A stretch of DNA of 58,839 nt, filler included, from Dugesia japonica (taxonomy: Eukaryota): the NCBI GenBank assembly GCA_001938525.1. It is 5 parts of 5 records of this genome, joined end to end, with 100 filler letters (N's around TTAATTAATTAA, not from the genome) between each part and the next. Parts side by side here need not be neighbours in the genome. Positions count along the whole stretch, not along the records: positions 21,293 to 29,796 come from MQRL01633855.1; 4 more parts are not named here. One strand, 5' to 3'. The notes under the pieces are model-generated. The model searched no databases. It saw only the letters and a list, made by a program, of their open reading frames with translations, and was not told the origin of the DNA. The translations under genes and the position numbers were made by a program. Positions 1-58,839 of the stretch are shown one piece after another. Numbering within the stretch: position 1 is the first letter of the stretch; the number at the start of each line of letters is the position of its first letter.

Positions 1-729
1 CTAAATTATCAGCGAACTATAAATTCATATCCAAAGTTTTATTAATAATACGAAATTAAATTCTATTTTTATCGAGATTCGCCTACAAAACTAAATATTC
101 GCCAAACTTAGTTGAATATTATAGATATAATAAAATGTAGAAATTATCAGATTAATAACAACTGTATAATCAAATTTAATATAAGAATAAATGATACATG
201 TGCAAGGCAACAATGTTACAATATGAGAACTTCAATAAATTACTTAATGAAAAACAATATGTCTATTTCTAGTTTCCAAAAAATTTTCAATATCAAACCA
301 ACTATTTTATTCGTTTTAAGGATTTTTTCAACCAGTTAAAATTAAAAAGTTATAAATTAATGAAGTATTTTGATTTTTTCTTTAGTTTTATTTATTGGTC
401 TGGATATAGCTTGGACTTTCTGAATTACTATTTGCATAAATTCTCACAATCATTTTAATTATTTTTAGGAGTTGAACTTATTCATTTATAATCAATATAT
501 ATTCAAAAACAAAACTATTTCTTCTGTTAAATAATTGCTGAATTTCTTTAACCTAATCTAATAAATTTTAAAAATTTATTAACAAAACAAATATNNNNNN
601 NNNNNNNNNNNNNNNNNNNNNNNNNNNNNNNNNNNNNNNNNNNNAACAATCAATAGTTAATCATAATTAAATATTACGACACGATAAAATTCACAAGTAA
701 TAAATGTTATTGAAAAATATCAATTATGT

Positions 730-2560
730 AACAATAATTTAAGTAAAGTCCCCTTCTCCAGCTGTTTTGAAAAGTATCTTACCGCCCAGAATTGATGTTC
801 GATATGCCCGTTGGTTTTATGATGGTATGGACTCATCATTTTTCCACTAACTCTCGCATCTCTCGTGCTTTAAATATTCTACCACTCTCTGATCGAATCT
901 TTCTAGAGCATCCAAACTTTAAAACCGATTGTTTCAATATGTTTCTTTAATCTGTTATCTTGTTCAGTCCAATCAATAGTAGTATTCTCACATATTTTGT
1001 GCACAGACATATCATACCAAATATGTATTTTTTTGTTTCTTTCAACGGCACACAAATATTAACGAACATCACTTCATAAGGCTTGAAATTTCCTGCAAAT
1101 TTTGTGGGTTCTTTAACTTCCTCCGTATTAAGTTTTTTTTGGTGTTTCATTCTTGGTCATTGTCCACAACATTTTCGAAATCCATTAAAAGTTTTGAACA
1201 TTCATTAAAGTTACTACAAGCAAATGAATATAGTAAACAATTTGTAAATTCGTTGACTTTGCGGACAATTGATAAAATATTGGTTGGTAATAATATTGAT
1301 TTCTATAAAAAAAAGATTGAAACTGTGTTGAACAATCCTGAACCTGATTATAACACTTTGTCAAACTGTATTGGGTCATTTGTTTTATAGATTCNNNNNN
1401 NNNNNNNNNNNNNNNNNNNNNNNNNNNNNNNNNNNNNNNNNNNNNNNNNNNNNNNNNNNNNNNNNNNNNNNNNNNGTATTTTTATTTAAGTTTTATCTTA
1501 GTATATTAAATGCAAGTCCTTTTTTAAATTTCTCGTCTTTTCTATCAACATATCTCATACTTATCTAGCAAACACATAGTCCTTTGTCTTTTCTGCTCCT
1601 GCAAGGCACAAAAACTTCAATTGTTTTTATCGCTCTTTTTGGTTTTGACCGAGATTTTTCTATCTTTACCTCAGTCTCTCACACTCTTTTAATATCAGTC
1701 CTAACAACTAATATATTGTCTTGTTTTTTCAAGAATCTCGTCTTGAATTTCTCTGACGTCTCATCTACATGTTCCATGTGGCATTGAGAACATTTATTAC
1801 ATTCTAATCTGTTCATTGTATTAACATTAGTATGTAGTATATCCATCTTGTATTCCAAAACTTATCATCTAGTCTGCTTAGAAAGTTGATCCAAGTTTGA
1901 AATCGGTTTCTTTTTTATTAAGTATCAAAGTAATTGTATTATAGTCCGTTCTCAGCGTAAAACATCTCCCATAAAGATAATGCTTAAAATACAAACTAAA
2001 ATAATAAACTGCCAGTATCTCGTTCCTTGAAATAATTCTTGAACATTGATTGAACATTGGGTGGGATGAGTATGCCGTGACTCTTTTTTTCCCAATTCAT
2101 CGTTTTGCAATGAGACCACTCTAACTGTTTAAAAACTCGTATCCGCGTCCAAGATAAATTTCTTCAGAAAGCAGAAATATCCAACACTGGGGTCGTGGCC
2201 AACTCTGTTTTCAATTCATCAGGAAAGATTCAATAATTCTGCTGACCAAGCTAATTTCGGGTTTCCTTGTCAACCACTATTACAACTTTCTAGTCTTCAT
2301 TACAATACTTTTATTTAATATTCTGTTGAAACTACGTAGTTTTTCCATGCACTCTGGCTTTCAAAAATATTTGGTAACCTGCATTTTTACCGGATCTTTT
2401 GTTTATTATGTCGCCAAGAACTTTTCAAGAAGAACATTTTTCTTGGATTAATTCTCAATTCTGCTTCCATAATTATGTCTAAAAACTCTTTTTAATCACT
2501 CCATAGTGTTTCTCTTTCGTTTTCGAAAAAATCAAAATACCCTCCATATTTACCATTGAT
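730..2560 (-). mobile_element. Degenerate Ty3/Gypsy pol relic (RT end, RNase H, integrase start)
   Basis: Minus-strand translation gives KFILDADTS (RNase H FILDTDAS motif) near 2140-2165 and KPYEVMFVNICVPL..KYIFGMICLCTKY (integrase PFE..D..GPL..YIL..ID..TK) at 947-1150. Many stops and frameshifts; boundaries approximate. Confidence 0.6.
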
Positions 2561-4136
2561 CCTCTCAAATATTTCGTCACTTCATTCTTCACTTTCTTCA
2601 CTTATTTTTGTTACGAATATCGTAATGTTCTTACGGACTTTTAAGGAAAAGCTTTTAAAATTTTTATTGACGGTTGATAACCCTATTATGAAATTAAGAA
2701 ACATACAAACTCAATTTAATTATTCTGAGTGTATAAATAGTAAAAATAATTTTTCCCCGTGTTGTCATTTTTCTCAGCAATTTTAGTAATAATGATTTTT
2801 TTTAAAAAAAAACTATTAATTATTTGTATATTAATTAATGAATATATAACAATAAATAAATAAACTATTTTATTTAATTTCAATTTCAGTTCTCACAGAC
2901 AAATCAATATTTGGAATTCTTTCACACTTATAAACCTGTTAATTATTCCATAATTTTAACGACTATTTTCTACTAATAATTAATCATCAAATTTCAATAA
3001 AACATGCCAATTATGAATTGTAAAAGTCANNNNNNNNNNNNNNNNNNNNNAAAAATATTCTATTTCAACTCAATCGAATAAATTAATTGATTTATTCTTT
3101 AGGTTTATGAAAAAAATTGATTTTATATCAATTTTATAACTTTCTTGTTATTTTCAAGTCTTACTGTACTTCGTTTTATTGACAACTTCTAAATGAAAAT
3201 AACTGAGAAAATTATCACTCTTGTTCTAAGATAGTAATTAGATTACTTGTTTGTTTTAATATTTGCTAATAAAATTGGAATTAGTCTATATTATGTGTGT
3301 GATACGTGGGTTGTGAGAATTCTATTAAAGTTACATTTAATTACACATTTTCTTTATCAATTTTTTATTTGGGAATTTTTTCTATATTCGNNNNNNNNNN
3401 NNNNNNNNNNNNNNNNNNNNNNNNNNNNNNNNNAAAAATATTAAATTCTACTTAGGGCCATATTTATTTTTAACTGCAATGATATTGGCAATCTAATTCT
3501 AATTTGTCGGTCCTGGAGACAAATTATTCAAGAGAATTAAGCGGAAACATTGAGATTATTTTTTTTTTGGATTAAATATGATAGAATTTTTCAATTTAAT
3601 AAAATATATTATTAATAAACGAAAGTAAAAGTTTGGGAATCTGATAATAAAAATAGAAAATCTTGAAAACTTAATAAAAAGATTTTAATCGGAATAATTT
3701 CCTTGTCAGCTATTATCCAATGAAACTTGAATAAAGAGTAATCAAAACACAACAATCATTTATATGTGAGTAATGAATTCTTTATCTATAACGGACAAAG
3801 AATCATATTGTATTTGAAGAAAGAAGATGTGATAATATATTAATTCTTTAGGAAATAGATTAAACTGATGGGAAAAGAATTAACTAAAATAATAATACAA
3901 GGAAAACTAATTGTAAATTAATTATTTTATTATTATTTGTTAGTTATGTGAAAATTACCGATTTTCTGATATTTATGGAGGTAAATGTATGGATTTTTTA
4001 AATTCAGATTATTTATTAATTCTTATCGATTATTTTGTTTATAATTTAATTTTGTTAATCTGAATTTTAGACAATAATCTTGTTTAGGAATATACTTTTT
4101 AATTTATTCAAGTTATTAGAGAAATATGAAATAATT

Positions 4137-5120
4137 TTAAAATTTATTTATTTGAATGTTTATTGGATAATTAATTTTTGAGGTTAACAAATATGACTTC
4201 ACCGATTTTTGTTTCAAGGTTTTCCAATCATCCAGCCATTTTTTGATATCTTCATAATTCGTGGAGTTCTGTGCCGACAGACCGTGTGACATCGAGAATA
4301 AGAAGTGATAATGTCTAGTGAGTATGGTTGGTGGGTAAAGATTGCACATTTCAGCTGTTTTAACTAGTATTTGACAGGTTTTGCTACATGAATCTGAGCA
4401 TTGTTATGCATAAAGATTACTTTCATATGTCTGGCAGCCAATTCCCGTTGCTTTACTGTGAGTTCGTGATTAAATTTCATTATTCGATGTTCCTAACAAT
4501 TACCAGTAACTGTTTCTACTGGTTTCAGTAGCTCATAGTACAAAATAAATTTTTGATCCCATCACACACAATACAACTTTTTTTCCATGAAAAATGCGTT
4601 TTAAGATTGAATTTGTTGATTGACCTTGATCAACCCACTACCTTTTACTCTTAGGATTGTCATAATAATAATTTTTTATAATTCTAGTGATCAGACTTGC
4701 TTTTATTTCTTTCTATTAAAATTTCGCTAGTGGTATTTCTCTACTGTTTGTTTCTTTCGACCAATTCATATGGCGCCCACTTTCCTTCCTTCTGAAATTT
4801 TACATATCACGTAAATAGTTTGAAATAGATGGGTGAGTAACAATTGCTCTTGATTATGAGCGTGGTCTTCGTTGAATAACAATTATAGTTCATCGTCTTC
4901 AAATTTATTTAATGATTTTCTATTCTCCTTGTATTTCACATAAAAACCTCCGGTTTAAATTAGTTGAAAACAATCTCGACAAGTTCTTTCAGCCAAAGCA
5001 TTGTTGCTATAAGCCTCTACAAGCAATTTATTGGAAGAGATAAAGATTTTCTTTAAAGTCAACATAAAAAGTAATTCTTGGTGCAAATAAAGTTTTCAAG
5101 CGCAAATGTCTTCATTTAAA
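4137..5120 (-). mobile_element. Degenerate mariner transposase (Mos1/mauritiana-like)
   Basis: Minus-strand motifs LLVEAYSNNALAERTCRDCF, GKWAPYEL (WVPHEL motif), WDQKFILYYELLKP, MHNNAQIHVAK and HQPYS. TIRs not identified. Confidence 0.75.
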
Positions 5121-5799
5121 AGGCAACATNGAAAAATTTTGTATAAACATTTTTGAAAATTTTAAAATATAAAACAACAACACAACTTGTGTATCTAATA
5201 ATTGTTATAAATTACATTGATTTTAGGTTTATCTTCATAAATTAGTATTTCTTCATGTATCTTTCTACGAAGTACGAAAATGTTACCTGTTCCCAGTGTT
5301 TTTCATATTATTTGTTCTGATAAAATTGTATGTTTGTGTTGAAAGTGTTTGAAGACTTCACTTTCGTTTGAGATGTTCATTAATGCTTGTATCTTATATA
5401 TGAAATAGTGGAAATAGTAATATTTTTGAGAATCGATAAAAATCTATAAATACAATAGGGTTTACTGATTATAAGATCTTGTGCAGTGGATTTAATGATT
5501 ATTTGGGGAGAGTGATATGTGAAACTTTGTTGATAAGTACAATTAATTATGCTACTAAAATTAATGTTCAGTTGACGGATTCAACATCGCTCTTAAAATT
5601 ATTTTATTTATTTTTTTTGAGATTGCATAATTTGAATTACATAATTATTCAAACTGTATAAATAGAATATTTTACTGACTTTTTTTAAAGGTGTTTNNNN
5701 NNNNNNNNNNNNNNNNNNNNNNNNNNNNNNNNNNNNNNNNNNNNNNNNNNNNNNNNNNNNNATGTATGTATGTATATCCTATAATATAATATTATATTT

Positions 5800-6850
5800 C
5801 CATATATTATTAGCACTGCCTAATAATGTATTAAACGAAATTCCTGATCAAATTTGTTACCTCGCAAAAGACAAAGAGCCATTTGAAAAGCTTTATAATA
5901 TTTTAATCAATAAGAATAAAAGACAAATGCTGGAAGATTGCTTTAATAATACCCAACTAGGGAACAGTAAACCAAGTGATTTTCTGCACCAGCTAAAACA
6001 AAATTCAGAATATGTCCAACTAAATACAACAAACTCTAGCTCAACCAAGTTATTAAAAGAGTTTTGTATGCAAGCCGAAATACGGAGAAGTTTCGCTGCA
6101 AATAAAACTTACAGACTAGAATCACTTGTAGAAACGACAGATAAAATAAATGAAGAAATTCTTCNNNNNNNNNNNNNNNNNNNNNNNNNNNNNNNNNNNN
6201 NNNNNNNNNNNNNNNNNNNNNNNNNNNNNNNNNNNNNNNNNNNNNNNNNNNNNNNNNNNNNNNNNNNNNNNNNNNNNNNNNNNNNNNNNNNNNNNNNNNN
6301 NNNNNNNNNNGAAGAAATTATTGAAATAAAAAATCCTCAAACACGAGCACGAAATTATGGCCCTCATAGAAACTACGACAGTAGGACACATTATATGGTC
6401 TTACCACATAACTGATTCTATTCAAGTAATCGGACTATAATAGGAGCAGATTTCCTGACATCTTACAAATTGCAGGTAGATTTTCATAAAGGGAAATTAA
6501 TAAAAACTTCAAACAATAGTACCCCAATAAATACAACACAGTTCAACAGAACTAAAAAACCCAAATAGACATTGGAGTAGTGAACATAATCCCAACAGAA
6601 TATAAAAAACCCAATTTAACAATCCCAATCGAAATAAACAGTTTATGCAAAAAATACAAAAGTATTACAGAAGAAATAGAAATCGCCGGAAACTTTTACT
6701 GCATAACAGATCACGCTATAATGGTAATTCAGTGCATGCAAAAGTTATGCAACTCGACCCTAACAAAACAGAAATTATGAAAATGATATTTAAAAACTTA
6801 GAAAAGAGTAATATAGTAAACCGCTCAAAATCAAACAAAGGTGTTTATAA
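5800..6850 (+). mobile_element. Gypsy gag/protease/RT-start relic
   Basis: IIGADFLTSYKLQVDFHKG (protease C-terminal motif) at about 6435-6495 and VHAKVMQLDPNKTEIMKMIFKNLEKSNIVNRSKS (pre-RT motif) at about 6730-6835. Gag-like ORF 5762-6415 upstream. Confidence 0.6.
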
Positions 6851-7007
6851 AAAACGCACAGATAATACAAACAAATCGTAACGTAAACCAATTAAAACAA
6901 AACAAAATAAAATAAATAAATTTTTCATGTACCTTTTTTAGGATTTTCTTTGTAAATTACACAATGCACACAATATAAAAGTTTACAAAAACTTAAATCT
7001 CGACATA

Positions 7008-8271
7008 CTACCATGATCAAAAAATNNNNNNNNNNNNNNNNNNNNNNNNNNNNNNNNNNNNNNNNAGATGTAATTCTTATTTTTAATAGTTGCTACATAT
7101 TTGTTTTACTACATCATCAAATTTCAGCTGAACAGATCGTAATTTATGTAAATTAATTTTAATTTTATTTTCTGTGTAAGATGGATGATATAATTGAACA
7201 ATGAATTTGTATTAAATTCTGCGTCAATAACAAAATTAAACGTCCCGATACCTTGAAATTGCTACAGAAGTGCTATGGCAACAATATTTTATCAAAATCA
7301 ACAACTGATGCATGGTATGTGCGATTTTTAGATGGTCACAGATGATCCTAGATCTGGAAGACGATCAACCTCGAAGAACGACGAAAATATCAAAGAAATA
7401 AAGTCATTGTTAATGATAAAGAGGAAATTGACTATCAGAGAGATTGTTGAAGATACAGGAATATCATTNNNNNNNNNNNNNNNNNNNNNNNNNNNNNNNN
7501 NNNNNNNNNNNNNNNNNNNNNNNNNNNNNNNNNNNNNNNNNNNNNNNNNNNNNNNNNNNNNNNNNNNNNNNNNNNNNNNNNNNNNNNNNNNNNNNNNNNN
7601 NNNNNNNNNNNNNNNNNNNNNNNNNNNNNNNNNNNNNNNNNGTGTTTGAGTATGAAACTCAAACAAAACATCAATCAAGTCAATGGCAGTCTCTGGAAGA
7701 GCCAAAATTGAAAAACCCACGTCAAAAAGGAAAGTCCAGCTGACCGTTTTTATCGATTACAATGGAGTTGTACACCATGAATTTATTCCTGAAGGTCAAA
7801 CAGTCAACAAGGAGTATTATCTAGATGTTATGAGACGATTGCATGAAGCTGTTCGTTTGAAAAGAAAAGATTTGTAGAGAAACAATTCCTAGATTTTACA
7901 CCATGACAATTCATCAGCTCACAATGCAATAGTNNNNNNNNNNNTTTTGCAAAAATTCAATACAAATACCATCCAACAAGCTTCGAATTCAGCAGATATG
8001 GCTGTTTGTGACTTCTTTATATTTAATAGGCTGGAAAAACTACTTTGAGGAAGACGTTTTGATACCAATAAAGCGATCAAAAAAAACGAAGGATGAATTG
8101 TTGGGTATATCAAAGAAGGAGTTCCAGAAGTCATTTGGAAATTGCATTACACGCTGGCATAGGTACATTGAGGTTAATGGAGACTACTTCCAAGGTGACA
8201 ATTAAAATTGTGTTAAATAAATAGTTTGTTTCGTTTTATTGAGTTGACCGGGTATTTTTTTGATTTGGTAG
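7008..8271 (+). mobile_element. Full-length defective mariner element (about 1.26 kb)
   Basis: TA-flanked ends CTACCA..ATCAAAAAA / TTTTTTGATTTGGTAG. Transposase motifs DDPRSGR, ETQTKHQSSQW, VFIDYNGVVHHEFIPEGQTVNKEYY, LHHDNSSAH and SADMAVCDFF. Stops and frameshifts present. Confidence 0.9.
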
Positions 8272-8337
8272 TATTCTCTGATTATGTAAACGAATCCAAT
8301 ATAAAGACTGTAAATATACAAGTTATTATTTTATGTA

Positions 8338-8544
8338 CAGTATGCATGGCGTATAAACCTCCGGTCTTAAATGGGTAAGTTTTATGTAATGCTATTTTTT
8401 TTTTACAAAATGTTTTTTTACAAAATGCATGCATATACACACATACATGCATGTATTTTGTAAAAAAACATTTTGTAAAAAAAACAATAGCATTACATAA
8501 AACTTACCCATTGAAGACCGGAGGTTTATACGCCATGCATGCTG
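8338..8544. mobile_element. Fold-back MITE (Tc1/mariner type)
   Basis: 207 bp, almost entirely palindromic (CAGTATGCATGGCGTATAAACCTCCGGTCTT... / ...AAGACCGGAGGTTTATACGCCATGCATGCTG), with TA at 8336-8337 and 8545-8546. Confidence 0.85.
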
Positions 8545-9876
8545 TACTGTATTATAGTATAATATAAAAATTATAAATGATAAAGGCCTCAATAAATATT
8601 ATTGACAGAAATGGGAAATTAAAAATTTTAAAAACAATTCCAAAAAATCTTGACAATGGCCGAAGAATTAAAAATCAAATTCGAAATTGGAAACTTGATC
8701 AATTTTAACTTATCAACAGTCAGAAACTAAAAAGAAAACTGGACAACTAATAAAAACATTTGAATTAAGAGTCAGCAGACGTTCTTGGAAGAACCTACAA
8801 ATACTCAACAATAAACATATGATTTTTCTCGAAGATTTAAATTCATAGAAAATATCAAATAAAAAAAAAAGCAATAGAAGAATAGAAAACAAAAATCTTT
8901 AAAAAATTGCAATCGTAATTGAACGAGTCAAACTCCAAATGAAATAAAAACAGTAATTATTATATCTTTTTGCATTTTAATAAAATTTTCTTTTGTTATG
9001 AAGTTATTTATTAATTTTTATTATTTTATTTGAAGAGTGTAAATTAGTTTTTTTATATAATTATACCACATAGATTTACACGCCATTCATCCCGGCTGTC
9101 CCAACATTGAGACAGGAGACGCTGCCGGGCTCAACAGAATTCCTCTGAATATAAAAATAAAATAATAACACTACAATTTCATTAAGTTATATTCCCATAA
9201 TTAACGGATAATAACGAATAATTATATTTAATTATATGACGTTCTTTTATTTTTACGAAAATTTTGTCAATGTTCTTTGAATTATTACTATTATTTCCCA
9301 ATACTGATTTTTAAAAATCTAAACGAGGTACCATTTGAAAGTTTTTAAAGAAAATTCTTTTGAAATAATGTTTGTTCTTTTATAACATGATATTGAAAAT
9401 TCAGCTAAATTTAATTTCGGTTGTTTCATTAAAAACTAATTGAAAAATTTATCATTTATATCTTTTTATTATTTATTTATTGTTCTGCTTTTATTTACTT
9501 CATTACAGCTAGCCAACACGTGTTTGTCATTAGTTGAAGTATGTCTTTCAAATGCGAATACTTTTAAAATATTCCAATCATAATAGAAATGAGCAACTAG
9601 TCAACTGAATAACATATATTTATGATTCTCACTTATCACTAAACTGCAATCGCTGTTGGAAGTTGTGAAAATATTCAAGAAAAAATTCCGAAGTCATACA
9701 CAATTAATGGCACTAGGATTATAATATGTTATGACAAATTCAAATCTACAAAAAAACGTTTGAGAATGTTACCTTTCTTTGATCTAAGAAAATCGTTATT
9801 GTGTAATGAAATCAAAATTACGTAACTTTAATTATGATACTATATTAATATACTCTCATATTATATATTAAAACTA

Positions 9877-11103
9877 TTAGGTTGGTGGGAATGTTTCGGA
9901 CGATTTATTTCATTAATAAAGCCCCTTAGTTATTGTATCATTAATAAATTAATTTTAATAATAATCCATTAATTTAGGTGTTGTCTTTGTTTTAAAATAA
10001 TTAAAACTAACAGATAGCTTTTAAGAGCATGTGTTCACGTGACCTTCACATCAGGCATGTGATGATCTATGAGTTTCGTCGCGCATCAAGTGCTTCGCAG
10101 ACCGTCCTAAATATCTGTGCAGTATATCTAAATGCTGTATCTGAAATAACAGTTCGCGAATGGTTTGTTCACTTCAGAGATAATAATTTTGATCTTCAGG
10201 ATCTACCAAAGTCCGGTCATCCTGAAGAACTGAACAACGATACTTTTAGACAATTATCGACTCTGATTTGAAGATGACATCTCGTGAGTTGGGATAAATT
10301 CATGGCAAACATCACACAACTGTTTTTACCCATTTTAAGTCTATTGGAAAGTTTCTTTCTTACTGTTTGGGTTCCATTTAAACTGTCTCAACCGAATCCT
10401 TTACATAGAATTACCATCTTGTCTTTATTATTAGCCAGACAGAAATTGTATCCATTTTTGGATTGTGTGGTGACTTGAGATGAAAAACTGATTATCTATG
10501 TCACTTTGGACAGCATATGTTAATGGATAAGCAAAGACGAAGTTCCCTTAACTACTGCTAAATCAGGTTTACACCCGAAGAAACTAATGTTGGGTGTCTG
10601 GTGAGACATACATAGAGTCATGTACTATGAATTGTTAAATATGGGCCAAACAGTTACTGCCAAAAGATATTACCAGCAATTAGATCTCTTGATATAGGCA
10701 TTGACTAAGAAACGGTCGGCGCTGTAAATTGATAATGCCAGACTGCATGTGGCCAGAACTACACACAAGAAGATTACGAAGTTCGTCTGGGAACTCCATT
10801 CATACCAATCATAAAGTCCTGATATTGTTTCATTAGACTTCCATTTATTTAGATCAATGTAGTACGTCCTGAAAGGGTGGGAATTCAAAGATAAGAGTGC
10901 TATCGAAAAGGCATTGGAAGATTTCTTCAAATAAAAAAATGCGATGTTCTTCAGAGATCGCATTTATTGCTTACCACAAAGATGGGAGAAGACAATTAAT
11001 AATGATAGAAATTATTTTATTAAANAAACTTTAAAATAAAATTTTCATTTTAATCTTTAAATTATGAAAAAAATAATCGATGTAAACATTCCCACCAACC
11101 TAA
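9877..11103 (+). mobile_element. Full-length defective mariner element (cecropia/Hsmar1-like TIR)
   Basis: TIR TTAGGTTGGTGGGAATGTTT / AAACATTCCCACCAACCTAA with TA duplications. Transposase from 10029 has IRHVMIYEF, WVPFKL, VT*DEK, HPKKLML, DNARLHVA and SPDIVSLDFHLFRSM; multiple stops. Confidence 0.92.
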
Positions 11104-11684
11104 TATTATAACTACAAATTTTTTCCATTTTTGTCAAAATTAGATTCTGCATATAAAAAAATGTTTCCTATTAGAAATTTATGGTGATTTTATTCTCATC
11201 ATATTTACTGAATATTACGATAAAATTTCAAGTAATCAATAAAGATATAAAATTCCAAAATATAATTCTTTCAACTGTTGATCGATTCCAACATTTATAG
11301 ATAAATTAACAACTATTTACTAGATTTTATTAATAAATTAGTATGAAACAATTTATAAATACAGATTCAATTTGTAAACTGTTAAGAAATCATAAAGAAG
11401 TAATGACAAGATTGAATGGTAAACTATTATTCATCTTATTTATTTAACTGCTGTTGCATAATGTATTAGCATTACTTAATTCATTAAACAGCAACAATTT
11501 ATTCATTAAAATTTATTGTTGCAGATGATGATGAACTTATTAGCAATTTAATGATTGAAATACAATTATTATTTAATCCATTCAGCCTTAAGATGTTGAG
11601 TTAATCATAATTTATCAATAATATTTCATCGATTTTATTAATCATCAAGTTAATATAATGAAAACTCAAATTAGTAATTATAGG

Positions 11685-11784
11685 NNNNNNNNNNNNNNNN
11701 NNNNNNNNNNNNNNNNNNNNNNNNNNNNTTAATTAATTAANNNNNNNNNNNNNNNNNNNNNNNNNNNNNNNNNNNNNNNNNNNN
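11685..11784. other. Artificial contig spacer
   Basis: 44 N + TTAATTAATTAA (11729-11740; stops in all six frames) + 44 N. Confidence 0.95.

Positions 11785-11849
<65 letters not shown>
11785..11849. repeat. (ATT)n microsatellite
   Basis: Perfect ATT run at the contig edge. Confidence 0.95.
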
Positions 11850-11851
<2 letters not shown>

Positions 11852-12194
11852 TTTTTCTCAAGCTTTTTATTTGGGAATATTATTTTCTGAAATTTTTAAT
11901 AAAAATCCGTGTGAACAGCGCAAATTTTCTTAAATCTGTTCGAACAAATATTTCCTCGGTCAGGTCGATTCTGGTTAATATTGGTCGGTTTTTAGGCGAA
12001 TTTGGTTGATATTTTGGTCGTCCAGATTGGTTTTAGACCGGTTTGGTTGATAATTTACTTGGTAAGTCAAATCAAGTCTGGATAGGTTTTAGATAATAAT
12101 TTCCTCGGGCTGGTTTAAATTGGTTCATTTCAGTTGATTTTTAGTTGAAAATACTTGACAATTTAATCTACCGGTTTGGTTTTAGGCAAATTCG

Positions 12195-12325
12195 GTTGAT
12201 AATTTACTTGGTGAAGTTAGGTTTGAGGTGAATTTGCTTTATAATTTACTTGGTAAAGTTAGGTTTGAGGTGAATTTCTTTATAATTTACTTGGTGAAGT
12301 TAGGTTTGAGGTAAATTTGGTTGAT
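12195..12325. repeat. About 41-bp minisatellite
   Basis: Three near-identical copies of ATAATTTACTTGGTGAAGTTAGGTTTGAGGTGAATTT, with diverged copies across about 11950-12530. Confidence 0.85.
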
Positions 12326-15300
12326 TATTACTCAGTGAAGTCGAATCCAGACATTATTGATTAGTTTAGGTAAATTTTGTTGACGTTTGTCGGTTGCAGG
12401 TGATTTTTGGTTGATAATTTGTGCGGTGAGGTCAAAAAGAGTCAATTTGGTTATGAATTTCTTTTCTATGATAAACTTTGGACAATCCTAGTAAACTATT
12501 TACACCTTAGGGTCAGTTTTATGTGAATTTGAATGTTAAATTCCTTGAATTGTTCAGTTTTGGTTGTATGTTTACGAAAATATATGTGATAAGTCGAATT
12601 TGTTTAAATTTTCAAATTCTTTAAAGATAATTTAAATTTTTTGTGGTTATTTGGGTGAACAATTCATGATGTTTAAATAATATGAAAGTTTTTAAATTTA
12701 TTTTAATGAAATATTTATGGAATCTGGGTAAACATATTAAATTTCGAAAATTTTTGAGAAATATTTTTATCGAGATTTTGACATTAATCGATTCAAAACG
12801 GTCGTTGAAAATATTTCAAACTAAAATTTAATTAATTATGCAAGTAATAAATATCCAAAATCAAAAAAAAGTTTATTATTTTTAAAAGAAATTATTTCAA
12901 TCTATATTTTTAAATTTATTTACATTAGAGAAAAATATATTAACATGAAAATTTCTATAACTTCTTGAAAGAAAATAAGATTCTTTCAGTTAGCATGACA
13001 CTATGCCAAAATTAAATCTGATGAATCAAAATTAATACAATCTTGCTGCAGGACATAGCTGAAATTAATTAAGAAAAACATGATTGTTTCTCAATATTCA
13101 CGCTCAGAAACAGCTCGCAATAAGACATTGCATTAAAATCATCTATTGAAATTTACGCATTATATCAAAGAAACATCATTACATCTGTATGATGATATTC
13201 AAAATTACACGTTTTGGTTGAATTCCCATGTGTAGCACAAAGATTGCAGAACAAGCAGCCTATTGAGTTTACTGTAAACTCACATTGTTTTGTGACATTA
13301 GTATTCTAAAAACATGATAGGCACATTAATTTTATTAATCATTATTGTATTTGGATTGCCATAATTATAATACACATACAGTTGGCCTTATCTAGATTGT
13401 TATGAGTTTAAAATGAAACTCCTATTTGTAAATCATCGAAATCATCATTTCTTAAATAATTTTAATAAATTTCATATTGATTAATTATGGCCGATATATT
13501 TTGTTAGTATTAAAATAATTTAGCCTTAGAAAACATTNNNNNNNNNNNNNNNNNNNNNNNNNNNNNNNNNNNNNNNNNNNNNNNNNNNNNNNNNNNNNNN
13601 NNNNNNNNNNNNNNNNNNNNNNNNNNNNNNNNNNNNNNNNNNNNNNNNNNNNNNNNNNNNNNNNNNNACGGCTAACATAACTAATTCAAAGTTCTTCAAT
13701 ACAAAGATCCACGAACTAATGTTTTCAAAAGTCTTTTATAATTCAAGTATTATGTAATTTTTAAATTAAGTAAAATTTCTAAATATTGTTAACGCATAAT
13801 TTCTTTATTTGGTTTAAAATTTATCCGCAGAATACTATTTCCGAGAGAAATATTATTTTCCCGACTACTTTTTAAGAATCAAAATATCATTTATAATAAT
13901 TATCTTATTTCTTACCATTATATTTTAATTTGAGATTATCCCAGTAGGGTTGCAGATAGACTTGTTTGCTGGATTCGGATTTACTGAATGATTGTAAATT
14001 CACTAAATCTTTGTTTAGAAAAATATTTTAAGTTAAATCCCATTAAAGTAAATAATTTTCCTATGAACTTATAGAATAACTAGAGTTCGAATATGGAGGA
14101 CTAAAATGCGATTGTAGGGTTTGTTTTTTATAAATTAAACGGATAATTTAATATAAACATTGGTATTATCCTAATACAGTCCACGGTTTTCTTCTGTTCT
14201 ACACAAACTAAATTTTGTTAGGACAATAGACGTATAATTCAGACGAAATTATTATCAAAATATAGCTATGAAAAGATCACAAGATTCATTAAAAAAATGA
14301 TATTTGAGTAATTTGGATAAGAAGCATATTTTACATATAAGTTGCTAATGTAAATAAATGTTTATCTTCAGCTAGAAATAACAATGTTGTCACAATTCCA
14401 ATTATTTACTTGAAACTACTAATAAACGCATATTTATTCATCCTTTATTTGATAGTTGATCACGGAAAAATTCGCCTCCAGGAGTAAAACGAATTTTTTT
14501 AAACAAAGCCGTAATATATAAGAAATTATTTTCGAAATAATTATTAATTCTCTTTAATGCAACTTTGTTAAATATTACACCGAAAATATACTTAATTTTG
14601 ATCAATATTTATACTGGTTTTTCAATATGCAGAAAACGGGGTAAATGCGATTATTTTTGACAATTTTTAAAATAATTTTCTTCTCAAATCAGAACGAAAC
14701 ATACATTATTCAAATAATTTCTGAACATTTATTGAAAATAATTCATATAATCGATTGAATAAATGAAGTATGATAAATTGATTAATTTTCAATGTGTAAT
14801 TTGATTAAAACTATGTTTTTGTAAAAATTGAATAATGTTTTTTGGAAAAAAAGTTTAAAGGTAATTTTGAAAATAAATAAGATTTCATGTAAATATTTTT
14901 ATGGTTAAATTTGAAATTTTTATTGTTAAATTAAAATTATAATATGAATGTTTATTAAGTACTGATAAATTTTGAATTATTTTGAAAAATAAATTAGATT
15001 TCATATAATTATATTTTATTGTTATATTAAAAGTATAATAGGAAATCTATTAATCATTAAAAATTTTGAAATAATTTGCGATTATCTATTTAAAATATTG
15101 CAAATAATTTGAATAATATTGATTGAATAAATTAATTATGATGAATTTAAAAATTTTCAAATAATTATCAGTAAAAGTATATACAACTGGAATTTTAAAG
15201 AGTAAAATACTATAACTTTAAACATTTTTAAATAAGATGTGAAAATTTAAGCTTTTTTATAAATAGATGCTTTTCATTGGTAATACTTTATAAAATTTAG

Positions 15301-16899
15301 GCTTTTACAATTAAAAATTAATTATAAAGCGGAAAAGCCTTTACAATTTATGGTTTCAAATTCAGTAAATACTAAACTAAATAAGGATAATTCTAAAATT
15401 AAATTCACTTAATCAAAAAAGGATTATTTTTATTTTCAACTACTATATTGCAATTTTTATTCGTATGTTATAATTTTTTAATGTATTGAATATGCTTAAC
15501 GATAATTCTTCTTTGATTGAATGCAATTTCTTAAAGATTTAATTAATTAATTAATTTGAAAGCTTAATTAATAATTGGTTAGAATTTTAATGATTGAATG
15601 AATTTTATATGTTTAAAATTTATGATTTGTTGGTTAATAAAACGATTAGAATGTCTATTTTCAAAGGAATGTTCTATTATAATTGTAAATAATTAACCGG
15701 TTATTGGCTGTTAAGCATAGATTTAGAGTGAATTATAGAGTTGAATATATGAGATAAGAGATGAATAAATTCAACCATTAACTGAGTGATCAATGGCTTA
15801 ATAATTCGAAAGGGTAATTGAATAAGTTTAAGCTGATGAATACTTTATAGATCGAATTAATTAAGTTAATTTATAAATATCTAGCTGTTCCCCTAGAATA
15901 TTAACATTTGAAATCCTTGTTTCTTTTAAGTTATTATATGAATGAATTGATGAGTTATAAATCTTGTTAGTATTAGATTCATTATTTTCATGTATTTATT
16001 TCTTTAAATGATATTAGAATGCTACGAGAGTGGTATTCATATTGCACTAATCTTGCACTAGTTTTGTACTCATATTGTACATGCAATGAACTCATACTGT
16101 GTATATAAAACATCATATTGTGCATTCATCTTGTATACTTCATGTAAATTTCAAATTCCTTTGACATACATCATGTAATTTTTAAATAATTTTCACATGC
16201 GTAGTGTAAATTTTAGATAGAATTATTTGACTCCTCGTAAATTTTTAAAATATTTGGAGACCTCTAGTCATTATGAGATTTATTTAGCCATTATCGTTAC
16301 AACGAATTCTACTGTTACTTAGAATTTTGAAAAATTCATCGACTTCAGGTAAATTTCAGATAAAAGTATTTGACTTCAAGTAAATTAGAAAATACTATCT
16401 CACTTTTGTTTCATCATTCGTTTCATCTCACTAGTTCTCTTACAATAAAAAGTTTTTCCAACTAAATACACGGGGAAATTTAAAAACAGATAATAAATTT
16501 TGACAATAAATTAATCCAATTAGATCATTTATGTACAAAATATATTTTGACAACTAAAAAGCTTAATAAATTTAAAAACAAATTATCCTTTAAAAATCAA
16601 ATTTCACTAATAAGATTAATCTAATGACATAATATTTTCCCAACTAAATACTCTGGGAAAATTTAAAAACAGTAACACAATATTACCTAGTATGATACTA
16701 TTTTGAATTTTTTAAAACTCAACATAGCCGCGATTTTGAATTTTTTAATAAATGCAATAGGAATGCAGCTCAGATGCAACAGACATACACTAAAATTACG
16801 TGCCTGAGAATTTTTATTAATAAATGCAATAGGTATGCAACTAAGATGTCATGAGAATGCAACACAAATACACTGAAAATCACAAATTCCTAATTGTTT

Positions 16900-19809
16900 A
16901 ATGCCTATAAATTTTAGACTGTCCCACCCTATGCAAAATGTCAAAACTGTCCCATCTAAAGCAAAAATAATTTTTAAAAAATCAGTAATGTCTCAATCTC
17001 TTAAAAATATCAAGACTACCATATCTCTTACAAAAATATCAAGACTGACCCATTTACTGCAAAAAATCAAGTCTGTTCCATCCTATTCAAAATATAGTGA
17101 CTGTCNATATCATGCAATAATATCANAATATTAAGACTGCCCATACCATGTAAAATATCAAGACTGCCCGATATCTTGTAATAATATAGAAACTGCCCAT
17201 ACCATACATAAATACCATGTAAAATATATGCACAAATATCAAGAATGTCCCATATTATACATAAATATAGTCTTTTCAAAAGAAATTTAATTAAATTTAA
17301 TTAAGTTTAATTAAAAATTTCCCCGCACCAAAAAATAAATTTTTAAATTTCCCGCCAAATATTTTTTAAATTTCTCACCAAAAATGTTTTAAATTTTTCC
17401 CCAAAAAAGTTTTCAAAAATATCAAGACATCTTCACACATCGAAAATTTTTAAAAACAACACTTCCCTGTTCAATAATAATCAAAAAATACTCAAAAATA
17501 CAAAAAATATACTGATGGTCAAATTTTTTGACACACCTATTATTTTTATAATCGATGCTTAATCAAAACACTTTTATAATTTATTTTGTATGGATATAAA
17601 ATTCTTTTTTAAAATATCTTAAAATCTTTTAATTAAATATACTTGTTTATTCAATATTTAGTAAATTTTGAATATATGTAAAAGTCAAATTTTTTGACAC
17701 AGCAAGTTTAAAATTTATTAAGTAATTTTTTAAGTTTAAATACAATTTAATTTCAAAGTATGTAAGATTTTACTCCAATAAGGCAAAAAATATTTGAAAG
17801 AAAACTGGCCATTCAATGGAGAACAGAAGGGCTTAGTTATTCGGTCATTGGGACAAGGTTGAATATTACACGCGATGCAGCCTGCAATTCATGCGTTTAC
17901 AGATTAAAAAAATTAGGATGAAGACAGGGTCGAAGTAAAAAATGGATAGCGCGTCTAAGTGGCGCGTAAAAAGGTAGATTTGTGTTTTTAATGAAAGCAA
18001 AGAAAAGATATATGCAACGAAATTAATAGAAGAATGTGATTGAGATGCATCAAAAAAGACCGTATTTAAAGAAAATTGATTTTATATACAAAAGAATGTT
18101 ATCCCAAATCCATTTGACAGCCGTCAAAAAGCAATTACGTATGCAAGGTACAAGATCATGGATTTCGATAAATCATAATTGGGATCTCACAATTTTGTCT
18201 GATAAAAAGCAGTTTTTTTTGGATGGTTCAGATGATTACAGATCTTATGTACACAAATCATCGCCAAGTTATTGTATTAAGAGGCAATGCAAAGGTGGAA
18301 GCGTCACGGTATGGATGATGACAATGCCAAACGGTCTGCTGTGTTTCAAGGTCCTGAAAAGAAAAGATGAAAAAAGAAAGATGAATTCTGATGAATACAT
18401 TAAGCTTTTGTCAGAAAGTACTGTGCTTATAATAAAATTAAGTTATGGAGAAAATTGGTGGTTCAAGGAGGATAATTCTTCGGTGCACCAAAGTAAGAAA
18501 GGGTAGGAATTCATGATAAAATCAAGTATATCAGTATAAGAATAGCCAGCAAAAGGCCCAGATCTGAATATTGTTGAGGACTGCTAGAAAATAATTTCAG
18601 ATATGGTATACGATGAAAACCAGTTCAATGGTAAGGATGGTTTAGTTGAAAAAATCACTGCGGTCATAAATCGTCTTAATGTCAACAAGCGATACAAAGT
18701 TATTGAGTTAAACAAGTCAATTAGATGTCACTTATGTACAGTATTAGAAAAGCATGTTGATCTTTACAATTGTTAAGTTTTTCCTATAAATAAATGAGTC
18801 AAAAAAATTAACTTTTAAATAAATTCAAAATTTACTAAATATGACTATATTATATAAACAAGTATATTTAAATAAAAAAGTTTAAGATATTTTAAATAAG
18901 AATTTTATATCCATACAACATAAATTATAAAAGTGTTTTGATTAAGCATCGATTATCAAAATATTAGGCGTGTCTAAAAATTTGACCATCAATATACTCA
19001 AAAATACTTTATAATAATTCATAAATTTAAGCAAAATACAGCATTTTTACTTAAAATAAAGATTTCGAAAGATTATGACGTCATAATCATCTAACAGAGA
19101 CATGTCAAATAAATCTTAAAAAATTTGATAATTAACTGTCTTTCCACCCATACCACTCTTTAACTCCTGAAAATTTTGTTTAACACTTTTATACTGCTTG
19201 CAAATATCAACTAATCAAATTAAAGCTCTCAAAATCAAAAATCAAAGCGCATTTGACATACAAATATTTTCCATCACATTACCTTTCCAGCCACCCATCA
19301 ACCAACAAAATCCATCAGCCCACTACAAACATACAGCCCACCAAAAAACTCCCCACAATAACTCATACGACTGTGCCAGTGCGTCACCACACTTCAAGCA
19401 AAAACCATCCATCCAATATTATAAGTCCTATAGACCAAATTCTTGTCCAACAACAAACAAATCTTAAAAACTCAAAAACAAATTATTTCCAAGATCTCCA
19501 GCTCACACTAGAGTCCAAACTCACTCTTTCACACACACAAACGCAAATTGACTTACTTTTTAAAAACCACCTTAACAACCCAAAAACACAAATTTAAAAA
19601 TACACACACACCACCAGGATCGAAGAAATATGATTCGATCAAAAAAAAATTTGATCTGATCAAAAATTCTTTGATCTTAAAAATCTTAGAAAAAAACTAA
19701 CCAAAAAATAATAGCACAATCGTAATGTGTTTCTGAGCCCCCCTCCGAGGGAGGGAACACTCCAAATATGTCATGCGCAATTGTTCCAGTGTACCACTAT
19801 CCTTCTACT
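16900..19809. mobile_element. Non-coding Polinton-type terminal region (right end at 19809), interrupted by a Tc1
   Basis: The reverse complement of the end is AGTAGAAGGATAGTGGTACACTGGAACAAT, matching the terminus family at 23312/23486/44246. GATC(T)GATCAAAAA repeats at 19620-19680 match the reverse complement of 29700-29750. AAAATATCAAGACTGCCC tandem repeats at 17000-17250. Left boundary unknown. Confidence 0.6.
17510..18994 (+). mobile_element. Defective Tc1-like element with long IR/DR terminal repeats
   Basis: About 190-200 bp TIRs, each bounded by GTCAAATTTTTTGACAC-type direct repeats, TA-flanked. Transposase motifs ILSDKKQFFLDG, GGSVTVW, FKEDNSSVH and PAKGPDLNIVE. Confidence 0.92.
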
Positions 19810-20250
19810 TTCATTTGAGACCATCCCCCATTGGCATCTTGATATATAGTCTGACATTGCGAACAAAAACTCTCCTATCCTTGAAAGTTCACCAACATTG
19901 TTATGAGCTGCTCCTTTTCAGAAATTTAGATCAAAATTAAATTATGTTGATTTTTTTCATTTTTGGAACTGAGAACTAATGGGCTTATCAGTCTTCGTCA
20001 TAAAATTCAATGCTTTATGATACGTTCTTGCTCTGCCCATCCAATTACTCTAAATCTAGCATCAGTGTCCAAAATCGTTTTGTCCCTATTATTTGGAAAA
20101 GTCATGATTCGAGTACTATACAATTTTATCTATAAAGATTGGAAACTATCCTCACATTCCTTTGTTTATTCAATGTTCTTTTCTTGTCGTGTTGTCGTTG
20201 CATACAATGGTGCTGTAGGTAAAGCAAATACTTTTATAAAATACCTGTAA
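19810..20250 (-). mobile_element. Gypsy RT-RNase H relic
   Basis: Minus-strand TAPLYATT..ECEDSFQSL..TILDTDAR..IG and KGAAHNNVGELSR. Confidence 0.6.
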
Positions 20251-21192
20251 TAATTTGTTAATGCTAAGAATAGAAATCAGAACGTAATCAGCGCATAAAA
20301 TTTTCGATTAATCAAATCGCAGAATTTCTTGTTTAGTTACGTAAAGTCACACACATAAATTTTACAAAATCAAATCGCTGAAACCATGTGTGCAGTTGAT
20401 CAAATTTCTCTACAAAAAAATTTTTATCGGGTAGGTTATTGGTTAATAATAATAAATCCAAAATATAATTAAATTGAAAACTTGTATTTTATAAACTATT
20501 ATCAGTTACTGTTTATAGAAAAAAGTAAATTTCAATGTTTAGTTATTTACAATTGCATTTATTACAAACATTAGTAATCTTATTTATTTGAAGAATATTT
20601 ATTTTTACATAGAGGAAAGTTTCTGAACGTCAATGTTTCTTTTTATAATTAATTTGGTAAATATTTATTTCATGAAAATTTATTTACTAAACATCATTAT
20701 AATTTAAATAATATTAATGAAATAACTAATCATTTACATTGAAAAATTATATGTAAAAATAATATATATATATGTATTGAGAAATTTAAGAGAAAAGATT
20801 AAAATTTAGCATTTAATTTTGATATTAAAGCTCAATTTATCGGAAATACAAGCTTTCAAATTAATGAGAAATTTTTTTCAAATAAAAATCCAAAATTTAA
20901 ATAATTTAATTGAATCCAGCTATTTCAATAATTCACTAAAAACATCTTCAAAACATGGCTAATTTTTTCAATTTTATCAAAATTGAATTTAAAATTTTTG
21001 TAAAATCTCTTTTCATTTTAAATTAGAAATATTAATATACGATAAAATAATTATTCATAAATGTAATAATGAAATTCGTTGATATTACCTTCATAATACT
21101 TTCATTATCATTAGTTTTCTTCATGGGAAACTACCTAGAAATAGCCAATAATGTCAAGGAATACACTAAATTCACTTTAGAGAATCAATTTG

Positions 21193-21292
21193 NNNNNNNN
21201 NNNNNNNNNNNNNNNNNNNNNNNNNNNNNNNNNNNNTTAATTAATTAANNNNNNNNNNNNNNNNNNNNNNNNNNNNNNNNNNNNNNNNNNNN
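21193..21292. other. Artificial contig spacer
   Basis: 44 N + TTAATTAATTAA (21237-21248) + 44 N. Confidence 0.95.
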
Positions 21293-21858
21293 ATTATAAT
21301 AACAATCAAACAGATGAAACAATAAATATTGATGAAAAATATGAACTGTTGGATTTTATCGATACTATTGGTGACGAAAATGTTTCTGTAGATAGTCAAG
21401 TTNNNNNNNNNNNNNNNNNNNNNNNNNNNNNNNNNNNNNNNNNNNNNNNNNACGAACGTATGGAAATGGATAGCAGATCAATTTATATTGGAAATGTTGA
21501 TTACGAATCAACTGTTAATGATCTTGAAAATCATTTCAAAGGATGTGGAATCATTAAAAAAATAACTATTCCAGTCAATAAATACACTGGATTTCCCAAA
21601 GGATTTGCATATATGGAATTCGATAGTGCAGATTCTGTCGAATTATCAATGGTTCTTGATGAGAGTGAAATNNNNNNNNNNNNNNNNNNNNNNNNNNNNN
21701 NNNNNNNNNNNNNNNNNNNNNNNNNNNNNNTCAATAAAAGTCGATTAGTTTCAAAGAAGAATTTGATTAAAGAAATAACAAACGAAGGCAAATTCTCTCC
21801 GAAATCTCTTAAAACAGGATATAAAGGAAAAAGAAATAACAGATTTACTCCATATTAA
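21293..21858 (+). CDS. PABPN1: Nuclear poly(A)-binding protein (PABPN1/PABP2), 5' end missing or uncertain
   Basis: RRM: MDSRSIYIGNVDYEST..LENHFKGCG.IKKITI..NKYTGFPKGFAYMEF..SVELSMVLDES. C-terminal RFTPY resembles the conserved PY tail. Confidence 0.85.
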
Positions 21859-22139
21859 ATTTTACTATTTTTCTTTGTTATTTTTAGTTATGTATTTTCT
21901 TTAATTATTATGTTATATTAACATTTCAATATATTTTTTATATATTTGAATCAAATTTAGTGATGTGGAATAAATAATAAAATCGAATTAATAAAAATAA
22001 CTCATTCAATATTTATCATAGCAGCGGTTATTTAGTATATATATAACCTTGTCTACATCTACCTTGTCCACTTTTAAACTAATACTGTTCTGTTGATATA
22101 AATTTGAATCTCCTTTTTGAATATTTTATAAATTATAAT

Positions 22140-22490
22140 ACATGCTAGTGCAGTCAAATCGTACAGACATTGTAATGCGACTATTATACTCATTACTTAA
22201 CATTTATTCCATCAAAGAAGAAGTCATTTGACACGTAATTTAAATGTACAATACTTGGTTCTAATTAAAAATTCAAGAGATCAAACAGTTGTTGGTTTTC
22301 TAGCAAGAAAAGCTTATGCTAATAATAGAAAATTTCTTATTGAATAATTTCAAGATGCAACAATTAATCCACATGGTTATATTTTCTCGACTTTTCACAA
22401 CAATGTCCACACGAACTGAGGATGAGAACCGATATTTTCAATTCTGAAGGTGTTACTGTGTATAAACAAACTAAGTAATTATTATACTTT
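22140..22490 (+). pseudogene. Packaging ATPase C-terminal part
   Basis: LFHQ..RNLNVQYLVLIKNSRDQTVVGFLARKAY..FQDAT..PHGY..ELRMRTDIF. Confidence 0.75.
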
Positions 22491-23148
22491 TAAAATGACA
22501 AAACTTGAGAAAATATTAGTTGATCAAATCAAAAGTATTCCTAAAATGAAGAAAAATAAACTATCAAAAAAGCGTATTGTAAAAAAGAAAAAGAGTGAAA
22601 AGAGGAAACAAACTAAACAGCTGAACATTTTAAAAAACTTTCAAAACTGTATGGTAAAAAATTGTCGAACGTAAACAGAAAATGGAAATCATTATAAATA
22701 AATAAGGGTAAGCTATATTATTAAAATATAAAATGAAAATACAACGAAGTATTTCATTTTTATATCATTAATTCAATCTACAAAATCGGTGAGAATGTAA
22801 ATTTTTTTATGGATGATTTAATTGAAATTATTATAAATATTGTTCGTGGAAATGTAAATGTGAGTAACGCTAGAAGAAAAGTATTGAAAAAACATAAAAG
22901 AACACTATTAACACTTGTAAATACAAAAAATTGAAAATTGATAAGGCGAGTAATACGAAATAGTCAAGGAGGTGGTTTTATAATAGCATTACTACCAATT
23001 GCATTAGCAGCATTTGAATTAACTCATTTTAAATAAACAATTGTTGATTTTATAGAAGCATTATAATGATAAACTGATTCAAAATAAACAATAGGCGGTT
23101 TACAATCATTTCCTAATTTTGATTTAAAATTTTCAACTAATTGTTGTA

Positions 23149-24336
23149 ATGAGCAAACTAAAGACAATATGGACGGATGCAAAAAATCCCGTAGGTTTGC
23201 GTGGCGTAGAAAAATTGATGAAAGCAGCACAAAAAACAAAAACAAAGACCAAAAAGTGGTTTTCGAAAATTTCGTGGTTTTTTGTAGAACAAAAAATTTG
23301 AAGTATAGTATAGTAGATAGATACGTGCAATACTGGAACAGTGTATTTAGTTGGTTTTTAAAACAACCAAAATAGGTTGAAGAACAAAAATTTGAATAAC
23401 AAAATATTGAATAACAAACCCCTTCTCCCCTGTTTTTCTTTTTGTCAAGACAAATACAACTGTTCCAGTGCGCACGTATCTACCTAAACAAACCAATATT
23501 GAAAGGATTTCCAACAAGAGAATATAAGGCGTTTGGTATTGACGATTTATGGCAAATGGATTTGATGGAGATGATCCCGTATTCAAAAATAAATAAAGGA
23601 TACAAGTATATTTTAACATGTATTGATGTATTCAGTCAATTTGCAAGAGCTATTCCAGTCAAATCAAAATCATCTAATGATATGGAATCGGCAATTAAGT
23701 CAATGTTTAAAGATGGACATCGGATAATTTGCAAACTGATTTAGGTAAGGAACTTTACAATTCTTTTATCACATCTAAAAATAAACCATTATACTGTATT
23801 CTCTCAGTATAAAGCGGCACATTTTGAGAGATTTAATCGAACATTAAGAGATGCTTTGAAAAAATACTTTTGCATACTGGTAATGAAACCTGGATAAATG
23901 TGTTGACAAAATTTATTCATAGTTATAATCATTCAAGCCATAAAGGTTTAAACAATGAACTAAAACTATGGTTATCGCGTGATCAAAATAAAGCAAAATA
24001 AAACCAAAATATAAAGTCGGTGATCAGGTTAGAATCTCAAAAATAATTGAATCTCCATTCCTTAAAAATTTGATAGTAATTGGAGCGATGAAGTGTTTCA
24101 AATAACAAAAATCAATACTTAACAAAATCCAGTTATGTATGTAATTAAAAATTATTAGAATAATATCATACAAGAAAAATTTTATGAGCAAGAATTACAA
24201 GTCATTCTACCTCCTACTATATATAGAATCAGAAAACTATTAAAATCGAAAGGAACAAAAAAGAATAAACAATATCATGTAAAATGGTATGGATATCAAA
24301 ATGCAACTTGGATATTAGCATCACAGTTAGTTAATA
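23149..24336 (+). pseudogene. Polinton retroviral-like integrase with C-terminal chromodomain
   Basis: IDDLWQMDL, YKYILTCIDVFS.FA.AIP.K.K, QTDLGKE, ERFNRTL, KYKVGDQVRI, FYEQELQ and YHVKWYGY..TWI. Interrupted by the 23312-23486 insertion and by frameshifts. Confidence 0.9.
23312..23486. mobile_element. 175-bp mini-element with Polinton-type TIRs
   Basis: Left AGTAGATAGATACGTGCAATACTGGAACAGTGTATTT; right (reverse complement) TAGGTAGATACGTGCGCACTGGAACAGTTGTATTT. Splits the integrase between KYS and LNKP, which are contiguous (EYSLNEP) in the 32609-32800 paralogue. Confidence 0.8.
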
Positions 24337-24906
24337 ATGACATCAAATAATTTCTTTACACTTTTACCTAGTGATAGCTGTTTTCTTATTCATCCGAATA
24401 ATAATGCTAGTACGTTCATTGTAGAGTTTCAAAATTCGATTTATATGAATGGTAATTGGCATTGTTGGATTTTACCTTTGTATATCAAACATTTCCATTA
24501 TATAGCAAGTCTAAAATTCAATACATGTCTACAAAAAATATATTAAATGAAATAACTGTTACAATTGATCACAAACAACAATCCTTGAGTGTAAGTAAAA
24601 ATAAAAATAGTAATGCCTATGTAGCGTTTAGTGGTTATTTAACTATTAAATGTGACTATCCTTATGTTGCCATATTTGAAAAGGAAATAATTGCAAATAA
24701 ATTAGTGTTCTCATATAAGATTAACCAAATGAAACCCGGATATTTTCCTATTCTGTGTTCAGCATATAAAGAAGATTCGCCAATAGAATATGTAAAATTT
24801 AAAATAGAATATACTCTATTAAGTTATCATACTATACAGTTGACAGATGAATTAAACAGAACAGAAATTGAAGAATTAAGTAAATATTTAACAGAAAGTG
24901 GTTCTG
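24337..24906 (+). pseudogene. Polinton minor capsid (penton)-like N-terminus
   Basis: MTSNNFFTLLPSDS..HPNNNASTF..I.MNGNW/ALLDF matches the F..LPS.S..P.N..S.F..L.G.W.VAL start of this family. Frameshifted and truncated. Confidence 0.65.
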
Positions 24907-25212
24907 AATAGTATGTAAATGACGGCTTCTCGTCAAGGTTGTAACCTTCCTTTACATACATATATGTCTTGGTATAAAATAATGTATAATGAATATAAAT
25001 AAACAACTTCTCGTGAAGCCGTCATTTACACACTACTTGGATTGATGGTTTGAATTTTTGAATTTTAAGATTTTTAGACTTAGATTTTGATTTTAGATTT
25101 TTTGAATTTTGAAAAACATATTAAAATTTCAAAAGAGATGTTGATGGCCAATATGAATCTTTAATAAAACGATTTGATTGAACACAAATAAAAAATGAGT
25201 TAATACAAACTT

Positions 25213-25401
25213 AGAGTATGGAAAAAAGTATAGAATTAAAGTATAGAATTATGTAAATACAGTATGGAATTAAGAGAAAACAGTATGCTGTTAAATTTTA
25301 TATTNACAAAGAGTATGGATAAAAGTATAGAATTAAAGTATAGAATTATGTAAATACAGTATGAAATTAAGAGAAAACAGTATGCTGTTAAATTTTATAT
25401 T
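25213..25401. repeat. Tandem duplication, about 97-bp unit x2
   Basis: AGAGTATGGA.AAAAGTATAGAATTAAAGTATAGAATTATGTAAATACAGTATG... at 25213 and 25310. Confidence 0.9.
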
Positions 25402-26508
25402 AATAAAATGTCTTGTAATAATGTGAATAAATTAGATACAACTAAAGCAAAATTTTATAAACTCTTAAAAAGTTATAATTTTATAGAAATTTCAGTTTTG
25501 GGTTTTTCTAAACAAAATAACTTACACGAAAAAACTGTAAAAAAATATTTAAGAGAATTTAATATTCCTTATAATAGAAGAGCAAAGATTAAAACTTTAA
25601 AAAGAGATGTTAATGGTCAATATGAATCTTTAAAACAAAGATATGAACGGTTGCAAAATTCCATTAGACCTGTTCAAAATCAACAAACACAAAATCAACA
25701 AATACAAAAACCAAAGATAGATTAGCGGAAAATGAGTGATTCAGATTTTCTAAAAGTTGTTGAAAATACTGTTCGCAAGAAATTATAGAATTTTATTTTT
25801 TCAGTAAAGAAAATAGTTAGTAAAAAAGTAGTTATTGCTAAACCAAAACAACAAGAGTTGTGTATAAATTCTTTATATAATAGTATAAATAATTTAGAAA
25901 ATCTTGTAAAATTTACTATCATGGAAATTGAAAGTTTTGCCAAATGTGAAATAACAAATAAAACAGCAAAAAAAATTTAGCTCTTTCAAAGAAAATGTAT
26001 TTACAAGTAGAAACTTTTAATGAATGTGAGAAGTTTAAAATATTATTAAGTATTATGGTTTCTAAATTTTGTGAATCAGAATGTAAGAGTAAATAAATTT
26101 TCTAAACAAGACGCAAGAAATATTGAAATTATAAAACAATTAGAAATTGATTACCAAAAAGAAAGGGATGAAAATAATAAATTAAGGGAACAATTAAATT
26201 TAGCTCAAAAACCAAAGTTTATTGAACATCCAGGTTTAAAACTTACATGATAAAATGGGAAGAAGATGATGATCTAATTATAACAAATGAAGATTGTATA
26301 AATATTGCTAAAAAAAATAAAAGAAATTAGTGATGATTTATGTGAAAGATTAACAAGATTAAAAGTTACGGAAGAATATGAAGGAGATATAAAAAGAGTT
26401 TACGCAGCTAAAAGCGATTTAGCAAATTACACAGTAAAAACTTCAAACTCAAAATAAGAACCTTTAAAGTAGTTATTTTTTTATACAACCAAATTATTTA
26501 TTTATAAA

Positions 26509-29500
26509 ATGAGTAGCTTCGCAAGTGAAACGCAAATCTCAAATATGAATTTTCAAAGACCTGAGTGTTTCAGCGTTAAATTTTAAATGTTATGTTTGTA
26601 AAAAGCTTTTTAAAAATAACGCGGTGTTGTCGTCGCATATCCAATCTCAAACCTGTGCAAGATCAGTATACAATTATTACATATGTAACATTTGTTTCAA
26701 AAGATAAGCAAGTGAAAAAGGCTTGCAATTGCATAAAAACTCCACAAATTGTGGTATTGATGGTAGGTCTAGAGTTGCTTAAAATTGTAATTATTGCAAT
26801 TTAACTTTTACTTGACAAAATCATGCACAATCACATTTTAATAGTGGAGTACAAGAGCGTGTTTTAAAATTGAGAGAAGAAGAAACTAAAAAATTATTTG
26901 ATGAATTACCTGGAAATGATGCAATTTATTTTGAAAAGAATGAAACTCGAAAATTATTTAAACATCTAAAGAATATAAAATATTACAAAATCAAATATTT
27001 TAAAGAAAGTAAAATTGAATTAACTAAAAATGTAAAAAAATTAAATTTTACATTAATAACTTGGTTTAAAAAAGAAATTACTAAAATTGCTGATATTTAT
27101 TTTGATTATTCAAAAGAATTGATGTTACGATTGAGTGTAAATTGCAATTATACTAAAGAAGATGAAGAAAAAGTATTTAATTTATATTCAAGTAATGAAA
27201 GAATTACTATCAAAAGCGATGTAAAAATTATTGTGGAAGAGTTATTAAATCAACTTCAAAGATACATGGAAAATGAAGATCAAAATGAAACCGGCTGGAA
27301 TTTGGATTGTATTGTTGATTTTAAAATTGAACTTTCAAAATATCAATCATTAGTTGGTGGTTCCCATGTTAATGCAACTTATAAAAAATGACCTTTTATT
27401 AAACCAGGTGTAATTAATATTAAAAATAAAGATGATTTTTGTTTTCTATATGCAATTTTGGCTCATAAACATGTATTTGAAAATAATCAAAATAGAGTTA
27501 CAAATTATTATCCTTATTTAAACGAATCAAAAATAAAATCCAACGGACCACACCAAATGAATTTTCATGCAAGTATTGATGATGTAAAATTATTTGAAAA
27601 ATTAAACGATTTTAAAGTAAATGTATTTGAAGTAAATGAAAACGTTAAAATCTATCCGGTTTATATTTCTCATTATAATAGTAATCCATCATCAGAAATA
27701 AATAAATGTAATTTATTATTTTTTAAAGGTAAATAAAGATAAATATTTTGTGTAGAAATGTTGGAGTTTTTGCAAATACTAATAAAAATAAAAACCATTT
27801 GTGTTTATGTTGTATGAATTCATATAGATTTATTAATTAATCATCTAAAGAAATGTATTAATCACGATTCATTTAAAGTATATTTTGAAAATGATAAATA
27901 TTTTTCATTTAAAAATAATTAATTTTCAAATGAATTACCATTTGTAATTTATGGTGATTTTGAAAGTTGGACTAGAACAATTACCAATAAACAAAAACCA
28001 TTATCTCTAGGAATTTATATCAAAAGTAAACACCAACATTAAATTCAAAATGAATATAAAGAATTTTATGGTGGAAGTATCCAAGGAGAAACCCTCCATG
28101 AAAAGTTCTTTGAATTTTTAGAAGAAATAAAAATAAATTAAGTGATATAAAAGAAAATAAATTAATTGAATATTATACTAGAACTAATCATCCACAATTT
28201 ACAAATCAAAACTGTAGATATTGTAATAAAAGGATAACTGAAAATCTAGTTATTTATCATGAACACTTTAATGGGGAATTCAGAGGTTATGCTCATCAAA
28301 TTTGTAATTTACAAGACAAATCAATAAAAGATATTTTTATACCTTTTTATTTTCACAATGCTTCTGGTTATGACAATCATCTATTTTTCAAAGAATTATT
28401 AACAAAATATCCAACAGAAATAAAAAGAATAATTCTTCATACAGATGAAGTGTACATTTCCTTTGAATTTTGGCATATATGAATTTTAAATTTTTCAAGA
28501 ATGTGTCCTTTTACATCGACCGACACAATGTATATTATTAAATCAATCAGGAAAATATAATCACTTAAGATTATTTAATCTTGCTCCAAAGAAAATATCA
28601 TTTACATATGAATATGTTAAAGGAGAAAATATTAATCAAGTAATTAATTTATTAAAAAAAGTAATATTTCGACAAAAGAAGATTTTAACAATAAACTAAA
28701 ACAACAAAAAATAACAACAAGAATACAATGAATTTTTACAAGACTTTAATCAATTTGGAAATTTATTTGAATATATGTTATATTACATGAAATTAGATGT
28801 AATTATTTTAGCAGATTTCTTTGAAAATTTCAGAGATTTGTTTAAATAATTATAGCATAGAACCAAGCTATTGTTACTCAGCTCCAGGTCTAACTTAGGC
28901 TGCAGGAATGAAATTCACAAAACAGAAACTAAAGTATGCACAAGAAGACACATAATATATACTTAAAAATAGAAAAAGGTGTTAGAGGTGGTTTTTCAGG
29001 GGTTTGTGAAGATAATGATAATATTAAAGATCCAAAATATAAAAGAGTAAATCAAGCTGAAGTGAATGATTTATTAAATTTATTATTACAAGGAAAACAA
29101 ATATTTTCACAAGATTATTTTGAAGATACATTTTTCAAATATTTAGATGAAAACAGTCTTTATGCAAGCTGTATGACAAAGCCTTTACCAACTGGTGAAA
29201 TAATTGAATCTGACAACTTGGAATATAGAAAATCAACCCCAGAAATTAATTACATTTATGAAGTTGATTTAGAATATCCTCCAGAAATTCATAAAAAGAC
29301 AAAATACTTTCCATTAGTTCCAGATAGAATAAATATTAAAGAAGAAATGTTAGGACCATATCAATTAAGCTTTTTTTAAAAGAAATTATCAAAGAAAAAT
29401 CTTAAATTAACATTGAAACAATTTGATAAACAAAATTATATTGTTTGGGTTCCACAATAGATTTATATTTTAAATCAGGAATGAAAATTAAAAAAATACA

Positions 29501-29602
29501 TTCAAAATATACCCTTCCTACAAAACCATGGTTAAAGGATTACATACAATTTAACATTGATCAGAGAAACATATCAAAAATAAATAATGATGTATTTGAA
29601 GA
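26509..29602 (+). pseudogene. Protein-primed family B DNA polymerase, 3'-truncated
   Basis: INIKNKDDFCFLYAILA, PFVIYGDFES (ExoI), FHNASGYDNHLF (ExoII), YYMKLDVIILADFFENFR (ExoIII), GVRGG, YLDENSLYASCMTKPLPTG and YEVDLEYP. Many stops and frameshifts. Confidence 0.92.
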
Positions 29603-29796
29603 AGTAGGTAGATGTTAGCGCACTACACGTCCACCCCCTCCCCCCGGTGGGGGGGACGTGTAGTGCGCTAACATCTTGATTATTGATTATCGATTTTCGA
29701 TCTGATTGATTTTTGATCGGATGAAATTTTTTTTTGATCGGATCAGAAATTTTTTTTTAAATTAATAGAAAAATAATTTTGTTTAAATGGTGATTT
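29603..29796. mobile_element. Left terminus of a further Polinton-type element, with a perfect 23-bp hairpin
   Basis: AGTAGGT followed by AGATGTTAGCGCACTACACGTCC (29610-29632), a C/G-rich loop and GGACGTGTAGTGCGCTAACATCT (29654-29676). It cuts off the pPolB reading frame. Confidence 0.75.
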
Positions 29797-29896
29797 NNNN
29801 NNNNNNNNNNNNNNNNNNNNNNNNNNNNNNNNNNNNNNNNTTAATTAATTAANNNNNNNNNNNNNNNNNNNNNNNNNNNNNNNNNNNNNNNNNNNN
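29797..29896. other. Artificial contig spacer
   Basis: 44 N + TTAATTAATTAA (29841-29852) + 44 N. Confidence 0.95.
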
Positions 29897-30219
29897 GAAA
29901 TATATAACAATAAAGTTTTATTTTAAATGACTTTACTTATTTTTTATTAAACATTTGCCATCGTTTTTTGCAAATTTAAACAAATCTTTTATTTAACTCT
30001 ATTAAGTTTTAGTTATAGCTTAGAATTTTTTTTTGCAAGGCAATAAAAAATCTTTTGAAAAATTCCGGATATATATTGATTTCTTATAACAATAACTTAC
30101 TTGCAATAATGATGATATTAATTTTAAATATATAAATCTTAAGCTTATAAACTTCAACAATACAATNNNNNNNNNNNNNNNNNNNNNNNNNNNNNNNNNN
30201 NNNNNNNNNAAGACAATAA

Positions 30220-31087
30220 GTTGGTCTTAAAATTTGATGATGGCAAGTTAATTAAAGACTCAGGAGTTTTCGATCTGCAATTGATTGAGATTCCTAATGG
30301 GATGATAATAATCCACTAAATTTTTGGAAATCTAATCAGTTCTTTAAAACCTGCTCAGATTGCTGACATTGCTAGGAAAGTAATTTTTACACGAAAAACT
30401 GTTGATATTTTGAAGCTTAACCATAAACTGTTGGAGCTGTTGCCAGAAGAAGAAACTGATCATAGATTTGATAATTTCTGATGATCAAAATAACACTTGA
30501 TTTCCCTGCCGAATATTTAACATGCGCAAAACTTATCTAGGATGCCGCTGATTTACTTGAAACTATGTTGTCAAAGAATCTACATTCTAAGAAAGCATTA
30601 TACCACGTTACAATATTAATAGTCTACCGTCTGCCTTAAAAAAATGTATTAAAGCTGACAACATTACTGGCAGTAATAAAGGAGAATACATTTGCATTAT
30701 TCGAATTGATTTAGTACCAAGCCATAGTAATCTACCAATCAAAATGTAATTTCGACAGTTTCCTGTATTCTTGGCATTCTCTATGACCATTAATAGAGCA
30801 CGAAGCCCAACAATTGATCAAGTTGACTTTTACTTTTTGAATTTGTTTTTGTACATGGTCGACTCTACGTTGCACTTACTCGCTTCAGAAATCACGAAAA
30901 TCTTCGAGTCTTTATCAACAAATCACTTTATCTGTACCACTTTATTGTAATTAAATAATTATTAAATTAAAGGAAACTGTGGGTTTTCATTTAAATAGTT
31001 GTTTTTTAAATATTTTGATTTGAAAAAAATATAACACAGAATAGTTAAAATTTATTCTCTTCCGTTATATTATCGAGTTACATCTAG
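30220..31087 (+). mobile_element. Helitron RepHel (PIF1 helicase) C-terminal relic
   Basis: FPAEYL, ITGSNKGEYICIIRIDL, RQFPVFLAFSMTINRARS.T and FVHGRLYVALTR. Possible CTAG|T 3' end at 31084-31087. Confidence 0.8.
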
Positions 31088-31160
31088 TTATTTGATGATC
31101 CAGTGGTAACAGTCCTAATCAACTAATCAATGGTGGGTTCAAATCCTGTGAATGATCATT
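31088..31160 (+). pseudogene. Degenerate tRNA-derived sequence (tRNA pseudogene or SINE head)
   Basis: A-box-like TGATCCAGTGG and B-box GGGTTCAAATCC at tRNA spacing, followed by a T-run. Confidence 0.45.
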
Positions 31161-32359
31161 TATTTTTTTTACACTTTGTTTTTTAATTTTATTTCATTAT
31201 TGATAAAGATTGATAATTTTAAACCTATTTTTTCTTATTCGTAAAATTCTCTATCTAATAGATATTTTAATGATAATTTCAGTAATGCTAGTTTTGTTTT
31301 ATTTTCAATCAAATTTAATGATGACAATTTGTTATTTATTTAGACGATAGAAATGATTTGGACTGCTGTAAAAAGCTATATAGTAAGTTTATCTTTATTT
31401 ATTTTTGATGTGTGATGTTACATTACAATTACAAATTAATTGAAATTGAAATTAATTTAAATTCAAATGTGAAATTTGTAAAACAATAAAATTTGGTTTA
31501 GCTAGAAAATAATTTTGATTAGAAAAATTTTCGTTCTTTGAATTTATTCAATAGTTTTTTTTATAAAGTTCTTATTGAAAATAAATTGTCATCGGATGAA
31601 TTTCCTAATGATCATATTTTTTTTAATGATTTTCAATGATCTGAATTTGACATTTACAACTCAATAAATATAAAATAATTTTTGGTATTAATATTGTCAG
31701 TAATGAAAAAAACGACTTTACCATGGAAGTTCTCATATCCTGATCCTTATCCTTCATCAACCGCAAAAAACAAAAAAAATCATTCAATATATTATGTGAA
31801 TACACAATCGGTAACGGTTAGTATTAAGTTTTTATTTGTTAACAAACAATCAAATAATATCGTTTCTTGCAAGCCTCATGTCTCAAACCAGTATATTTTT
31901 ACGTGTTATTACGTGTTACAGTAATAAACTTTACTTTTTACAGCATTTTAAATTTTCAGTTTTTTGTTCATCTATGTTGTACTTTATAGGTTCCAGATAT
32001 TTTTCTGACCAATCTAGAACCAATAATATTTTATACACACCAAAATTATAAGTATATAAAGAAAGTTTAAATTATATTTTATTATTTTTCTTTTGAAAAT
32101 CATAAAAGTATAGAACTTTTCTTCATAAAATCATAATTGTATTGGAACAAGTATAGTTTTCTTCATAATAAATTTCATGTTTTTTTTATTTAAATGTTAT
32201 TTAACTTATAAAAATTTTTTTATTAAAAACAATAATAAAACTAATTCAAATCTGTATTCTCACGCACTGGGATCCATGTCATCAATCATAGTTTAAATTC
32301 TAAATTCTAAATTAATTTATTAATTAATATACTTTGCTTATAAGAATTCGAAATTAATA

Positions 32360-34114
32360 ATTATGTTTAGATAATAAACAAGTTTCACTTTTTGAATTGA
32401 AAAGTTCTTACCCAAATCTGTTTGTAAATTATCTGGATGTCCATTTTTAAACATTAACTTGTGTGCGGGTTCCATATCATTAGCAAATTTTTATTTTACT
32501 AGAACAGCTTTAGCAAATCTACTAAATACATCGATACATGTCAAAATATACTTGTAACCTTTATAAATCTTTGAATATGGAATTATCTTCATTATATACA
32601 TGTGGTCATCAATACCATGTTTTATATACTCTTGTTGGAAATGTTTTCAACATCGGTTCGTTCAGGCTGTACTCTAGTTGACCCGATAACCATTTATTCG
32701 TCTTTTTTTTCGATTTTTCAGCTGCTTCCATCAATTTTTCTACACCTCGAAAACTTGCTGGGTTTTTTGGATCAGTACATATTGTCTTAAGTTTCCCCAT
32801 TACAACAATTCGTTGTAAATTTCAGGTCAAAATTAGGTAATGGTTGCAATCCACCCATTGTTTATTTAAATATTGCTATAAATCAATCATTGTTTATTTG
32901 TATAGTTAGTCCTAATGTTGTTAATGTAATTGGTAATAATGCTGTTATAAAGTCACCTTGATTATTCATCATTACTTGTCTCATCAATTTCCTATTTTTT
33001 TAATTTACAAGCGTTAGAAGTTTTTAATGATTTTTCAATGCATCATTTTTAACATGGCTAAAATTTAAATTACCACGAACAATGTTTACTATAATCTCAA
33101 TTAGATCATCTAAAACATGGTGGAAATGATTGTAAAATTCTCATTCTAGAGAATTTGAATGATTTAATCATGGCAGTAAAAAACGGAATACTTTATTTCT
33201 AATTTCATTTTATTTCAATATAACATACATATCATCGAATTGTTTATAATAATATTCATTTTCCATTTATCATTTTCAGTTTTTCCGGTACTTTTTGCTA
33301 GGTTTTTAAACTTTTTCTTGTTTGGATATGTTTTGTTACATGATTGCTTCTTATAAGAATTTTTCTTATAATATTTTTTTCGTCTTTTAACAGCAGGCTT
33401 TTTTCGTTGTTTAACATCGACATCGGAAACTAAATCAACTAACATTTTAAATTTTCTTAGATTTTTCCATTTTCTATAAAATTAGAGAAATTACCTATTT
33501 GGTTTATACACTGTTATCTCATTTGGACTAAATATATTAGTTCTCACTCTAGTCATTTAGACACTGTTGAGTAAAGTCGGAATGTAAATATCCTTTAAGA
33601 TTTTCTGTTGCATCTAGAATTGATTTAATCATAAATTGTATGTTATTTGGATATGCTTGTCCTGCTAGAAAATCAACAACAGTCTGACCTCTAGGATTTT
33701 TGAATAGAACCAAATATTTTACGTCTAAATTTCAGGTTCTATGGCTACCTTCTTGATGAAATAGATTTTGAGTAATAAATATCAGTCACATTACGATGTC
33801 TTGATTTCTTTGTGAATAAATTATTGAAATCGCTTTCTTTATCAGCTTACTGAAGTAGGTCGTAAACAACAATAACATCACCAGATCTCAATCTTTTGCT
33901 CGAATCTTTATCGAAACCATTTATAGTTTTACTTTTATTATTACAAAACTCAGATTTAGTCAGTCCGATCTCTTCATCTGCGCTCCTATGCCAGTATGTT
34001 TTTAAATTTCGACTTGAATAAATTTGATTTCAACCATTTACATACAAACAAAGTTTTCCCACTACCACTAGGTCCAACAATTTAATAGATTGCATCATTT
34101 CTTCATTTATCCAT
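32360..34114 (-). mobile_element. Polinton fragment C (ATPase, basic ORF, GGDF peptide, integrase start), same lineage as A
   Basis: ATPase VGPSGSGKTL, FTKKSRHRN and FITQNLFHQ..YLVLFKNPRG. Integrase MGKLKTICTDPKNPASFRGVEKL, YKYILTCIDVFSRFAKAV and LQTDLGK. Confidence 0.88.
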
Positions 34115-35390
34115 CTTGTTTTAAATTTATTTATAATTCAGTACATTGTTTATATTTGTTTTATCGAATCAATTAAATTAATTCTATTAAAACCCCAATG
34201 TTCTACATTAATTCATTAATTCTGAAAAACAATATTAATTAAAGAGGTAAAGTGTCCCAAAAAGTAACCAAGAAAATGAGCTTTCCTATATTTAAACTAT
34301 GTCAATTCAAAGTCAAAAGTGACAAGTTTACAATTATATTCTTCATATTAAGAAAATGTAGAATAATAGTTTGAGAAACATCAATTAATTTTTAGACAAA
34401 AAAGAAGCTAAATTAGACGAAAATGAGTTATCTTCGCTCTGGAAGATCACAAATGATCCGAACAAGAAAAACTGAAGAGAAAAAGTCATAGGGAACTAAA
34501 TTCAGCACCAAGAAATTGATATTCCCAACAGAAGGCCTGCTAAAAGGGTTTGAAGAATAGGCCAATGAGGGGCCAGGAAAGAAACGTGAGACTAAGCTCT
34601 GAAAATCACAAGGTCTCTTAAAAATAGACACCAATAGTAGAGCAAAAATACTTAGAAAAAATCAAAAAATTGGTATCACCACTAATGGAAATCAAAAAAT
34701 TTAAAACAAAAATAGAACGCCAATGAAGGCTGTGTCAGGGTGTAACAGAAAATTGTATATAAACTCCCCTGATTTTAGTCGAAAAACAACTAAAAAACTA
34801 TTTTATTATGGCTCGTTTGTGAACGTATAGAAAAATTTTAATTGTGACATTGTACGATTACGGATGCCAAATTGCGTAGAGAAATTTATAAATAACAAAG
34901 ATACAAAAGTCTTTAACTACTAATTACTTTGGATCAATTCAGATTGTTAAGGGACTCACATGTATCGTTGAATGAAACGATCCAAGAGCAAATGCATCGC
35001 GTTTCGCAAGGAAGCCGATGCTTCTCATGCGCAAGAGCGACTCTGAAAAAGTCAACTAGAGTACATTGCTGAGATCATCCGGTCCCTCCATGACTTTGAA
35101 GATTAACTGGTCGCCAATGTCTTAGAACTGAAAAAACGCATGACACTTGAACCATTGATGGTGGATAAGTCGACTCAAACTTCACGGTCATATTGTGTTA
35201 TGCTCTTGCTTATGTATAAAATAAAATCTATGTTGAACCTTTCTGAATAGCGTACAGTTGAATCATTTAATTTTTCATAATTGAATTAAATATAAATCAT
35301 TTAAATAAACTGTTAATCATCTATTTCTTTATATTGCCCACAATACAATTACCAACAAGCCTTCGTCGATGTCATCGTCTAATATAGAAG

Positions 35391-35609
35391 TTGTTACTCG
35401 AACGTCACGTCAAACGACAAAACGAGCGAGCTCTTTTGCGGCAATTGACACAAGGCAATCGGTTGATTAAGAAACGTGATCTTATTGTCAATAAGCAGGG
35501 TAAGTTTGCGGAACACACCAAACAAATACTTACACACAAAATCGAATTCCTTCAGCAGTACATTGCTGATTTAGCCAACCGCTTTGAGCAAGAGACATGG
35601 GCGCGATAG
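35391..35609 (+). CDS. Orphan coiled-coil ORF (possible element accessory gene)
   Basis: Locally GC-richer and amphipathic (TKQILTHKIEFLQQYIADLANRFEQ). No recognised family. Confidence 0.3.
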   Translation: MLLERHVKRQNERALLRQLTQGNRLIKKRDLIVNKQGKFAEHTKQILTHKIEFLQQYIADLANRFEQETWAR

Positions 35610-35934
35610 AATAGCGACGACGACAAAGCAGCATTTAGCTTCATGTCTGTAGAACCTACCCAGTGGTTAGAACCGGGTTCTCTGGATTATATGTAATTTA
35701 GAACAAAATCTATCTGAATTTCAGTATATTATTTTATTTGATAAATGAAATGGGAAAATAACAAACCCTAAAATAAAAGTATGGAGTGTGTACGTCAAAT
35801 AAATGATGGAAGTCAACCGCTCTATACTGAAGACCTAATAAAGGACATTAGGTAAATTCTTGAAGGAATACCATGAGGACTGATTATTTCCACAGCCACA
35901 AATTTTTTTTAAACACCAACTCAGGTGGAAACCC

Positions 35935-35967
<33 letters not shown>

Positions 35968-38490
35968 GTGCTGGTGAGCAGCTAATATTGCCCGAGGGGA
36001 GTTTACTTAACTACTTGAACATTTTGGTTAATTTTAAAAAAAATCATTAATTTTAGTTGATTTAAACAAAATAATTAAGTTTGACGTATTTAAACAAAAT
36101 AAATATGACGTCATTTCACACTCAGTTTGAAAAGGATGACGTCATCAATACACACTAAGTTTTGTAATCTAAAAAAACGACAAAATAATTGGCCGGAAAT
36201 GTTTTTTCTTTGAAAAGGATGAATTTTATTGCAATATTTATCATCTCAATTCAATCATAACTATTGTAAAGTACTTTTTTTCTTTTAATTTATATTAAAT
36301 TTATTGAATTTTATGTAATTTGAGTTGTAAGCCTTTTTGAAAAAAACATTAAAACAGTTTTTCAAAAAATAGCAGTTTGCTGTTTTTTAATTTTTTTACA
36401 ATTAAAAGCAGTTTTACTGTTACGGTTTCTAAAAATTTAGTACCAAAGAATCATTTTTTCTTCAGTTATTTTAGCTGATAATTCATTTAAAAGTATAATC
36501 ACATTAATTATTTTAAAAATTTGAATTATTTTAGGGATTTTTTATTTAATTAATCATAATATTATTCAAATAATTTCTAACTTTCATGATTAAATATGAT
36601 TAAATGCTTGAATAATTTAAGCATGTATTGACTTTATATTAATGATTAATATTATTTTAGAAAACAAATTTGCCAATTAAATCAGTATTTGTTGAAGACA
36701 ATGAAAATATTAAATGGTTAATTAATTTATTGTAATTATACATTCCTTTNNNNNNNNNNNNNNNNNNNNNNNNNNNNNNNNNNNNNNNNNNNNNNNNNNN
36801 NNNNNNNNNNNNNNNNNNNNNNNNNNNNNNNNNNNNNNNNNNNNNNNNNNNNNNNNNNNNNNNNNNNNNNNNNNNNNNNNNNNNNNNNNNNNNNNNNNNN
36901 NNNNNNNNNNNNNNNNNNNNNNNNNNNNNNNNNNNNNNNNNNNNNNNNNNNNNNNNNNNNNNNNNNNNNNNNNNNNNNNNNNNNNNNNNNNNNNNNNNNN
37001 NNNNNNNNNNNNNNNNNNNNNNNNNNNNNTCCTTGTACATTTTTTCTCTAGTGAGTTTAATTCTAGTTTTAAAAATTTATTTTGGTATGTTTTACGAAAA
37101 CTAAAATTAATGTTTTAAAATTCTGAGGGTTTTTGAATGTTTCATATAATACGTTTTAAAATTGCTCTTTCATGGAATTTCTCTTTTCATATTGTCTTAT
37201 TCATAAATTTGAAAATTTTTCTTTACTGATTTTTGATTTAATATTATAATTTTTTATCCTGATTCAGTATAATATAAGTAATTTTTTTGATTAAAAACCT
37301 TTAAAAAATTAATGAATAATTTTTTTATTTTAGTGAGTTGCAATCTTCAATAGATAATTTTGAAAAAATCATTTATTTCATCTCAAAATGTTTATTTACA
37401 ATTTTAATTATTTGATTTCAATTTGAATTTAGTTGTTGAATTGAATGAGAAAATTTTCGAATTCAATGATAAAATAAGATCAATACCATGGAATCACATT
37501 CATGGATCAAACTATATAATTTTCGGAAAGTAAAATGAGTTATTTTTAATGTTTATTTTAATGTTTTTGAAGTCCACTGATTAATAGTTTGGATATTTTA
37601 CAAGCTTTAATTGGGCGACATATTTTTTATGAAAGCAGTTTGACGAGAAATTTTTCAATTATCACTTGTAATTTTAATTCGATCCATTCTGAGTATTTTT
37701 TACTAAAAAATGATAATAAAATGGTAAAAAATAACGATAACAAAGAAAATAATAATGTAAGATAGTAGTTGAATGCGTAAACATCAAATCAGGAAATGAC
37801 ATAATCAATAGATGTGAACTTTCAAACAATGAAGCTGAGATTTTCTCATTTTCAAATGAGATGAAATTTTTATATATGTAGTTACATTTGACATATTGTC
37901 AGGACTAAAAGCTACGATAAGCCTCACTAATTTCTTTTTTTCACGATCTGATTTGTTTGCTTTGTACTAGTTCATTTTCGTCATCCTTTCGCGTGATTTC
38001 TTTATTCAACTTTCTTTTAAGAGATCTTGACTGAGCCCCCGAAATTTCTGTTGGGTTATTAGGCTTTTGATGTTAGCTATATTCACTCCTGCATATCTAA
38101 AATTTTTGATGCTGTTTTTTTACAAAAGACTGTCTGGAGGATGATACCTAGTAACCACAGAAATTTGTGATGTCTTCTCCTACATCATGATCCCCGAGTT
38201 CAGCGAGACAGAAAGTTCTGATTGAAATTGGCTCTTATTTTTGTCAAATGTGTGATATGACCATAATAATTTAGTGTCCAGTGGCTGCTTCGATAAAAAC
38301 TACTTTCATTTTTTTGAATTCTTTAATTTCATCATGTTTGGGTTCCCTTCGATATGTTTGTTTTAAACATTTTATTTGCATCATTTATCGCTTAATTAAT
38401 TATTTTATTTTAAATAATTTATCGTTTATGTGATTCAACATTAAGTGCTAACAACGACATTTCTCAAAATATATTAATTCATTCACAGGA

Positions 38491-38970
38491 TCACACTGCT
38501 GATTCTACTACCTCCTCTGTCTCCAGCGTCTCTAAATGACCTCTAAGCACAGGCATTGTAGGTTCGATTTGTTGGCAGATTCTTCTACCGGCCTGATTAT
38601 GGGTGAGTAGGTGGTTCTTCAGCACCGTCTGACGATCCGTGATGGTTGGGGCTCGTATTAAATGCTCCGATGCACGTGACAACAACTCTGCTAGTGCTGA
38701 GGTATGTTGTTGTTGATCATTCTCCTGATAATTGAGCTGCTCTTGTAACTGTTCAACATGAGCTCACAGCCTCCGTATTTCCTCCTTTTGTTCCTGGATT
38801 TCGATGTTTCGTGTTCTTTTTTTATCTTCAGCTACCCACCAAGGGTCTGGATCTGTTCCTGCTACATTCCATAAATCATATAGAATCGGCATATCATTGC
38901 ATTTTCCGGAAGTAAACGACCATATTTTCAGCGATTTCTTGACTTCTGATAGATTTATCCTTCTGGACAT
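38491..38970 (-). pseudogene. Orphan ORF of about 160 codons with one in-frame TGA
   Basis: ORFs 38764-38970 and 38491-38685 are in frame and bridged by AHVEQLQEQLNYQENDQQQHTSALAE. GC-richer than the flanks. Confidence 0.5.
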
Positions 38971-39768
38971 CTAAATCACAATAATTCATCTTTAAATAAT
39001 AGTCAGTTGCATTTATTCACGAGTGAATTTTTTTAAAATTCCTTCGTTCTACAATCGATTTCTCATATAATTATTGTTATTTCAGCGAAACAGGAGTTAG
39101 AATTCCGCTGTGAAGACTTAGTGCCTCAGGGAATTCTACTTCCTCCTTCGCGATGCGTGTGGATAGTTATTAGGCATGATTTTAAGTCGCGCAATTCATT
39201 TTAAATATTTATTTAAAGTCTCTATAATCAAACATCAAAATATCATGAACAAAAGACTACTATAAGATGAGTTCTTTAAAAAAATTAATTTCAAACTAAA
39301 CATTTTATATAACTAAATTGATTAAACGAATAATAATTAAATAAGAATAAAATCATAACATTATCAACAGCCTACATTTAAAATATGTTATCAATAACTA
39401 TTATATCTTATTCAAACATAATCCTCAACAACTTTAAGCTTCCTTCTTTTAAGATCTATATTTTTCCATTTTATTATCATTACATTACAACAAAGTATCT
39501 TATAAGCTATACTCCAAGACCTTGTTCGATGCTATACATAAATTCCTTTTCGACAGGAAATCCTCTTTCGACTTAACAACAATTAATTGATATTATAGTT
39601 ATTATAATACGTCTTGATGTTAACTGATTTTTATTATTTTATTAAATAAATACTGTACTAGATTTATTAAGATATTCTTATCATTTTGTCGAATTATAAA
39701 ATCANACATTATGTAAAATTTCATGTGTGAAATATTAGTTATTTCATGATCAATATATAATTCATAAT

Positions 39769-39845
39769 TAGGGCATGCAAATTTACCGGTAAACGGTAAT
39801 TATTTTTAAAAAAAACTGGTTAACCGGTAAATACCGGTTTTTTAT
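39769..39845. mobile_element. Solo hAT-type terminus
   Basis: TAGGGCATGCA followed by clustered ACCGGT/AACGGT subterminal repeats. Confidence 0.4.
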
Positions 39846-40243
39846 TTTTAACAGTTAAAATTTAAAGTAATTTTTTTTGTGGATTTTTTTACTAAAAACA
39901 AAATAATAATAAACAATTTAATGAACTCCATTTTCTTTTATCATCTTAAATTGCTTACTTAAATTGTTTATTTTAATTTATTTCATAATTCTTTCATGAT
40001 AGTTGAACACTATTTAATTTCTTTCGATATTTATTTCAATTTATTTCATTCTTTCGATCTTTATTTAACCTCTTCTCTATTTATTTCATCCTATCTGAAC
40101 AATTTCTTTCATTTCTTTTGATATTTATTTTATTTGAATAATTTGTTTTATTCTTTCCATCTTTATTTAACCTTTTCTCGATATTTATTTCATAATATTT
40201 CATTTATATTTCATTTCATTTCTTCTTTTATATTAATTCAACA

Positions 40244-40425
40244 CTAGGTGGGCCTCGTTGCTCACTGCGAGCACCCACCAAACTCATTCAGTTGAACACC
40301 AAATTTTTGTAATATGCTCTCAGTGCACTCTATTCATATTGTGCATCCTCCGTATCGTTTAAATTTGAAAATGACGAAAATTTTTTTTTCAATTTTTTTT
40401 TAAATGTCACCCTGGGTGACCTTTA
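40244..40425 (-). mobile_element. Non-autonomous Helitron-like 3' end
   Basis: Minus strand: GC-rich hairpin GCTCGCAGTGAGC followed by CTAG|T at 40244-40247. Second palindrome GTCACCCTGGGTGAC at about 40406-40420. Confidence 0.4.
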
Positions 40426-41635
40426 TAAATAAAATATTAACATTATAAATAATAATATAACCTATACTGTATTATCAATAATAACGAATAAATAATATAA
40501 TAATAATTGAATATAAATAATATCAATAATACCGAATATAATAACTATTCATAATTTAATTATATTATTTCTCCATCGACATAATAATGTTAATAACAAC
40601 ATTATCAACAATAATAATAATAATAATAATAATGATAATAATAATAATCATACTACTTCAATTTGGTGATGAGAATAATAATAAATTCTGTTCAAACAAT
40701 AATCAGATTTTTATTCTCATTGTCATTAATAAAACAAATTATAATGTTTCAATATATAAATATTATATTATTTGTACTTTTGTTTTAATTTATATAATCT
40801 CATAATTTTAATAATATTAATTTGCTGGCGATTTTCCCCTATAATAACACTGAAAATACACGATTAAGATATTATAATTAATTTAATATTCTTATGCCTT
40901 TTTAATACATTATTCTCATTCATATTTTCNTCATTTTAATATATTATTACTTTTATATTATTCATATAAAATAAATAAAATATATAATTCATTGTTCTCA
41001 TTACCATTACTTCTCTTTCGTTTTCTCCTTCTTTTATTTCAACAATTTTACATTTATTATTAATTTATTGACCATTATTTACCTCTTTTGCTGTTATTAA
41101 TTTCTTCGGGTTTATTTGTTTTCTCATTTGTGATTAATATAACTTCCGATTTTCCTCTTTTTTCTTTATAATATTTATTTCTTTTAATTACGTAATTGTA
41201 TTTCACCAATTGTTTTAATAATTTCTTTTCTTAAACAATTGATTCTATTTCTTGTCAGTATTTTCGAAACACTCCTCTTTCCTTCTTTTATATTTCTCTA
41301 CTCTTTTATCTCGTTCCAGCCCAACACACAAAAAGTTATTTCGAGTTGCGACGATTTTTAATTTGGAACCAATTATTGTCGCAAAGTGAAGTACTGGTGT
41401 ATATTTAAATTTAATTGTATTTCTTAAATTTTAATGTAAGATATGAATTACGTTGTTTGAATATAATGAAATAAGTATCTTTTCAACTTTATAAGAATTC
41501 AACACAATTTTCCAATATTACATATATTTTGCATAGCAACTTGACATTGTTAATTTAAATAATACTAGTGATTAAGTGATTTCCTGGTAGTGTGCACATA
41601 TAATATTTTGTACTGATTTTTTTTGAATTTGTTAG

Positions 41636-42652
41636 AAATATGATATATGTGAACTAAAAAATTTATCAAAATTTATTTCCGAAATTGGATGGAGCTCAAA
41701 TGAAAAAATTTCAATAGAATTATATTTGGATAATGAAATTCATCCAATCATAAAAGATGAGATGATAATTATTTATCATAACTCCAACAATGAAGAAATT
41801 TTGAAAGAATATGAGAATTATAATGGAGTTTTTGTTCTTTTAAATTACATTTCAGGTAATTACCATTTTCGTCATATTTTCATTAGTAATTTATTTGATA
41901 TCTAGATAATGCTAATAATAATAATAATAATATAAATGATAATGAAAACACGAATCAGAGGAATATTCAAACTGATATTTCAAGCGTAATAGTTCTAATA
42001 GACTTAATATGATACATGTTTCTATTTCTCAGATAACAAATGCTAGAATGAAGGAAGATATTCAGAGTAAATTAGTAATTGAATTCGGGGATATGATGAA
42101 TTTCTCTAATTTTAATTTTATATTCTACAAAATATTATCAAAACTTAAATATTTCAAGATTGTCGATGAAATAATATCATCGGTTCAGCAATTGATTTAT
42201 CATATTGACAAGTATAAATAAAATTAAATAAATTTTATCTATTCATTGTTAGCAAAATAAATATTATTGGGACTGTCAAAGAAATTTCTGAATATCAATT
42301 TCAAGAATTGAATGATAATATTAAACGACACATAACGTCGATCAAAACTAAGAAATCTGATAATATTTTAAACACTGTCAATGATGAAATTATTAACTTT
42401 ATTAATAAAATGTTTATGGAAAATATGAATAGTAATTTATTAATTTTTGTTTAAATGAGCTCTTTGAATATTTATTTGTTGAAATTTAATAAATTTGTTA
42501 TCAAGTTTCAGATGAAACATTGTTCTCTGACATTTTGAATAAAGATATATTTAATGAACTAGAAATTAAAGTAAATTTTAATGGGATACATCAAATAAAT
42601 TTGTTTTAATTAGGAAAGTGATTTGGCTCCTTTCAGAAGCAAAATACCTTGG
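41636..42652 (+). CDS. Multi-exon host gene fragment, unknown product
   Basis: Chain of open exons (KYDICELKNLSKFISEIGWSS..., DNANNNNN..., ESDLAPFRSKIPW) separated by short GT-AG introns such as 41856-41905. Confidence 0.45.
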
Positions 42653-43059
42653 GTAAATATTATTTATGTTAAGTGTGTTTGCAGTACTCATCGAATAATT
42701 AAATTCACAACTTGATTCAATTAAAGATATTTTCACAAAATAAAAACAATGACAATCATTATTTGTTTATTCAGACAAATTAAAACTATATGCTTAGTTG
42801 GGAATATTTTTTATTAAAGTTTAAAATAAAAAATTTATTTTATTAAATTTCTCGTTTAAAACATTTTCGAAATTTAAAAATAAAATTCTCACTTTATATT
42901 TTCATTTATCAGTTATTTAAAAAAAAATTAATGTAAATTATGTTTTTTGAACATTTAAACTAATTCTTAATTTTTCTCTACAAATTAAATATTCCTTATT
43001 CACATTTTTAACAAACTAATTTCCTACCAATATCAAACTTTTTAATTTTNAAAAACAAT

Positions 43060-43570
43060 TAAATTATAATTCAATTATTTGATAATTTATAATCAAAATT
43101 ATTTATAAATTATAATGAAATTATTTTATAAATTATAATGAAATTATTTTAAAATTTATAATTAAATTATTTTATAAATAATAATTCAATTTTTTTACAA
43201 TTTAAAATTAAATTATTTTAAAAATAATAATTCAATTATTTTGCAATTTATAATTAAATTATTTTATAAATAATAATTCAATATATTTGATAATTTTTTA
43301 TTAAAATTATTTTATAAATTATAATTAAATTATTTTATAATTTATAATTAAATNNNNNNNNNNNNNNNNNNNNNNNNNNNNNNNNNNNNNNNNNNNNNNN
43401 NNNNNNNNNNNNNNNNNNNNNNNNNNNNNNNNNNNNNNNNNNNNNNNNNNNNNNNNNNNNNNNNNNNNNNNNNNNNNNNNNNNNNNNNNNNNNATAAATT
43501 AATTTATAATCAAATTTATTTTATAAATTATATTGAAATGATTTTATAAATTATAATTAAATTATTTTGT
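43060..43570. repeat. AT-only tandem repeat (about 23-bp unit)
   Basis: Repeated AATTATTTTATAAATTATAAT(T/G)A spanning a gap. Confidence 0.8.
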
Positions 43571-43699
43571 TTTTATTAGCTTCATAAATCTTCACCGTTA
43601 AAGGAATTTGTGAATTATTATTCTGCTAATATAACCAGTTTGATGAAGAGAATTAACCAGATATACATTCGTAAAGTATATTTTTTTTATAAATAATTA

Positions 43700-43799
43700 N
43701 NNNNNNNNNNNNNNNNNNNNNNNNNNNNNNNNNNNNNNNNNNNTTAATTAATTAANNNNNNNNNNNNNNNNNNNNNNNNNNNNNNNNNNNNNNNNNNNN
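43700..43799. other. Artificial contig spacer
   Basis: 44 N + TTAATTAATTAA (43744-43755) + 44 N. Confidence 0.95.
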
Positions 43800-44189
43800 C
43801 TTACAACTAAAAGCTTTCAAAATATTAACGAATTTCTTTTGTAAATCAATTTGTAATATCATTAAAAGTTTTTAAAGTAATTTTTGTTTGTTATATAAGG
43901 ACTACTATAAAGCATAAATACATTGAATTTATTTATTTATAGTAAAAATATTAAGTCTTATAAGGAGAATATATAACGATAATACATTGGGATTACTATA
44001 ACCGATTTTTAACAAACTAAGAAAAGTTGATTTATCTTGGCCAAATCCCCAAAGGTATCTCAACAAATTAAAACAAACGAAAAATAAACGAATTTTTGCG
44101 AATTTTGTGATCAAAATTTTTCGCAATCTGAGTAAATGCCAACAGAGGATAGAAAACTATTCTTCACACATAACAAAAAAATTTCTTAC

Positions 44190-44246
44190 AATGGGGGAGG
44201 GTAGATAAAAAATGTCATTGTTCCAGTGCGCCACTATTTACCTATT
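44190..44246. mobile_element. Solo right terminus of the AGTAG family
   Basis: Reverse complement AATAGGTAAATAGTGGCGCACTGGAACAATG, with a GGGGGAGGG tract about 50 bp inside, as in the other termini. Confidence 0.6.
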
Positions 44247-45391
44247 TATAATTATATTTACCATTGCTGAATGGCGTTCAAATTTGAGTAGCAATGTTTG
44301 TTATTTAAAACTACCCGAAATAAATTTAATTAAAACATTTGACCGGATTTGGTTTCATCAGGCTCTTTTTTCTCATTTTAATTTTTATAATAAATTCATT
44401 TAAGAATGATTTCATATTGTTATCTCACAAATAACGTTATACAATATATTGATTTTGAACTTAAAACGCACATTATCTTATCAGTACCTTTCTTTCTTAA
44501 TATCCAGTAGCCATTTTTGAAAATATAAGCTTTTCTATTCACCATTAAAACTTTATTGTTAAATGGGTTTTTCAAAATTCTAGAAAAGTTAACGATTTAA
44601 GCAAATCAAACGTCTTAAAATATTATGAAAGAAGAAAAGTAGGCACTAAAAATTGTCAAGTAAGATGCTATATGCTTGGTTACTGTGAGATATTACTAAG
44701 AATATTATAATATTTTTATATTAACCTTTATAAAAGTAAATTGGCATGTATGTGATAATAGGTGAATGTGTGATTGACTGCTTGAATGTGTATATGATTT
44801 TAGTGCTCAGACATATATATATATATATATATATATTGTTACAGTGTCATTTTCTGAATTAAATATATATTTTGTGCTTAACTCTATTTCCAAGTCTAAC
44901 AGTTACGATAATGTAAACTAAATGTTAAGAATTAGAAGATTAATACCAATTCAAAACAAACTTACAAATTTAACGTTGTTATCCCAATGTTGTTAAACAA
45001 CAAATACTGCCTTAAAAAATTCTCTCCATAACAAATTTCATATAACATTTTAATTTTTTAATATTTACATAGTGAGGAGAAAAATAAAAATAGTACCTAA
45101 TCATAGAATTTTCTGTGATGAGTTATCCCTCACAAAATTTATAAATAAATATCAAAATGAATGTTAAATTAGTTCACAAGAACCTACAATTGAATTTTAT
45201 ATTTTTTTATTATTTTAAGTGTAAATGAGGAAATTGTAATATCAAATGTTATGTTTGCATTCAAATAAAGATAAAGTCTTGATATCGTTTATTTACGTTT
45301 ATGTAAATTGTAAAATTTAACAGTCAAATTTAAAATATAAAGCTTGTTTGTTTAATTTAAATAAATCATCATTTTAAACGTGGTAATTTGA

Positions 45392-45801
45392 ATGTCGGTA
45401 TTATGTTATCTTTCTTTTTTATCTGATTTCAAGTTATTACTTATTTCTATTGGAATATATTTGCTATATAAGTAATAATATTGTTACAATAAAATTATTT
45501 ATTACTTAAAAGATATGGAAAAAGTAAACACAATCTCCATATAAAACTTGGTCGTGAAGGTCCTCCGCCATGGCCCATTATTGGAAATTTTGCGGACCTA
45601 TTGAAATTAGGTCTCCATAAAATGTACAGAGAACATTTACAAAAATATGGAAGAATTTATCCGTAATGATTTATATAAGTTATATAATATTTGATTATTT
45701 ATAGATTCTACATTGGAAATATCAAATCAATTGTTGTTTCGGATGAAGAGTTACTAAAACAAATTCTAATAAAGGAAGCTAAATGCTTTCAAGATAGAAT
45801 G
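45392..45801 (+). CDS. Cytochrome P450 (CYP3-clan-like), first three exons
   Basis: Exons 45392-45471, 45513-45662 and 45705-45801 splice in frame. They give a TM anchor, GPPPWPIIGN, KYGRIYPFYIG and IVVSDEELLKQILIKE. Introns are 41 and 42 nt, GT-AG. Confidence 0.85.
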
Positions 45802-46060
45802 GTATTTATGAATATTTAACTAAATTATTTACAAAAGATGTTCTTTCTCGAAAAAAATAAAATAAATAATAATTCTAATTTGGATTAATCTTTTCTCAAA
45901 ATATCAGTTGTTTCTTTCAAGTTTCAAATTTTCCCCACAATTATTTGCTTTATCTAAAATAAAATATTAATTTTTAACGTAATTAATTCTTACTTTGAAC
46001 ATTTAAAATTAACCTGAGAACAATGCGAGGGAATTTGTATTGACATTTTTTGTATTGTAT

Positions 46061-46167
46061 TTATGAAAGAAGCAGTTGTTTAAATAAATCACACTGTTTT
46101 GAAGTTTTGCAAATGTCACATATACTTTGACTGACCATTGATAGAGCCCCGTCAGTAATGATAATAT
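46061..46167 (-). repeat. 107-bp inverted copy of hAT transposase sequence at 57208-57314
   Basis: 105/107 identity to the reverse complement of 57208-57314. Confidence 0.95.
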
Positions 46168-47045
46168 ATTGAAGAAGATAGAAGAAAGAAATTTTATGCC
46201 TCTAAAAAATTTGAAGGTTATTTTTCATTGAGAAATTTATTTGGATTCATGCAAAATTTTAACTGAGTTCTTTACAACACAATTAAATAGAATTTAATTG
46301 CTATCGTCAAATTAATAATAAACTTTTATTTAAAGGAGAAGGCTCACCAAATTTAAAATTAATGACTTTAGAATTACACATTCCAGAATGTAGATTAACA
46401 CCAAAAATCGAATTAATGCTTTTAGAAAGAATTTCAACAGATAAACCAATTAAAGTTGGATTTTTAAATAGAATGACTGGTAAAGCAATATTAAATACTG
46501 GAAATTATGCTTCTTTAAAATTAAGTATGCTTGCATACAAACCAAGATATATTTTTATTGCTATAAAAAATGAAACTATTTCTTTTGCAAATTAAAATAA
46601 TTTATTTATTCATAAGAAAACAAAAATCACAAAGGGAGTAGCACCAGCTGTAGATAAAACTGAAAATTTTCATTTAAAAAGTATCCAAATACAATTAAAT
46701 AATAATTACTATCCAATTAATGAATNNNNNNNNNNNNNNNNNNNNNNNNNNNNNNNNNNNNNNNNNNNNNNNNNNNNNNNNNNNNNNNNNNNNNNNNNNN
46801 NNNNNNNNNNNNNNNNNNNNNNNNNNNNNNNNNNNNNNNNNNNNNNNNNNNNNNNNNNNNNNNNNNNNNNNNNNNNNNNNNNNNNNNNNNNNNNNNNNNN
46901 NNNNNNNNNNNNNNNNNNNNNNNNTCCAGATTTTACAGGAAGTCTTTACTGGTGTATTCTTGAAGAAAAACATGTAGAAATGAAATTAGCAAATAATAAA
47001 ATTGCCGTGATAGAAAATGTTAAAGGTGTTGAATTTCCTCATTAA
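46168..47045 (+). pseudogene. Major capsid protein (double jelly-roll), 5'-truncated
   Basis: LRNLFGF, LELHIP, KPRYIFIAI and LKSIQIQLNNNYYP motifs of the Polinton MCP; position in the element. Confidence 0.7.
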
Positions 47046-47049
47046 ATAA

Positions 47050-48267
47050 ATGACCAAATCAACAAAATTTACATGTGAAAAATGTCATAGAATTTAATTA
47101 AAAAAAATAAAGCTCGACACGTGAAACTTTGTAAAGGTGGAGGAGATCTTCAATCATCAGGTTTTATTAGTAATGTTTTAAAACCATTTACTTGGGAAAA
47201 ATATCCGGTTGAAAGACATTTTTTCCGTCATAATTATACTGGACCAGGAACTAGATTAGATTTAAGACTCGATGAAAATAATATTCCAAAAGAAGGAGAA
47301 AAACCAGTTAACCGAATTGACGCTTCAGAATTGAAACACGTCCTTGCTTATCATTCAGAAAATTTGAGAGATCGACATCTAGCTGATACAGCTTTAATAG
47401 AAGATATTAATGATATAGAAAATCCAACAGCAGAAGAAAAATTTCAAGGAGCTCTTGTAAAATTAATAATGAAGGGTAAAATAATGATAGGCCAGTCCGT
47501 AGGAAAAGGATTAGCAGACGAACTTCATCATGAATATAGAAAACCGAAAGAATTCCTAAAAGTAACAGTGAGTGAACCAGATGAAACTTGGTCNGCAGAT
47601 TTAACTTTTCATAATAAAAAAGTAATGTTAACTGTTATCGATCTTTATACAAGATTTGCATTTGTAGAACTTTGTGAAAATAAAACCGGAAAGGAAGTCA
47701 AGGATGCTTTTGAAAGATTCTGGAAAAATCTAATCGAGTTCCAAATAATCTTTGGGTTGATCGTGGAAAAGAATTTTACAACAAAACATTTACTACTTTT
47801 TGTGAAGAAAATGATATTAACCGCTATTCTACTTATAATGAAGGCAAAGCAGTTGTAATTGAAAGATTTAACCGAACATTTAAAAATAAACTTTTTAAAT
47901 ATTTTACTACCGTTGGAAATCAACAAATCACACTTGAATTATTAGAAAAAATAGTGGATGATTATAATAACAGAATTCATTCTTCAATAGAGACAACTCC
48001 AAAACTTGCCTTTGAAACCGGAGTGATAAAATTACCCAAAGAAAAAAAATATAAAAATCCAAAATTTATAATAGGAGATTGCGTTAGAATATTTTTAATA
48101 AAAAAAATACATTTGAAAAAAAATATAGATTTAAATGGAGTACATATATTTACACAGTGAAAAAAGTTTATTCAACAATTCCACCAACTTATCAAATTAT
48201 GGATGATGATGATGAAAAAGTTCTTGAAAGATTTTATGAGAATGAGTTACAAAAAACTTTTATATAA
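47050..48267 (+). pseudogene. Zn-finger + parvovirus-type PLA2 domain + integrase fusion
   Basis: CEKC..H..C, then HNYTGPGT..PVNRIDASELKHVLAY..RHLAD, then LADELH..W.ADL..LTVIDLYTRFA, WVDRGKEFYN, IERFNRT, YNNRIHSSI and FYENELQK. PLA2 and integrase start share ORF 47121-47858. Confidence 0.88.
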
Positions 48268-48272
48268 AAAGG

Positions 48273-49030
48273 ATGAGTAATTTAGTTTGGAAGAAAGACA
48301 TGACCATTTTTAATAATAAACTTTTTCCTAGTAATTTTNGATTGTTGATAATTGGATCTTCTGGTTGTGGAAAAAATGTTCTCTTAAATCAAATGTTTCT
48401 TACACCAGTTTTTCTTGATTATGATAATTTAATAATTTACTCAACTACAATTAATCAATTCGAAATGAGATTAATATATCATGGATTTTTAAATGGATTA
48501 ACAAAAGATGAAATAATATTAATTTTTAATAAGCAAGTGATTGTTCCTGATTCTTGTGACACACCAACCGAGGTTATAGATTTTTTCATTCAAAAAAAAT
48601 TTTTAATAAAAAGGCCACAGGTAATAGAAATAACTCTAAGTGCAGATANNNNNNNNNNNNNNNNNNNNNNNNNNNNNNNNNNNNNNNNNNNNNNNNNNAA
48701 TTTTTTATGATGTAGTAAATTAAAGAAATCAAGAAATTCAAAAAAGTTATTTCACTCGAGGCCGTCATTCAAATTGTAATGTAATTTATATTTCTCAAAC
48801 TTATTATCACCTCGATAAAAATTCAATAAGAAATAACAGCAACTGTTTTATATTTTTTCGTTTAAATAAAAAAGATCGCGATAGTGTTTATAGNGATTTA
48901 TTTTCAAATGTTTTTTATGATAAAGATAATTATGATTATGAAACAAATCACCATTGGGAAAAACCCTATACATATTTTTATTTAAATCCATTAACAAATG
49001 AAATGACAACCAATCTTTTTGCTTAGAAAA
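48273..49030 (+). pseudogene. A32/FtsK-like packaging ATPase
   Basis: Walker A LLIIGSSGCGK; RGRHSNCNVIYISQTYY..IRNNSNCFIFF. Confidence 0.88.
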
Positions 49031-49511
49031 ATGGCGAGCGAAGCGAGACATAAAAGTACTGAATCAAAAGACACAAGCACATCGATCACAGAAGATGAAT
49101 TAAAAAAATTAGTAAATTCAAATCTTTCTAGATCGATTAAAATTGATGGTAAAAATTATTGGATAGGTAAACGAGCAAAAGCAGAAATTAAAAAACATGA
49201 AAAAAAACAAGGCGGTTTTGTTTTCTTGGCAGCCATACCGGGAATCCTAGCCGGTCTTGGCGCAGCAGCAGGCGTTGCCAGTGGAATCGCATCCACCATT
49301 TCAAATTCCCGAGAGGCATATAAACACCAACTTGAAATTGACAACATGAATAAAGAAATTGAAATAGAAAATATAAATGAAAAACAGGGGGAAGCAATTT
49401 ATAAATATTTAAAAAATCAAAATTTAAAACCAACAAAAGAATTAAAAAAAAGGTGGGGGAATATTTTTAAGACCCTATAGCGATGGAAGTGGTGTATATT
49501 TAAATCCTTAA
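49031..49511 (+). CDS. Core/membrane-active virion protein with GG-F cleavage motif
   Basis: Basic stretch, then KQGGFVFLAAIPGILAGLGAAAGVASGIA (adenovirus pX/pVI-like motif). Frameshifted tail GSGVYL. Confidence 0.6.
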
Positions 49512-49515
49512 TAAA

Positions 49516-50344
49516 ATGGATACTTTAGTAAGTAGAATTAAAGAATTAAAATTAATAATTGAGGGCGAAGAAAAATATAATGAATATTTCACTAGTAAAG
49601 TTTTACAATCAAAAAATTTACAATTATCACTTGCTTTTCAACAAAAACCTTTAATTTCAGCTTTACAACAAACCGTTGCACAACAATTACAACCATTAAC
49701 ACCAGAAATAAAATCACCGCAACCAATAATTCAACCAATATTAGAAGAAAAATTAGAACAAAAATTAGAACTAAAATTAGAACCAAAATTAGAACCATTC
49801 TTAATAGATACCTCAACAATTATAATTAATAATAATTTACCAAAAACAATAAAACCAGAATTTAATTATGAAAATATTAATGAACAACAATATCCAACTT
49901 TAAAAATAAATAATAAAAAAATATATTTAGTTAAAGAAAATGAAAACCGATATTTTTTTTACAGAAAATAAACTTATTCCTTATAAAAATGAAATAATGC
50001 ATTTAATTTTAGGAGAAGGAAAAGAAACTGATAATTTAGATGATGAAAATATTATTACTTATTTAAAAAAATTAAATATTGATCATCGAAAGAATAGAAA
50101 GTATTATAATATGTTGATAAAAAAAGTAAAATCAAAATCAGTAGAATCTTTATCAAAAAAAATAAAACGTGGAAAAGGGAACCAAATAGATTTATTTGAA
50201 AAATTAATGGTTTTAATTTCAGCTAAAAAATCTGGTCATAAAAATACTAATTCTGAAATAAAATCAATCTGTGAAAAATTAAAAAATAAAAAATTAATTT
50301 CAAATGAGAAATATAAAATTTATCAAAAAAAATATTTTNAATAA
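49516..50344 (+). pseudogene. Conserved Polinton PZ-like protein (frameshifted)
   Basis: C-terminal KRGKG..L.VLISAKKSGH.N...EI..I.E.L motif. Two overlapping ORFs, 49516-49971 and 49940-50344. Confidence 0.55.
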
Positions 50345-51019
50345 ATGTCTCATCAATTTTTAGTTACCGGTAAAGGTCCAAGTTTAGAAATTAATTTAAA
50401 ACATCCATTAGAATTAACAGGAGAACATGAACTTGGTTTAATATGTTTTTCTTGTTATAATATTATTTTTAATATAGAAAAAGAAAATTGTAATTTTACT
50501 TATGCTGATGTAAATAAAAAAATTCAACCAAGAGCTTATGAAGTTAAACAAATTGCAGAAAAATTAAAAGATTTGGGAATTGAGATAATTGCAGATCTTT
50601 CAACAGCTAGGTGTTCACTTGAAATAAAAAACACTTTAAAATTTGATAATAAATCTTTCTTTTTTAAACTTTTAGGTTTTACAGTAAAAGAGTATATTCC
50701 AGGGAAAAAATATTATTCTGAAGAAAAAATTAATATTAGTAATAATATAAATATGATAAACATTACTTCTAATTTAATCAAGGGAAATTATATAAATAAT
50801 AAACCAACTAATTTTTTATATTCATTTCCAGTAAATACTGTAAGGTTTGGATTTAAAATTATTGAAAGACCACCAAAACCCATTTATTCAAAAATAACTA
50901 GTGGTTATGTTGATGAGTTAAGATTTGAAGTTGTAGATGAAAATTTTAAACCTGTTGATTTTAATAATGAAACAATGTCATTTTTAATTCATCTAAGAAA
51001 ATGTCCGATATTAAAATAG
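50345..51019 (+). CDS. Minor capsid protein (penton)
   Basis: Intact 224-aa ORF with INITSNLIKGNYIN..LYSF..GFKIIERP..IY..VDENFKPVDFNNE..LIHL. Confidence 0.8.
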   Translation: MSHQFLVTGKGPSLEINLKHPLELTGEHELGLICFSCYNIIFNIEKENCNFTYADVNKKIQPRAYEVKQIAEKLKDLGIEIIADLSTARCSLEIKNTLKFDNKSFFFKLLGFTVKEYIPGKKYYSEEKINISNNINMINITSNLIKGNYINNKPTNFLYSFPVNTVRFGFKIIERPPKPIYSKITSGYVDELRFEVVDENFKPVDFNNETMSFLIHLRKCPILK

Positions 51020-51435
51020 AAGTTTTGGATTTCTTGAAAACATTTGGAATTAGAACAACTACAAATTTTGATCTTTATTCAATTGCAAACTTTTTAAAAA
51101 TACCATTAGAAATTTACATGAAAAATGAGTTGCCTGATAATTTTTAAAATGATATGAATTATATTTTTAATTATCAAAATACAAAACAAAATGGAACTCA
51201 TTGGGTCGCAATGAAGAATAATCATTATTTTGACTCTTTTGGTTTAAAACCATTTCATAAAGATCTTGAGAAGCACATTATAAAATTTAATGAAATTCAA
51301 GTTCAACCTTTTGAAACAAGGATTTGTGGAGTGCTCTGTATTTATTTTTTGTACAGCTTTCCAAAAAAATCTTTTGATAAAATTATTACTGAAATAAATG
51401 AACATATTTGGAGAAAGCTTACAAACGATGAATGA
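51001..51435 (+). pseudogene. Adenain-like cysteine protease
   Basis: GTHWVA, YFDSFG and QVQ..CGVLCIYFL catalytic motifs. One in-frame stop near 51146. Confidence 0.9.
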
Positions 51436-52660
51436 TTTAGAAATCATAAATCACATTTTTGGTAAATTCAGAATAGCTGATGGAACTAATGAAAAAACAT
51501 TTGTAAATGAATCTGGTGATTGTATTAAATCTTTAAAAATTCTAGACGAGCCTAAAGATGAATTTGACGCAGTAAATTTAAAATATATTGAAAGTAAATT
51601 AAAAATTAATAATGTAGAAAATTTAAAATTTCTTAAAACCCGTGATGTAGAAAATTTACAATATTTCGAAAGCAAATTAAAAATTTTAAAAATTCCTAGG
51701 GATCCTAAACATGAATATGATCCAGTAAATTTTAAATTTTTAAAAAGTAAATTAAAAACTTTAAAAATTCCTGATGACCCTAAAAATGAAGATGATCCAG
51801 TAAATTTTAAATTTCTCAAAAAATTTATTTACAAGTTTGTTTCCGAAAATAATCCAAAACTAAAAGATGATGTTGAAAATTTAAAAAAAACAAATTTTTA
51901 TTCTTAAAAAACAAATTGATCCTTTATTTCCTTGGGATGAGGAATTTGAAAAGATAAAAGAACATCTTAACCCCGAATATGTAAAAAAAATTAATAGAAA
52001 TTTAGAAATATATAAAACAACTAAATCTGTGGGGGCATTAGAAAAATTTAAAGAATTAATTGATAATTATTTACCATGCGGGGGAATGAAATTTTTTGCA
52101 AATAGTTTAAGTTTGTTTATGTTTTTTAAAATGTTTTTTTTTACTTAAAGATAATAATAAATTTCCATATTATTCCGGGCGTAGTTTTTACGCAACCCTT
52201 GAAAATGTAATAATAAGTGGTCGTTGGGAATATCTTAATGAAAAACTATTTTTTTCTTATGGGTCCTTTAAAACTTTATTTTACAGCTAAAACATCTATT
52301 GGTCCAATATGTATTTTTATTGGTGGTTATACGAAAATAAATAAAATTAGTATTATTATTAATATCTGGTTCTGATGAAATTTTAGATTTTACTTATGAA
52401 AAACTAGGAAAATTTAAATTAGAAATAAACACCCTAACTCTTAAATCTGATAGAAATAATAATATAGAACTCGATAAAGATGTTTTAACTGATAAAAAAT
52501 TAGAGCATGTAAAGAATAATTTAACAAGTATAGATATAAAAAATTTTCTTTTAATTCTTCCGGAAAATATTTATATTAATAACCTTATTATTATTCCTTC
52601 TTGTCTTGAAGATGCAAGAAAAAAAATATTCAATGAACTAAGAAAATTTATCTGTATAAA
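51398..52660 (+). pseudogene. Repeat-containing, fibre-like ORF
   Basis: 3-4 copies of LKI..(E/D)PK.E.D(A/P)VN(L/F)K(Y/F) in 51398-51907. Probably continues by frameshift to about 52660. Confidence 0.45.
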
Positions 52661-53190
52661 ATGGCAGACGAATCCGTGTATCCAGATTTAAAAAACTATC
52701 CACAAGAAATAAACAATTATACACTTGAAGACCTAAAAAGTAAATTGTCATCCCTAAGAATTAAAGATTTTGAAAATGACCTTTATTTTATAATTGATAA
52801 AATAAAACACTATCAAAAAATTTATAAAAATGGACCACAACCGATGAGGTTATAAAAATTACTCAAATTTTAATTGGAACTGGTGTGGCCATCGCAAGTG
52901 TAATTTTTGCAACTCCAATTGGCCTGGGAATTACTACAATTGGACTTCCTATAAAAACTGGAATACGATCTACAATTCCAATTTCTGGTGGATTAAATTC
53001 TTCATTAATACAAAAGAAGAAAAAGAAGTACTTAAATTTAATTAGAAAATTANAGGCTGTTAAAAATAAACTTTTTCTATTTCAACAGAAAGCCTTACAT
53101 GATAATATTTTAAGTGATGAAGAAATTTTTACAAGTAAAAATATGATTCGTGAAGTTCAAGAAATAATTTTAAAATCCAAAGCAACTTAA
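52661..53190 (+). pseudogene. Polinton hydrophobic/transmembrane protein (frameshifted)
   Basis: Starts with YPDL, has a central hydrophobic Gly-rich segment and ends with ALHDNILSDEE. Confidence 0.5.
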
Positions 53191-56100
53191 AACTCTATTT
53201 AAAAGTTCGAATCTTAAATCCCACGTTTGACATTCTTCACAATAAAATTTATTACCGTGTGGCCATGTCACAATTCCGTTATCCTCTAATAAAACTTTAT
53301 CATCATAAGCACATAATGCAATTTTAATATTTTCTATTAATTCAATCTAATGTTTATTAGATAGTAAACTATAATTCACTCCATAAATTATTTGCCTTGC
53401 ATCTTCTAAAATTTTATCATACGACTACATTTTTATATCATTTGCATTACTAATACCCTTATCTTTTCTATATAAACTTATAACATCATAAATAAATGCG
53501 TAACATTTCGCCCTTATAAAATCTGCCTGTGTCATTTCGGCGTCTGGCATTTCGTCTTTCATTTGAAAGAGTTCTTTGCCTAATAATGTTTTCAACTTGT
53601 CCAAATTTTCTTGACCGGTTATTTCCACAAAAAGGGAATCTGTATAATGAATTTTATAATTTTCCATTCCAATTAATGGCATCATACATACAAATCATAC
53701 ATTACCTCTTTTGCGTATTCCAAAATACTAAAACCAACATAAGGAAATTTATTATATTTTAAAGTGGTTTGTTGCATGTGCATGGCTGCTGTGGTTTCGG
53801 AAAAAGTTTTTGAAGATATGTAAGTTGTCTTTGATGCAAACTTTTGAAAGTCTTTATCAGTTCCTACAATTTCAACGTTACATCTTTTCCTAATGTTTTC
53901 TAGGGTCTTTCCATAAAAGGAATTATTTAATGTCTTGAAAAAATAATCCCCAAAATCGTCACCATTTCGTTTCGCCTCGTTTCTCTTAGCAATGTTAAAA
54001 AGAATATATTCTCTTAACCACGGTCTTGTTAAAATTTTATATTTACAATGAATTCTTTTCAACATCATCCCGAGTTCAAGATACAAATCCAATGTGCTAC
54101 CAAGGATTATGTAATTATACTTGTCAAACTGATTTACTGTTAATTTTATGTTATCCTTGGAAAGTTTTTTATAAAATGCTCTTTGATATGGAGGCAACAT
54201 TTCTCTTGAATATTTATCCTCTCTGGGGCTAAGGGATAATATCTTGTTTTTTCATGTATCTCTGGAGGATATTCTAAATCCACCTCATAGAAGAAATTAT
54301 ACTCTTCTGTTGCCTCTTCATAAGTTAATTCCTCACATTCTTTGAATTCACCAGTTGGTAATGGCTTTGTCATGCATGCTGAATATAAACTATTTTGATC
54401 CAAATATTTTATAAATGTATCATCTAAATATTTTTTAGGAATTTCTTCATTAGAATTTAAAATTTTTATTAATTCCTCAAAATCTGCTTTATTTAATTGA
54501 TTTGTGAATGGATCTTTATTTCTTCTATGACTAAAGACTTGTCTGTCGCCAGTTACTGCAGAAAGGCCGCCCCGACTTCCTCGTTTGGTTTTTAAAAAGT
54601 AATTAAAAGTTTTTTCATTTGCATATTTTAACCAAACTTTTGAAAATTTTGTTCCTGCCGCCCAAGTAAGTCCTGCTGCAGAATAACAGTAACAAGGGTC
54701 AATTTCATAATAATCTAAGGACATTTCCCGAAGATTTTCCATGAAATCAGCAAGAATTAAAACGTCAATTTTCATATAATGTAATGTGTATTCCCATAGA
54801 TTTCGAAATCTACCAAAATCATTGAGAAATTTCTTATATTCTTCGTCGGTTATATCTTTTTGTTTGAACTTGATGTAAAAGTTTCTTTTTCTTGGGATGC
54901 GGGGTGATTTTAAACGTTTTATTGTTTTTTCAATATTTTTTCCTTTTACATATTCGTATGGAAATAATATTTTTTTGGGTTTGTGATTGAAAGATTTTAA
55001 ATGCGGATATTTACCGGTTTTATTTAAAGTTGTCGCCATTTTTTCTATGGACATGAGAGTGCACATTTTATTAGAGTCTAAAAATCTAATTCTTTTAAAC
55101 GTAAAAGAAATATATTTTTCATCCGAATGAGGAATGATTTTTTTGATATCTTCTGGGTTTTTTTCTAAAAGTTCCCTAAAGAATAAGTGATTATCGTAGC
55201 CGGTTGCATTGTGTAAATAAAATGGAACAAAGAAATTTTTGTTGATATTTTTATATTTTAGATTGCAAAATTCGTGTGAGTGGCCCATGAATTCTCCTGT
55301 AAAATAATTATGAACTTCTTCTATCTTTTCTTTTATTTTTCTCTTACAATAACAACANNNNNNNNNNNNNNNNNNNNNNNNNNNNNNNNNNNNNNNNNNN
55401 NNNNNNNNNNNNNNNNNNNNNNNNNNNNNNNNNNNNNNNNNNNNNNNNNNNNNNNNNNNNNNNNNNNNNNNNNNNNNNNNNNNNNNNNNNNNNNNNNNNN
55501 NNNNNNNNNNNNNNNNNNNNNNNNNNNNNNNNNNNNNNNNNNNNNNNNNNNNNNNNNNNNNNNNNNNNNNNNNNNNNNNNNNNNNNNNNNNNNNNNNNNN
55601 NNNNNNNNNNNNNNNNNNNNNNNNNNNNAAAGAGAAATCACGATTCTCTGGCATGAATTTTGTTGCCTGAGGTTTATGATGAATACATTCATCTTGATGT
55701 TTTTTAAATAATGTTTTACTTTGATAAGCATTCATACAATTTATACACAAATGTTTTTTATGGTCATCACTAATAAATCCATTTAAATTTTTACATAAAA
55801 TATAATGACCCTCATAAATTAATAAATTACATTTATTTTCTTCTTGTGGTGGGTTGGGATCATAATGATAAATATGAACTGGTTGTAATATTTTTTCCCA
55901 ATTTGTTATTTTTAACTCAATGACGTTAATTTTCCAATTGTTTAATCTTTCAAATATTTCTACATTATGATTTTTTGTTGGAAAATTAACCCCGGTTAAA
56001 TTAAATTCATTAATATGAGGTAAATAATTATTTTCCCTTGTTGGGTGAAGATAAGTATATTTATATGTTAAGATGGAATAAAGAAAACATTTGTTATCAT

Positions 56101-56901
56101 TATTTTTTATATTAACAACTCCCATGTTAATAAATGTCAACTTCACATATGTGGCCCCCACTAATGATTTGTAACGTTCAAGAGTAAATGTAAAATTTAT
56201 TATAAAATCGAGAGACCCCCCCTCTCACTTTTTTCCTTATCTGATAAATATTTATCTATTTCAGTAATTAAACTTCCCACAGAATTTTCAATTTNAGATG
56301 CAATTGATATTCTTATATTTTTTGCATAAGACCTGAGAGTTCTTGTTGTTTCCACATTATTTAAGGTTTTACTATATTTCCCTAATGCAGAAAGCCGAAT
56401 TATTATTTGTCCCTTTAAACTAAAGAACCTTACTGTTATTTCATTTAAATCCCTTGTGTAAAAAATCATTTGTTTAAATCCTGTTTCAGAAATGTCATTA
56501 TTAAACTCGATTTTACTATTTCTAAAATATTCTATTTTATATTCCCGATATTTTTCAATATTAAAAGCCGTTATAAGATCTGCCGCCTCTTCTCTTATTT
56601 CAGGTAATGGCAATTGTCTTCTGTGCGCCTCTCCCGCGTAATGCGTTTTTGCTGCACCTTGATTAGAAAATGTTAAATGACAAATTTCACATCTCAAACT
56701 TACATTGTCTAGATTCCAACATAATGAAGCGATTTTATGTTTTTGTAAATGTTTAATAGCTTTAAATCTTTCCCCACACCTCTCACATGGGATTAAATTT
56801 TCTGGTCTTCTGCGCACAAATAAATTTATATAGGTTGTAAGACCNNNNNNNNNNNNNNNCACTCTTCCACAATACTGACATTTGTTTATTACCACTTCCA
56901 T
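53190..56901 (-). pseudogene. Protein-primed DNA polymerase B with N-terminal C2H2 zinc fingers
   Basis: CERC..HLQKH and CEIC..HYAGEAH fingers. HNATGYDNHL, DVLILADFMEN, YLDQNSLY, KTLNNSFYGK, YTDSL and YDDK motifs. About 4-5 frameshifts. Confidence 0.95.
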
Positions 56902-56994
56902 TTTATAAAGATAAACTTTAATCATATTTATAAAAAATGGTGGCTTAAAATTGGGGGTGTAAAGGTACCCTCTTTAAGAGGAAATTTTTTATAA

Positions 56995-57207
56995 AAATTT
57001 TTCATGCCCGATTTTAAATTTCCCGATTTTTTTATGAAAAATCTTTTATGAAAATTTTTCATGCCCGATTTTTTATTTCCTGATTTTTCATGCCCCAATC
57101 GGTCATTTTTATGTTTCATTTAATTTTTTATAAAAAATTCGCTATTTTTTGGTTTTTTTTATTAAAAATTAAAAATTTTAAAAAAATCGTGGCGGCTAAG
57201 ATTAGCC
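56995..57207. repeat. Subterminal tandem repeats and terminal micro-hairpin of element D
   Basis: TTTTTCATGCCC(G/C) x3 alternating with TTTCC(C/T)GATTTTT; ends in GGCTAA-GA-TTAGCC (57194-57207). Confidence 0.75.
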
Positions 57208-57972
57208 ATATTATCATTACTGACGGGGCTCTATCAATGGTCAGTCAAAGTATATGTGACATTTGCAAAACTTCAGAACAGTGTGATTTATTTAAACAAC
57301 TACTTCTTTCATAAGGAAGCACTCATTGTAAAAACATTACCCAAAGAATTAGAAAGTGTTTTGACTAGCGTTGTTAATTTGGTCAAATACATAAAATCGA
57401 GACCGTTGAAATCTCTCATTTTTAAGAAACTGTGTTTAGCGATTGAAGAAAAATACGAAAGCTTATTTCTTCATACAGATATCAAAAGGGTTTCTCGAGG
57501 TAAAGTGCTTTCTCGAGTGATGGAATTAGAAAACGAATTGCTTATTTTCTTCGAAAACAAAAATAAATTATTCGCGCAAGATCTTAAGAATGATATGTAG
57601 TATGATAAATTGGGTCATTTAGCAGACATTTTTAATTATATCAACACTGTAAATACAACATTTCAAGGTACAAATGAAAACTTCTTTACATCAACAGACA
57701 AACTGTCAGCTTTCTATAAAAATATCAGTCTTTGGAAAAAAATACGGAAAGAAAATAATCTTAGCATGTTTTCTTCCGTGCAAAGCAATAGCATCGATTG
57801 TGTTTCTTTGATATCACAACATTTAATATTACTGGACACAAACGTAACAAAATATTTTCCTTCTCTGAACACGGAAAAATATGACTGGGTGAGGAATCCG
57901 TTTTATTCAAAAGAATTATGTAATAATTCTGATTTTAGTGTGTCATATACCAATAAGTATTTCTCATCCTAA
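57208..57972 (+). pseudogene. hAT Buster-family (FAM200/SCAND3-like) transposase fragment
   Basis: ITDGALSM, FFHKEALIVKTLP..VL..V.YIKSRPL..F..LC, LHTDIKRVSRGKVL.R..EL, LADIF..N and WVRNPF. Confidence 0.9.
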
Positions 57973-58500
57973 AGTGGAGCGATACTCGTTTTCACATCAA
58001 TCAATATTTGTGACTCTAAGTGAGATCAAATTTTTGGAAAATTTTGCTTCTGTACAATATCAAATTTGACCGCTGCTGCCAGAGAAAATTTGAGAAAGCT
58101 GTTACTCGAATTTCTGTTACATTACTTAAAAAATATATAGAATGAACCTAATGAAACAACCTACTACTAAATTAAGTGTATAAAGTTGTAATAATGTTCT
58201 TATGGTACAGTGATATTCTTACCAATTCAGACTCGATTATCGTCTTTATTTAATAAAGCGCCTTTGGGACACTTAAAACTACAAAGCTGCTGATTTTTTG
58301 TCTCAATTCTGAATTGATTTATCTTATCATTATTATTGTAACTGTCAAGATATGACCGGTGTGATATATTTTTATTTTTTTAAGGTTGCGTCTTTGGCTT
58401 TCAAAGATACTTTCTTGCTTAGTAGACTATAATATTTCGGTCTTAAGAATAACTATTTTTATATTTCTTCCATTTACTTCCGTTCTTGAATGTTCTGAAT

Positions 58501-58839
58501 TTAAACTTCTCTAGTGAAAGGGATATCTTGTGCAATAATATCCAGAAGCTCATTTCTAAAGATTAATCTTGATAGTTTTTCCAATTTCATATTTCCAATT
58601 TCAAGGAAAAAATGATTTGCATCTCCGGATTCACTATTTATAATACAAATTTTTTCTTTCCGATACTTTTCCAATTCAGTGTATTGCAATTCATACATTC
58701 TCAATTTAAATAGCTCAAATACCGTCTTTCTGATGTATCTTGGTCGATCAAAGCATAAATTTTCCTTACTGAGCAGAGAATATAGAGCAATATCATTTTT
58801 TGACAATTTATATCCACTTCACGATGTTTAATGATTGAT
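58501..58839 (-). CDS. Probable host exon, unknown product
   Basis: Open frame of more than 100 codons close to the window end, with protein-like composition. No motif recognised. Confidence 0.35.

Follow-up and report, generated by a model that had tools for sequence, protein, structure and literature searches.

A terminal hairpin formed by an inverted inner copy of the end in a likely Polinton/Maverick element of Dugesia japonica

To our knowledge, the replication of Polintons has never been observed. The standard model, as given in a figure legend of a recent preprint (10.64898/2026.07.28.741278) and in the accessible text of PMC8097293, pairs the two far ends of the element. The available part of PMC8097293 describes a 5'-AG end motif of the (AGT)2 or (AG)3 type, with (AGT)2 in vertebrate Mavericks. 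In the sections available of the same preprint (10.64898/2026.07.28.741278), palindromes are described in terminal repeats, adjoining the duplication, for endogenous virophage subtypes 1, 2, 5 and 6 and for PLV subtype 4 of Halocafeteria seosinensis. Inverted copies near an end are also described for rolling-circle elements in the accessible part of PMC4067079: DINE-1 has an inverted copy 3–22 bp from its 5' subterminal repeat, together with central repeats, and the Helitron1 3' end has CTRR with a 16–20-base palindrome about 11 bases upstream. Template switching, as described in the available part of PMC8604942, homogenises arms and inverts spacers.

The window analysed here is a stretch of 58,839 nucleotides, filler included, made up of five AT-rich scaffolds from D. 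japonica (1–11684, 11785–21192, 21293–29796, 29897–43699 and 43800–58839). Searches using Pfam and tblastn show three decayed Polinton gene blocks and an extra pPolB gene. The high-depth block at 22168–24908 (+ strand), which hosts two of the end junctions discussed below, comprises an ATPase-like piece, an integrase, a chromodomain and the next frame, as seen from Pfam matches to rve and Chromo, tblastn matches to frames of the distant loci L014, L015 and L026, and depth. Its paralogue lies at 32383–33842, and the third block (46287–56973) contains PLA2-like, integrase, A32 ATPase and pPolB genes. Pfam places rve integrase genes at 23415–23741 and 47091–48157. Within the window no integrase is seen between a pair of the ends studied here, the rve genes belonging to the host or to other elements. 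The extra pPolB gene (27245–29597, + strand; PF03175 and PF02945) is decayed, with several frame breaks, and is truncated by the end at 29603. By tblastn it matches residues 175–999 of the 1248 in protein P0001 and then breaks off; its paralogue at 53254–56224 continues. Within it, an endonuclease VII-like stretch (28114–28479) scores below the cut-off.

Some further features of the window were observed alongside these genes. Summed contig depth over 22145–24908 exceeds that of a single-locus stretch by about 10,000-fold. If depth reflects copies, the expansion is unusually large; large Maverick expansions in planarians are described in the available part of a Dugesia preprint (10.64898/2025.12.11.693146). 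The Polinton block on the last scaffold is bounded not by AG ends but by a 107-bp inverted duplication (46061–46167 and 57208–57314, 98% identity). This duplication has no Pfam match, and by eye we take it to resemble hAT-type transposase coding sequence. Short tandem arrays, presumably carrying E2F-like motifs, lie directly upstream of pPolB at 56976–57190 and deep inside the 19809 element at 17320–17413. The non-coding interior of the 19809 element also holds an inserted element with 150-bp inverted ends (17508–18996, 92% identity), which judged by eye is probably of the Tc1/mariner type. Broken frames at 30300–30950 gave no Pfam match and look, by eye, similar to the C-terminal motif of a PIF1/Helitron helicase. 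An independent fold-back element with 85-bp arms lies at 8335–8547, and gave weak miRNA-like matches in Rfam over 8349–8533.

The structure at 29603 agrees with the original prediction, which described a 23-bp arm after AGTAGGT and a perfect inverted copy of it around a C/G-tract loop. The element begins with a 7-base terminal motif of the AG type (29603–29609, + strand) that is unpaired in the fold. This is followed by the 23-bp outer arm (29610–29632, + strand), a C/G-tract loop of 21 bases that is itself a near-palindrome (29633–29653, no strand assigned; seen in the fold and in contig differences), and an inner arm (29654–29676, − strand) that is a perfect inverted copy of the end minus its 7 terminal bases. 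The DNA fold has an energy of −46.8 kcal/mol with a z of −11.6, and none of 200 shuffles was equally good. Among the 276 N-free 180-base tiles of the window this hairpin ranks first, with a score of 51 against 45 and 40 for the next two. Perfect arms of at least 20 bp within 220 bases were found at 29603 only, among the 11 listed, outside the fold-back element (here 8342–8540). Inside the hairpin lies a GATC-rich subterminal array of very high depth (29677–29796, + strand), cut by the scaffold end, which matches the interior of the 19809 end at 33 of 37 positions (score 59, compared to a maximum of 38 in 2535 random stretches of the window). On the strand with its 3' end at the terminus, the fold leaves a 7-base unpaired 3' tail, so this fold cannot prime untrimmed, and the suggestion of self-priming is not supported at this end.

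The hairpin was followed in public Logan contigs, with arm and junction variation judged from the differences listed in the difference tables. Both arms or the loop are bridged in two samples (X1 record 1, X3 record 11, and X5 records 17 and 18), and in a third, X7, the arms are covered with gaps; almost none of the sampled words were present in runs X7–X11. Coverage of the arms in three samples rules out both an assembly artefact and a single event as the source of the hairpin. The hairpin contigs X3 record 11 and X5 records 17 and 18 end at 29602/29603, with X3 record 11 and X5 record 17 continuing into other flanks, and the pPolB contigs X3 records 9 and 10 end at 29602. Position 29603 marks a genuine mobile-element terminus, nested inside the pPolB gene.

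Summed depth on the arms is 307–511 in X1, 90–116 in X3, 176–226 in X5 and 84–107 in X7, well under 1% of the 59,000–410,000 seen on the adjoining array at 29711–29746, a ratio to be read in the light that summed contig depth is not copy number and that a low-complexity array may attract unrelated contigs. Arm depth also counts the 29603 arm sequence only, and other subfamilies may carry other hairpins. With these caveats, the 29603 arm sequence is that of a small subfamily. Changes at 29648 and 29653, which would lengthen the stem, occur in most of the covering depth in X1, X3 and X5, with the change at 29653 seen in eight X1 contigs. The commonest arm change, at 29658, breaks a pair and accounts for 205 of 324, 81 of 122 and 176 of 245 of the depth in X1, X3 and X5, respectively. 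No compensating change at its partner 29628 is among the differences listed for these runs, which leaves compensatory change at this pair unsupported. Among the loose ends listed for X5, one cell of three contigs has the same end motif with a shorter and different route to the inner arm. One further copy (X3 record 11 and X5 record 18, from one sample) fits ungapped in terminus, arms and interior, and has ten changes in 29639–29653 that place a purine run beside the inner arm. Counted by hand, about 17 of the 21 letters of its loop match the reverse complement of the window loop, compared to 11 (ungapped) or 13 (gapped) in the same orientation. The loop of this copy, at one locus in one sample, thus looks inverted, as in flip and flop.

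A second hairpin stands at the left end of a pPolB-bearing element, at 24907–25037, where the same design as at 29603 had been proposed. The inverted repeat is significant (z −6.6, p 0.0005), with 16 bp matching perfectly and about 33 bp once mismatches are allowed, but the loop is long (about 60 bases) and AT-rich, without a C/G tract, so the design differs somewhat from that at 29603. The case relies on the stricter of our tests, because an AT-rich tile at 14941 scores 45 under the looser score, near the 48 of this hairpin. The outer arm occupies 24909–24942 (+ strand) and the inner arm 25003–25037 (− strand), the latter complete to its (AGT)2 motif. Behind 24908, other copies of the host block diverge in 27 contigs of X1 and 25 of X5, and in X1 the depth across this position drops about 40-fold, from around 76,000 to 2,000. 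Reading inward, the hairpin is followed by a TTTGAA-rich subterminal array (25038–25180, + strand; five sites in 143 bases, compared to 0.33 per 100 window-wide), small frames and then pPolB at a depth of 3,000–17,000 in X1; for comparison, the single-locus stretch 21293–21860 has a depth of 19–37. One of the small frames (25354–25722, + strand) has a weak match to a frame of the pPolB locus L017 (E 4e-4, 32% over 53 aa), and no homologue among proteins of 67–216 residues. In each run, position 25041, immediately interior to the inner arm, is spanned by 25–32 contigs, of which the best positioned have 26–54 letters on their shorter side. Several copies therefore share the junction between the inner arm and this interior.

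The third hairpin is part of a captured fragment. A 221-bp element-end piece (23266–23486, − strand), consisting of outer arm, loop, inner arm and 46 subterminal bases, sits in the 5' part of an integrase gene, with its inner arm at 23312–23348 (+ strand) and its outer arm at 23452–23486 (− strand). The arms are about 36 bp long around a loop of about 100 bases (p 0.0005; z −6.4 for 23266–23490). Taken alone, neither 23312 nor 23486 folds (z −0.18 and 0.14), and 23312, which had been counted as a terminus of its own, is instead the inner arm of the 23486 hairpin. Contigs join 23265 to 23487 in four of four runs, with 21 other letters between them where shown, and the paralogous integrase copy at 32394–33801 presents the empty site. 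The insertion removed 21 target bases and made no duplication, and its loop is at single-locus depth (0–13 at 23418–23423). This looks like a repair-type insertion of an end fragment rather than transposition of a two-ended MITE.

All five outer ends were assessed in the same way, by comparing the first 45 bases with the next 155 (2000 first-order resamplings) and by taking the best split of 180 bases (200 dinucleotide shuffles). The ends at 29603, 24907 and 23486 reach the floor of both tests. No significant hairpin was found at 19809, where a degenerate version had been proposed for 19715–19809 (z 0.07 and −0.54; p 0.74 and 0.56) and where the sole stem is a 6-bp C/G one at 19741–19755, nor at 44246 (z 0.91 and 1.24; p 0.68 and 0.81). 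The former is a sister end with the same GATC array as 29603 (19560–19809, − strand), and the latter, likewise a sister end, carries the shared motif along with a C tract (44110–44246, − strand). The statement that each end can fold on itself therefore applies to three of the five ends. As for recurrence on several contigs, the end motif does occur on three of the five scaffolds, but all three hairpins are on the scaffold 21293–29796. The proposed terminus consensus is likewise shared in part: it is present at 19809, 23486 and 44246 with 6–7 mismatches in 26 bases, while 29603 has its first part only and 24907 shares the AG/TAG start and not the remainder.

The inner arm of each hairpin matches its own end and no other, stopping 7 bases from the terminus at 29603 and 0 bases from it at 24907 and 23486. 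Arm and loop lengths vary widely, at 23/21, about 33/60 and about 36/100, respectively. The order is end, spacer, inverted end and interior, unlike the end-to-end palindrome of a circle or a tandem junction. Of the five outer ends, those at 23486, 24909 and 44246 lack the terminal AG, which is present at 29603, 19809 and both complete inner arms; its loss may be due to processing of two bases at the end or to junction repair. Some smaller observations also concern these ends. Each of the three hairpin ends stands at a junction that falls within Polinton genes; they share one 8.5-kb scaffold, with three levels of nesting, and the flanks of the hairpin-less ends 19809 and 44246 have no Polinton match. 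The ends at 19809 (19787–19797) and 44246 (44224–44234) have in common a 4-bp stem that lies 11 bases from the terminus and encloses a variable loop of 3 bases, and the 23312/23486 arms contain another 4-bp stem, whose loop is GAA. The four-tract G-quadruplex pattern is absent from all end regions. A frame at 19184–19594 was rejected as spurious, being on the C/A-rich strand with no credible family or Atlas match.

That the ends are Polinton termini, as originally predicted, is probable. The contig flanks show them to be true ends; AGTAG starts are found at 29603, 19809 and 23312, and 25037 has an exact (AGT)2. The pPolB gene at 27245–29597 lies directly inside the 24907 end at a depth of the same order (3,000–17,000 compared to 2,000 in X1), which favours Polinton terminal repeats. 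The scaffold of the 29603 end stops 194 bases inside it, so no gene is assignable to that end, and none was found inside the 29603, 19809 and 44246 ends within their scaffolds. The window holds single ends only, with no complete element having two ends and a 6-bp duplication. On this indirect evidence the 29603 element is most likely a Polinton/Maverick. The ends do not form an independent MITE family with target duplications of its own, as no supporting duplication is seen at the flanks. The further idea that each hairpin presents two integrase-recognisable ends fits 24907/25037 and 23312, but not 29603, where the inner arm lacks the last 7 bases.

We give an even chance to the explanation that the 29603 hairpin, in this likely Polinton/Maverick end, arose by copy-back and has since descended in a small subfamily, probably without being needed for replication. 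Terminal-protein-primed synthesis at the linear end would stall after 45–140 bases, at 29603 in the self-complementary C/G tract. The new strand would then fold back, or hop to the displaced strand, and copy the end in reverse, falling off at the terminus or shortly before it, and would afterwards return to the template. Such copy-back predicts an inner arm that copies its own end, stops 0–7 bases from the terminus and differs in length between subfamilies, and this is what the inner arms at 29603, 24907 and 23486 match. Further template switching from one arm to the other, at a later time, would maintain their similarity and might also leave the loop inverted. The presence of hairpins in only three of five ends suggests an inherited copy-back accident rather than a required telomere, and the absence from the sister ends 19809 and 44246, the low share of depth and the unrepaired 29658 pair argue that the hairpin is dispensable. 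Against this reading, the eight X1 contigs with the 29653 change, and the 25–32 contigs over 25041, indicate that the hairpins are family features and not one-offs, and three unrelated ends each having an inner copy is much for an accident, so that selection may have acted.

That last point is what keeps a functional reading in consideration, in which the hairpin is a working part of a Polinton origin and the displaced strand's 3' end folds back locally. We regard this as unlikely. At a 29603-type end it would mean a duplex origin rebuilt for terminal-protein priming without the far end, leaving the 7-base tail free; at the 24907 and 23486 type it would mean self-primed synthesis with hairpin-transfer resolution, complete arms, and flip and flop loops. 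The reading stays because three different end sequences are each paired with their own inverted copy and because one loop (X3 record 11 and X5 record 18) looks inverted; flip/flop ends mark rolling-hairpin replication in the account available in PMC8195378, and the accessible part of 10.64898/2026.07.28.741278 proposes the same model for virophage and PLV termini. Against it, two of the five ends have no hairpin and the depth share is low, the change at 29658 breaks a pair with no partner change among the differences listed, and a Pfam search of the 141 frames in the window, which come from broken genes and incomplete elements, gave no match to HUH, Rep or any other nickase. The inverted loop, at a single locus in one sample, would also arise from intermolecular template switching or from unequal loss from a longer palindrome, and the palindromes in the available sections of the preprint accompany non-pPolB replication genes (10.64898/2026.07.28.741278). 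Pairing of the 3' end to its last base, as in parvoviruses, is not seen at 29603 and would be feasible at 24907 and 23486 provided that the free form retains the missing AG. We think it unlikely that some pPolB-encoding Polintons of animals have, just inside each end, an inverted origin copy that serves as a local duplex origin or primer with flip/flop loops. If they did, they would combine protein priming of the adenovirus type with fold-back ends of the parvovirus type, with the shedding of mini-elements built in.

Mini-elements also figure in a different explanation, that the hairpins are 75–175-bp internally deleted, MITE-like units moved by integrase or joined to other ends. The segments 24907–25037 and 23312–23486 can each be read as left end, spacer and right end, but three of the four two-ended readings have no flanking direct repeat of at least 4 bases and the fourth has one shifted 4-mer. 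In copies whose outer flanks differ, the inner arms still lead into the same subterminal array, and the piece at 23266–23486 keeps 46 bases past its inner arm, replaced 21 target bases and has a loop at single-locus depth; together these make the explanation improbable. An origin as ends of non-autonomous rolling-circle elements (Helentron/DINE-1, or Helitron 3' ends on the other strand) seems to us a distinctly unlikely alternative too. The lack of a visible duplication suits it, as does the 21-bp spacer, which falls within the 3–22 bp of DINE-1 (PMC4067079, in the part available); on the other strand a T follows the end in four of five cases, and the 4-bp stem 11 bases from the 19809 and 44246 ends recalls a 3' end. 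The arms are however 23–36 bp long, not 12–15, and no second subterminal repeat is found on the same scaffold beyond chance-like single matches, the scaffolds being short. Insertion at TT is not seen, the base before the end being A in four of five, and for a Helitron1 3' end CTRR is absent at four of the five ends on the other strand, with just the 4-bp stem at 11 bases in two. The 24907 end has pPolB inside it, the Pfam search gave no Rep/helicase family match, and 25037 has an exact (AGT)2. Fold-back stubs of Penelope-like retroelements would account for the shape and for the target loss without duplication at 23266–23486. The five end regions were searched on both strands for what we take to be the minimal hammerhead core motif; there was no strict core, and one loose AT-rich match fell in a host frame outside the element. 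Given also no Rfam ribozyme match, a fixed AG-type end and pPolB inside, we consider such stubs highly improbable.

Copy-back remains our preferred reading, and under it the ends would be a fossil record of linear replication, with the polymerase copying back to the terminus; the alternative is a second origin design. Either way there is a countable test in an element-rich genome, in the share of young copies with a hairpin, loop orientation and compensatory changes.

Distant relatives were compared using 27 IMG/VR pPolB loci, aligned from the 120 listed of 1221 pPolB homologues. None of their 37 record ends scores above 40, compared to 48–58 for the three hairpins, and as only about seven of these ends look like true termini (L013, L018, L020 and both ends of L014 and L027), the comparison shows only that the hairpin is not universal. 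Perfect or near-perfect palindromes of 30–77 bp were observed near pPolB in IMG/VR loci, away from record ends (L020 4343–4372, L008 13212–13243 and L011 5755–5831). A scan of viral contigs with the end pattern gave no matches, and its five metagenome matches and one prokaryote genome match are at about chance level, all without hairpin or array. Direct protein scans of the window frames against viral contigs found no relatives.

Several known systems share part of this design. Parvovirus and AAV ITRs, with their flip and flop forms (PMC8195378, in the part available), have the terminal fold-back in common with the present ends, and possibly the inverted loop seen in one copy here; they differ in pairing to the last base and in being nicked by Rep, whereas the 29603 fold has its 7-base tail and the window yielded no Rep-like gene. 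DINE-1/HINE Helentrons, as described in the available parts of PMC4067079 and PMC11417382, likewise have an inverted copy near one end, internal tandem arrays and no duplication, but their 12–15-bp subterminal repeats at both ends, TT target, 3' stem-loop and Rep/helicase partner were not found here. Casposon terminal repeats (PMC4046053) also belong to self-synthesising elements and some contain internal palindromes, although casposons are prokaryotic, use a Cas1 integrase and, in the text available, have no function assigned to the palindromes.

There is also a likeness to Polinton/Maverick repeats themselves (PMC8097293 and PMC10748475), which have the same AG-type end, matched exactly as (AGT)2 by the 25037 arm, and pPolB directly inside, as at one end here, with integrase, ATPase and PLA2-like genes around and decayed nested copies; an inverted copy of the terminal 23–36 bp is present here and unmentioned in the parts available of those papers. 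The word 'hairpin' is absent from the main texts of both. No description of a terminal hairpin in pPolB-bearing animal Polintons was found in the accessible passages of the literature, including those of PMC8097293, PMC10748475, PMC6431247, PMC11296320 and PMC8502044. A candidate precedent (10.1101/2022.05.25.493380) was discarded, since in its available text 'hairpin' refers to protein beta-hairpins. The idea of a terminal hairpin, for which the original prediction knew of no description as a Polinton feature, is nevertheless not new to the wider group, because a hairpin-priming model exists for virophage and PLV termini in the accessible sections of 10.64898/2026.07.28.741278. The Halocafeteria elements resemble ours in having a palindrome by the end, in being integrase-using relatives of Polintons, and in that both a hairpin-priming proposal and an accidental-annealing alternative have been put forward for them. 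As far as the available text goes, there the palindromes occur in all complete copies of the subtypes, preferentially with non-pPolB replication genes, in a protist and with gaps of up to 10 bp; here they occur in three of five ends, beside pPolB, in an animal-type genome and with loops of 21–100 bp. The hairpin is a real feature, terminal palindromes themselves being already known in Polinton relatives, and ends of this kind extend to a pPolB-bearing animal element what has so far been reported, in the sources available, for virophages and PLVs of protists that mostly lack pPolB.
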